Origin: Eledone cirrhosa
Lineage: Eukaryota
Length of the DNA: 64,000 nt
Direction: 5' to 3'
Assembly (NCBI GenBank): GCA_964016885.1
Contig: OZ024740.1
Location: forward strand, 122,450,001 to 122,514,000
The notes under the pieces were generated by a model. It searched no databases. It was not told the DNA's origin and saw only the letters and a program-made list of their open reading frames with translations. The first letter of the stretch is position 1. Each line of letters begins with the position of its first letter. This document shows positions 1-64,000 of the stretch, piece after piece. The translations under genes were made by a program, and so were the position numbers.

Positions 1-1660
1 AGATCAAGAGAGGTATCTTCCAGGGAGATAGCCTGTCCCCTCTGTTGTTTGTCCTTGCCCTGGTGCCCTTGACCATTATGCTGCGAAAAGTGAGAGCAGG
101 ATACAAGTTGGGAAGGGGAGAGCTTACCATCAATCACCTCCTCTTCATGGACGATCTTAAGCTCTTCGGGAAAAGTGAGAAGGAGTTGGATGTGCTTGTT
201 GACACTGTCCGTATTTTCAGCAGTGATATATGTATGCAGTTTGGTATTGGTAAATGTGGAGTCATTGTGATGAGGAGGGGTAGGTTGAGCAGAAGTAACG
301 GGATCCAGATACCAACAGGTGAGATGATAAAGGAAATTGACTCTGAGGAAGGATACAAGTATTTGGGCGTTCTGGAGGCTGATGGCATAAAGAACAAAAA
401 AATGAAGGAATTGTTAAGAACTGAATACATTCGGAGAGTAAGGAGCGTATTGAAGTCACATCTGAACAGCAGAAATGCCATAAGCGCAGTAAATTCCCGA
501 GCTGTGTCTATTATTAGGTACAGTGCGGGAATTCTGAGATGGAATGTTGCTGAACAAAAAGAAATGGATAGGAAGACTAGGAAGCTATTGACTATCTACA
601 ACATGTTCCACAAGAGGAGTGATGCCGATAGACTCTACCTAAGGAGATCTGAGGGTGGAAGAGGTCTTATCAGCATAGAGGACTGTGTTCAGATGGAGAA
701 AAACAACCTATACAAATACGTGACCTATAGTAAGGAGCCAATGCTCAGAGCTGTACTGAAGGAGGGGACAGTAGGCCAGGGGATATCCAAGGAGGAAATA
801 ACATCAAGGAGGAAGAGCAGCCTTAAGGGAAAATCCCTTCATAGTACCTTCTTTGAGAAAACTGAATTTAGAGATCCACAGACATGGAACTGGTTGAGAA
901 GAGGAGACCTCAAAAAGGCTACAGAAGGAATGCTAATGGCTGCGCAGGAGCAGGCCCTCAAAACGAAGTGGTTGAAGCACCATATCTACAAGGAGGAGGC
1001 TAGCCCACTGTGCAGGATCTGTGGAGAGAGAGAGGAGACTGTAGCTCACATTGTGTCCGAGTGTAAACACCTAGCCCAGACCCACTATAAGGGCTGGAGG
1101 CACGATGTGATGGGCAGGGTGATCCACTGGCACCTGTGCAAAGTAAACAATATACCACATTCTGAGAAATGGTATGAGCATAGGCCAGAGGCGGTGATGG
1201 AGAACAGTCAGGTGAAGGTGCTGTGGGATTTTAGGATACAGACGGACAAAAAACTGGAACACAATAGACCTGACCTGGTGGTTGTGGACAAAGAAAAAAG
1301 ATCGTGCCTGATTGTGGATGTGGCCTGCCCGTTCGACACGAGAGTGCAAGAGAAGGAGAGGGAGAAAATTAACCGATACCAGGACCTAAAGTGGGAGGTG
1401 AAAAGGATTTGGAACTGCCATGAAGTCAAAGTGATCCCGATTGTCATAGGCGCACTGGGGACTATCTCCAAAGGTTTCCAGGGATGGTTAAAGAAAATCG
1501 GCCCCTTCACGCTTTTTGGAACGCTTCAAAAGGCATGCTTGCTTGGAACGGCAAGAACCCTCCGATACGTCCTGAATATCTGAGGCTGCAGGTAGTGGCT
1601 TGATATTCAATCCAACGGACTTTCCAGTTAACCAACATCAATGACTGAGATTCAAGGAAT
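1..1660 (+). mobile_element. R4/Dong-clade non-LTR retrotransposon (RT + restriction-like endonuclease), 5' part outside window; 3' UTR ends in (AAT)n
   Basis: ORF motifs as in the next feature; short 3' UTR (1584-1660) then AATAACAATAAC..(AAT)n; same 3' UTR at 44617-44692 and 45475-45550. Confidence 0.92.
45..1583 (+). CDS. C-terminal RT, CCHC zinc finger and RLE of the R4/Dong element (frame open to the window edge)
   Basis: In-frame upstream RGIFQGDSLSP; HLLFMDD; CRICGEREETVAHIVSEC; RHD; NRPD..VDVACP..EREKINRY; VIPIVIGALG; no internal stop. Confidence 0.92.
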   Translation: MFVLALVPLTIMLRKVRAGYKLGRGELTINHLLFMDDLKLFGKSEKELDVLVDTVRIFSSDICMQFGIGKCGVIVMRRGRLSRSNGIQIPTGEMIKEIDSEEGYKYLGVLEADGIKNKKMKELLRTEYIRRVRSVLKSHLNSRNAISAVNSRAVSIIRYSAGILRWNVAEQKEMDRKTRKLLTIYNMFHKRSDADRLYLRRSEGGRGLISIEDCVQMEKNNLYKYVTYSKEPMLRAVLKEGTVGQGISKEEITSRRKSSLKGKSLHSTFFEKTEFRDPQTWNWLRRGDLKKATEGMLMAAQEQALKTKWLKHHIYKEEASPLCRICGEREETVAHIVSECKHLAQTHYKGWRHDVMGRVIHWHLCKVNNIPHSEKWYEHRPEAVMENSQVKVLWDFRIQTDKKLEHNRPDLVVVDKEKRSCLIVDVACPFDTRVQEKEREKINRYQDLKWEVKRIWNCHEVKVIPIVIGALGTISKGFQGWLKKIGPFTLFGTLQKACLLGTARTLRYVLNI

Positions 1661-1689
1661 AACAATAACAATAATACTAATAATAATAA

Positions 1690-1870
1690 TTGTTTCTACT
1701 TTAGGCACAAGGCCAGCAATTACCCAGTGCATTACTGGTACTTTATTTTATCGACCCCGTAAGGATGAAAGGCAAAGTCAACCTCGGCGGGATTTGAACT
1801 CAGTTCGTAAAGGGACGTAACTATGCTGGAAAGCATGGCGTCCGACCCTCTACCGATACTGCCAATCCAC
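1690..1870 (-). mobile_element. tRNA-derived SINE with Meta-type central domain, inserted in the (AAT)n tail of the Dong element
   Basis: Minus strand: A box TGGCAGTATCGGTAG, B box GAGTTCAAATCCC, core GCCTTTCATCCTTACGGGGTCGATAAAATAAAGTACCAG, tail GGCCTTGTGCCTAAAGTAGAAACA-ATTATT. Confidence 0.85.
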
Positions 1871-2065
1871 AATAATAATAATAATATGTGGTGTATATAT
1901 AGATAGAAAATATCTAGAGCGAATGATTGGCAAAATTGTTAGAGTATCAGATGGTATGCTTTTCGGCGTCTTCTCCGGTTTTGTGCATTCTCAGTTCAAA
2001 TTCTGCCACCTATCACCAGATTAATAGTGGTGGGATAGAACTTGGTTACTATTATTAAAACACTC

Positions 2066-2203
2066 CAGCATAGTTACGTCCCTTTACGATCTGAGTTCAA
2101 ATCCCGCCGAGGTTGACTTTGCCTTTCATCCTTACGGGGTCGATAAAATAAAGTACCAGTAATGCACTGGGTAATTGCTGGCCTTGTGCCTAAAGTAGAA
2201 ACA
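2066..2203 (+). mobile_element. 5'-truncated Meta-type SINE with 15-bp TSD
   Basis: Same family; ATTATTAAAACACTC at 2051-2065 and 2204-2218. Confidence 0.85.
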
Positions 2204-3363
2204 ATTATTAAAACACTCGAGAAAACTTCAGCATCAAAGGGGATATACTAAGTCATCAAAGTGCAAATGTGAACAACAACATATTTGAAAACATATGAAG
2301 TATTGCGGCCTGGAATGGCCATTATCATATATCTAAAGAATCTAAGCTAAAAACCATAATTATCATCTAACTTTCTGTTGCTAAAGTATTATAATTATAG
2401 AAATATAATTTCTGCAGAATTGACAGCAAGTTTAAGATGTTTGCTTAAGAACCATGTGATTTCCAGTACATGAGTAGCGTATTGGACAAATCTATTCCCT
2501 TGTAGCTTCTCATTGACCAATACATTGTAATTGGAATTCGGTAAAAGAAATTATACAGAAATATGTGGTGTGTATGTACATAAATGTTTGAGTGAGTGGA
2601 TATGTGTTTGCGTGTGCTTATGCATGTGTATGGATAATTATATGTGACGCAACATCCGCAACATCACTACTTAAACCATGACCCGTGTTGATTCAAATGC
2701 TAACCAGGCAACTGGTAAAACATTGAAGGATACGATAATTACCAAACAGAAATAAGTACTGAAGTTTCTGCAATTGTTTACAACACATTGAAGGTGATAT
2801 CTCAGTGGAATTGCACTCAAGGAATGAAAGTAATAAAAGATTTAATGATTGAAAATATAATAGCGTATTTCATTCAATAACTAAATTATAGTTGAATTAA
2901 TCAACATTAGCGAATACAATGACAATATTCGGAAAATATTCAGTAAAGAGCTTCCCATAATATGGTAGCATTTAGCAATCCTATTTGACAGGTTATCTGT
3001 TATTAGAGAGCAAAAGTTGTCCTTCGATTTGCAAAATGGTAACTGCCAAATAGTCTTCAAATTGCACCGAGACGTTTCATAAAAGTAATAGCAATATCAG
3101 AATATGCTCACCAACATAAGACCGAAATCATTGAAGACCATATCTGGAAAGAATTTGATTATAGTTATGCTCCCCCTGAGACAAAATAACATAAACAGCA
3201 ACTTTTTAGTTTTCTTACAACATAAACATTTTCATAAATTTCAGTACTGTTTATTGAAAAACTAATTTCATACCTTGGCGATAAATGCATTCTATTACCA
3301 ATCAGGCTAATATATTTAGTATTTGCCAGCGAGTAAATGTATTATATTATAATACTATAATAT

Positions 3364-3504
3364 TGAGTTCAAATCCCGCCCAGGTTAACTTAGCCTTTCA
3401 TCCTTACGGGGTCGATAAAATAAAGCACCAGTAACGTACTGGGGTCGATTTAATCGACTGTCCCCTCCCTCAAAATTGCTGGCCTTGTGCCTATATAAGA
3501 AACC
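3364..3504 (+). mobile_element. 5'-truncated Meta-type SINE (longer subfamily) with 18-bp TSD
   Basis: B box and Meta core; ATTATAATACTATAATAT at 3346-3363 and 3505-3522. Confidence 0.85.
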
Positions 3505-3887
3505 ATTATAATACTATAATATCATAGTACTATATAAATGATAGAAATCATTGAGAGAAATTTACGATGGTTGGGACACTTTACAGGTTTGACAACAGCT
3601 GACTCCCGAGAAAACGCATTAACTCCCATTTATGCACGAGAAAATAATACCAAGCGAAGAGATTTAAAGATGCTGCAAAAAGGAATATGAAGTGGAAAGG
3701 AATTCAGCATAACATCAGGCAAAAACTGACCAGTATAGAGCAAGCTTATCCAATCATGCCAAAGCAATATACAGTCCGAGTAAAGTATGTTTTGTATATA
3801 ATCTGTGCTACATAAACAGGTAAATATGCATTTCTAGATGTGTGTTTGTTTAGGATAAGATATCTTTATTTCAGATTTTGAAGATTA

Positions 3888-4036
3888 CTATCCTGTTTCC
3901 ATATTATGAGACAAGCCTTCCCTAAAAAAATAAGGTACTAGGGCTTATTTTCGGGGTAGGGCATTTATTGGATAGCAACATAGAAATCAGGCTAGAGCTT
4001 ATTTTTGGAGTAGGTCTTATAATAGAAGAAACATGG
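3888..4036. mobile_element. Decayed Tc1/mariner (pogo/Tigger-like) MITE
   Basis: Repeated TAGGGCTTATTTTCGGGGTAGG / TAGAGCTTATTTTTGGAGTAGG subterminal motifs and imperfect inverted ends. Confidence 0.4.
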
Positions 4037-4039
4037 CCC

Positions 4040-5430
4040 AACATTCACCCGGAGGAAGCCACTGCAGGTTGTGCCTGGTGGAATCGGCAGAGATCATTAA
4101 ATGAAGATCGGCTATTAATTTAAAATCGGAAATCTTCATAAACTGCAGACACACAAAAAAAACATACCTTCTCCGCCATGGTATTCGGACATAAACCAAA
4201 GACAGACCACCTGAACACAGACAACAATAAGCACGTACACAACACTCTATTAACTATCACAATTATTATCAAGTCTCATCAACTCTATCATACCTTGCCA
4301 TTGTTATGCTCGTTAATATTATATTCTTTATTATGTCGCTCATTATTAAACATATCACCATGTAGTCACCAATCTCACCCACACGCACCGCACACACAAG
4401 ACATCCCCACACACCACCAGCATCCTATTAATTATCCCAATTAGTATCATTACTTTCATTTGTATCACCAATTTTTTCATTGTTATTATCACTATTACAT
4501 TTATTTCCTATCGCTATTAACATTTTCACCCTTCATATACATATCCAACTATTTTTTTTTTGTTACCATAATAGATTCCTCTAGAATATTTATCTAGGCA
4601 TACAAGTGCATACATATATACATGCATACGTATATATATATATGTGTACACGCTTGCAGGCCGACATAGTTGTATGAACGTCTGGGTCTATCAGCACGTA
4701 TATATCTGAGTGTGTGTATATGCAGGGTGTGTGTCTGTGGCTACGTATACGAGTATATGAGTGTGTGCGTGCACCAGTGTATAAGTTAGCCCATATAGTT
4801 AGTGTAGCAACTATTCTATTTATTCATTCAACTATTTATTCATATTCATTTCACGAACTAGCCAAAATTCTTAATCACCTTTTTCTAGTACAAACAATCT
4901 CTTTAAGAATATAGATAGTTTACATACTAAGCACACCAAAGAAAACGTTAAACCCCCACATACCAAAGCGTCATCCTTAACCTAGGTTTAATTTACTTTT
5001 ATTTAAATTCTGTTATTCCTCTTTGACCAACTTCTGACCAACAGAGAATCCACACATACCCCTTAGTACAGCACCGCACTCTTTTATCTCCCATCACGTA
5101 TAGCCCATAACCACTTCCATATCCACACCCAGCACCGTAGCTTCACTAGACATACGCCAACATATCTATGAAACAGTCAAAATACCACACCCTAGCTACT
5201 CACACCAACCATCGCTCACCACCACCACATCTTCATTATAATCTTCGCCCACCTACCATACACATCAATCATTCCTTACAGCAAAACCACCAAAACGTTA
5301 TAGACCTTTCTACGCCCTACGGGTTCATTCTGTCATTACCACAGCAGAAGTCCGACGATCTTTTGATTCCAGAATCGGGCTAGATCGATACAGATCGAAC
5401 GTTGGACTGATCAATAGTGAAACGTGCGTC
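4040..5430 (+). mobile_element. 3' remnant of a Penelope-like element (end of GIY-YIG region plus 3' extension)
   Basis: 4060-4176 reads HCRLCLVESAEIIK*RSAINLKSEIFINCRHTKK, matching the CxLCxxE..N..sE....CRH terminus also at 14760-14880 and 20270-20370; right boundary uncertain. Confidence 0.55.
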
Positions 5431-5433
5431 ACT

Positions 5434-5590
5434 ATCGGTAGAGGGTCGGACACCATGCTTTGACGCATAGAGTTATGGCCCTTGTCATTCTGAGTTCAAA
5501 TCCCGTCGAGGTTAACTTTGCTTTTCATCCTTACGGGGTTGATAAAATAAAGTACCAGTAATTGCTGCCCTTGTAGCAAAATGAGAAAAA
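5434..5590 (+). mobile_element. Meta-type SINE ending in (ATT)n
   Basis: ATCGGTAGAGGGTCGGAC..GAGTTCAAATCCC..Meta core..ATTATTATT. Confidence 0.8.
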
Positions 5591-5605
5591 ATTATTATTA
5601 TTATT

Positions 5606-6675
5606 CAGCTGGAATGTCTCCAAGCGCTTACAGCCTTCTACCAGCTGGGCACTAGTATCGATGGAACATCCACCTCAGCGTTCTATAGAGGACTAGTGGA
5701 GGGGAAGAGTGATGACGTTCTCAGGGAGACCCTGGGCGTCGAAGACGAACAGCTGTTCGCTGTCTTCAAGAGAACTTTCATACCGGGGCCTATGGACAAC
5801 TTCCAGAAATCCCTGGCCTGGCAGTGCTACCGAGGAGCGTTGCTGGTTCGAGATAAGACGGAAGTGCCGTCAGCCAGACCTGTCCGAGATGCGCACAGAG
5901 CGACGAAACCGTTGTGCACTTACTCGTTCAGTGTCCGAGCTTTGCTGACTTGTGGAGCTATGTAGAACATTTACTGTCACGTGTAGGATGGATCCGGTTA
6001 TCGACTGAGTCCATTGTGCAGATAGCCTTGCCGCCCTCCTTTAAGGAGGAGGAAGGGCAGGCAGTTTTCATCTGCCTGATGGCCATGGCGAAAGAGATTG
6101 TATGGTGGCCAAGGTTGAAAGGATTGAAGACACACACTCCCCTCTTCGACGAATCTCTAATTAACTTTTTCAAATTTCACTTGAAGAGGAAAATTTGGAT
6201 GGAGAGAGAGGAGTGCTGTCTTCTAGTAAGTTTGTTGAAAGGTGGGTGAAAATGGCGACTCTGGATCGAGTGAACGGGCCCGCTCTGAGTATGCGCCTGT
6301 AGACTGAGGAGTGGAAAACTGAGAGAGGGCGCTTGCCCTGGTGGTCAGGGTGGCCGTGGTCATTTGTCTGGTTTTCACCATGAGTGACCCTCGGAAATTT
6401 TCCCCCTATTGGGAAGTTTTTGTTATTTGAATTTTTTTTATATTTCTATCTTCTTATTATAACCTTTTTTACACGGCCAAAACCCACTTTGTATCATCTT
6501 GTACCATTATGTGCCGTCTGTTGACTTTGCCTTTCATCCTTACGAGGTCGATAAAATAAAGTACCAGTAATGCACTGGGATAATTGATGGCCTTGTGCCA
6601 AAAGTAGAAACAATTATGTGCCGTCTGTAATGTTTTTTCTTCATGTTAGCTCTTGTGGGCAATAAAGATAGCATA
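5606..6675 (+). mobile_element. 5'-truncated decayed Tx1-family copy (ORF2 C-terminus and 3' UTR), flanked by (ATT)n
   Basis: EGKSDDVL..PGPMDNFQKSLAWQCYRGAL..GQAVFICL..FFKFHLKRKI closely matches ORF 38516-41935; frameshifted; AATAAA then ATT repeats. Confidence 0.9.
6522..6612 (+). mobile_element. Meta-type SINE fragment inserted in the Tx1 3' UTR, ~16-bp TSD
   Basis: ATTATGTGCCGTCTGT on both sides (~6506-6521 and 6613-6628). Confidence 0.85.
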
Positions 6676-6687
6676 ATTATTATTATT

Positions 6688-9065
6688 GGCGACCTACGTA
6701 GGAATTCGTATTATCGTGAGCTCCGCAAAGGTTTGTTGTTTTCAGTTGTTTCAAATTGCCAGTTATGGAATATTTTTGTTGTTAAGTGTTTATAAGTTCA
6801 CATATATTGCTTTCTGAAAAGGACACAACAAATATTGGGGCCTTGAGCCCAAAACTTAAACTTTTTATTTATCAAACAAAATATTTCTTTGAAAAACAAA
6901 AACATGGACGACAAATTGACTGTTTTTAACAGACCACCACCCCCTCCCCCACCAACACCAACACCAACACCAACACCAACACCAACACCATTGTAAGCTT
7001 TGCTACGGTTCCCAACACTGAAAATATATTTAATAGCAGTTTGAATTATTTAGAATTGCCGCATAAAGACATGGATTTCCGGCCATTACCAATAACTGCA
7101 GGTGTTAAAGCCGCCACCCCCACCACCACAATGTCAAAGCGAACAACGAACACCACTGATACCACCACCTTCAACACCACCACCACAGCGACAACAGAAA
7201 CCCAAAAAATAAATTATTATCTCGTGACATCGAAATGGATTCACCCAGAATCGAATCTTCCACGCCGAACAACACTGACACCACCACCACCTCCACCAAA
7301 ACTAAAAATAACAATAACAACAACAGCAATAACAGCAACAATGAGAATAACATCAACACCACCGCGAAACAAAATGTGTCTTTTGCCAACGCAGCCGAGA
7401 AAAGCGAAACAATAGAGGTAGACAGGATGAATTAAATGATGCCAAGAGAATGGTAAAAAATGACGGGTTCAGGGTCAGCCTCACGCCCCCCCCCCCCCAC
7501 ACACACACAACTAATAAAATGGTTTTATAGGACGATAAACACAAAATCACGCCGAGTGGAACGGGCATCCGAGTCCCAAATACGAACAAATTTGGGACAT
7601 GTGTGGGCAAAAGATACCCACATCAGATGGAACCGTGGGCGTGTTCTTTGGAACACCACGGGAAGCCAGAGAGCACTACATGGCACCATTAAGAAGCGAC
7701 CACTTCACACTTGTCCGAAGCTATTGTGGTCAGAGACTCGTGAAGATCAGGGTGACCTACGTTCCAGCAGCCATCGAAATTCCCTGGCTAATGGCTGCAG
7801 TCCATGCACGCATCGAGTCCAACACAAAAATAATTGAAATAACAAAAGAAAAGCAGGAGAACTGGTCCGGATCTGGGATGGAGCTCCTGATCCAAGCGGA
7901 CCAAAAAATCATTGAGGAAATTCCAGAGGTGATAGACCTCACTGACGGCAGTCAACTCACCGTAATCGTTGAGGGTAGAAGGCCTAGGTGTGTCGTTTGT
8001 GGTGAAGAAACCCTCCTAAAGGTTTTCTGCCCTCGGGCTAAAAAGTTGAGGCCACCTCTCTTACCCACCGCAGTGACTCAACCATCAACACCACCAGCAG
8101 TAGAAATGGCAGCAACAACTGTAGCAGAAACAACAGAAGCAACTGTAGCAACAACAACCCCAGCAATAGTAGCAAAACCAACACCACCACCACCCACCGC
8201 GCCAGAACTAAGACCAGCGCCTCCACCATCCACCACGCCACAACAAAAACCAACACCTGAGGAGGATTTTCCAATCCCCGACCTATCGCAACTGTAGGCA
8301 GATTGTGACGACGAGGAGTGGGAAACTGTATCAGTAAAAAAGAAAAAAGAACCCAAAAAAGAAAAAAGTCTCTTCCTTCCCCGTCCAAAAACAAAATATA
8401 GGGGGAAACAAATAAACTAACAAACAAAAAAGTTAGGACAGATATGCCACCATCCAGACCAGCATCACCAACCCCATCACCACAAACACCAACACCATCA
8501 CCATCATTAACCCCAACACCACCAACACCACGAAAGTCACCAAAAATCGAAACAGAAACAAACCCACAACAAACGCAAACAAAACAAAACAACCAAAACG
8601 ATACACACTACACAGCATTACATTTGAACAACAACCAATTATTACACTACATCCAACACAACACAAGCATCACAGAAAAATACTACACAACACCCCCAAA
8701 ATTCACACCACCTGCACACATACAAATCACTCGCATCACACAGAAAACGTACACGACACTAAAACAAAAATTCCCCAAAGACATCGGAGACTTCCGACAA
8801 ACACTCTCCAGGAGGATTTATAAGGATATCCTTCCGGAGCAGGCACAAGCAGTGAGAAGGATGGAAGAACCATCCTTCCTCTACGAGAAGTAAGGTAAGT
8901 GGTCTTTCCCATCTTTTGCACTCCTATTCAACATGATCTCACTCAGAATAGGCAGCATAAATGCGCGTGGCTTGGGGTCGCCATGGAAGCAGGGCGACCT
9001 GCTCAACGACCTCAGGTCACTAAACATAGATGCAGTGGCCATCAGCGAGACTAGAATCTCCGTAG
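6688..9065 (+). mobile_element. 5' half of a second, diverged Tx1-family LINE: 5' UTR, frameshifted ORF1 (ATG 6904 to ~8893), start of ORF2 (8933-9062); truncated at (AT)n
   Basis: SYCGQRLVKIRVTYVP, VEGRRPRCVVCG and KFPKDIGDFR match ORF1 41971-44067; [33 protein letters not shown] matches the ORF2 N-terminus. Confidence 0.9.
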
Positions 9066-9074
9066 CACAGGCTG

Positions 9075-11350
<2,276 letters not shown>

Positions 11351-11354
11351 GTAT

Positions 11355-11394
<40 letters not shown>

Positions 11395-11631
11395 GAGTTA
11401 TAAACTCAAATAGTCTTTTCCAATTAAATAGCTCAAAGAAAGGGATATCTCTGAGCCGTGTAATACAAATGAATATATGATAGGGATAAACACTGATACA
11501 AGTATGCGTGTGTTTGCATTGCAAATGACCAAGTTAGCTAGATTGAAAAATACTAATTAAAATAATACGGTTTGCCTGTCTCGATTTAAAATAATAAATC
11601 AATAAAAACAAACCTATATTGCCAATAGCCG

Positions 11632-11744
11632 TGATACCTGGACAAATTTAAATTTTAAATTTTAAATTTGTTTCGCAACAATTAAGTGAAACTTCCTATT
11701 CCTGTGCCCTTCTGCAGGTATCCAGAAATTGGTAAGTTTCACTT
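11632..11744 (-). ncRNA. Type I hammerhead ribozyme variant with pseudoknot (inverted copy; GUC site, core CAGAAGG)
   Basis: Minus strand: AAGTGAAACTT..GATACCTG-CAGAAGG-GCA..AAGTTTCACTT..TGC-GAAA-CAAATTTAAA..TTTAAATTT-GTC-CAGGTATC. Confidence 0.72.
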
Positions 11745-11965
11745 CAACATACTTAGGAAGACTGAGAGAAATGTGTTGTTGAAATGTGTTTTGTTCTTTG
11801 AGCTATTTAACTCTATATATAATATTCTCGGCTCCATACGTTGAGCTAATGTTAAGTCCCATAAAACCAGCTGCTATTTTTAGCGGCACGAGTATAGGAC
11901 GTGCTAGACGCTGGGACACATGTGCGTTCAACAACACATTTCTCTCAGTCTTCCTAAGTATTTTG

Positions 11966-12077
11966 AAGTGAAACTTACCAATTTCTGGATACCTGCAGAA
12001 GAGCACAGGAATAGGAAGTTTCACTTATTTGTTGCGAAACAAATATAACATTTAAAATTTAAATTTGTGCAGGTATC
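11966..12077 (+). ncRNA. Type I hammerhead variant (core CAGAAGA; site GUG, probably inactive copy)
   Basis: Stem I 11988-11995/12070-12077, core 11996-12002, GAAA 12036-12039, pseudoknot 11966-11976/12016-12026. Confidence 0.72.
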
Positions 12078-12467
12078 ACGGCTATTGCCAATATAGGTTT
12101 GTTTTTAATGATTTATTATTTTAAAACGAGACAGGCAAACCGTATTATTTTAATTAGTATTTTTCAATCTAGTTAACTTGGTCATTTGCAATGCAAACAC
12201 ACGTATACTTGTATCAGTGTTTATCCCTATCATATATTCATTTGTATTACACGGCTCAGAAATATCCCTTTCTTTGAGCTATTTAATTGTAAAATACTAT
12301 TTGAGTTTATAACTCTATATATAATATTCTCGGCTCCATGCATTGAGCTAATTTTTAGTCCCATAAAACCGGCTGCTATTTTTAGCGGCACGAGTATAGG
12401 ACGTGCTAGACGCTGGGACACATGTGCGTTCAACAACACATTTCTCTCAGTCTTCCTAAGTATTTTG

Positions 12468-12574
12468 AAGTGAAACTTACCAATTTCTTGATACCTGCAG
12501 AAAGAGCACAGGAATAGGGAGTTTCACTTAATTGTTGCGAAACAAATTTAAAATTTAAATTTGTTCAGGTATCA
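12468..12574 (+). ncRNA. Type I hammerhead variant (core CAGAAAGA; GUU site)
   Basis: Stem I TGATACCTG/CAGGTATCA, GAAA 12539-12542, long A/U stem III, pseudoknot 12468-12478/12519-12529. Confidence 0.72.
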
Positions 12575-13054
12575 CGGCTATAGCCAATATAGGTTTGTTT
12601 TTATTGATTTATTATTTTAAATCGAGACAGGCAAACCGTATTATTTTAAGTAGTATTTTTCAATCTAGCTAACTTGGTTATTTGCAATGCAAACACTTGT
12701 ATCAGTGTTTATCCCTATCCTATATTCATTTGTATATATATATATATATATATATATTTATTTATTTTATTTTGTGCATATGCTTACCACGTGTGCTTGT
12801 TTATTTATTTATTTTTAATTGTTTTATTTTCATCATTCATATCGCTGTCAACTTGCTAATTTTTCATTATTTTTATTTTTGACTTTATTTTTTACTCATT
12901 TATCTTGGCCAGTTGTTGTAAATGCTTATTTTAGAATATACGCATGGTCGAGTGTGTATATGTTTGTTTATTTATCTTTATATCTTTACTTATTTTTATA
13001 TGTATCTGTGTGTGTGTGTGTGTGTGTGTGTGTTGGTGTGTATATATATGTATG

Positions 13055-13098
<44 letters not shown>

Positions 13099-13288
13099 TG
13101 TGTATTTACGTGTATGTGTATGTTTATATATATATATACATATGTATATGTGTGTGTGTGTGTGTATTTGTGTATATGTGTTTATATACTTATATATTTA
13201 TAATCTTTTTTCTTCTTCACTGAGACTCACTTTCATAGTTCTTATATTTTTTTATTTCAAATCCACATTCAATAAAAACACCAGGACT

Positions 13289-13349
13289 TTTTCATTCTGA
13301 CGACTGAAAGCAAATGTGTTTGCTTTCAAGAAACCACTGTTAAAGGAAA
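13289..13349 (+). ncRNA. Minimal hammerhead motif (probable solo PLE pseudo-LTR)
   Basis: TTTTCATT-CTGACGA-CTGAAAGCAAA-TGTG-TTTGCTTTCAA-GAAA-C-CACT-GTT-AAAGGAAA. Confidence 0.6.
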
Positions 13350-13495
13350 TAATTATCTTATGTTGTTTATTACATAACTATTTAGGTATATATATATATA
13401 TAACGAAAGAAATGTTGTAAGGAACCAGGTTGACCATAACGCACCAAAGTACTCAATACTTAGGGTAGTAGGGTGGGTAATAGGAACGAGTAGGA

Positions 13496-13590
13496 CTCTG
13501 ACGGCTGAGCTCAACCCGTTTCGACGGCTAATTCTGGACTAAATGAAAATGTTTATCCTGGTATATGAATAGCCGAGCTTCTCAGGAGGT
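13496..13590 (-). ncRNA. Degenerate hammerhead in the 3' pseudo-LTR of the PLE
   Basis: Minus strand: CTC-CTGAGAA-GCTCGGCTATT..AATTAGCCGTC-GAAA-CGGGTTGAGCTCAGCC-GTC-AGAG. Confidence 0.55.
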
Positions 13591-14109
13591 AATTCCATAT
13601 ATGGTAAAAGTGATTGTCACAAGGATTGGTGAAACGTTTGTTGTTGAGACACACAATTCTATCATGGCAATTTGTGGAAGGAAGGGGTAGCTGAACCTGC
13701 CAGTAGAAGAAAGGGGGAGAGTGAGTGGAGGTAACCCAGTCGTGCGTTGGTAGTGCCAACTACAGCGGGGCAGGAGGTCAAGCAAGTATACTAGGGAGGG
13801 GGAGAAAGTCGAAACAATAAGTAAATCAATATGGAGTAAATATATAGAAGAATACCAAGAATGTTAAGAATATAAAAAAGCAATTTCTGGTTACTATTCC
13901 CTAACGACAGTCATAAATCTCTCACTGGTACTGCTAAACTATAGAAAAGTTGACTAGGTGGGACGGAATTGTAATGAGACCATTTTAAGAGTTAGTAGTA
14001 ATCAACCGAATATATCTTACGGTGGCAGGTCAACAAGTGGGGGTGCCAAAATACTAAAGAAACAACCACGAAATAATAATTCAGAGTCCTGAAACTAATA
14101 CGAAATAAT

Positions 14110-14150
14110 TGTTTCTACCCTAGGAACAAGGCCAGTAACCACCCAGTGCA
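14110..14150 (-). mobile_element. 3'-tail stub of Meta-type SINE with 18-bp TSD
   Basis: AAACTAATACGAAATAAT on both sides (~14092-14109 and 14157-14174). Confidence 0.65.
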
Positions 14151-16695
14151 AAAAATAAACTAATACGAAATAATAATTCAGAATCCCGAAAATGAATACT
14201 AACACTATCTCTAAGGGTGCCGCTACGATACAAAAATTCTCGTGCAAACTACATAAATGCTCGTACGAAGTATATGAAAGATTTGATACGGAAAATTAAT
14301 TCAGAATCCCCCCCCCCCCAAAAAAAAATACTGATATAGGAGAAATTAAAGCAGAGATACCACTAAGAAATGTAGAAAGCACGGAAATAGGGCAGCCATC
14401 GGATAAGAAAGCAAGTATCTGGGGTCTATCACATCTGCTATAAAAAGCGGAGTCGGCCAATTCTATCATAGAATAGGGGATGGGGTGGGGGTACTGAGGA
14501 TACAAAGGACCGAGGGGCTGCCTCGTTTGGGCGAGAAAGTGAAAAGGACGACGACAAAGAAGGAGGACTGGGGAGGAAGGACCAGGAAGGGATGGGGAGA
14601 AGAAGGAAATATAGAGGAAACGATAAAAAGATATAAAAGAAGATCTTACGTCTACCTTTGCAAGCAGGGGTTACCCATTACAAAGTCGGCAAGTGGGGTG
14701 TTACAGCCCTTGTCTACCCCCTACCCCCCCCCCCCCCGCGCCCGGGTCATTATGGGGTTTGAGGGCGAGGTAAGTCCTACGCAATCTGTGTTTGCATGCA
14801 GTTACCAGTTCGTCTTTCTTGTTTAGGAGTTGGTCCGTCGAAAACAGCATTTGTAAAGTTTCCTCCGAGCATAAATTGCACGGACGGCGTCCTCCCGTGT
14901 AAGAGTTGGCTCTGGATAGTAAGCTCCAAGTGAGATCATAGGTAATATTGTTATCTTTGAGGTCCCAGATGTGGCCTGAAAGTGTGGTGGCGTGACGCCG
15001 GGCCGGGTGTCGGAAAGTATGTCTGTGTTGGTATAGCCAGGTCTTGAAGTCACATGCGGTTAATCCTATATAAGCTTTGTTGGAGCTGTCCGTCCTCACG
15101 TTGCACTGGTAGATCACATTACGATCTCTTCATCTGTTGTCGAGGGGGAAAATGGATCCATCAGGACAGTTGCACCTCCTGGTCGGCTCTCCACTGCTAT
15201 TTAGGTTATTTCTTCCATAGGGGTTGAGTTTTTTATTGTTAGAGGAGACGATGTTTTGTGCAAAGTTTGGTGTGGTGCTGTAGGAGAGTTTGATGGTATT
15301 TTTGTTGATTATGTTGTGGTAGCGGTGTTGTAGTGGAAAGCGTTTTTTCGATGAGCCTAAAGAAGATTTCCCGATAGGAGTTATCACCTCGGCGTTGTGG
15401 GGAGGATTGAACCATGTTACATTGCGTGAGCGGCGGTGTCGCCCGCTGGTTCCGCTAATGGAGGCTGGACAGTAGGATATTTCCTCCCGGAAACAACGCC
15501 GCTTGAGGGCCTGGTTGTAATAAGGCGCATGTTCCTCGAATATCTGCTCATTAGCGGACAAACGAGATGTGCGGAGGGAGATGTTTTTAACCAGGTTATT
15601 GCTGATGTTCCTAGCATGGTTTGACCGGCGGTGGATTTAGTGCAGGTTGTCGGTGGGTTTCCTTTATGGGTAGTACAGATCATTATCGAGGTCAAGGGTA
15701 ACGTCCAGGAAGTTTACTCGGGTCAGGGACGTTTGTAGGGTTATTTTAAATCCCCAGTCGCGGTAGAAGCTGATTAATTGTTTACGGACCCGGTATGTAC
15801 AATCCACCGCCGAATGCAGGCAACATATCGGTGAGTTTAACTTGTAGGAATAATCCTATAAGATCTGTGACCTCAGCCGAATCCGTCGCGCCCATGCTGA
15901 CGTCGAAGGGTGAGTCGGGAGCTCTCTATGTGAGTTACGATGCTTCAACTACCTTACCGCTATGTACGGCTGCCTTGGACTTTGCCGAGACACTTGCGCC
16001 CATCACCGACCAGGAAAGAAACATCATCCTCCACGCCAGGAAGACAGTCCTGCTTTTCGACAACTCCAAATGGATATAGAGAGCTCCCGACTCACCCTTC
16101 GACGTCAGCATATATTTATTTAATTTCAATTGCCTCTGTATTTTATTTACTTTATTCTTAACTCTGAAGCCGAGAATCATTCTGTTTCCTAGTTAGGATT
16201 TTAGTCTACGACTTCAGTTATACCATTTACGTGGTTTGGTCTGTGCGTGCAATTGTGCACCACGCTCCACATATGACGTATTATCTTCGTTTTTTTTCGT
16301 TCATTGCCAGAGAACGTCTCTATGAACCACCCAATAGAATATTTTCTACGACTTCTTTTATACCATAAACGTGGTTTGTTTTTGCGTGTAATTGTTTTTC
16401 ACCGCTCCATTATATTCGTTTTTTTCCCGTTCTTTGCTTGGTAACGTTTCCACGAACCAAAGTATCGTCTTCCTCTCTTCCTTCGGTTGCAACGTTTTTT
16501 GAAATATTCACTTCTGCGTTCACATATTGACTTTGTTAATTTCAGAAGATCCCCTTAAGCGTGAAATCAGCGATTCTTTGCTTAAACTTTAATCTGTTAT
16601 TTTAATAAATATTTTCTCTAAGATTCTTATATGTTTGATATATATTTATCCTTATCGATCCCTCTTTGGATTTTAGTCTTCAAATTTATTATTAT

Positions 16696-16698
<3 letters not shown>

Positions 16699-16792
<94 letters not shown>
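16699..16792. repeat. (AT)n-(AG)n microsatellite
   Basis: Direct reading. Confidence 0.95.
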
Positions 16793-16794
<2 letters not shown>

Positions 16795-18394
16795 CGAAGA
16801 TACATAGACGCATATTTTATTATGCTATAATTGCTTGTTGTATGCTTATACTCATTCATATGCATGTGTAAAAACATGGGTATAGAATATAATTGGCAGA
16901 GGACATTTAATTTTCAATAACTGACCAGTGAACTTAGGATTGTATGAATATATTTTTCAGTTACAATAAATCTATTACAAAAACAGTAAAATAATTCCAG
17001 ATTTTAATTATTGATTCTTTAAACGATACAAATATCATTGTGATATGAAGAATATTGAGTGGAGAATAACTTGCAGCAATGTCATATACATTTCTTTTTA
17101 GTCATATTTTTAATGCACTTTGGAAATATTTTAACAACAAATATTTCTATGACGCCTATAACTCTTATAAATGTGATATATTTATTGCAACCCTTAATGT
17201 ACATGACCATAGAGTTCCTAATGTTTGCTAAACTTTATCGACAATCATGACAATATTCGTGATGTATCAAAATATTATAGTCGATTCTAATTATGAAAAT
17301 AATTTATATCTATTAATTTAGTATTTTCTCTGATTACACATCCATTTTCCCACGCCAAAACACTTACACACATTTGTTTTATAACATACGTAATACAAAC
17401 TTAAAATGATTCTGATATAACATATAGAAAGCAATTTACAATCCATATGAAGACGAAAAGAAATTGTATTAAATAATATATAGCATTATTTTTGTGCTTT
17501 TAAACGTTAATGGGATTTTAATGGAGAAACATTTTCAGTAATGTTAACTGAAAAAGAAAATGTTTAATTATTTTCCTAATATAGAGAAAGTAAATAAGAC
17601 ACAAACTAAGAAATGAATTTTCATATTATTGCTTATAATCATTTAGAAAGGATCGTTGTTCCTGGCAAATTGTAAACTTTACAAGAATGTGTGTTGGGGG
17701 GGGGGGTGCATGTGTGTGTGTGTGTGTGTGTGAACACTTAGAAAAATCAACTAGAGGACAAGACAACGAATGAAAGAAACAAAGTTAAATGAAAAGCAAT
17801 TTTTTATGGGGAAACCTTAGAAAATTATTTTCTGAAAATAAAAATACAAATGAAATAGACAGAACTCCATGACCATTGAAGTGGACTTTGGCAGTTTCGA
17901 TCCCTACCAACGGTACTGCTGGTCCACATGCGTCTGACACATGTCAAAGCGCTGTTACATAGAGAAAGAGACTAGGGAAACAACAACTTATAGCAATTAA
18001 TCTATGACAAGTACCTCTTATACCACAAAACTCTCAGGAGTGTAAACAAAGGTAAAAAGAAAACAAAGACGAGGAAGAAAGGATAGAAAGTATCAAGAAG
18101 AAAGCAAGATATGTTTTAAAAAATTGTATCGAAATATATCAAGGCAGAAACAGATCCCATAATATTTAAAGGTGTCCTGGCCAAATTACTCCTAGAAATC
18201 TAACTGAACAACCCATATATACTTATACACAAATACATCAGAATTATGCATACAAGCTAATCGAAAAGGAGAGATAAGTGATTAGTTATGAGAATTATAT
18301 GTCAGTAGTGAAGGGGTACAGAAATGATATGTTAGTGTACTCAATGCGTAGTAGATGCAAGACAAGTAAACAATGTGAGTAGCCTAAGAAATAA

Positions 18395-18965
18395 TTGTTT
18401 CTACTTTTAGTACGAGGCCAGCAATTATCCCGGTGCATTACTGGTACTTTATTTGATCGACCCCGTAAGGATGAAAGCAAAGTTAACCTCGCGGGATTTG
18501 AACTCAGACCGTAAAGGGACCTAACTATGCTGCAAAGCATGGCGTCCGACCCTCTACCGATACTGCCAATTCACCGCCCTTAACAATTGTTTCTACATTA
18601 GGCACAAGGCCAGCAATACCCAGTGCATTACTGGTACTTTATTTTATCGACCCCGTAAGGATGAAAGGCAAAGTCAACCTCGGCGGGATTTGAACTCAGA
18701 TCGTAAAGGGACGTAACTATGCTGGAAAGCATGGCGTCCAACCCTCCACCGATACTGCCAATCCACCGCCTAAGAAATAATTGTTTCTACTTTAGGCACA
18801 AGGCCAGCAATTATCCAGTGCATTACTGGTACTTTATTTTATCGACCCCGTAAGGATGAAAGGCAAAGTCAACCTCGGCGGGATTTGAACTCAGATCGTA
18901 AAGGGACGTAACTATGCTGGAAAGCATGGCGTCCGACCCTCTACCGATACTGCCAATCCACCGCC
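18395..18965 (-). mobile_element. Three head-to-tail full-length Meta-type SINEs
   Basis: Units ~18395-18580, 18587-18770, 18781-18965; GCCTAAGAAATAAT at 18382, 18768 and 18963. Confidence 0.9.
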
Positions 18966-19025
18966 TAAGAAATAATGTCAAGCAAACAAGTCTATAAACA
19001 TAGCTTATAATACAGAAATGATATG

Positions 19026-21294
19026 TTAGAGAAAACAATACCAAATTCTTGAACAAATATATTTAATGGCTGACAATTGTTTCCGAAGCCATATCAGTAT
19101 TCTTCACATACAGATGATAATTATCGATTATAAAATAGATAATAGTAAGTGAAATTAAAAAGAAATATTTTATATCGTCTCCCCATCGTAGCCAAAAAGA
19201 AAAAGTAAACATAAAAATTCAAAAATACATGTCACTGGAAATAGGGAGTACAATAAAAGTAAAATTTGAAGAATACGTGTCCACATATTAAATGAGAACA
19301 TATTTAACGAAATAGCGTCGTACTATAATGGTGCTCTTTCTAAATCAGGCTATAAGGATACCTGCTGGTCTATCCAACCATAAATTAAGTAATAATAATG
19401 TATTTGCACAGATTTGTCTCTAGCAACAATAGATTTAAAAACACTAATAGAAAAAAACTGTTCTCCTATAATGGTTTGCTATGATTTCAGGATTAGTTCT
19501 AGCAGACACGTTAACAAAACGCCTTCCGATAATAACTTAAAAATACTCTTAACATACCTATAAACCCTTCTGATACTGCTAGTACTCCGTGCCGAAATAG
19601 GTCTCGTAATCTGTCCTGGTTTCATCCTCCGTTCTCCTCTAATATAGCGTCTAACCTCCCTAAAATGTTCTCCATCTTACGCAACAATATCCCTCCTAGC
19701 CATAAGTACTATGAATTATTTCGCCAAAAAAAACAACCTTTAGATTTCTTTCTCTACTACCCTTAATTTGGCCGATTATATTGCTTTTAGTAACAATAAG
19801 AAACTATGAAATCATAGTGAATCCCTTTCTGCTAATTTACATCTACCACTTAACTCTTTATTTACGAATAATTCAAACATTAATAGTTATTCTTTTCACT
19901 CTCCTCTCACCTCACCGCCAAATGATACGCCTACTAATTCTATCCGTTTACCTACAACATCTACCACCTCTGACCGTAACTGTAATTGTAGAAATCCTAA
20001 CATCTGACCTCTGAATGGTCAATATCTTAATAATATTGTAGCATATAGATGCACTGTTAAAACCCATAATGACACTAAGACGTACATTGGTGCTACTGAT
20101 ATCTCTTTCAAGAGTCGTTTTAATTACCATAGACATTCATTTAAGAATAGTAATATAAAAGTTTCTACTTCTTTAGCCAGACATATAAATACGCTAAACT
20201 CTCTAATATTGAATACTCTTTAGTCTGGGGTATCTTAGATAAATCTTCTCCTTACAAATGTTGTAAAGGTCATTGTGGTCTCTGTTTATTGGAAGCTTAT
20301 TTCATAACTATGTCTAAACCCAGCCTAATGAATGACCGCAACGAGATCGTAATTAATTGCCATCATCGTTTGGCATACTCGTTCGCTAACAGGGTTTATG
20401 ATCTCACTTAGATTTCATTAGTTAAATCGACTTTTTCCCTTTTCTTTTTTTTACTATTCGTTTTTAACCCACCACTTATTTTCCCTTCACATTTTAACTA
20501 GTTCACATTTTCTTCCTAATTAATTCATATCCTATTTTTTTACTTTTTAAATATTTTATTTTTACCTATGTTATATTTATACTATGTTTTCTTTACTTCC
20601 ACTAATTATATTATTTTAATTTATAAGCCCCTATACTCCTTTAAACTCACTTATTTTTACAATGATATATAATACACTTCCTATTGTATGCCCCTATATT
20701 CTTATTTGTGTTTCTTTTTTTACTACTTTGGCCTTTCTGCTGCTTTTATACACTTTCTGACTATATTCTTTATATGCTCTTTATTTCAAATTATTAATTT
20801 GGATTTTATCTATAATTTTCTTATTATTAGAATTTACAGACTTTTTTTAAAGAACGTCTTTCAAATATTCAAAAAAATCCTTAATTGCCTATTATATTTT
20901 GCTACTTATTTATCTCCCGTTCTTCATATATATGTCCCTTGTTATAACTACTTCCCGGATTTCTCTATTCTCTTTTTTCTAAGCGGTTAAATTCGTAAGA
21001 TTTATAATGTATTATTATCTTACTTACGTTGTTAATATGTGGACACGTATTCTTCAAATTTTACATTTATTGCAGTCCCTATTTTCAGTGACATGTATTT
21101 TTTAATTTTTGTTTAATTTTTCGTTTCGGCTACGATGAGGAGACCATATCAAACTTTTTTTAAAAAACCATTTGCTATTATCGATTTTATAAACGATAAT
21201 TATCATCTGTATGTAAAGAATACTGATATGGTTCCCGAAACAATTGCCAGTCATTAAATATATTTGTTCAAGAATTTGGTATTGTTTTCTCTAA
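19026..21294 (+). mobile_element. Decayed Penelope-like element with inverted ~265-bp pseudo-LTR arms (19026-19292 / 21032-21294) and GIY-YIG relic
   Basis: 19981-20140 reads CNCRNPNI*PLNGQYLNNIVAYRCTVKTHNDTKTYIGATDISFKSRFNYHRHSF; arms are diverged reverse complements. Confidence 0.82.
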
Positions 21295-21709
21295 AATTTA
21301 ATTTCTGTATACATTTGTATATATACCTTAGTATATATATGTATATATACACGCACACATATATATACATATATATATATATATGTGCGTGTATATATAA
21401 ATATGTGTGTGTGTAAGTGTGTATGTGCCTGTGTGTGTGAGGGCGTGTGCATATATAAATCAAATATCAAACTAGTATCTCATATCAACGATATGACACG
21501 ACTACTTCACCTCAACTGGCCGGGCTCTCTTAAATATTATATCGAAATACATCATGAAAGAAACAGATTCCTTATTATTTAAATGTTTACCTAAACAAAT
21601 TCTTCCGATAAATCCCAGACAAATCTCCTACACACGGCTATGTATCTAAAAAGCAACAACTCATAAATAGTGTGAATCACTGTGTTCAAAACATAAATTC
21701 ATGGTCGAG

Positions 21710-23935
21710 TGGTTTCTGGGGAAGCCGGGTACACTGCATAGAGACCAAAAGGACGCTAGCTGACAAATATACTTAGCAAGAATGGAACTGGAGGTTAAAA
21801 GATTCAAGCATGTTTTGCAGCATGAGGACTAGAATCAGGAGGTGTTCAGGATTGTGAGGCAGTGTGTTACAGAATATTGTGATGTCATTGGTAAGAAGTG
21901 TGTCCGGGATGATGAAGGTGCACTTTCCCTCTCAAGTTCTGAGAAGAAAGCTGCTTGGAAAAGCCATTATGAAAGATTACTGAATTAAGAGAATGCATGG
22001 GAGAAAGTGTCCCTACAGCAAGTGGACCCCATAGTGGCCCCAGCAGTACAAGTTAGCAGCAGTGTAGTAGATAAAGCAATTAATGATAAGAAGATTGGGA
22101 AAGCAGCTGGTCCATCGCTTATATTTGCCAGGATATTGAAAGCATCAGAGTCAGTAGGTTACACCATAACCACACATATTTTAAATCAAGTAATACTAGA
22201 TGGCATCATACAAAATTAATGGAGCAGCAGCATCATTGTCAACTGCTACAAGTTTAAAGGAGATGCACTAGATAGAGGAAACTATAGAGGTATAAAGCTG
22301 ATGGACTAGGTCATGAAAGTAACAGAAAGAGTTACATCACAGCTCGTTAGGCACTGGGTAAATCTAGATGAGATGCAGTTTGGTTTCGTCCTGGAAAAGC
22401 ACCACTAATGAGTAACTTCCTTGTGAGGCAATTACAGGAAAATTACCTAGCTAAAAGTAAGCCGTTCTACCTAGCATTCTTTTGATCTGGAAAAAACTTT
22501 TAACAGAGTGCTCTGTGTCATAATCTGGTGGGTTCTTAGAAAACTAGGATTAGATGAGTGGCTTGTAAAGGCTGTACAAGCCATGTAAAGGGGAGCAGTC
22601 AGTAAAGTTAAGATTAACAATGACTATAGTGAGGAATTTAGCATACTGATTGTTGTCCACCAGGGCTCTGTTCTTAGCCCTATTCTGTTTATCATCACAC
22701 CACAGGCTATAATAGAGGAGTGCAAGACCAGTAACCCAGAGGAACTCCTGTATGCATATGATCTTACACTCATGGTGGAACTTAAAAATAAATTCCAAAC
22801 ATGGACACATGGTCTAGAAATAAATTCTTAAACTCAACCTGACAATGACTAATATTCTAGTAAATAGAAGAGAAAACAGAACGCTGATACCTTCAGGAAA
22901 ATAGCCTTGCTCACTGTGTAGGAAAGGTGTAAGCAGCATTTCCATCCTCTGTCCCAAATGCAAAATATGGGTAGAGATGAGGTGTAGTGGGATCTCAGGA
23001 AGGTTAGCAAAGAATGTAGGCTTTACATGTAACAGCTGCACCAGGACAGTAAGTACCAAAAGACCCCAGAAAATAAGCACTATATAATTCTGGGAAGGCT
23101 TGGTAGAAACAATAATCAGCTTCTGCTTACCTAGGTGACTGAATTAGCAGTGGAGGTGGGTCTTCTGTAAGTACAGTAGCCTCATTGCTAGCTGCAAAAT
23201 GAAAAGCAGAATGTATGATGTGTGCATACGGACAGCAATGTTGCATGGCAGTGAGACCTGGGCACTTTGTGCAGAAGACTTATGAAGAATGGAAAGAAAT
23301 GAAGCGTGCATGCTCCGTAGGTGTGTAATATGTGAACAACAAAGCATAAATGAACAGAGAAAAACTAAGCATAAGCCGAATCAGATGCAACGTGCAGGAA
23401 AGGAGATTGCATTGGTATGGACATGTGATACGTATGAAGGATAACAGTTGTATAAAAATGTGCAGAGAATTCAAAGTCGATGGAAGCCTTGCAGTGTAGA
23501 GACCCAGGAGATGGGGGTGATAAAAGCTGACTTCACCAAATTGTGCTTCTCAAAGGCCCGAGATTTCTGGTGTTACACAGTAATACAGAAGACTCAAATT
23601 CCCTTGGGCACAGGCCATAGCTGAAGGATATATATAGTATGCACCACCCCTCACCTCCCCATCCACTCTGATAAACCTCCCTTTGAAGCCTCCACCCCAC
23701 ACTCAAAGTGGTCGTGATGGTGACACGGTAAAAGGCACCCAATCTACACTGTAAAGTTGTCATGTAGGTGTCACAACAAAAAGCACTCGGCACACACTAT
23801 AAATGTTGTTGGCATTATGAAGAGCATCCAGCTGTAGAATTCTAGCCAAAATCAGCCCTGCGTAAGCAAAACACAGTCCTCTCGCCAGATCTCTCATGCT
23901 ACCATGGAATATTGACATTAAACGATGATGATCAT
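21710..23935 (+). mobile_element. Decayed RTE-clade LINE with a PHD-like Cys cluster; ends ACATTAAACGATGATG
   Basis: GKAAGPS, NYRGIKLM, MQFGF, VHQGSVLSPILF, MLHGSETWAL, RLHWYGHV in broken frames. Confidence 0.88.
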
Positions 23936-24814
23936 GAAGGTGTATACACACATGCACATACATATGACACTGTGAGAAGCAGGTGGAACACCAGATTAAC
24001 AAGACTCACTATTTAGCCTTAATAAAATGAATATACATATAGATTCATATAAACATGTATATATATACACACACAACCTAGATGATTTAGGCTCACTTGT
24101 AGCCTGGGAAACGAGTCTGTAACACAAATCTAAACATTTATATGGTGATATTCAGTCAATATTTAATAACACGTGCATTTGGAGCATATTTTCATCTTTT
24201 TAATGTTTACAGTTTTCATTATCAATATTTTTTCTTGAATAAATTTATTACTTTGCATTTGTTTTTCCTGTTTGTTTTTTTGTTTAGAAGCAATGAAAAA
24301 TATATTTCAGGTGGGAATTAGTATGTACAATGTATAACAACTGTATATAAGCTATACTGCCCTTATTCCCTGAAGTAGTTATCCCTGATCGTTTTTTTTT
24401 CAGTACTATTACTTTAATTTCTTCATAGAAAATAACGTCAAACTGATTACTGAAATATTGTCTTAATTTAAATAAACATTTGAAAATGTACCCAAACCTC
24501 TGGAGTTTTTAAATATATACAGAATTGTATACATATGAATGAATCCAAGTGTTTACTATCACTGCTATTCAGAAATGCAAACAACACAGAGCACACACAC
24601 ATACACACTTGCAATCATTGAATGAAAGGTGTGTGTGGTATAAAGCAGCATATAACAAGACATATAAGAAATGTATGTTATTTATTTATATGATTCTGGT
24701 GCCATACTTATTATGCTGAAACTTTTTGACTTTGGATTATATATAATTAATTCAATATCCTTAGAAAACATTTCCATGCAATAGTCTGGCTCATGTGATA
24801 TTAGTGAATTATTG

Positions 24815-24851
<37 letters not shown>

Positions 24852-26129
24852 GTGATGCAGTCTTCTTGTTATCTCAGTATCTTTTCAAATTCCATTCAGA
24901 ACTCAATCAGTGAGAAACAGACTTGATTGAAATGATTAGCAAAACATTTTCTATGTGGACACGTCATTTCTTTTTTATTTCTGATCACATGATAAATTTT
25001 CATCAGAAGTCAAATATTCTCATTTAGAATGAAAACTTGAATAATGATGCGACTAGTTAATACCTTATGAATCTAATTTGAAAGCACAAATATCTGTGAG
25101 TTATCTATGTAATAGACAACTGATCATGACAACTGTTCATAAATTCAAATCCCAGTACTAGTTTTGTATTGATACCATACACAATTTGGTCATGGTGATG
25201 TAATTATCACATTAAGTCAGAATAAGCATGTCTCAGTCAATAAAGAAGACAAAAATAGAACCAAATGTATCTAATGACTGTATTGCATTAAGAATGTCAT
25301 CAAATTGTAAAATATTTACAGAACTTATTCATTCAAATATCCAAATATGTATACTCCATACTGGATCTGAAACTGAGAAATTTGAAATAACATTTCGAAT
25401 AAAATAGATAACACACCAGAAGTATGTTCAGATAAATGATTAACATATTCATATTGAATACTATATACATTTAACAGTTTGGGTCAAGAGTATCATGAGC
25501 TCTGTTTCAGCAATCTATTAGAAGCACTATGCCATCTCTCCAACAATTGCAATAAATTGATAAAACTGTGTGTCGTATTAGCAAATATGAACATAAGCAT
25601 AAACGCATCTATTTCTTATTTTGATAGCCATCGTAGATTGTTGATTTGTTGCACAACTAGTCACAGAAATTGCTTTTCCTTGTGGGCACATTCATTTTGG
25701 AAGCAAAATTTATTTTGGTCATGATATTTCTTGCAGAAAATATAATTCAAATTATATAGACTTTGAAACATGATCAAGTGGGATTGGAATACCTTAAGCA
25801 TATACATTTTCAGTTGTAATATTAAGAATTTTCTACTTTGTTATTTACTTTAAATAAAAACACAACTAACAACTCTAAATTCAAAACTGAATAAATTCTT
25901 AAAAGATAAATTCCAGAGAAAACATATTTTACTGTGGTGAGATAGCATTTTTATGTCGTCTATATATCTAGTATTTCAATGATTTTAAAAGTAATCCTTG
26001 AATACTTTTAAAAATTAATTAGATATAAATATATATTTTTTATTTGTCCAAATCTACAGACCAAGAAAACAATGTTTCCATTAATCTTTCTAACTGTTGA
26101 TACTATCTACTGGTCACAACACCTAGCAA

Positions 26130-26242
26130 TAGAAGCAATATGAAATAAAGTATCTTACATCAATGCAATGCCTAGCCAGGAAATCAAACTCACAACCTCA
26201 TGACTGTGAATTCAATTCTCTAATCACTAAGCCACATGCCTT
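26130..26242 (-). mobile_element. Decayed head of CORE-like tRNA SINE
   Basis: GAAATAAAGTATCTT..CTCTAATCACTAAGCCACATGCC resembles 38085-38195. Confidence 0.55.
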
Positions 26243-26354
26243 TACTAATTCTGTTTTTTGTTCTAACATAGCAGATATTTAACTGAAATTGTGAGTTTTA
26301 TATCGAAAAATAATAATAAATTATAAATATCCATATCTATCCATCCATATCCAG

Positions 26355-26700
26355 TGTTGGTCTTTATGGTGCTGCAGTTGTCCTGGACACCGAGGTAGGC
26401 AACACCAGGGAAAGTCTCACAGCTCTCCATGAATTTCTGTCCATAGTATTGACATCAGTCAAGTTCCATTTATACAAATCACTCTTCAGGCACTCCATTC
26501 ACGTCTTCTTTGGTCTGCCGTGATATCTAGTGCCATGGATTGCCAAGTGAGTGATGTAGTTGATGCATGACGTTGCTAGCTGTACATATCTGTACCAATG
26601 GAGATATTGTGTGTGAAGGACAACAGTGATCTCATCCACACCCAGCTTCTGGTGGAGCACGTTCAAAAGGATCTCATCTTTCAATCTGGTGCCACAGATC
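26355..26700 (-). mobile_element. RTE LINE 3' relic
   Basis: Minus strand: LGVDEITVVL..LHWYRYV..GRPKKT, ending ..CCCTGGTGTTGCCTACCTCGG. Confidence 0.55.
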
Positions 26701-27009
26701 CACTTAATATAATTATATGCCTAATCATGGCATATAATTATATCATTAAATATTATTTTTATAATGAATAATATACCAATAATCAGAGTGGTGCCTCAGC
26801 CATGCCCTACAGACAAAATGGCAAAGGTAGTACTGTGGAGAATGGCTAATGACATACGCTCACAGTGCTCCCTTCTCATACAGAAATGTACTTGATATTG
26901 GTGAAATTCCATGTCCATTCTGCAGAATTGCATTCGATATATTCGAATTTACAATAGTGTCTTCAGCTAATTGGAGGTAGAATATATTCAGAAAAATCAG
27001 TCTATATAT

Positions 27010-27337
27010 GGAGGCACATGGCTTAGTGGTTAGAGTATTGGCCTTGCAATCGAAAGGTTGTGAGTTCAATTCTCAGACCGGGTGATGTGTTGTTTCCTTG
27101 AGCAAGACACTTTATTTCACATTGCTCCAGTTTACTCAGCTGTAGAAATGAGATGATAGGGACTGGGGTCCATATCATTTCACTGCAAAGTGGTCGTGGA
27201 GGTACCACGGCAAAAAAGCACCCAGCACTCACTGTAAATGAGGTTGGTGTTAGGAAGGGCATCCAGCTGTAGAAATCAAGCCAGAATCAGTTCCCGTCCC
27301 ACCCTTGCAAGCAGGGAAAAAGCGGACGTAAAATGAA
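27010..27337 (+). mobile_element. Full-length tRNA-derived CORE-like SINE with RTE-type 3' tail
   Basis: A box TGGCTTAGTGG, B box GAGTTCAATTC, CCTTGAGCAAGACACTT core, tail GTTGGTGTTAGGAAGGGCATCCAGC..GGACGTAAAATGA shared with RTE 47100-47263. Confidence 0.85.
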
Positions 27338-29769
27338 ATGAGAATTTACCTAGGGGTACACAACAAATATAAAGTGTATTACACTCTGTATAGTTTCAAA
27401 CATTTATTAGAGCAGACAATCTTGATAAAGGCTCATATGAAAATGAATATCACACAGTTATGTATACACACATACTCTCTCTCTCACACACACACATACA
27501 GAAAAACGTACTCAATTTCCTTGAGAAAGGAATAATCCAAACTCCATTGATTTTATTTAAAATTTTATATAGATAAACCTTGTTGCTAGTTTACTTAATA
27601 TGCAACAAATGTGCAAAAGCACTCATTCTTGTCGTGTTGTTCTAAAACACAAATTGAAAATAGCTAGGGAACCTGATACAAACCATTAATGTGTTTGTTT
27701 AAGCACTTTGATGGAAACATACTTTTATTAAGTGATGACACTTGTATTTCTTTACCTGTGGTAATTTCATACTATTTTGAAAACAAGAGCTCATCAAATC
27801 GTTTTATGAAAGTTAATTACAAATAATTGCTATAATGTATCATTAATATTTTAATATTTTCTTATGTTTTTTTACTGTGAAATAATTTCATCTCTGAGCA
27901 GCAAACTCCATTTGCAAAGGTGTGAATTTAACACATATAATGAAACTAAGTATGCATGTTTATTTTTGCATGCATATAAAATATCAAATTAATTCTTTGT
28001 AATATTTATCAATTTGAAGCCATTGTCCTCTATTATAATAACAATAGTATGATTAGAAGTAGTTTTCAACAGAAAGGAATTTAAATATGAGGTAGAAAAT
28101 TTGGATAACAAAAAGAGATTCTGCAGAATTAGAGCAGTACCAGAGCAATATTTTATTGGAGAAGGTGCTAATTGAAAATGAGTTAAAGAAATGGGCATAA
28201 GAAATAACCAGTGTGGAATTTTTGAAAACCACTTGACATGAGAATGAATGTGTTAGTAAATTCTGTGGATTAATTGTTTCATTATTTAGAATAGAGTAGA
28301 AATATTTTGTACGGAATTACTATCAATTTGAAATATCTATTAGTTGTAATTTAATTCAAAAAGATTGATTAAACGCGATATACAATGTTAGTTTTAAATA
28401 GCATGAAACAAAAGTAAACATTAGGAATGAAATAGTTTTTCAGTATGTCTTCCTTTAATGATTAACAGTAAGTCATGATTTTACAGATGCTTTTATGTCA
28501 TCTTAAACAAATGATGCTTGCAATAGCAGCTTCAGAGATGTCACATTTGTCAGTAAAATACAACTATATATTTGTGAAAATCAAATGTGTTTTAATGACT
28601 AGCCTTAAAGATGTAAATTTTATTGATATTTTGTTTTTTCAAACTGTTATGTTCATAGAAATTCATGTAAAAATTCTGTACTTATTACAGTTTTAATGAT
28701 TGATAGATCTGAGAAATTCTGGTATAATGTTTTAATGGCATCTGAGAAGGTTAATGCAAATTTGTAAGCGTTTAATCCAGAATAACCTGAAGCAATTTTA
28801 ACTATGGTTGCATTATATGTAATTCAAAGGCATTAGAAATTTTTCCAAAGGCAGAAATTAAGATTTCACTGTTGTGATATATTTGAAATCATAATCTCTG
28901 AAAAGATATTAACTTATTCTCTTCCTGGTATATATATATATAAATATATAAATATATATATATAAATATATATATATACCTTTAATATACAAACAGTTTA
29001 GTTCACTACAAATAAACAACAACAAAGAACACAAAAATATCTTTAGTTTCGTTACAATGTATACCTATCTTTCCCTTCCTTATTTCTTCTTATCTTCATA
29101 TGTTTATATTCAATTTATTGTATAAGAATTGAAATTAACTTACCACTAAGTGTATTAAAAGCTTCAGTTATGTTATTCTCAATTATCATTCAACCATATA
29201 AACATCATAGGAAATTATAATTCAACTTCTGAAATAGTTATGAAGATGTATATAAATTGTTTTGCATCAGAAGATAAACATTCAAAGATAATTCCTAAAG
29301 CTGAATTCTTATTTTAATTATATAGAATAAAGTTAGGTACATCAACTTCCTTTGAATGTATTCAATTTTGCCACACACTTTTCTATGGGCAGCATATTTG
29401 GAGAATCATTAGAACCTAGGACAAAATACAGAAGATATGATATCATGTGGTATTTGTTGGTCAAATTCTGCCACAACCTATTTGGTTGGCAGATTTAGTC
29501 TATAACATAATGTATTTTGGGTGCCTTTAGCTGAGCTCACTTTGTTTTAAGCATTTTTATCACATCTCCCATTCTGAGAGCATCTTCCCACCCCACTTCC
29601 ATCCATGTTAGAGGCTCTGAAAATAACAGTACTAGTAGATTAATAACTGTACAAGTAAATATCATCATTCTCATTGCAACCAGTGGTCGATAGAACTCTT
29701 CAATGGGTCAAAATGAGGTCGATTGGGGGTCAAAATGAGGTCGATTGAATCTCACTTAGAAGATCAAAT

Positions 29770-30082
29770 TGTTGATATATGACTGTGTGGGTTTCAAAGA
29801 TAAATCATTGTTCAGAAGCAAAAACCTCTGTAACTATTGCAAAGCACTATAAATACTACTGCTAAATATTCCAAGCTTAGTGTGGTGGTTTAACTATTTT
29901 TACTTGTATTCCAAAGTTTGTGCATGGTTCAAGCTGGTTTTAGCCATGACAATGCAGTTCAAACAAAACAGTGCAACAGACTGAACCTGAAAGTGTTTGG
30001 TGACTTATAACTAAATCTCACCAATCTCCAACCAAATATCAATGTCCTTGTTGATGCTAATCAAACATATCTTCCCCATTAA
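29770..30082 (+). pseudogene. hAT (Charlie/Buster-like) transposase C-terminal relic
   Basis: LFLLVFQSLCMVQAGFSHDNAVQTKQCNRLNLKVFGDL*LNLTNLQPNINVLVDANQTYLPH* resembles the hATC dimerization end (..E.GFS..KxRNRL..DLRL.LT...P.I..L....Q...SH). Confidence 0.65.
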
Positions 30083-31459
30083 TGATGGCACCCAATTCAA
30101 TAAAAAGGTATCTTAATTTATTTTTAATGTATTTTAATACTACCTATAATATTTATGAAGTTTCTCTCTCATTATTATTATTGATGTTGAGTTTGGTATG
30201 AAAACTAGGGGTAATACAAATGTAGTGCACGTGTATAGTAAAGGGATCTAATAAATTCAGCTTGTCTGTTGGCCTGCCATTGTATATCTGTTCTGTTATG
30301 AAACTCCTTCGACACTATGACAGTAAACAATTTTTCCTTTTTATTTCCCTATGTTTCACGAGATATATTTACAGGGGCAGAGGATTCAGAGCAACAGTTT
30401 TGTAGATCATGGTATGTTGTTTCACATATTGAAAGAAGGGTTTGGTATGCAGTTTCCTGCACAAATATATAAGGACACTGCACATCTAATTAATTATTTG
30501 TATTAACTTATGTTTTGGACATGCCTGGCATCAATGAGGAATCAAGGATTCCATGAAGATGTCAAATGGTCTAAAAGTTTTAGGGGCCTGTGGTCATCAC
30601 AGTCAAACAATTCTGACAAACTATCTCCTCAATTCATGATTTACCGTTGCTCCTGACAACGACCCCCTTCTGAGGTTTATAGAATCTGAGAGTTGTGTTT
30701 TCCGTGAGTTGTTTCCCACAATAGTAGTTTGGGTATAACTTCCTACCAACTTTTCCAGCAATGGCCATGTTTGAGATATTGTAGTTGTTATCTTGGACAA
30801 GTTTCTATACATGCAAACGTACTCAATGAGTCTTTCAGAAACATAGTAGAGAGAAAGAGAAAGACAATCATGCAACTTACAGCAGGCAAAATTTACTATC
30901 GTGCACTATTTTCTAAACTTTACTTTATACAGGGAATTTTAATCTTTCCTTTCTTATATTTATAAAGGTTACTAACAGTGAGGTAATTATTTTTATAAAC
31001 TTACATATGAATTTTTAGAATAAATCTATCTATAGTTTGATATCCATCAATCTAGTAGCAACATATATTTCAGATTCTGTTAGGTTTCTATTTTCAGCTT
31101 GTCAAACTATGACAAACAGAATCACAACCTTTGACTATGAACATATGTTAATATCTGAAGCAAGGTTTTAATTATAACCACCTTCTCATGTGCAAGTTAT
31201 GAATCAAAATCCAATGACCTCTAGTATGAACTACATCACCTCCTCCCACTCCCAGACACCACCCATGACTTAACATTGTACCCATCACCTACGCCTTAAC
31301 ACAACACCCTTCACCAGCTAAGTACCCCATTCTAGACCTACTTACACCCAGTCCCACTTTCCACATCTGAGGCACCTCTCTTGATCAACCCATGTATACA
31401 AGCATGTGGTGGACACGATGAACACGCTTTCCTACAATGCTGCTAAAATAGCTAAAAAC

Positions 31460-31985
31460 TCTCAGTCCACTGCATAAGGTGGTCATGCTGGTGACACAGC
31501 AAAAGCCCCTAGTCCACCATGTAAGGTGGTCATATTGATGCCATGACAAAAGAGCACCTAGTCCACCTGGTACAGTAACATGACAAAAGAACATCTAGCC
31601 CTCCTTGCAAGGTGATCATGCTGATAACATGACAAATAAGCACCAAGTCCACACTGCAAAGTGGTCATGTTGGTGACATGACAGGAGATACCAAGCCCAC
31701 CCTGTAAAGTGGTTGTGTTGGTGGCATGACAGAAAGTCTGCTCTGTGACATGGTCAGGTTGATGACACAGCAAAGAACACCTAATCTGCCTTGTAAGGTT
31801 GGTGTGTTATGGACATAACAAAAAGTGCCCTCTCAGCACCAAGTCCAACATGTAGACTGGCCATGTTAGCATGACGACAATAAATGCCCAGTCCAGCCTT
31901 TAAAGTGGTCATGTTGGTGACACAGCTAAATGCACTCAGTTCACACTGCAAATGTGGTTAGCATTAAAAGGGCATCCAGCTGTGA
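31460..31985 (+). repeat. Degenerate ~47-bp minisatellite from an RTE 3' UTR
   Basis: About 10 units of AGTCCAC..GTGG-TCATG..CATGAC-AAAAG ending in AAGGGCATCCAGC. Confidence 0.75.
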
Positions 31986-34817
31986 ATGCCTGAAACAATT
32001 CCTTATGAGCATGACATGGTCATCTGATCTAACTTGTTTTGCAATGGGACAACTCATTATAATCCAACTGACTTTATAATCAATATACATAGTTCATATA
32101 TTAACTTTATAGATGCAAAGAAAAATTCAGAAACAGATTACCTCTACTAATTTATGCTTATTATAAATGGAGCTAATACGCTGGCATTTTTCACATTTGA
32201 TAAAAGAATCTTAGCATCTCCATTTGTCTGCAAATGGTTACTCGACTCTCCTGAGAAGTTAGAGCAGCAGATAAATGCTTAGCAATTTATATCCAGCTGA
32301 GATCAAATTTGCCTTTCCTCTTTCAAGAGTCGATAAAATAAAATACCAGTTATATATTAGAGATAGGCTTGCGACATGTCCTGTGATGGATGCACAAAGT
32401 TTGGATATCCTGAGACCCTAAAGAGGGTCGGGATGGGAAAAAACCTTAACAGTTTGATAAAGGCGACATATAGTAGAGAGTAAGAGAGAGTGAGAGGGTA
32501 GGTGAGAGTAGAAAATGAGGTGATTGTACATTTGTACATAGCATTAAACATACTCTAATATTTGTAGCAGTAACCAAAACAATCCTGTTTTCCAAATAAC
32601 TAGTTGTTTTAAATAGTATTTCAGTTTAATAGGTAGTTAAGAGATAGAAATGGAAGTGCATACTACAAAATGCTTTGTGGAATTTATGGCTCATTATGCT
32701 CTGCATTCAAATCCTGCTGAGGTAAAATTCCCCTTCCATCCATCCAGAGCTGATAAACCACAGTATCAATCGAGGAACGGGGTTGATGAGAATGATCTAA
32801 CCCTACCTACAAAAAATAATAATACAAATAACTGCTAGCCTTCTGTTTAAATTAGAATCCAATATTACACTAGTTTACCATAATAACCAGCAGCTACTTC
32901 TTAAATGATTTCTCTCACCTTTATTTTTAGCTGTTTAGCCTTTCATATTTTTATAGGCATCACCCACCAAATGTTTCAGAATATATTCAAAAACAAGTTT
33001 GACTCACAGAATTTGTCACTTAAGCTATAATTATTATGCAAAATCAACATCATACCTAAGATCTATATGTAGGTATTGAATTTCAACACTATTGTTTATT
33101 CTATAAGTTAATTTTTCTTCTTCTATATATCAAAATAAATTTCATATTTTGATGTCCTTAATTTTTTTTTTTTAATCTATGAATACAGAAATTACAGAAA
33201 TACATATAATATTAAGATATTATTCATACTTTGAGGTGAATTGTGCTTAATTAAACGTACAAGCAAGAGAAAATATTTCAAGAAAATCTATCATTGACAA
33301 GCAAAAATAAATTATCGAATTTCTGCAAATATAAATGTACTTCATTTAATGATACACAACACACATTAGACATAACTTTTACCTTGCCAACTAATTTTCA
33401 AAGATTATAACAGAACTATCAACAATTTTCCCATAAAGACTACACATTTCAAAACCTTTTTTAATGAATAAACAAATTTAAGTCAAATGCAAATATAAAA
33501 TGGTGTGGTGTGACGATGGTAGCTACATTAGGTGGGGGTGAAAGGCATCTTTACATATAAGTGTCAGTCACAAGGGTTATGTAACATTTTAATTTGACAA
33601 TTTTCAGATTATTGCTAAATGAAATGAAAAAGGAAAAGTATAAGCAAAGTAAATTCAACTACTATAGTGTAGAAATAATACTTTCATGTGACTACACACA
33701 TTTAAAATGATAGGAAAATAATGATATTTGTCTTCAGTAGTTTATGGTATTACACTTGTATTTTTAGCTACCCATCATAATTTGATTTTCTTTTTCATTA
33801 ACATATATCCACAATTTATAATTAATAAATGTCTATAAATATTAAATTTTCTAGTGTAATCGAAATATTCTAATATAGATGTTATGTTCAAAGTAATGAG
33901 GAGAAATAGGTATAAATATGACATGATTCATTCATGCAGCACCATTGCTCTTTATCGAACATAAGCCATTGACGACCCTCTGCCATCGTACACTATCCGT
34001 GGCTGCTCTCACCCCTCTACTCCAGTTGGTTTTCTGTTTTCTTAATTCAGGCTCAGTGTCATGCCTCTAGCTGCCGTAGGATTGGCCTCTCTTCCTGTTA
34101 CCTTTTAAGTCTTGTATTAAGATATATTTCTAATAAAATGATATGGCTATGAATTTCAATTCCATTAAGCTGGCATTTGGAGTAAAACTCTTAAAATGTT
34201 CTTATATAAACTTTTGATGGAATGTTTATAGATAAATATAAACACTTTAAACAATGCTTTGTATCATAGAACCAAGTCTGTTTTTAAATATTTTCATATC
34301 AAGCCTGGCTGAAAAGCTACAAATACACAGTCTCTAGTATATCTATTCTAGTATTTACACTCCTTGTTATATTGAAGTTGAAAGATTGAGGGCTCTGCTA
34401 GTATTGCACCTGTTTCTCCATGGCTTTAGGTGTAAAAAGCAGGAGATATTCATCAGTGGTATATCATGCAAATTACAGCGATTGAAATAAGGATTTAATC
34501 TAGAAAGCCACGTTTTAAATCATTAGAAATCCCTTGTGCTATTTAACATTTTTTTTTTTTTTTAACTTCGTTTCTATGTATGACAGAAATAATTTGTAAG
34601 AAACAAATAGAAGCTGATGTATCTATATTGTTGTTGTCAATTAAACATTATTTTATGGGCAGATTTAAAGACAACTATGTATTCAAATAACTGTTGTTCT
34701 ACAGATGATGTGCAATTTAAGATAACTAATGTGATTCAAAGTATTAGTGAAAGTCAGCTAAAAAAACAGATTTCTAGAACTTCATCATTCCATTCTAGTT
34801 TGTATACAAAATGGTTT

Positions 34818-35030
34818 CTGATTTAAGCACTGAGCCAACGATTTGGTGGGGAGTGGAAAGTTGATTAAATCAACCACCCAGCATTACTGGTACTCTATTC
34901 TATCGACCTTGTAAGGATGAAAGTCAAAGTTAACTTTGGCAGGATTTTAAATCAGAATGTAAAGGGATATAACTCTATGTCGTGAAGCATGGTCTCCGAT
35001 ACTCTATCAATACTGCCAATTTGCCACCCT
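34818..35030 (-). mobile_element. Older Meta-type SINE copy
   Basis: ACTGGTACT..ATCGACC..AGGATGAAAG..GCATGG..ATACTGCCAAT. Confidence 0.7.
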
Positions 35031-35628
35031 TTTGTAGCAGTCTTTTTCTAGTGTTTATACATAATGACTGCAGATATGCTGAGAGCTAATGATCTTGAGA
35101 ATATATTTATCTTGAAATGAAATATATTCTTTCACTTATATTTTTTCTCAGATATAGAAGTTATATAAATATATAATTGCACCTTGACTTTATAATGACT
35201 GATTATTTCTTGCAGTCTTATATGTCAATTAAATAAAACTCTTGTATATGACTTTTTTCAGCGACCACAATATGATTTTAATTCAGTGAATAAAGGATTG
35301 CATTAAATATTGTTCAATATTTAGTATGAGGAAAGAAATACGAGACAAGAAACTTTCTGAAACCTCCTGCAGAGAAAGGCTTACAAACCATCACTAACTT
35401 GTGAAACACTCGTGTGCATTTATGTGGACGTATGCAGGCATCTATGTGTGTTCAATTATTCAAAACAAAGGCAACTCATTGTATCACACATATATGATAA
35501 GCATCTTTAATTAAGTGATGTGTAAGAAAAGAATTACATAAAAAGGCTCCAAGCACTTACAGGGGAAAGGATCTGTAGAAAAGGAACACTAAGAAAGGCA
35601 TGAAATAAAATGTGAAGAATTACCTTAA

Positions 35629-36158
35629 CCCTTTAGCATTTAAACCAGCTGCATCATCATCATCATTTTACGTCCGCTTTTCCCTGCTTGCAAGGGTGGG
35701 ACGGGAACTGATTCTGGCTTGATTTCTACAGCTGGATGCCCTTCCTAACACCAACCTCATGTACAGTGAGTGCTGGGTGCTTTTTTGCCATGGCACCTCC
35801 ACAACCACTTTGTAGTGGAATGATAGGGACCCCAGTCCCTATCATTTCATTTCTACAACTGGAGCAATGTGAAATAAAGTGTCTTGCTCAAGGACACAAC
35901 ACATCACCCGGTACAAGAATTGAACTCACAACCTTTCAGTTGCAAGGTCAATGCTCTAACCACTAAGCCCTGTGCCTCTGGCTAGAATTCTCTCACCTCT
36001 TTTTGTTCAAACAAGCCATAACTCGTTACTTATACTTTTGTTAAGGTATGTTCTCAAAATAATTAATATCAAAATCTCATCGATTGCATATTAAGTGAGA
36101 TAAAGACTTTACCATCAAAATGAAATAGCAAATATAGAGTAATGTAAATGCTAAAGGG
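35629..36158. mobile_element. piggyBac-type MITE (TTAA TSD, 14-bp perfect TIR) carrying a nested SINE
   Basis: TTAA|CCCTTTAGCATTTA ... TAAATGCTAAAGGG|TTAA. Confidence 0.85.
35652..35978 (-). mobile_element. CORE-like SINE with (ATG)n tail nested in the MITE
   Basis: Reverse complement of the 27010-27337 family. Confidence 0.85.
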
Positions 36159-37861
36159 TTAAGAAACTGAATATCACAAAAGTGATGACAAACAAGCTAT
36201 TTTACTTGTGATAAATCTTTAATAGATGAACCCACCCACCTATAAAAGAATAGTCACAAAATATATAAATGTAGTAAGACATCAGTAGCTATAGTGTTGG
36301 CAATTAAAAGGAAACAAAATAGGGTGTGAAAGGACCCTTCTACCTGAACAAGTATGTGATAACCTCTACAGTTTATAAAATGGTAGTAATGATGCCATGG
36401 AAAACCACACCCATTACACTATGTAAAATTGTTGGTGTGAACATGAGTATCCAGCAATAGAATCCAAACAGAATAGGGCACATGTAGGCAAGATATATTG
36501 CTCCAAACTGTCTGGTCTCTCATTCTGTCAAATCATCCAACTAATGCAAGCATATGAGGCAAATGTAAAATAATGATGATGATTAATTCAATAATTGATT
36601 TTAAATTGGAGAACAAAGCAAAATTGTAAATTATATCATGTATAAGTACCTCCCAAATTCAATATTGTAGATCTCTCAATTAAATAAATAGATTTCCCAA
36701 ATTATGTTTTATGTTTACAGGGTGCATTCATTTGTTTATACAATGAAATGGACCAATTGCATTTTCCGTGAGGTTTCCAATTTTCATATCATTGGGACAC
36801 ACTGCTAACGAAACATCAGGGAGATTCAGAAGTATGACTCTCTGAATTAAAGGTACATTAGTTTCCAGCAACTCAATTTTACTCATGAAACTCAGACTGA
36901 GTCAGGCTAGGATAAATTCGAAGACAAAACATGTAAGGTGAAGAGCCACATCCTACATATGAATATCAATGGATAGTCTAACAAAACATGTCAGATCTAG
37001 AGAAGTAAGACTTCAGAAAAATCCTTCTTATCATTATTTCATGCAAGAAGTTCAGGTTAATTAGATGACCTCAGTGTCATGAAGACCAGCAGCTTCACCT
37101 GATCAACTATTAATTCGACAATAGTTTGGCCTAACTACTCCACTAAGCAGAGAACTCTATGGGTATGTAGGTGTAGCAGAGCACATATATTCTAATCATT
37201 GGAAAAAGCAATTTTTTTACTTCTGATGGATCGATGACTCAAGAAGATGGTAAATTAAACTTTCCCAAGATTGAACATGGGACATTACATTTGCAATGAA
37301 AGCATCTGTATCATTTAGGCATGCTGTATCCACTATTTCTAAGTAGATATTAAAGAATTTATCAGCTTCATTTATTTTTTCCTTGGTGATTTTTCATATG
37401 TGTTTTTCACACTTTGTGAGAAATTATTCTTGAAGCAAATGGGAAAACCTGATTAACTGATTCCGAATTGAATATTTTCTGTGAAATATCCAGAAGCATT
37501 AGCAGATTTATTTTAATAGAATTATGTGACAATTTCTAATAGAATACTAATTACATGGAACATTGTAGCCAAATGTTCATTAGTTGGAAATCAGGTAAAT
37601 TGTATTTGAAAAGGAGATTGTTTTCAGAAAATTATAAGCTCTTAATGCTAAACAATTAACACAGATTCAGAATAATAGTATGAAAGATATCTCACCATCG
37701 TTTCAAGTTGAATACACCAGAATGTAAGAACTTAGGACCAATGCTAACAAACAATTTCAACAAAGGATTCTTAGTCCCTTATATGTTATATATATATATC
37801 ATCATATAATGTCTGCTCTCCCTGCTAGTTTATGCATATCTATCTATCTATCTATCTATCT

Positions 37862-38195
37862 TCATCTTCATTTTTACATCCGTTTTTCCCTGCTTGCAAG
37901 GGTAGGACAGGAACTGATTCTGGATTGATTTCTACAGTTGGATGCCCTTCCTAAAACCAACCTCATTTACAGTGAGTGCTGGGTGCTTTTTTGCTGTGGC
38001 ACCTCCACGACCCCTTTACATTGGAATGATAGGGACCCAGAGTTCCTATCATCTCATTTCTTCAGCTGAGTAAACTGGAGCAATGTGAAATAAAGTGTCT
38101 TGCTCAAGGAAACAACACATCAACCGGTCTGAGAATTGAACTCACAACCTTTTGATTGCAAGGCCAATGCTCTAACCACTAAGCCATGTGCCTCC
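37862..38195 (-). mobile_element. CORE-like SINE
   Basis: Reverse complement of the 27010-27337 family. Confidence 0.85.
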
Positions 38196-38196
38196 A

Positions 38197-38255
<59 letters not shown>

Positions 38256-38515
38256 TTTCTTTATTAACCACAAGGGTTTACATAAAGTAGACATTAAGGA
38301 CAGTGCAGGACAATGCAGGACGGTACAAATGGGCATTTCTGCGTGTAAAAAAACAAAAACAGAGGATGTAACAAAAATAACAATGAAAATAACAATGAAA
38401 AATTCCCCAATAGGGGGGAGACTTCGGAGGGACATTTGTGGAGAAAGCCCAGTGAAAAGCCACAATGACCCTGACCACCAAGGCAAGTGCCCTCTCCCAG
38501 TTTTCCACCTTTAGT

Positions 38516-41500
38516 TTACAGATATATACTCAGAGTCGGCCCATTCACTCGGGCCATTCTTGCTTCTCTCACCCATCTTTCAACAAAATGCTGGGAAGAG
38601 AGCACTTCCCTCTCTACTCTGATTTTCCTTTTCAAATGAAATTTGAAAAAGTCAATCAGAGCATCACCGAAGAGGTAAGTGCTCGTCTTCAGCCCTTTCA
38701 AACGTGTCCACCATACTATCTCTTTCGCCATGGCCACCAGACAGATAAAAACTGCCTGCCCTTCCCGGCTAAAGGAGGAGGGCGGGGCAATCCTCACGAT
38801 GGACTCAGATGATAGCTGGATCCGTCCTAAACGCGACAGCAGGTGTTCGACATAAACCCACAAGGCAGCAATTTTCGGACACTGGACGAGTGCGTGCAGG
38901 ACGGTTTCGTCGCCCTGCGCGCATCTCGGACATGCCCGGCTGACGGCACCTCCATGCCTGTAGAGTTTATCCCGAACTGGCAAGGCTCCTCGGTAGCACT
39001 GCCAGGCCAGAGATTTCTGGAAGTTGTCCATAGGCCCTGGCCCGAAAGTTCTTCCGAAGAGATTGGCTAGTTGATTTTCGTCGACGCCTAGAGTTTCCCC
39101 AAGTACGTCGTCGCTTTTCCCCTCCACTAATCCTCTATAGAACGCCGAGGTGGAGTTTCCACCGATCACATTGCCCGATTGGTCGAGGGCTGTGAGCGCC
39201 TGAAGACATTCCAGTCTCCAGGCGCTCCCTCTCGGTCTTCGCTTGACCCAGGACTGCAGCTCCGTCAAGGAAACGAGCTGGGGAAAAACGCGTCTAGCAA
39301 ATGGCGAACACACCTGATCACCGTCGAGGAAGAGGTGGAGATGTCGTAGCCTGAGCGCGTGCCTGCGCATCATCAGCCACGGCATGCCCAGCCCTCCACG
39401 TAGCGGGTGTTGACAACAGATGGACCGCCTGACCATCGGAGCACGTCCCTTCCACAAAAAGCGAAAGAGCAAACGCTCCAGCGCAGTCAGGCGAGGCTTA
39501 GGACAAGGTACGACGGTTAGGCGGTAGCAGATGACAGACGCGATGTACGCGTTAGCCACCTCCGCTCGACCTTTCAGGGATAGCTTCCTCTCCGCCCATT
39601 TCTGGGTGAGAGAAGCCACCCTGCTCGTCACCTCGTCCCAGTTTTTGTCCGTCTGGAGGTCCGGACCGAACCAGACCCCTAGCAATTTAACCGGTCCGTC
39701 CGTCCAGCGCCCGGCGACGCTGTTGGACGGCATGGACCTGCCTCTCCAGGCGCCGAGCTGCAGGCCCACTGACTTTTCCTGGTTGATCATTGCTCCTGTC
39801 ACCGCTTCGTATTCTCTTAGTGTAGTGCCGATCGCCTCGATGTGTTTGGCGTTCGACACCACTACGGTGACATCGTCCGCATATGCTGACACGGATCTTC
39901 CGCATCCTAGTTCGCGCGGGACTCCCCTCAACGTCTCCAGTTTGTGCAGTAATGGCTCGAGAGTCAATACGTACAAGAGGGACGAGAGGGGACATCCTTG
40001 GCGGACCGAGCGCATGATGTTGAACGGTTCCGACAGGTGACCGTTCACTCTCACCACAGAGCAGATGTCGCTGTGCATGGCAGCGATCCAGCCTCTGAAG
40101 ACGGGCCCAAAGCCAGCCGCCCTCAGGACTGCCGCTAGGTAACGATGGTCGACCCTATCGAAAGCTTTCGGCTGATCTAAATTGATCAAGGACCCACCCG
40201 TGCCAGGTTCCCTAGCTACCCTCTCTACGATGTATCGCATGAGGTGGAGGTTGTCGTGGATGGATCTGTCGGGAATGGCGCATGTCTGCGCCTCTCCCAC
40301 CAGACCACCAACGACAAGCGCCAACCTCTTTGCTAGCACCTTGGCCAAAATCTTAAACTCTGTGTTTAGCAGAGTTATGGGCCGGAAATTGTCTATGTTA
40401 TCCCCCTTGTTCGGATCCTTTCTCAGCAGTGCCACCGCTCCTCGGCTCACAGAACTGGGAATTCTCCCGTTCTGTTGCCAGTTGCAGTAGACGTCCGCCA
40501 AGAGGCCTCCGAACAAGTCTGGCATCTGTACGTAAAGTTCATAGGGCAGACCATCCAAACCAGGCGATTTACCCCTTGTGCAGACAGTCATTGCCTCCCG
40601 TACTTCAGCGGCTGTTATCGGCTTTTCGCAACACTTCGCCTCAGTGGCCGAGAGCCGCGGCAGTCCGTCGAGGTAGACACTAAAGTCCATCCCTCTACCC
40701 GGCCCCCCGCTGCCCCCGAACAGCTGAGCGAAGTGTCGCTGAAAAGCTTCACACATTTGCCCGGGATCGAGTAGCATGCGCCCGTCGTGGTCCACCAAAG
40801 ACCGGATCGTGGCTTTGTTGCCACGACGCGCCTCCGCCACTCGGGCCCATTGAACGGCTTTCGTCCCATCGTGTCTGAGAGCACGCACCCTAGCTCTGAC
40901 AACGCAGCCTTCGTGCTTTGCATTGAAGAATTGGTCAAGGGCCAATTTCGCCGCAAGCACGTCGGTCGCAATGCCTTTGCTAAGCGCCTCGTCTAATTTT
41001 CTAACTAGTTCTCCCTCTGCTCTATTTTTCTCTATTGCTAAAGCCTTACTAAACCTAATCGATTCTATTCTAATCGCTCTTTTCAGAGCAAACCACCACT
41101 TGTTGTTGACGATGGACCCCGTCAACGCCCGCTTAACTAGTTCGCTAATCCGGTCTCTGTAGGCCTTGCGCGCTGGTAAGGACGCGTTTAGCTTCCAGTA
41201 GCCGGGTCCTCGTCTATGAAGCCTATCTAAGTCAAGCACACAGGTCACGAATTTGTGGTCCGTGTAGCTGACTATCTTGAATTGTGGACAGCCTATGCTA
41301 GACCTATCTATTTCCCTACAAAATACTCTATCTAGATATGATCTGGATGACCCTATGCGGTTTGTCCAAGTCCACATTGGCACATTCGGGAAATCCAATC
41401 GGTACCTGTCAGACAGTTCAAAACGCCTGAGCAGGTTGGTGAGGCTCTTGCACCCTCCACCCCTATCCGCTAATCCCACACAGTCCCAGCGTGCATCTAA

Positions 41501-41935
41501 GATCCCGTTCCAGTCGCCCACTAACACTAAAGAGCGGGACGTTCCAAGAAAGGTCTCCAGACGCCGGAAGAAATCAGGCCGCCCTGCTCCTGTCGGGGCA
41601 TAGACGGCCACTAGCCTGAAAGCTTGCCCGTCTCCGCTGGTCACGTCCAGCACCACCAGCTTACCCTCTGGGTCCAGGAAGATGGCCCGTATGGCGAGAT
41701 CCAAACCTCTCCGAAAAAGCACAGCAACTCCTCCACCCGATCCAGGACGGCTGGGAGATGCGTACACATCGTAGCCGCCGAAGATCGGTGCGAAGGCCCG
41801 TGCTTCGGAGATTCTGGTCTCGCTGATGGCCACTACATCTATGTTTAGTGACCTGAGGTCGTTGAGCAGGTGACCCTGCTTCCATGACGACCCCAAGCCA
41901 CGCGCATTTATGCTGCCTATTCTGAGTGAGGTCAT
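38516..41935 (-). CDS. Tx1-like ORF2: APE endonuclease, reverse transcriptase, C-terminal CCHC (1139 aa)
   Basis: INARGL, ISET, VYAP, GDWN, YLDR, TDH; KSPGLDG, FRPITLLN, DQPKAFD, RQGCPLS, YADD, LLGV; CPRC..ETVLHALVQC. Confidence 0.95.
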   Translation of the reverse strand: MTSLRIGSINARGLGSSWKQGHLLNDLRSLNIDVVAISETRISEARAFAPIFGGYDVYASPSRPGSGGGVAVLFRRGLDLAIRAIFLDPEGKLVVLDVTSGDGQAFRLVAVYAPTGAGRPDFFRRLETFLGTSRSLVLVGDWNGILDARWDCVGLADRGGGCKSLTNLLRRFELSDRYRLDFPNVPMWTWTNRIGSSRSYLDRVFCREIDRSSIGCPQFKIVSYTDHKFVTCVLDLDRLHRRGPGYWKLNASLPARKAYRDRISELVKRALTGSIVNNKWWFALKRAIRIESIRFSKALAIEKNRAEGELVRKLDEALSKGIATDVLAAKLALDQFFNAKHEGCVVRARVRALRHDGTKAVQWARVAEARRGNKATIRSLVDHDGRMLLDPGQMCEAFQRHFAQLFGGSGGPGRGMDFSVYLDGLPRLSATEAKCCEKPITAAEVREAMTVCTRGKSPGLDGLPYELYVQMPDLFGGLLADVYCNWQQNGRIPSSVSRGAVALLRKDPNKGDNIDNFRPITLLNTEFKILAKVLAKRLALVVGGLVGEAQTCAIPDRSIHDNLHLMRYIVERVAREPGTGGSLINLDQPKAFDRVDHRYLAAVLRAAGFGPVFRGWIAAMHSDICSVVRVNGHLSEPFNIMRSVRQGCPLSSLLYVLTLEPLLHKLETLRGVPRELGCGRSVSAYADDVTVVVSNAKHIEAIGTTLREYEAVTGAMINQEKSVGLQLGAWRGRSMPSNSVAGRWTDGPVKLLGVWFGPDLQTDKNWDEVTSRVASLTQKWAERKLSLKGRAEVANAYIASVICYRLTVVPCPKPRLTALERLLFRFLWKGRAPMVRRSICCQHPLRGGLGMPWLMMRRHALRLRHLHLFLDGDQVCSPFARRVFPQLVSLTELQSWVKRRPRGSAWRLECLQALTALDQSGNVIGGNSTSAFYRGLVEGKSDDVLGETLGVDENQLANLFGRTFGPGPMDNFQKSLAWQCYRGALPVRDKLYRHGGAVSRACPRCAQGDETVLHALVQCPKIAALWVYVEHLLSRLGRIQLSSESIVRIAPPSSFSREGQAVFICLVAMAKEIVWWTRLKGLKTSTYLFGDALIDFFKFHLKRKIRVEREVLSSQHFVERWVREARMARVNGPTLSIYL

Positions 41936-41970
41936 GTTTAAAATATAGTGGAAAAGATGGGAAAGACCAC

Positions 41971-44067
41971 TTACCGTACTTTTGGTAGAGGAGGGATGGT
42001 TTTTACATCCCTTTTCACTTGATCGTCTGGTGAAGGGACCGTTGAATCGTCCCTTCGGCTGGTCGTCGGCTCTTCTAAGAGAATGTCTGAATATACTCTT
42101 CGATTGATGGTTCCTCCTAGGTCCCTGAAATCACCAACTGCGTTGGGGAATTTCGTTTTAATGTTTGTGTATTGTTTCTGTGCTATTTTTAGCAGTCTTA
42201 TGTTAGTTGGCGTTTTGATTGGTGCTGGTATTATGTAGTCCTGTTGTGAAATGTCTGTGTGTTCAATTATGTAAGTCATTAGTTTCGTGTTGTGTGTATT
42301 TATTGCCGTGCATTTGTTTTTCTGGGGGTGGGGTGTGGTTCTGCTATTTTCTTGTCGTTGTTGCTGGGTGTGTGTGTTTTGTTGTTGTGTTTGCGATGTT
42401 GGTGCTTGTGGTGGTGGTGTTGAAGGTGTTGTTGGCGGTGGGGTTGTCGCCGGTGGTGATGGTGGCGCTAGTGTGGGTGGTGATGGTGTTGGTGTTGTTG
42501 CTGCTGTGGGTCTCTTTGCAGTAGACTTTACCCTTTTCTCATTTCTTTCCTCCCTTTTCAAAGGCGACGATGCGCTGCTTCTGCGTTTGTGCCTTCTTAC
42601 GACCTTTTGCCATCTCTCTCCCACCTCACACTCCATGTCTGATTCTGTGAGGTCGGGGAGGGGTACCAACTCCACTCTTTCACTTGTTGTTGTTGGTGAT
42701 GTTTGCACTGGAGTCTCTGTTGCAGCTGCATTTGGTATTGCTGTTGTTGTTGTTAGTATTTCCACTGCTGCTGCTGTTTTTGATTTCCGTGGAGTGGGTA
42801 TGGGTGCCACGGGCCTATCGTTCCTGGTTGCCACTTGTCCTGTTGCTGGTAGCCGTGGAGCCGGATTCGGAAGGAGGGGGGTTTTCTTCTTTTCCAGGGT
42901 CTTCTCGTTGCAGAAGGCCCTGAGGTGAGTCTTCGATCCACAGCGAAAGCATTTCGGGCGTTTGCCCTCAACACTTATGGGCAGTTGAGTGCCGTTATCG
43001 AAGTCTATCACATCCGGGATAGCTTCGATGCACTCCTGGTTGGTTTGGATTAGCATCTCAATGGAGGAGCCGACCCAATCTTCTCTTACTTTTTTCTGTA
43101 CTTGCAGTACAGTTGTTTTGTCCTCGATTCCGACGAGGACAGACGCGGCCAGCCAAGAAGGGGTCATTCCGGGGGGGACGTGGGTCAGTTTGACCCTCAC
43201 AATTTTTTGCCCACAGTAGGAGGGCACCAACACCATTTCCTCGCTCCTTAGGGTCACTACTGATTGGGCCTTTGCCTCCTGGGGTGTGGCAAAAAGTACG
43301 TCTACGGTGGCATATTTTTTGCCTCGGGTGATGTGCGTTTTCCGCTGCCACACAGACCCCAAGGCTTTTTGTATTTGGGCCTCTGTGGCTCTTTCCACCC
43401 TACGGGATGTTGTACTTACTGTACGGTACGTGACCGTACAGTGCTCTTGGGTTTCGAAAAAATTTTTCGCTGCCTTGCAGATTGCTCGGTGTCGGTTCTT
43501 TGTCACCATCTTCTTCGCTTCCTCTAATTCCTCATTTGTTATGAGGATTGTTTCCAAGTTTTTCGCAATACCTGCAAATGAGATTGGTTTTTCTCTGCTG
43601 TTGTTGTTGTCGTCAGAGCTGCTGGTACTTTTGTTGTTGCTGCAGGTACTACGACTACTGCCTCCGCCGCTGTTGCTGTGGTTGTTGTTGGTGTTGCTGC
43701 TGCTAATGCTGTTGTTGTTTATGCTGCTGGTGATGCTGTTGCGGCTGCTACTGTTGTTTTCATTGTCACTGTTGCTGTTGTTATTACGGCTGCTACTGCT
43801 ATTATTCCTGACGTCAGACGAATGAACTGGGTTTTCGTATTTCCCGCACACCTGTTTCGTCGCTGTCGTCGTCGTCGTGGAGAAACCTTGCACGCTTTGC
43901 ACGAGACTTTTCTTTTCTTTCGTCACTTGCGAAAGAGAAGGGAGGGAGAGAGACACATTTAAAGAAGGGAGGGAGAGAGACAATCTTCTCTCTGCTGTAG
44001 TGATGATTGAGGAAGAAGAAGACGGAATGAGTGGGAGTGACGTATGAAATTTCTTTTTCGTAGCCAT
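41971..44067 (-). CDS. Tx1-like ORF1 (RRM-like core, CCHC zinc knuckle, low-complexity S/N and P/T tracts; 698 aa)
   Basis: CFRCGSKTHLRAFC (CX2CX4HX4C); lies upstream of ORF2; homolog at 6904-8893. Confidence 0.9.
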   Translation of the reverse strand: MATKKKFHTSLPLIPSSSSSIITTAERRLSLSLPSLNVSLSLPSLSQVTKEKKSLVQSVQGFSTTTTTATKQVCGKYENPVHSSDVRNNSSSSRNNNSNSDNENNSSSRNSITSSINNNSISSSNTNNNHSNSGGGSSRSTCSNNKSTSSSDDNNNSREKPISFAGIAKNLETILITNEELEEAKKMVTKNRHRAICKAAKNFFETQEHCTVTYRTVSTTSRRVERATEAQIQKALGSVWQRKTHITRGKKYATVDVLFATPQEAKAQSVVTLRSEEMVLVPSYCGQKIVRVKLTHVPPGMTPSWLAASVLVGIEDKTTVLQVQKKVREDWVGSSIEMLIQTNQECIEAIPDVIDFDNGTQLPISVEGKRPKCFRCGSKTHLRAFCNEKTLEKKKTPLLPNPAPRLPATGQVATRNDRPVAPIPTPRKSKTAAAVEILTTTTAIPNAAATETPVQTSPTTTSERVELVPLPDLTESDMECEVGERWQKVVRRHKRRSSASSPLKREERNEKRVKSTAKRPTAATTPTPSPPTLAPPSPPATTPPPTTPSTPPPQAPTSQTQQQNTHTQQQRQENSRTTPHPQKNKCTAINTHNTKLMTYIIEHTDISQQDYIIPAPIKTPTNIRLLKIAQKQYTNIKTKFPNAVGDFRDLGGTINRRVYSDILLEEPTTSRRDDSTVPSPDDQVKRDVKTIPPLPKVR

Positions 44068-44281
44068 GTTGTTTTTTGTTTAAAATGAATATTGGGTACA
44101 AAACCCCAATAACTGGTTATTTAACCCCGAAGGGCCAAATAACGGACAGAAAGACCCCTCTCACGAGGAGGAGGGTGTCTTTATCAACAATTTGGTTCAA
44201 GTTTTAAACAATTTACAATTGTTTTAACGGTTAAAAATTACTATACCTTACAGAGCCGAGCCTCCGTCAACCATGGCATTC

Positions 44282-44313
<32 letters not shown>

Positions 44314-44314
<1 letters not shown>

Positions 44315-44692
44315 TTTTGGACAAGGAAAAAAGATCGTACCTGATTGTGGGTGTGGCCTGCCCATTCGACACGAGAGTGCAAGAGAAGGAGAGGGAGAAA
44401 ATTAACCGATGCCAGGACTTAAAGTGGGAGGTAAAAAGGATTTGGAACTGCCATGAAGTCAAAGTGGTCCCGATTGTCATAGGCGCACTAGGTACTGTCT
44501 CAAAAAGTTTCTGGGGATGGTTAAAGAAAATTAGCCCCGCCCCGCTTTTTGGAACACTTCAAAAGGCATGCTTGCTGGGAACAGCAAGAACCCTCCGATT
44601 CGTCCTGAATATCTGAGGCATCAGGTAGTGGCTTGATATTCATTTCAACAAACTTTCCAGTTAACTAACATCAATGACTGAGACTGAAAGAA
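44314..44692 (+). mobile_element. 5'-truncated R4/Dong copy (RLE end and 3' UTR) between (AAT)n tracts
   Basis: Closely similar to 1285-1660. Confidence 0.92.
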
Positions 44693-44693
44693 C

Positions 44694-44721
<28 letters not shown>

Positions 44722-44725
<4 letters not shown>

Positions 44726-45550
44726 TTCCTTCATAGTACCTTCTTTGAGAAAACGGAATTCAGAGATCCACAGACATGGAACTGGTTGAGAAGAAGAGAC
44801 CTTAAAAAGGGTACAGAAGGAATTCTAATGGCTGCGCAAGAGCAGACACTCAAAACGAAGTGGCTGAAACACCATATTTACAAGGAGGAGGCTAGGCCAC
44901 TGTGCAGGATCTGTGGAGAGAGAGAGGAGACTGTGGCTCACATTGTATCCGAGTGTAAACACCTAGCCCAGACACACTATAAAGGCTGGAGACATGATGT
45001 GATGGGCAGGGTAATCCACTGGCATCTATGCAAAGTAAACAATTTAGCACATTCTGAGAAGTGGTATGGGCATAAGACAGAGTCGGTGATAGAAAACGAT
45101 CAGGTGAAGGTGCTATGGGATTTTAGGATTCAGATGGACAAGAAACTGGAACACAATAGACCTGACTGGTGGTTTTGGACAAGGAAAAAATATCGTGCCT
45201 GATTGTGGATGTGGCCTGCCCATTCGACACAAGAGTGCAAGAGAAGGAGAGGGAGAAAATTAACCGACACCAGGACTTAAAGTGGGAGGTAAAAAGGATT
45301 TGGAACTGCCATGAAGTCAAAGTGGTCCCGATTGTCATAGGCGCACTAGGTATTATCTCTAAAGGTTTCCATGGATGGTTAAAGAAAATTGGCCCCGCCC
45401 CGCTTTTTGGAACACTTCAAAACACATGCTTGCTGGGAACAGCAAGAACCCTCCGATACGTCCTGAATATCTGAGGCTGCAGGTAGTGGCTTGATATTCA
45501 TTTCAACAAACTTTCCAGTTAACTAACATCAATGACTGAGACTCAAAGAA
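44722..45550 (+). mobile_element. 5'-truncated R4/Dong copy (frameshifted)
   Basis: Closely similar to 829-1660. Confidence 0.92.
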
Positions 45551-45559
45551 CAAAGCACA

Positions 45560-45650
45560 ATCATCATCATCATCATCATCGTCGTCGCCATCACCATCAT
45601 CATCGACGTCGTCGTCGTTTAATGTCCATCTTCCACACTAGCATGGGTTA
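45560..45650 (-). mobile_element. RTE/SINE 3'-tail stub with (GAT)n tail
   Basis: Reverse complement of GCTAG..GGAA..TGGAC.TTAAACGA..GATGATG as at 47219-47262. Confidence 0.6.
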
Positions 45651-46079
45651 AACATTTTTGTTCCATATGCATGCGTGTCTGTGTGTAAATGCAAAATTCA
45701 CAAAATCCAAATGTGTTTTCAAATGGCAATTATTTAGAATGATTTACAATTGTTTCTGTGCATAAGAATCTGGTTACATTCCTATTTCGGAAACTTCCTT
45801 AAAGACCCTGTGTGATTTCCTCTGTTGGAGAATGTACTTATATTGGAGTTAAATGCTTTGTTTTACTTCCAGGCACAGAGCAGATTCTTATGCACTTCAT
45901 TAGAAGGCAAATTTTCAATGAATCTCTCTATTTATGAAGGAACACAAAGCAACATATTTGTTTTGCAGTGGGGATATAGAATGAGCTTATGAATTAGCCA
46001 GTCAAAATTGTAAGGAGGAGTTTTCCCAAAAATGTTTAGGGTTAGACTTAGTACATATTTTACCAACAAGTTTTCTCAT

Positions 46080-47263
46080 AATTGCAATGGGGGAGGGTGC
46101 TCTGAAAGTACAGTAGCTAAAATCTGAACGGGATGGAAAAAGTTAGGAGAGCTTATACAACTATTGGCCGCTAAAGGGTTCTCTCTAAAAATGAAAGGCA
46201 GGCTGTATGATCTCTGCATACGAACAGCAATGTTACATGGCAGTGAGACCTGGGCATTGTGTGCAGAGGATATACGCAGACTGGAGAGAAACGAAGCTTG
46301 CATGCTCCGCTGGATGTGTAAAGCATAAACGAACTAAGGTAGAAATTAGGAATAAGAGGGATTAGATGTTGTTTACTCGAGAGAAGACTACGTTGGTACG
46401 GTCACGTGATACGCATGAAAGACGACAGCTGTATAAAAAAGTGCAGGGCGATAAAAATAGAGGGTAGCCATGGAGTAGGCAGACCCAGAAAAACCTGGGA
46501 CGACTTGATAAATTCCGACCTCACACACTTACACCTCTCCAAGACAATATCACTGGACCGAGATCTTTGGCGCTACACAGTTATACAGAAGACTCGCCTT
46601 GCCAAAGTACAAAGCGAAACCTACAGTCAGTAGGCACCTCTAACAAAATATACCCCCGCCCCACTACCCCCACCCCATCCACACCACCCCCTTAAATGTG
46701 AAGTTATGTTGGTACCAGATCATCCAGTCCGTAACAACTGAGGTCCTGTATGTGTCACGAAAAAAAAACACAGTCCATGCTGTAATGTGGCCGTGTAGGT
46801 AACACGGTAAAAACCTCCCAGTACACACTGTAAACGTGGTTGGTGTTGGTAAGGGCACCCAGCCGTAGAAAACCTGCCAGACGTGTAGGTGTCACGACAA
46901 TAAAACACACAGTCCACGCTGTTATGTGGGCGTGTAGGCAACACAGTAAAAACCTCCCAGTACACACTGTAAACGTGGTTGGTGTTGGGAAGGGCACCCA
47001 GCCGTAGAAAACCCGCCAGACGTATAGGTGTCACGACAATAAAACACACAGTCCACGCTGTTATGTGGGCGTGTAGGTAACACGGTAAAAACCTCCCAGT
47101 CCACACTGTAAACGTGGTTGGTGTTAGGAAGGGCATCCAGCCGTGGAAAACCCGCCAGACAGTCCTGAGCAAGACAACCAATCTTGCCTCAAGTGGGACA
47201 ATTCCCGTCCAGACCATTGCTAGCGTGGAAAATGGACGTTAAACGATGATGATGATGATGATG
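46080..47263 (+). mobile_element. 5'-truncated RTE LINE; 3' UTR has three 139-bp tandem units (46751-47161)
   Basis: MLHGSETWAL, RRLRWYGHV, GRPRKTW; CAGTCCA at 46771, 46910 and 47049; ends GGACGTTAAAC(GAT)n. Confidence 0.9.
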
Positions 47264-47265
47264 GT

Positions 47266-47330
<65 letters not shown>

Positions 47331-48124
47331 ATACATACATACATATATGTGTGTGTATATATAACTATTATCGTCGTCATTAAAGGCCTGTTTATCTTGC
47401 TGTATACATATATATGTGTGTGTTTACATATTATATATATCTAACTCTTTGTGTAGGTGTCTGCATTGCATCTTCTCCTTAATTTCTAAAGTGAAAATAT
47501 TGAATCATTTTTTATATAAAGTCATGTATTTTAGTCAAACGTTTTGCTTCAGTGTATATATCTTCTAAAATCCTACTTCTGTTTGATTAAATTATTAATG
47601 TTTGCATGAACGCAGTGAATTGGGAGTATCTGTAGCATGTTGAACATGCTTTGCACTATAAATTATGTCCCTTTATATTCTGAGTTCAAATCCTGCCAAG
47701 GTTAGCTTTCACATTCATCTGTGTGCCTAAATAAGAAACCATTATCAACGTTTCCTTGAATAAGAACATGATAGATATTTTCCACACAAATTTCTCAGCT
47801 TCTAAACACGAGTGGTTTCTAGAAGCATTAGAAACAAACAAGCAGTAATCTTATTTTCTATTGTAAATTTTAGGTAGGATACACAAGAGTTGAAACATCC
47901 AAAACGTATTTATATCTGTACTCCAAATAATAAATCAAAAGAACTTGTGTATCCTCAGATGTGATGACTGTTCCGAATGCCTGTTTGATAGCTTCACGTC
48001 TAATGTCATAAGAATGGAAATCATTGCAATTCTTAATGTTATTTCTTTACTGTTTCAAGTATTCATTTTGGTTAGAGCCAAGATTTACATGTGTCAGCTA
48101 CATCTGAAAATTCCAGTTTCCACC

Positions 48125-48325
48125 CATTTCTACCTGCAAGTGGCAATGCTGCATGTCAATGTGACATGGGCCTAGGATGCAGAGGATCTGCAACAGTGAG
48201 AGAGAATTAGTGAATGTATTATTGAGCAACGAAAATGGACAAACTGAGACGGGATATGTATGGGAGGAACAAGAATGCAATGGTATGGACATGTGAAGCA
48301 TTTAGAGGATGATAGCAATATAAGG
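48125..48325 (+). mobile_element. RTE relic
   Basis: AMLHVNVTWA..MQWYGHVKHLEDD. Confidence 0.55.
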
Positions 48326-51300
48326 AGGAGGGAGTAACATTTCATGAGTTACGACTAGTAGAATTGTCCTGTGTTAGGTCTTCCATACCTCTATCACTAC
48401 TTTAAACTCCAGCTATATGTGACAGACCACTGACATTATCCTGAATTCCTCCTCTCCCGCCTTTTGCCATTTAGCAATGACATAATACTTATCCTTCCTA
48501 CCACCCACCATCCTATCTCCCTTTGGGATAAGGTGGCTCCAATATTTGTGCCACGATCAAATGCATGCATTACATATTACAAAATGGTTGCCGTTAAAAA
48601 GTTATTCCAGAAGTAGAAACCATGATGAAAATCAGCAGAGTACCCTTTATTCAGGTCACGATGAACTCTCCAGTGTTGGTACAATGAAAAATGCATCCAA
48701 TATTCCTGTAAGGAGGGTCGTTGTAAACATTGCTGTAGAAATGATGCCAAAAAGGATAACATTGATTCTTCAGTTGTGTCAAAGGCCCAAATCCACTAGA
48801 GTTGTAAAACGTGTACCCTAACATTCTGTAAAGTAATTGGTGGTAGTAGAAAGGACATGCAGCAGTAGAGAACTTGTGAAACAAAGGGTAGAGGGAACTT
48901 TCAGTTGGGTTAAAGACAAATACCTCTCTAGTGTTGTAACAAATGTAAAATGTTCCCAGTCCACTTTGTAAATTTGGCAACGTATGGAAGTGAAATGAAG
49001 CCCCAGCCCATTTGACAGATCAGTGGCTCTGATTAAATAATGGCTTCGTCTGTGACAGCCCAACTAACACTTGCTAGCAAGGGAAGCGTTAAATAATAAT
49101 GATGATAATTCCGATGACAATGACGTAATATGTTTCTTTTTGACACCCAATATATATTTAAGAAAGGAAACTATTAATAGTTTCTGCGATTTCATCACAC
49201 ATGTATAAACGAATATCTAGGTTTTAATAGCGTTTATTTTGATTAAAGTTATCATTTTTGCAATCTTATTCCATCAGACTTCATTTTTTTTCATAATATT
49301 TGTAATCAATACTTCTTGAATTAGAAAAATGTACCATTTTCTTGTTTTCATTTTTTAGCAAAACTTTTACATTTCGTTGACCCTCTCGTTGACAGAAAAC
49401 ATCTGTACAATATCCAACACAATTCTTCCTATACCAATTCATTTTATATGTATTTACTCTGAATTATTTTGTATTCGACATTTAAAAAGATACATTCTCT
49501 TAAAGTTAAAGGGATATAGGTATGCAGCATATCTACTAACCTTAGAATGTAGTTCTTGTATAAATGTATACCTGCTACAGCTGGCATTTTCTTCCAAATC
49601 GCGTCAAGTTATATAAACCTAAATTGCACACATGGCATTTGTCTTCATCTGTATTTGAATTAACCTTTTTAGATATATTCTGAACACGTTCAATTTACCT
49701 ATTTATTGCAAACAGAATATATTTGAAAATATGTTATCATGTTAGTTTTCACCGAACTGAAGGTTTAGAATACATTTTTTTTAAAGTGTTATCTACAAGA
49801 TACATTTTATTCAACTATTTGCTTTGTAATAAGTATTTAACATTTTAGTGAACAAAATCCAGCAGTTTCAAATATTCTAGTTTGTCTTCCCATCTAAATT
49901 GTTACGTTTATAGAACACTATAATTGCATGAGCAAGTATATATTTGCTAACTAAATACAAGTGTATAGACTTATTTTCAAATGCACTTCATTGTAGAAAT
50001 ACCTTTTTTACGTTTCCGGACACTTTCATTAAGTCGTCAATACTATTGTCACAGTTCTGAGTGTGTGGAATGTCAATAAATGTTTCGCTGTTGCAATGTG
50101 CAGTGTTATTCAATGTAATGTCTAAATATGACATCAACTATTTCGTATTCTTATATTAAAAATATAGTATTACTAAGTAATAAATGTAGTGAAAAACAAC
50201 AACCCGTATTAACAAATAACGCCGTTCTGTTTGGACCGTTCCATGTGAAGAACACTTATATTTTTTTTTTCTTTTCATTTTAGTTAGGATTCAATAGGCA
50301 GGCATTTAATTCGTATTTATAATGTCTTAGCAACATAGGCAGTACAAACCATAGAATTCAAATCACGATAGTCATTTTTTTGTTTTAAAAAAAAAATACA
50401 GGAGAGAATAGGAAATATAAAGTTTATTGAATGCACCGACTGGTTCTATTTCTTTCTAATTAAAACGATTCCGAGTCAGGGAGAAGACGAAATCATTTTT
50501 CAAGCTATAGACTGTGAATTTAGGACTTCAAACGTTTATAGAAACGTTTAATTATTTCAAGCCATATTTATTTTCTTCCACTCAGAGCCATAGAGAATTT
50601 TTAAAAAACCCTGAATCTACGTCTGTTTTCAATATCATCATAACCTATTCACTTTTCATACTTGCAGGAGTTGACCTGATTTTCACGACCAAACACGAAA
50701 TATGCGGGGGGATGGTGGCACGTCTTGCTCATTCGTAACATTCTTGGCATCAACAGCCCTATGTCACACTTAACCCCAGAACCTCTGGAATAGAGGTTCT
50801 CATAGTGGGCGCTTCTGCTCTCGAAGAGAGGGGTGCGTTGAGAAGGTCGAAGGGGCTGGTCGGGGCAGTTGAAATGATACAGTAGTAAATCAAATATCAT
50901 ATGATACCTATTATATGTAGATATAGTAAAAGAAAAAATGTATAATATTTATTTATACATAGTATATATTATATTATTTATTATATATAAAGCGACGATT
51001 ATATGTATTATATATTATTTACAATTTAGGTGTAGACAGGTCTCTGTCCCGAGAGGGGGGGGGGGGCGTTGGCCCAACACATTTGAGAACATCTGCTTTA
51101 GAGTGCGTACAGGTTTCATTTTATTGATGAAATTTGAAAGACGCATTTGTGGTTAAAATGTTATAATTTGTTAAATAAGCACAGCTTGAACTAACGGTAG
51201 ATTATTCGTGCATCGAGGAGAGGATATACAAAACGAATTCCATTCTCACGTGAAAATTAAATACATGGATAAATCGGAAAAATGCTTGAAACATTCAATC

Positions 51301-52518
51301 TTGTTCTGACGTGGTTATAAATGTCCACCGTCATTTTTATGCGATAGCTCGAAGGAGAATGCAGAGCACAATGGGCAATTAAACGCACACACTGCGTATG
51401 GTAGCAAGCAGAATAGAAAGAATATGATATGAAAGGTGAAATTTCCTTAAATATATTTTGAATCGCGTGGGAAAGGTCGATAAAATCGACCCCAGTGCAT
51501 TACAGATGCTTTATTTTATCGAGCACGTAAGGATCAAAGGCAATGTTAACATTGAGGGATTTTAACTCCATAAAAGGCAGTAAATGCATATAACAAATAC
51601 AAACAACCAACGTAAGGAATCTCACAAATACAACACGAAACACATGACCAGGGTGAGGAAAAGAAAATAGAAAGATAGGGGTTAAGCAAAGCGAAAAACG
51701 AAAACCGCCATGAATTTACCACCAATCGGCCACACATCGCAGACTAAAGCACGGAAACAACCAGTCACCCATATGGACATCACCTGACAACACGTTGTTT
51801 GAGAAGGCTAGCCCTTTGAATTACAGTAATACTCCATGTGATGGGTTCCATAGTTTCTGTCTATTCAATGTCACTCACAAAGTGCGGGTTGACCCAAGAC
51901 TACGGTAAATAACAATAACAATATGCAAGATTATGTGTGCTAATTAATGGAGAAGCATAAAATAACAGATATATATATATATATAAATATATATATATAT
52001 TTTCTTAGAAAAACAATAATTTATTTTGTATGAACTAATTTTTTTTCCGTTGTGTACTGTAAAATTATTGTATGTATAAAATATTAGGTGCATCTTCGAA
52101 TTTTTTTTATATTTTGACTATATATACACAGGGTGAGTCCCAATAATCGGTACGTTAATGCATTTTATTGCAAGTTTCACATAACCTTTTTAACATCCGC
52201 TTATCTGAGTGGGTTGGCTATGTTTTTTTTATTTTCGTTACGACTTTCATTTGATGTACTTATCATTTCGTGATGTATGACCAGAAATGTAGTAAATATT
52301 ATAATTTAGAAAATAAATGTTGGATTTCCCATTTACTTATGAATCGCCTTGTGTTGTTTGAGGGGAGGGTCATATTGTTATAATACTGCCAGAAATAATA
52401 ATAGAACACACTCACTGTTTGGTTTGGATGTGTTTTCGTTTCTGTATCTTTTATATCTCCATAGTTAATTTATCTGGCAATCAATGTTTATCGTTGATTG
52501 ACCAACGGTTAAAAATAC

Positions 52519-52574
<56 letters not shown>

Positions 52575-52685
52575 TATCAAATATCTTTCATCACACATCT
52601 GTGACATCATCAGTAGTACTATAAGGGAAATATAAATAAATAAATAAAAATGGCGTAGACATTACAATACAACGGGAGGAAACTT

Positions 52686-52740
52686 AAGAGTACCACTGAT
52701 GATGTCACAGATGTGTGACGAAAGAACATTGATAGACTAT
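52686..52740 (+). ncRNA. Minimal hammerhead motif (mirror copy on minus strand, core at 52837-52843)
   Basis: CTGATGA(52696-52702)-T-GTCACA-GATG-TGTGAC-GAAA. Confidence 0.7.
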
Positions 52741-52754
52741 ATATATATGTATAT

Positions 52755-52789
<35 letters not shown>

Positions 52790-52915
52790 CATATATATAT
52801 AGTCTATCAATGTTCTTTCGTCACACATCTGTGACATCATCAGTGGTACTCTTAAGTTTCCTCCCGTTGTATTGTAATGTCTACGCCATTTTTATTTATT
52901 TATTTATATTTCCCT

Positions 52916-52963
52916 TATAGTACTACTGATGATGTCACAGATGTGTGATGAAAGATATTTGAT

Positions 52964-52971
<8 letters not shown>
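52916..52971 (+). ncRNA. Minimal hammerhead motif (mirror copy on minus strand, core at 52607-52613)
   Basis: TATAGTACTA-CTGATGA-T-GTCACA-GATG-TGTGAT-GAAA-GATATT-TGATAGACTATA. Confidence 0.7.
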
Positions 52972-53002
<31 letters not shown>

Positions 53003-53999
53003 GTATTTTTAACCGTTGGTCAATCAACGATAAACATTGATTGCCAGATAAATTAACTATGGAGATATAAAAGATACAGAAACGAAAACACATCCAAACC
53101 AAACAGTGAGTGTGTTCTATTATTATTTATGGCAGTATTATAACAATATGACCCTCCCCTCAAACAACACAAGGCGATTCATAAGTAAATGGGAAATCCA
53201 ACATTTATTTTCTAAATTATAATATTTACTACATTTCTGGTCATACATCACGAAATGATAAGTACATCAAATGAAAGTCGTAACGAAAATAAAAAAACAT
53301 AGCCAACCCACTCAGATAAGCGGATGTTAAAAAGGTTATGTGAAACGTGCAATAAAATGCATTAACGTACCGATTATTGGGACTCACCCTGTGTATATAT
53401 AGTCAAAATATAAAAAAAATTCGAAGAAGCACCTAATATTTTATACATACAATAATTTTACAGTACACAACGGAAAAAAAATTAGTTCATACAAAATAAA
53501 TTATTGTTTTTCTAAGAAAATATATGTTGGTTTTCAGGAATAGTCATGATTATCTAATTAGTTTTTATAATAGCATCTTACACAACGTATAGCTTTTCAA
53601 AGTTCCGTTTTGATTTGTGTTAATGTTAAATATATTTCACATGTTGCTATAGACACACACACAAACTTCTTACTTAACTTTTTAAATATTTATACCTAAA
53701 GAAGTCGCTACATGTCTCACGTTATGGTCTGATGATGTGGGTATATCGACAATAGATTTTGATTTTGCAACATTAAAGGAATATTTGGAATCCAGCCTCC
53801 TCTTTTCATTGAAGTTTTTAATGTTGTTCTTACACTAACCACGAGATACCACATCTACGATTGATGATATGCTTAACGTTGAGTGGTCTGGTACATATTT
53901 ATGTGCTTGTCGTGTTACCTATGTTGAAAACAGTGAATCAGATTATTCTTAACAAAAGCATATTTGTTTTAAAAGAACTCGGCTGAATTTCTCTTGCTA

Positions 54000-56800
54000 C
54001 GTGAGCATTCATATAAGTCTGTTTTTTTCTCGAAGGTGGTGTTCCTGTCTGTATGTGAATGTGAGAGTTGGGGGAAGAACGAGGTTCCATATTCAGGAAA
54101 AGATGTGTGTGGGGGGTGGAGTGTAGGTCGGTGTGGGTGGGAGGAGTCAGAGGGGTGGGGAAGGGATTCCGGAGGCTGAGTGTGTATATGTGGGGGTACG
54201 CACGTGTGTGTTGGTGTTTATACTTGGTGTGGATGTAGGTGGCGTGTTTCGAAAAAGAATGTGAGTGTATGTCCGTGGGTAAGTTCCTAATTTAGTACCG
54301 AGGAGTGTGCGATGAGGTGTTGGATATTGTTCATGTTATGGAGTGGATAGCTGGAACGATGAGCGGTGGTGTGGTGGTCGGAAGTGGGGAGATGTGGGGT
54401 GCGCGCGCAACAGGAAGTGGTCAGAGGGTCAAGGCAGGATGAAGGCATAGCAGTAGAGGAGAATGACAGGTGGAGAATGTCAGTGTGTGGTGAGGACTGT
54501 GTGTCTTTGTGTGCGGAGGTGCGGTGGACAGGAGTGAGGATGAGTAGGTGTGAGAGGTGGAGTGGGGAAAGGGTCATGTTTGGGGACGGGGTGTGTATTA
54601 GTAGAGGTGTTAGTGGGATGTGTGTGTGTGTGTGATGTGGTGTGGGTGGAGCGGGGAGAGAGAGAGGGAGAGAAAAGGTGTGGGGACGGTGGAAGGAGTG
54701 AGTGTACTGGTGTGTGTGTGCGTGTTTGGATGAGTGTGTGTATGGTAAAGGGGGTGTTAGTGGGTGTTACTATACTGGTGGTGGTGAAAGGGTTGAATGC
54801 GGGTGTGTTAGGGGGTTAGTGGTTGTTGGGTGTGTGGAGTGGGTGGTGTATGTAGATGTGGGTGTGTATGTGGGGGCAGGTGTGTGTTCGTGTGCGTGTG
54901 GTCCGGAGGATGTTAGTGGTATTAGTTGTGGGGTGGTTGGAGTGGATGTGTGAGTGAGGGTTAGTGGTGGTAGTAGGGTGTGTGGATAGTGTGAGTGCGT
55001 GTATATATGTACAGGTGGGTATGTGCGTGATAGAAGGAGGGGTGGGTATGTTAGTATTGTTAGTTGGTGGAGGGTGGCCGGGGGTTGTGTGTGTGGGGGC
55101 GTTAGTATTGTTAGTTGTGGGGTGCGCCAAGGGTCTGGGCGGTGAAAAGGAGGAGTGTGTTAGTTGTGTTAGTGGGGGATATATGTGTGGGGGGGGGGGA
55201 CAAGGCGGCCGAAGGCTACAGGAATAGGAGTGGTGAGTTCAGGCCGGGGAAAGTGTGGGTCTGTTGGGTGAAGATGGTGCGTTGTTCGACCGTGAAGCGG
55301 GTGGCAGGTGTTCTGTGGCATTGGAGTAGGCCACAGACTACGAGGTGGTGGGCGGAATGTCCAGGTGATCCAAAGTGGCGGGTGATGGGGGAACTCCCGC
55401 CGAGACGAATATCCCGGAGGTGTTCAGTGAAACGGTCCGCCAGGTGACGTCCAGTCTGTCCGACGTAGGTTGTGATGCACGGAGTGCAGCGAAGTCCATA
55501 GACTAGGTTGGAGGGGGTGCAACGGTGGGCGTGCCGGGCAGAGAAAGAGTGGTCTTTGAGACCCTGGAAGGTGGTGATGTTGGTGATGTGGGGGCAGGTG
55601 TGGCAACGAGGCCTGGAGCAGGGAAGGGAACCGGGGGGAGAGAGCGTGGGTTGGGGGGTAGGGAGCTACGGACGAGGAAGTTGCGGAGATTGCGTTCGCG
55701 TTTGAAGGAGGGTAGGGGTTGGGATGGGAATATGTGGGAGGTGGGGCGGTCGGACTGGAGGCGGAGGAGGGGTAGGGTGGAGGGGTGGTAGGTGATGGGG
55801 CAGGAGAAACGGTTGGTGGATGTGCGGTTGGTGGGGTGAAGGTGGTGGAGCGTTGGACAGCACGGGCGCTCGTGAGGGCGGTGTGGACGAGGGAAGGAGG
55901 GTAACCTCTGCGGATGAAATGGCTGACTAGAGAAAGGGCCTTGGACTGAAAGTCATCATCTCGGCTGCAGAGGCGGCGGATCCGGAGGAGTTGGTAGTAG
56001 AGAATAGAGTGTTTTGTGTGTGTAGGGTGGGAGGAAATGAAGTCGAGGTAGGAGTGGGAGTCGGTGGGTTTAAAGAAGGCGGAGGTGACGAGGGAGCGGT
56101 TGGAGTGGTCGATGGCGATGGAGATGTCTAGGAGCAGAAGAAGGGGAGAAAGGAGTCGAGCTGTTCTCGGGTGAGGGTTAAAGCTCCGATAAAGTCGTCG
56201 ATGTAACGACCGTTCTTTCGGGCGTGGGGCCGGTGTACTGGGCAAATATTTGGGCCTCAACATGGCCAACGAAAAGGTTGGCATAGTTTGGGCCCATTCT
56301 TCTGCCCATGGCTACCCCCATGACCTGTTGGTAAAACTCACCCGAGAAGGAGAAGCAGTTAAGGGTGAGGACCAACTCGACGAGGCGATGGGATGGGGTG
56401 GCGAAGGTCAACGTAGTGCCTGAGGGCACGTAGGCCGTCGGCGTGGAGGATGACAGTATAAAGTGACTTGATATCTAGGGTGAAGAGGAGGGGCTGTGGG
56501 CCAGGTGGGAAAGTGAAGGATTCGAACAGGCGAAGGGCGTGGTTAGTGTCAGAGATGTGGGAGGGGAGGGTGGTGACGAGTGTGGCGAGGATGGAGTCAA
56601 GAAAGGCGGAGATGAGTTCGGTGGGGCAGTTGCAAGCTGAGACGATGGGGCGGCCGGGGTTGTCGGGTTTTGTGGAGTTTGGCGAGGAAGTAGATAGTAG
56701 GGGTGCGGGGGTGCGGATGATGATGTGGGAAGCGGTGGGAGGGAGGAGGAAGGAGGAGACAAGGTGTTGGATGGTGGACGAATATTGTTGTTGGTGTTGA
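54000..56800 (-). mobile_element. Decayed Penelope-like element (Neptune-like): RT, CxxxxCxxC linker, GIY-YIG (~55235-55510), long CA-rich 3' extension
   Basis: PGRPIVSAC, FTLDIKSLYT, GVAMGRRMGPNYANLFVG, RYIDD, FFKPTDSHSYL, CSRPRCHTC, LVYGLRC..YVGQTGRHLADRFTEH; left boundary approximate. Confidence 0.88.
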
Positions 56801-57571
56801 TTGTTCCTCAATGTCAGTGTTGAACAAACGGATGAAGATTTGTTATCAGCACGGCACAGCTTTAATCGGGCTGTTTGTTTACAACGAATCCAATATCATT
56901 ACCCATATGTATATGTATATATGTGTGTGTGTGTGTATATATATATATGTGTGTGCGTATATATATATATGTGTGTGTGTATATATGTGTGTGTACGTAT
57001 GCCTACTTATAAATTTGTTAAAAGGTTTTTTCTTAAAATATTATAATTCTTAAGAGAATATTTTAAATTAGTACGCACCTGAATGTACGGAAGTAAGCCA
57101 CCATTGTAAATAGATCATTCTTTTGACATGTGTAATCAAGAATTCCCAGGAATAACACACACCTGAAGAGCAATACTTGAAACAATAAAGAAATGACATT
57201 AACCATTTCGTTACCAACCCGACCAAAATCGGCTCTGGTTCTATGAAATAAAATCACCTATTTTCAGACCTGTTAACTCTCCCCGGTTTGGCTCATTTCT
57301 CCCCATCTCCCTATTGTTGGCTATAGCTTTCAATATGTAAAATCTCCCCATTTTGCCACATTTTTCCCCATTTTGGGGTACCCTTAATCATGGTACTCCT
57401 CATCTGGGTTTTTAAAAGTTGTCATGTCTGCATTTTAAAGCTTCCCAATATAAATTAAAATCTTCCCACATAAATGTATATAAGAACCCTACCTGATGTT
57501 ACTGTCTTAATAATGAAATAATTAAAAATGTTGGTAAATACCTCAAAATCTTTCATTAATTAAAATAGTGT

Positions 57572-57702
57572 GTACGGCCCTAGCGATTCTGAGTTCAAAT
57601 CCCGCCGAGGTTAACTTTGCCTTTCTTCCTTACGGGGTCGAGAAAATAAAGTACCAGTAATACACTGGAATAATTGCTGGCCTTGTGCCAAATGTAGAAA
57701 CA
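57572..57702 (+). mobile_element. Meta-type SINE with 17-bp TSD
   Basis: ATTAATTAAAATAGTGT at 57555-57571 and 57703-57719. Confidence 0.85.
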
Positions 57703-59599
57703 ATTAATTAAAATAGTGTTTATTTATTTAGAAAGGTGTTCATTGCTGTAAATCTATGATTTATGACATTACATGTGTAACCATAACAAATTTAGAAATG
57801 TTAAACACTGTCGTTATAGCACCCAGGGATGCAGAATACTTTTGATTTTACCTGTAAACGTATAAATAAATAACATTTATGGGCTTCCAACTCAGTGTAC
57901 ATCGTATATAATATTGGCCATAAGCAAAGCAATATTCTTATTCATTCGTTTCTGCTGTCTTTAGAGCTCACTTTTGCAAGGAAGCAGATGTTGTAACTGT
58001 AGAACATTTTCCATGGTAATATTGGTGGAAACATGAATAATAAAGATCAATTTTAAGTTAATGGAGAAAATATAGACATATAACTGAAACAGAAATGCAA
58101 TTACAAATTAAGAGAAAAAACAGGAATATGAGAACTTAAACATTTAGAATTTGAGAATTGGGTGTTTAAGAAGATATCAATATAAAAACAAAGTATGCAG
58201 ATTAACAGTTACGATTTATAGAACAAATAAGAGAAATATTATGGGGAAGATACAGAAGACTCAAGTAGGGAAAGACAAAGACTGAAAGAGGAAGAGGTAA
58301 CTAAGGGAGTGAAAGTAAGCAATTTCAATTGTATGAGCTAGAGGGTGTCACAAAGAAAGGTTAAAATAATACAGAGGACTGTATATTGTAATTTTGAGAA
58401 GGGTTTTTTTCTGTGGCATTTTCGATGCTTTTATCCTTCCAGTATTGATAAAATAATTATGAATTAAGTATTGTTTAATATAACCGACTTCTCCTTCCTA
58501 CTGAGCCAATGTAAAAAAATATTACACATGCAAACTTATTTTAAAATGACACAAATGATACAGACTAATATTTGTCTATACAATATTAGAAAAGGAAGTT
58601 GTTACAACTGAGATGTGTCAATTGACACAATTCTTCAGTTATTTGTATTCACTTTTAAACAACCATGCCTGTATATCAATCACATACATCTATAAAATTT
58701 ACCTTGAAATAATGTAATGGACGTTTTCATTTTCTGCTCAGCAATATTTTTCAGTGATAAATCTGTGAATTACTTTTGTGTAATTCACCACCAAAATCAC
58801 ATTCCAGGACCCACCCTCTTGTTGAATGTATTGTACAGACGAGATGCTAGATTGCAATACATTTTGGCAGAAATGTTTTGTCTTTATTTGAAGAAAAGTC
58901 ATTGATATTTCTGGATCAAATTTATTATAAAGTTGCAAATGGTTGAACGGACGGTTCTGCAATGAAATAGTTTTAATGAAATGTGAATGTCTTTGTATAA
59001 ACTGGAATCACATGCTAGACATGAGTCTTATTTTCATGGAGAAAAACATCAATATAAGGCCAATTATAGTGATAGTTTTGCTATCAGAAAACTTCCCCTG
59101 ACCAAATCGTTGTATATATAACCCCATAAATCTGTGAACTTTTTTATTTTTTCTGTATTGAGCCTTTCTATTAACTGTTCAGCTTGATGTCAATGTCACC
59201 ATCCCTTGCAGATGGTCACCATCCCTGCAGATTGGACACAGCAATAAAACATAGACTTTCAGTTTAAATGTAATATAGAAAGGACAGGATATATATAACC
59301 TTCATATTACTTTTGCATTGCATGATGTATATATTTTGGATGTATGTTATGTGATTTAGCCTAATAGTTATGGCATTAGATATACTTGCTACCAGTTTAA
59401 TATGCAGAAGAACTTGGTTAATTAGTTATATAAGGTTTCTTCTGGATGTATCTCTTGCGATTATGTCTTTCCTTGGATATATAATTTACCTATTGAACTT
59501 TAATCGAGACCTTACTGCACTTATTAAAAGTATGATCATTTTACATTTTTATATAAATACAAACAATTAAAAAACTGAGCACAGACATTCATTGGTCTG

Positions 59600-59925
59600 T
59601 TTGATCATAGTCTGATGAATGACCTAAATCTCATTGCTCAAAGGCCTACTGGATCAAACCTCAATCCAGTAATACACACCATTTATCATAAGGCTAAACA
59701 TAATTAATTGTAGGCCTGCTGAACCAAAGAGTGATCAGGAGTAATATATAGTTGATCATAAATCTGCTGGATCAAAGAGTGAGCTGGAGATAAACATCGT
59801 TGATCATAGGTCAGCTTCATCAAAGACTGATTTGGAGAGAAACATCATAGGGTCGTTGGACCAAATCCTGATCTGGAGACAAACTTAATTGGTCATAGGT
59901 TTGGTGAATCTAAAGGCGATTTGAG
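59600..59925. repeat. Degenerate ~47-bp minisatellite
   Basis: Recurrent GTTGATCATAGG.CTGCTGGATCAAAGAGTGATCTGGAG.TAAAC units. Confidence 0.65.
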
Positions 59926-60202
59926 GATATGATTATCCTCAACTGTTTATTTACATGTGTGTCTGATAAAATACATAACAGACAAGTATTTATTTGTGTC
60001 ATGAATGAATGACTATCAACAGTACAGTGTAAGGCATGACTGCTCATTTAAGTGCAACAAACATAATATTGATAGATCAGGGTTCATTGACTGTTTTCGA
60101 GGAAGAAAAAGATGCAAAAGTGACAATATTTGTTTTATACTCTTTATATTTTCTATAATTTTAAAGATACATAAAGACCACATTAATCTATTTGATATGT
60201 AT

Positions 60203-60234
<32 letters not shown>

Positions 60235-60235
60235 T

Positions 60236-60262
60236 GTTTCTACTTTTGGCACAAGGCCAGCA
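60236..60262 (-). mobile_element. 27-nt Meta-SINE tail stub inside (AAT)n
   Basis: (AAT)n-TGTTTCTACTTTTGGCACAAGGCCAGCA-(TAA)n. Confidence 0.75.
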
Positions 60263-60961
60263 TAATAATAATAATAATAATAATAAATAAAAAGCAATAA
60301 CAATAATATGTACATTTTGGCATTTCTTACTTCATCAATCTAGATTTCATTGATTTTAATTTTAAAGGAAATTTATATTCATATTATTCAGAAACTTTAT
60401 GTTCAGTTGCAATAGCTAAAGAAGGAAATTGAAAATGCTGGTGTTCAATTAGCAACGTCAGACGAGCTGATTTATGTGCTGTTTTTTGAAATCATTTACG
60501 ATTAAATGTTTTTTATTTATTCCTTTTATCATTTTATAAGGAAAACAACTGTTAGATTAGATTAGATTCCTGTTCTATGCTGTGTAAACAGTAATATAAT
60601 CCATTTAGCCACCACTTCATTGAATATTTTGTTTGTTAATGCTGAAAACCTTAGCCTGTCCCTCATTGACTACAGATATTATTAGGAATAATATTTACTA
60701 CTAATATTTACAAATATTTACAAATAATACTATGATTTAATTGAATTTATTTAATAAAGGCTGATGCAAAATCCTTTTCTATTTTACATTTGACTGATGT
60801 CAACACATCATTAATTGATTAATCAAACTATCTGCATTATATAATTTATTAAACTAATTAGTTGCATTATATTGACAGACTAGACTAATCAGTTTAGATA
60901 TTAGTAGCAATGTATTTATAAGCAATGTCTTTCTGCACAGGTAAAAATTGTATATTTGATC

Positions 60962-60992
<31 letters not shown>

Positions 60993-61099
60993 CTTCTTCT
61001 TCTTCTTCTTCTTCCACTTATTCCTTATTACTACTAAGGTATTTGGCATAGTCTATGGACAAAGCACATCTCTAAAATTGTCAAGAAGGCTGAGGGTGT

Positions 61100-61725
61100 T
61101 TAGCATCACTCAGTAAGACTTGTGTCAGCTGTTTACCAGCTATCTATTTAAAGCTATGAATTTTCATCACCAGTCTGGGACCCCTATCTTGCTCAGAATA
61201 TTGATCTGCTGGAAACTGTTCAGAGATGTGTAACTAAATGAATACACTCCATCAGGGATCTACCATACTCTGAACACCTTGCTTCTCTGGGCATGGATAC
61301 ATTAAAGCTCTGACATCTGGCAACTGATTTGGTAGACACCCACATGATGTTTAACCATCTTTCCAACAACAATCCTAACACCTTTTTGAATTCCATGTGT
61401 CTAACACCCTGAGCATGCCTACAAATTAGAAGACTGCACAGCTCCCATGACTTTTCGAAACATTTTTTCATACTCAGATCTGCTGAAGCATGGAACAAAA
61501 TACCTGCATCAGTTGTTAGCTATTGTGTCACAGCATCCTTCAAAACTTCTATGCTTCCAGAAATTTGCCAACACTACACCTAATATTCCCCCTCCAATCA
61601 CACACACGCATATGCCTGTGTGTATATAATGACTCATACATTGTTCACTTTCATTATTTTATGTACTATACCTGCACTTTTGATGAGTTGTAGTGCACCT
61701 GAGCTCTGTACACAATAGTTTTCAT
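61100..61725 (+). mobile_element. CR1/L2-group LINE 3' relic
   Basis: PVWDPYLAQNIDLLETVQRCVTK*I..LPYSEHLASLGMDTL..R..FF..WNKIPASVV. Confidence 0.75.
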
Positions 61726-61750
61726 TATTTTATTTTTATTTTATTCTATA

Positions 61751-62965
61751 CTAGCAGTAAAGCCCGGCGTTGCTCGGGGTCGCTCAGTAGCTGTGTTAAA
61801 GTTACAATGTTAAGTTTCTTTTTTGGCTTAAAAACTGTAGTGTCTACTGTGCAGACTTGCATGTGGTGTTTTTGATTAATATTCCCTCAACCAACAATAT
61901 GCCTTATGAAGTTAAGAAAACATAACGATAACCCGAATGTTATAACAAAAGAGGATGCTGGGGATAAAAACTGCACTGGTTATTTATTAACAAAGATCGA
62001 AAATGTAAACACTGCAACGCAGAGAAAAACATTAGCGTAACCAAATTATCAGTTATGTCTGTCTGCACGCCTATATCACCTCTCTGCACGACTGTCTGTC
62101 TGCACGCCTATATCACCTCTCTGCACGACTGTCTGTCTGCACGCCTATATCAACTCTCTGCACGACTATCTGTCTGCACGCCTATATCACCTCTCTGCAC
62201 GACTGTCTGTCTGCACGCCTATATCACCTCTCTGCACGACTGTCTGTCTGCACGCCTATATCACCTCTCTGCACGACTGTCTGTCTGCACGACTGTCTGT
62301 CTGCACGCCTAACGAAATTTACAGATACATATATTTTAAATAAACTTATATAATTTTGGCTTTTTTTTACGAAATATTTGCTTGTTTTACGTAGTCTTTA
62401 AATAGACTTGTTTTCAAGTAAAAATATTGTTTTAAAAGGCTTTTAAATGGAAATGAAGCAAAACGGAAGCTTAGTGTTCGAACTGATGAATTTTGCAGGT
62501 CAAAATTTTGCTGGCTCAACAACTGTTCGTGTATTGTGTTAATGTCATTTTAAACGCTGAGAAAGCCAGCGTAATTTTTTTAATTTTTGCCAGCGTAATT
62601 TTATTAATTTTTGCACGCAGAAAATGTAAACAGAACGTAAGACGCTACGCTGAATGTAAACAGAACAAAGGGAAATCATTTTTTTTATTTTTGCACGCAG
62701 AAAATGTAAAGAGAACGTAAGACGCTACGCTGAATGTAAACAGAACAAAGGGAAATAACTGATCACTTACGCTCAAAAATCGATACATTATATTCGATTT
62801 CGTCAGATAGGGCGGGTCAATTTGAAATATTTTTTGTCCGATGTCTTCGCTAGGGCTCAATGTACAAGTATAGCAATTTCGGTGCAATTCCGTGAGAGAT
62901 TCTAAGAGGAGATGTGTGCCAAAAATCGATAGACAGACAGACAACCTCAGTTTTATATATATAGA
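61751..62965 (-). mobile_element. Non-autonomous Helitron with internal 37-bp minisatellite (62057-62310) and ~78-bp duplication
   Basis: Minus strand: A|TCTATATATATAAAA..(TGTC)n ... hairpin CCCGAGCAACGCCGGG, 8 nt, CTAG|T; no TSD. Confidence 0.82.
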
Positions 62966-64000
62966 TTAATTTAGATAACTTTCTGTATAGAAGAAATATA
63001 ATTGTTAATTATAGTATGGACTGATCTGAAATAAGACTGTGTTGATAGACATTATAAAAGAATGATTTTTATTTATCTCTACATTTCTTCTTGAACTGTT
63101 TACTGCTGGCTACATAACCATTAGAGTGAGCAACTTCTCTTTCCTGCAGTTTACAACACCCACTGTAGAAGAGCCATATATAAAGTCCTTATTAATATAG
63201 ATATACATCTCACTTATACACAGCAACAATAATTACTGTTTACTTGTACACAACAACACAATGCATTGATATTACAGTTTATTTTAAATTACCAAATACA
63301 CACATTTGTTTTCCTTATAGACATGTAACGAGTATTTAAAAGTTTAATAAACACTGAAATATGAACACATGCACAAACTACTGTCACAAGCCCATTGGCA
63401 GCTTAAACTTACTGCCACAAGCCTTTTTGCAAGTTTCAACCTCTCCTACAAATTCACAAACCATGCAGTTTTCAGTTAACATTCTATTTGCTCACGGCAG
63501 CAACATAGATTCAGTTATTTTCATAATATTTTGCAATTTAATTTACAATTATTGTAGTTTACAATTTTATATAACCTTAACTGTTTGCTGTTTACACATT
63601 ATTTGTGTACCACAACATTAATTTTACTGTGATTGGAACTGCCTTATCTAGTATTAACATGAGTCATATGCACCACTAGACAAATCTACCAGTTCCCCAA
63701 AATATGCTATTTTTCTACTTCATCAGCTTTAACTCAGTGACATCCAAAATGTCTTTGCATTTAAATCTTCATGTAATAATTTTTACTACTATCACTGTTG
63801 CCATTTTATTCATTAACTGATGAATGGCTTAATAATTTAAACAACCATTAAATATATGTTATACTGATTATATGAACCAGTGTGTTTATATTTACTTTGT
63901 CTGCCTTTTTTTGTATAAAACATGAATAATCTTTTATATTGCTTTTCAGTCGAACTGTTTTATTGACCAATATCTGTGAAATACATCTCCCCAGAAGTTT

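Follow-up and report, generated by a model that had tools for sequence, protein, structure and literature searches.

A non-coding repeat with a variant hammerhead core, probably mobilised by Penelope-like proteins, in Eledone cirrhosa

The window, by which we mean the whole stretch of 64,000 nucleotides of Eledone cirrhosa DNA that was analysed, contains a non-coding repeat of ~500 bp that Penelope-like proteins probably copy in trans, inserting it into (TA)n microsatellites, and whose hammerhead, with A at position 4 of the core (A4), is predicted to cleave itself. The unit is likely to be a non-autonomous Penelope-like element of the non-LTR retrozyme type, with a core variant that is apparently undescribed. 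U4 is treated as an invariant base of hammerheads, and the descriptors used to search for them require it.

Three copies of the unit occur in the window at a spacing of 502 bp, between a (TA)n target microsatellite at 11359..11394, common to the unit and a neighbouring Penelope-like element, and (TA)n on the right flank at 12733..12765. Copy 1 (11385..11783, minus strand) is inverted and 5'-truncated, covers unit positions 120 to ~518 and stops in (TA)n at the long end, E2. It is followed on the plus strand by the inversion junction with a short remnant of the 3' end of the preceding unit (11784..11807), by copy 2 (11808..12309) and by copy 3 (12310..12735), which covers unit positions 1-440 and stops in (TA)n at the short end, E1; the 'tail' between the fixed ends E1 and E2 occupies 12248..12325 (plus strand). 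The original prediction had read this locus as three 502-bp repeats; the spacing stands, but only copy 2 is a complete 502-bp unit, copy 1 lacking the start and copy 3 the end. Re-examination of the sequence found the three units where they had been placed, each with stem I as GATACCTG/CAGGTATC, flush with a CAGAAG(A/G) core, a GCA..TGC stem II, GAAA, an A/U stem III and a GUN site. The hammerhead of copy 2 (11988..12077, plus strand) comprises stem I (11988-11995 with 12070-12077), the core CAGAAGA (11996-12002), stem II (12003-5 with 12033-5), GAAA (12036-9) and a GUG site (12067-9), for which the family state is GUC, with the predicted cut between 12069 and 12070. On the same strand, its 5' arm (11966..11987) is made up of a distal AAGTGAAACTT (11966-11976) and a proximal ATTTCTG (11981-11987), and loop II (12006-12026) is complementary to this arm. 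The hammerhead of copy 1 (11633..11744, minus strand) has the 5' arm, stem I, core CAGAAGG, GAAA, stem III and GUC, and that of copy 3 (12468..12573, plus strand) has the core CAGAAAGA at 12498-12505 and GUU at 12563-5. Each copy has its own private defect of the core or site, and these are the ones originally listed, A9G in copy 1, GUG in copy 2 and an extra A in copy 3, the last with GUU in addition. The circularised unit has a GC content of 33% and a folding z of -3.1 against 40 shuffles, and the hammerhead regions fold at z -3.0 to -6.1. Its longest ATG ORFs encode 31 aa (plus strand) and 44 aa (minus strand), in agreement with the earlier statement that no meaningful ORF is present. A sigma-70 promoter scan, which is not meaningful in such DNA, gave matches no better than shuffles. 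Elsewhere in the window there are a LINE-like element at 38516-44079 (minus strand), whose endonuclease/RT/zf-RVT frame of 1204 aa has another of 702 aa upstream of it, a decayed relative of this element at ~6900-9070, a 195-bp SINE-like repeat in three tandem copies at 18382-18976 and a 139-bp repeat, also in three tandem copies, at 46747-47160.

Copies of the unit range from monomers and dimers to an array of ~60 kb, with hundreds dispersed through the 3.0-Gb genome, which is the outcome of the copy-number check proposed with the original prediction. A first look gave 2784 candidates, 38 of which were scored. A 22-mer across the core occurs exactly 261 times genome-wide as against 0 times for the reversed pattern, indicating that the hammerhead pattern is not due to chance; in a metagenome scan it was found 0 times. 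There are 744 exact hammerhead frames with A4 (CAGANGA) in the genome (control, 6), and ~92 of the first 100 of these were judged by eye to belong to the unit family. A core-to-core dimer pattern had 45 matches, 37 of them inside one pure, head-to-tail array of ~60 kb (C11:4449410-4510040), for which ~119 units is an estimate from ~23 kb of array sequence. Among 36 scored array units, 24 keep CAGAAGA, GAAA and GUC and 12 have a core or site change (9 with G5A and 3 with an altered site). The array begins after TATATA at unit position 9 and is interrupted at unit position 124 by unrelated sequence, and the G5A variant has spread inside it. Four subfamilies, A (that of the window), B, C and E, diverge by up to ~20%. 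A three-unit insertion is found twice at C3:329.35-329.36 Mb, inverted, ~12 kb apart and with identical flanks, which is either a segmental duplication or an assembly artefact. Two near-identical insertions were found on separate contigs. Next to each lies a fragment of one Penelope-like family, the same in both cases, and insertion and fragment were possibly duplicated together. Three contig runs of undefined kind from one sample merely repeat the variation of the repeat itself. An RNA-editing signature was considered and rejected: an excess of A>G over T>C was seen in subfamily A (p 0.006) and not seen in C (p 0.93), and variants that several copies have in common do not count as independent.

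The data support A4 as a genuine variant of the unit hammerhead at the level of the family, as had been proposed. With stem I and the loop held fixed, 536 exact family matches had A4 as against 18 with U4. The family does not have the canonical C3-U4-G5-A6-N7-G8-A9 core and is a core variant of the type I hammerhead; G10.1-C11.1, G12-A13-A14, A15.1-U16.1, H17 and three flush stems are all present at family level. There is one such fold per unit, and hammerhead-bearing units follow one another directly in the core-to-core dimers and in the array. A set of 65 hand-picked natural copies (20 A, 12 B-like and 33 C) was examined for covariation. The proposed structure was paired in 90.4% of cells, compared to 24-43% with slid partners. 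Two-sided changes were observed for two pairs of stem I (U-A in 26 copies and C-G in 24; closing pair G-C in 56 and A-U in 3) and one pair of stem III (G-C in 31 and A-U in 27), these counts being of sequences and not of events, with few independent changes within the family. All 14 core and closing positions are identical in the majority sequences of subfamilies A, B and C, against a background of 84 differing columns in 430 (P about 0.05), and N7, the free core position, varies. A search for G8 mutants found 329 matches (control, 55), of which the first 100 were chance matches and scattered single mutants, including four sporadic mutants of the unit family; no hammerhead family fixed for a G8 change was visible among these 100. 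Unlike the G8 mutants, A4 and C4 are fixed in clades, suggesting that tolerance is specific to position 4 in a comparison made with G8 only. An alternative register with a CUGCAGA core, the 'A6C' reading, was dropped: it would leave stems I and II unable to close, and the sequence of subfamily C here is CCGCAGA. Also set aside was a second apparent CAGAAGA family, consisting of five loci without stem I among the first 100 of the 744 matches, which we take to resemble the 3' part of a LINE ORF. The Rfam hammerhead search gave no match in window positions 5000-20000 at E up to 5, only microsatellite artefacts, and no match at E up to 1 in five loci that included two with canonical cores. Hence the prediction that canonical searches would miss this family was correct, but U4A is not the sole cause; as canonical-core relatives were missed also, it is the architecture, and not U4A alone, that hides these hammerheads.

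The unit family belongs, as one of its branches, to a larger superfamily of ~500 bp in which canonical CUGANGA cores occur. A pattern for the frame only detected 1924 hammerheads with U4, 744 with A4 and 213 with C4 or G4 (controls 1, 6 and 7), totals that include unrelated hammerhead families. Twenty of the first 30 U4 loci examined resemble the unit (68-84% in pieces), and in many canonical U4 relatives the end comes ~245 or ~330 nt past the core, at the two distances seen in the unit family. In close relatives the canonical CUGANGA lies in the same register as CAGANGA. Across 33 superfamily copies, covariation was found in stem I for 6 of 8 pairs and in stem III for 2 of 4. In trees of 42 and 48 selected copies, a U4 sister lineage is basal and the A4 clade is nested inside, with modest support (86/87 and 83/89). 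A C4 clade is nested within the A4 clade (97/91), and other C4 copies fall elsewhere in the trees. These results suggest that position 4 went from U to A to C with the junction staying in register. A midpoint-rooted tree, in which the U4 copies appeared to be a late reversion, was dropped once outgroups had placed these copies as basal. In the youngest clade (E/C4), stem III has been lengthened to ~30 bp with A15.1-U16.1 still in register; GUC and the CAGGUAUC beyond the cut are kept in 5 of 8 C4 loci, and a span of 130 nt searched in the remaining 3 did not contain the 3' strand of stem I. Stem III of this subfamily has been duplicated into a ~30-bp hairpin with a second copy of GCGAAAC/GCGGAAC (L240, L253-L260). 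Several unrelated hammerhead families with a long loop II are present among the 1924 canonical frames (for example L216/L223, L217, L222/L226, L232). Further families are apparently fixed for C4 (CCGAUGA/CCGACGA; L261-L266, L272) and have 5'-arm/loop II complementarity with little similarity to the unit; they may have lost U4 independently.

The 5' arm and loop II had been predicted to form an 11-bp pseudoknot. The helix is present, but the 11-bp form needs G at unit position 211, which occurs in only 3 of 117 copies, the three of the window; family-wide this helix has 8-9 bp and is the distal half of a longer one. A proximal helix of 7 bp (ATTTCTG/CAGGAAT) abuts stem I and is joined by the distal helix through mismatches, so that the whole bipartite helix has ~19-21 bp, and the same helix is found in most canonical relatives. 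In the family it is paired in 85.6% of cells over 12 pairs, and in the superfamily in 78-87%, with two-sided change in 3 of 10 pairs. The mean pairing energy of arms with their own loops is -15.7 kcal/mol as against -12.3 kcal/mol when swapped, and canonical arms with loops of the A4 family give -10.1 kcal/mol. In the lowest-energy fold, the 5' arm and loop II form a long hairpin and stem II is absent; this fold is more stable by 4-15 kcal/mol than that of the hammerhead, the latter computed without the 5' arm. RNAalifold predicts this long hairpin plus stem III for the family and no consensus pairs for the gappy superfamily alignment. By geometric estimate, the return strand of 6-10 nt cannot span 20 bp with stem II closed, and hence only part of the helix would brace the active hammerhead fold.

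The ends of the insertions implicate Penelope-like enzymes. We sampled 115 insertions, of which 71 are inverted, with two outward 3' ends, and 44 single-armed. The short end E1 lies at unit position ~440, after ...CATTTGTAT, and the long end E2 at ~510-518, after ...TATAACTC. One E1 and one E2 were present in 56 of the 57 inverted insertions with both ends classifiable (the other 14 inverted insertions have an unclassified end), and E1/E2 ends were observed in 27 of 27 within 60 loci picked by the core 22-mer alone and not by their ends. TA-rich DNA adjoins 138 of 171 classified ends. Neither end is the predicted cleavage site, between unit positions 262 and 263. This site is crossed by 106 of 142 arms, 43 of the 142 are longer than one unit, and none stops at unit positions 260-265, in a sample enriched for hammerhead-bearing copies. 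Units of the same insertion share alleles (0.077 versus 0.260 between loci). Taken together, the read-through and multi-unit arms, the lack of stops at the site and the shared alleles fit a template of single origin that was either circular or an uncut multimer. A linear cleaved monomer was rejected as the template, there being no 5' stops at 260-265 in the 142 arms.

The neighbouring Penelope-like element (9398..11359, plus strand) is broken and 5'-truncated and has an RT, a CX5CX2C motif and a GIY-YIG, with a short end at 11359 and an inverted long-tail end at 9398-9467. A minimal hammerhead-like motif at 11113..11165 (plus strand) reads CTGACGG, and CTGACGA in a young copy. The repeats had been described as directly following this element in (AT)n; the two do adjoin, but they were inserted separately, and the element carries a minimal hammerhead of its own and does not resemble the unit in DNA sequence. 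Its family is young and very abundant, with 25,472 candidates and open frames of >1000 aa; intact ORFs of ~1200 aa with an Asn-rich insert, in a ~4.1-kb head-to-tail unit, were also seen (L189-L202). Its copies end in (TA)n, and inverted pairs combine, in 17 of 17 cases, a short end with an end that bears a longer tail, mostly of ~58 nt. The target preference and end rule of the unit are those of this resident autonomous family, and the unit also has the Penelope-like layout of a partial tandem, a 5'-inverted copy and a tail at one end. No sequence was found to be shared by the unit or tail and this family, with 243 of 500 shuffles as good for the tails. The neighbour was therefore rejected as the parent of the unit, and its family is a candidate helper only. 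The available text of PMC11167929 describes a Penelope-like protein that cuts and extends both strands, with two internal start sites on the RNA defining the tail, and that of PMC8557442 describes the tail, inversion and (TA)n targeting for Penelope-like elements; metazoan retrozymes have been linked to these elements (PMC4209133 and a 2026 preprint, 10.64898/2026.07.22.740005, as far as the texts compared go). The end pattern makes it highly probable that Penelope-like proteins mobilise the unit.

We propose the following mechanism. Tandem copies would be transcribed, and in the transcript an 8-bp stem I, a stem II of 2-3 bp and a variable stem III would form the hammerhead, a structure backed by covariation. 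Braced by part of the ~20-bp helix, it is predicted to cut after GUC, and we consider it likely that the unit hammerhead cleaves to a meaningful extent. Self-cleavage would probably be slow; the full-length 5'-arm/loop II helix excludes stem II and may act as an off state. By analogy with published retrozymes, the monomer would be closed by a host ligase, and circular RNA of unit length is predicted from A4 units. A Penelope-like RT-endonuclease would then nick both strands of (TA)n and prime at two internal sites ~70-78 nt apart, one for each strand, which would yield two outward arms (one with E1 and one with E2) that run through the cleavage site and often exceed one unit. Local expansion of one such locus may have produced the ~60-kb array.

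An alternative is that the mobile element is the same and its A4/C4 hammerhead has little or no activity left, the fold serving as a structural or protein-binding module while uncut multimers from tandem loci are copied. We regard this as unlikely, although it is the rival that survives best. Single and double mutants of the CUGA turn, where described in PMC9901934, have low activity in a type III hammerhead, except for a C3/G8 swap. The text of PMC3088659 reports that U4C considerably lowers activity in vitro, yet leaves enough for viroid infectivity. PMC11167929, in the text compared, reports that insertion in vitro was unaffected in hammerhead mutants, that is, did not need cleavage, and that uncut RNA was the main substrate, and in the 2026 preprint (10.64898/2026.07.22.740005), as far as its text was compared, cleavage was observed for 1 of 9 predicted retrozymes. 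The drift of position 4 from U to A to C, the arms that freely cross the cleavage site, the lowest-energy fold without stem II and recurrent core changes in subfamily C (among 33 copies, 6 with A13G and 5 with G12A) also fit a ribozyme that has been lost. However, the other unpaired core bases and GUC are fixed across subfamilies ~20% apart while N7 is variable, the junction register has survived large changes of stem III, and no hammerhead family was visible among the first 100 of the 329 G8-mutant matches.

It is improbable that the unit is the pseudo-LTR (pLTR) of an autonomous Penelope-like family whose 5'-truncated insertions are the copies. The Penelope-type ends and tail would be expected of such copies, and homology between retrozymes and pLTRs is described for Xenopus in the text compared of the 2026 preprint (10.64898/2026.07.22.740005). 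Against this, arms run from one unit straight into the one before it, 43 of 142 exceeding a unit in length, and the ~60-kb array is pure. With the protein of one helper family as the query, none of 30 non-microsatellite 5' junctions had a Penelope-like protein upstream in sense, the one marginal match (E 0.046) lying far from its junction. No GIY-YIG was found in 20 upstream ORFs, and the single RT among them carries a zf-RVT like the LINE of the window. The unit is independent of a Penelope-like ORF in the ~115 sampled insertions; the attachment to such ORFs for which a check had been proposed was found in no sampled locus. Least probable is an ordinary satellite or inverted-repeat element that looks like a hammerhead by chance, for which the missing Rfam match, the A4 that breaks the consensus and the one long array could be cited, but which is already largely refuted by the canonical CUGANGA of close relatives in the same register and by the covarying stems, and which the fixed internal ends in (TA)n also contradict.

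The reading of the unit as a mobile element with a self-cleaving A4 hammerhead places it close to three known systems, here compared with the accessible text of the reports cited. Like metazoan non-LTR retrozymes (PMC7229834; 10.64898/2026.07.22.740005), it is a non-coding, low-GC tandem unit of a few hundred bp with one type I hammerhead each, GC below the ~45-50% taken as typical, no LTR layout, and copies from monomers to long multimers that coexist with autonomous Penelope-like elements. The 2026 preprint gives a size range of 51-972 bp, into which the unit falls. These features, with dispersed copies and Penelope-type ends, uphold the original assignment to the retrozymes. The unit differs from them in having a CAGANGA (later CCGANGA) core in place of CUGANGA and a ~20-bp Watson-Crick 5'-arm/loop II helix in place of the usual loop-loop contacts, and it is larger than the 170-400 nt RNAs of PMC7229834. 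The two-ended (TA)n insertion was measured here, whereas the words 'inverted' and 'microsatellite' are absent from the main text of that paper; no parent pLTR was found for the unit in the sampled loci, and its cleavage and RNA circles are predictions. With Penelope-like elements (PMC8557442; PMC11167929) it shares, as far as their texts describe, partial tandems, a 5'-inverted copy, a tail at one end, (TA)n targets and two internal starts of reverse transcription, but it has no ORF, its tail is ~70-78 nt compared to their 30-40, it has a full hammerhead with a long stem III in place of their minimal pLTR motif, and its sequence does not resemble that of the abundant candidate helper found locally. 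The pseudoknot-braced hammerheads described in the texts of PMC3088659 and PMC11300833 also have a very short stem II and a loop II helix beyond stem I, and the rare natural core variants U4C, A6C and U3-A8 are known. The helix of the unit is, in contrast to those, much longer (~20 bp and bipartite) and directly abuts stem I, and the unit is a eukaryotic repeat with A4 fixed in hundreds of copies; the solved pseudoknot hammerhead, in the text of PMC11300833, has the canonical U4 and a separate stem-loop that donates the pseudoknot strand.

No published U4A or CAGANGA hammerhead was found in the literature searched, which covers few subscription papers. Lunse et al. (2017) reportedly described hammerhead variants in Penelope-like elements. 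The searched literature, including the accessible text of PMC6962438, also yielded no cephalopod or octopus hammerhead-Penelope family of this kind, and the accessible texts of PMC6155905, PMC10085705 and PMC11014351 hold nothing relevant to position 4. The available supplement text of PMC3088659 has no match for an A4-type variant, and its variant figures lie outside the text compared, so that A4 may have been reported earlier.

In summary, the hundreds of mobile copies in the unit superfamily form a U, A and C series at position 4 on one scaffold, and with canonical relatives as controls they make the contributions of U4 and of long pseudoknot helices directly testable. If the A4 and C4 variants cut, censuses of hammerheads in animal genomes are undercounts; if they do not, there is genomic evidence that retrozymes spread without cleavage. 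The rule of one short and one long end, common to the repeat and the autonomous family, ties animal retrozymes to Penelope-like enzymes mechanistically and beyond co-occurrence, and the unit offers a template of 500 nt on which the formation of tails and inversions can be dissected. A bolder view, which we hold tentatively, is that this is a large ~500-bp retrozyme superfamily (part of the ~2,900 exact frames) of undescribed architecture, in which the helix would be both a brace and a folding switch and would free U4 to change, the U, A and C lineages would all self-cleave and spread, and the insertions would record a Penelope-like dimer that always primes two strands at two sites on the RNA.
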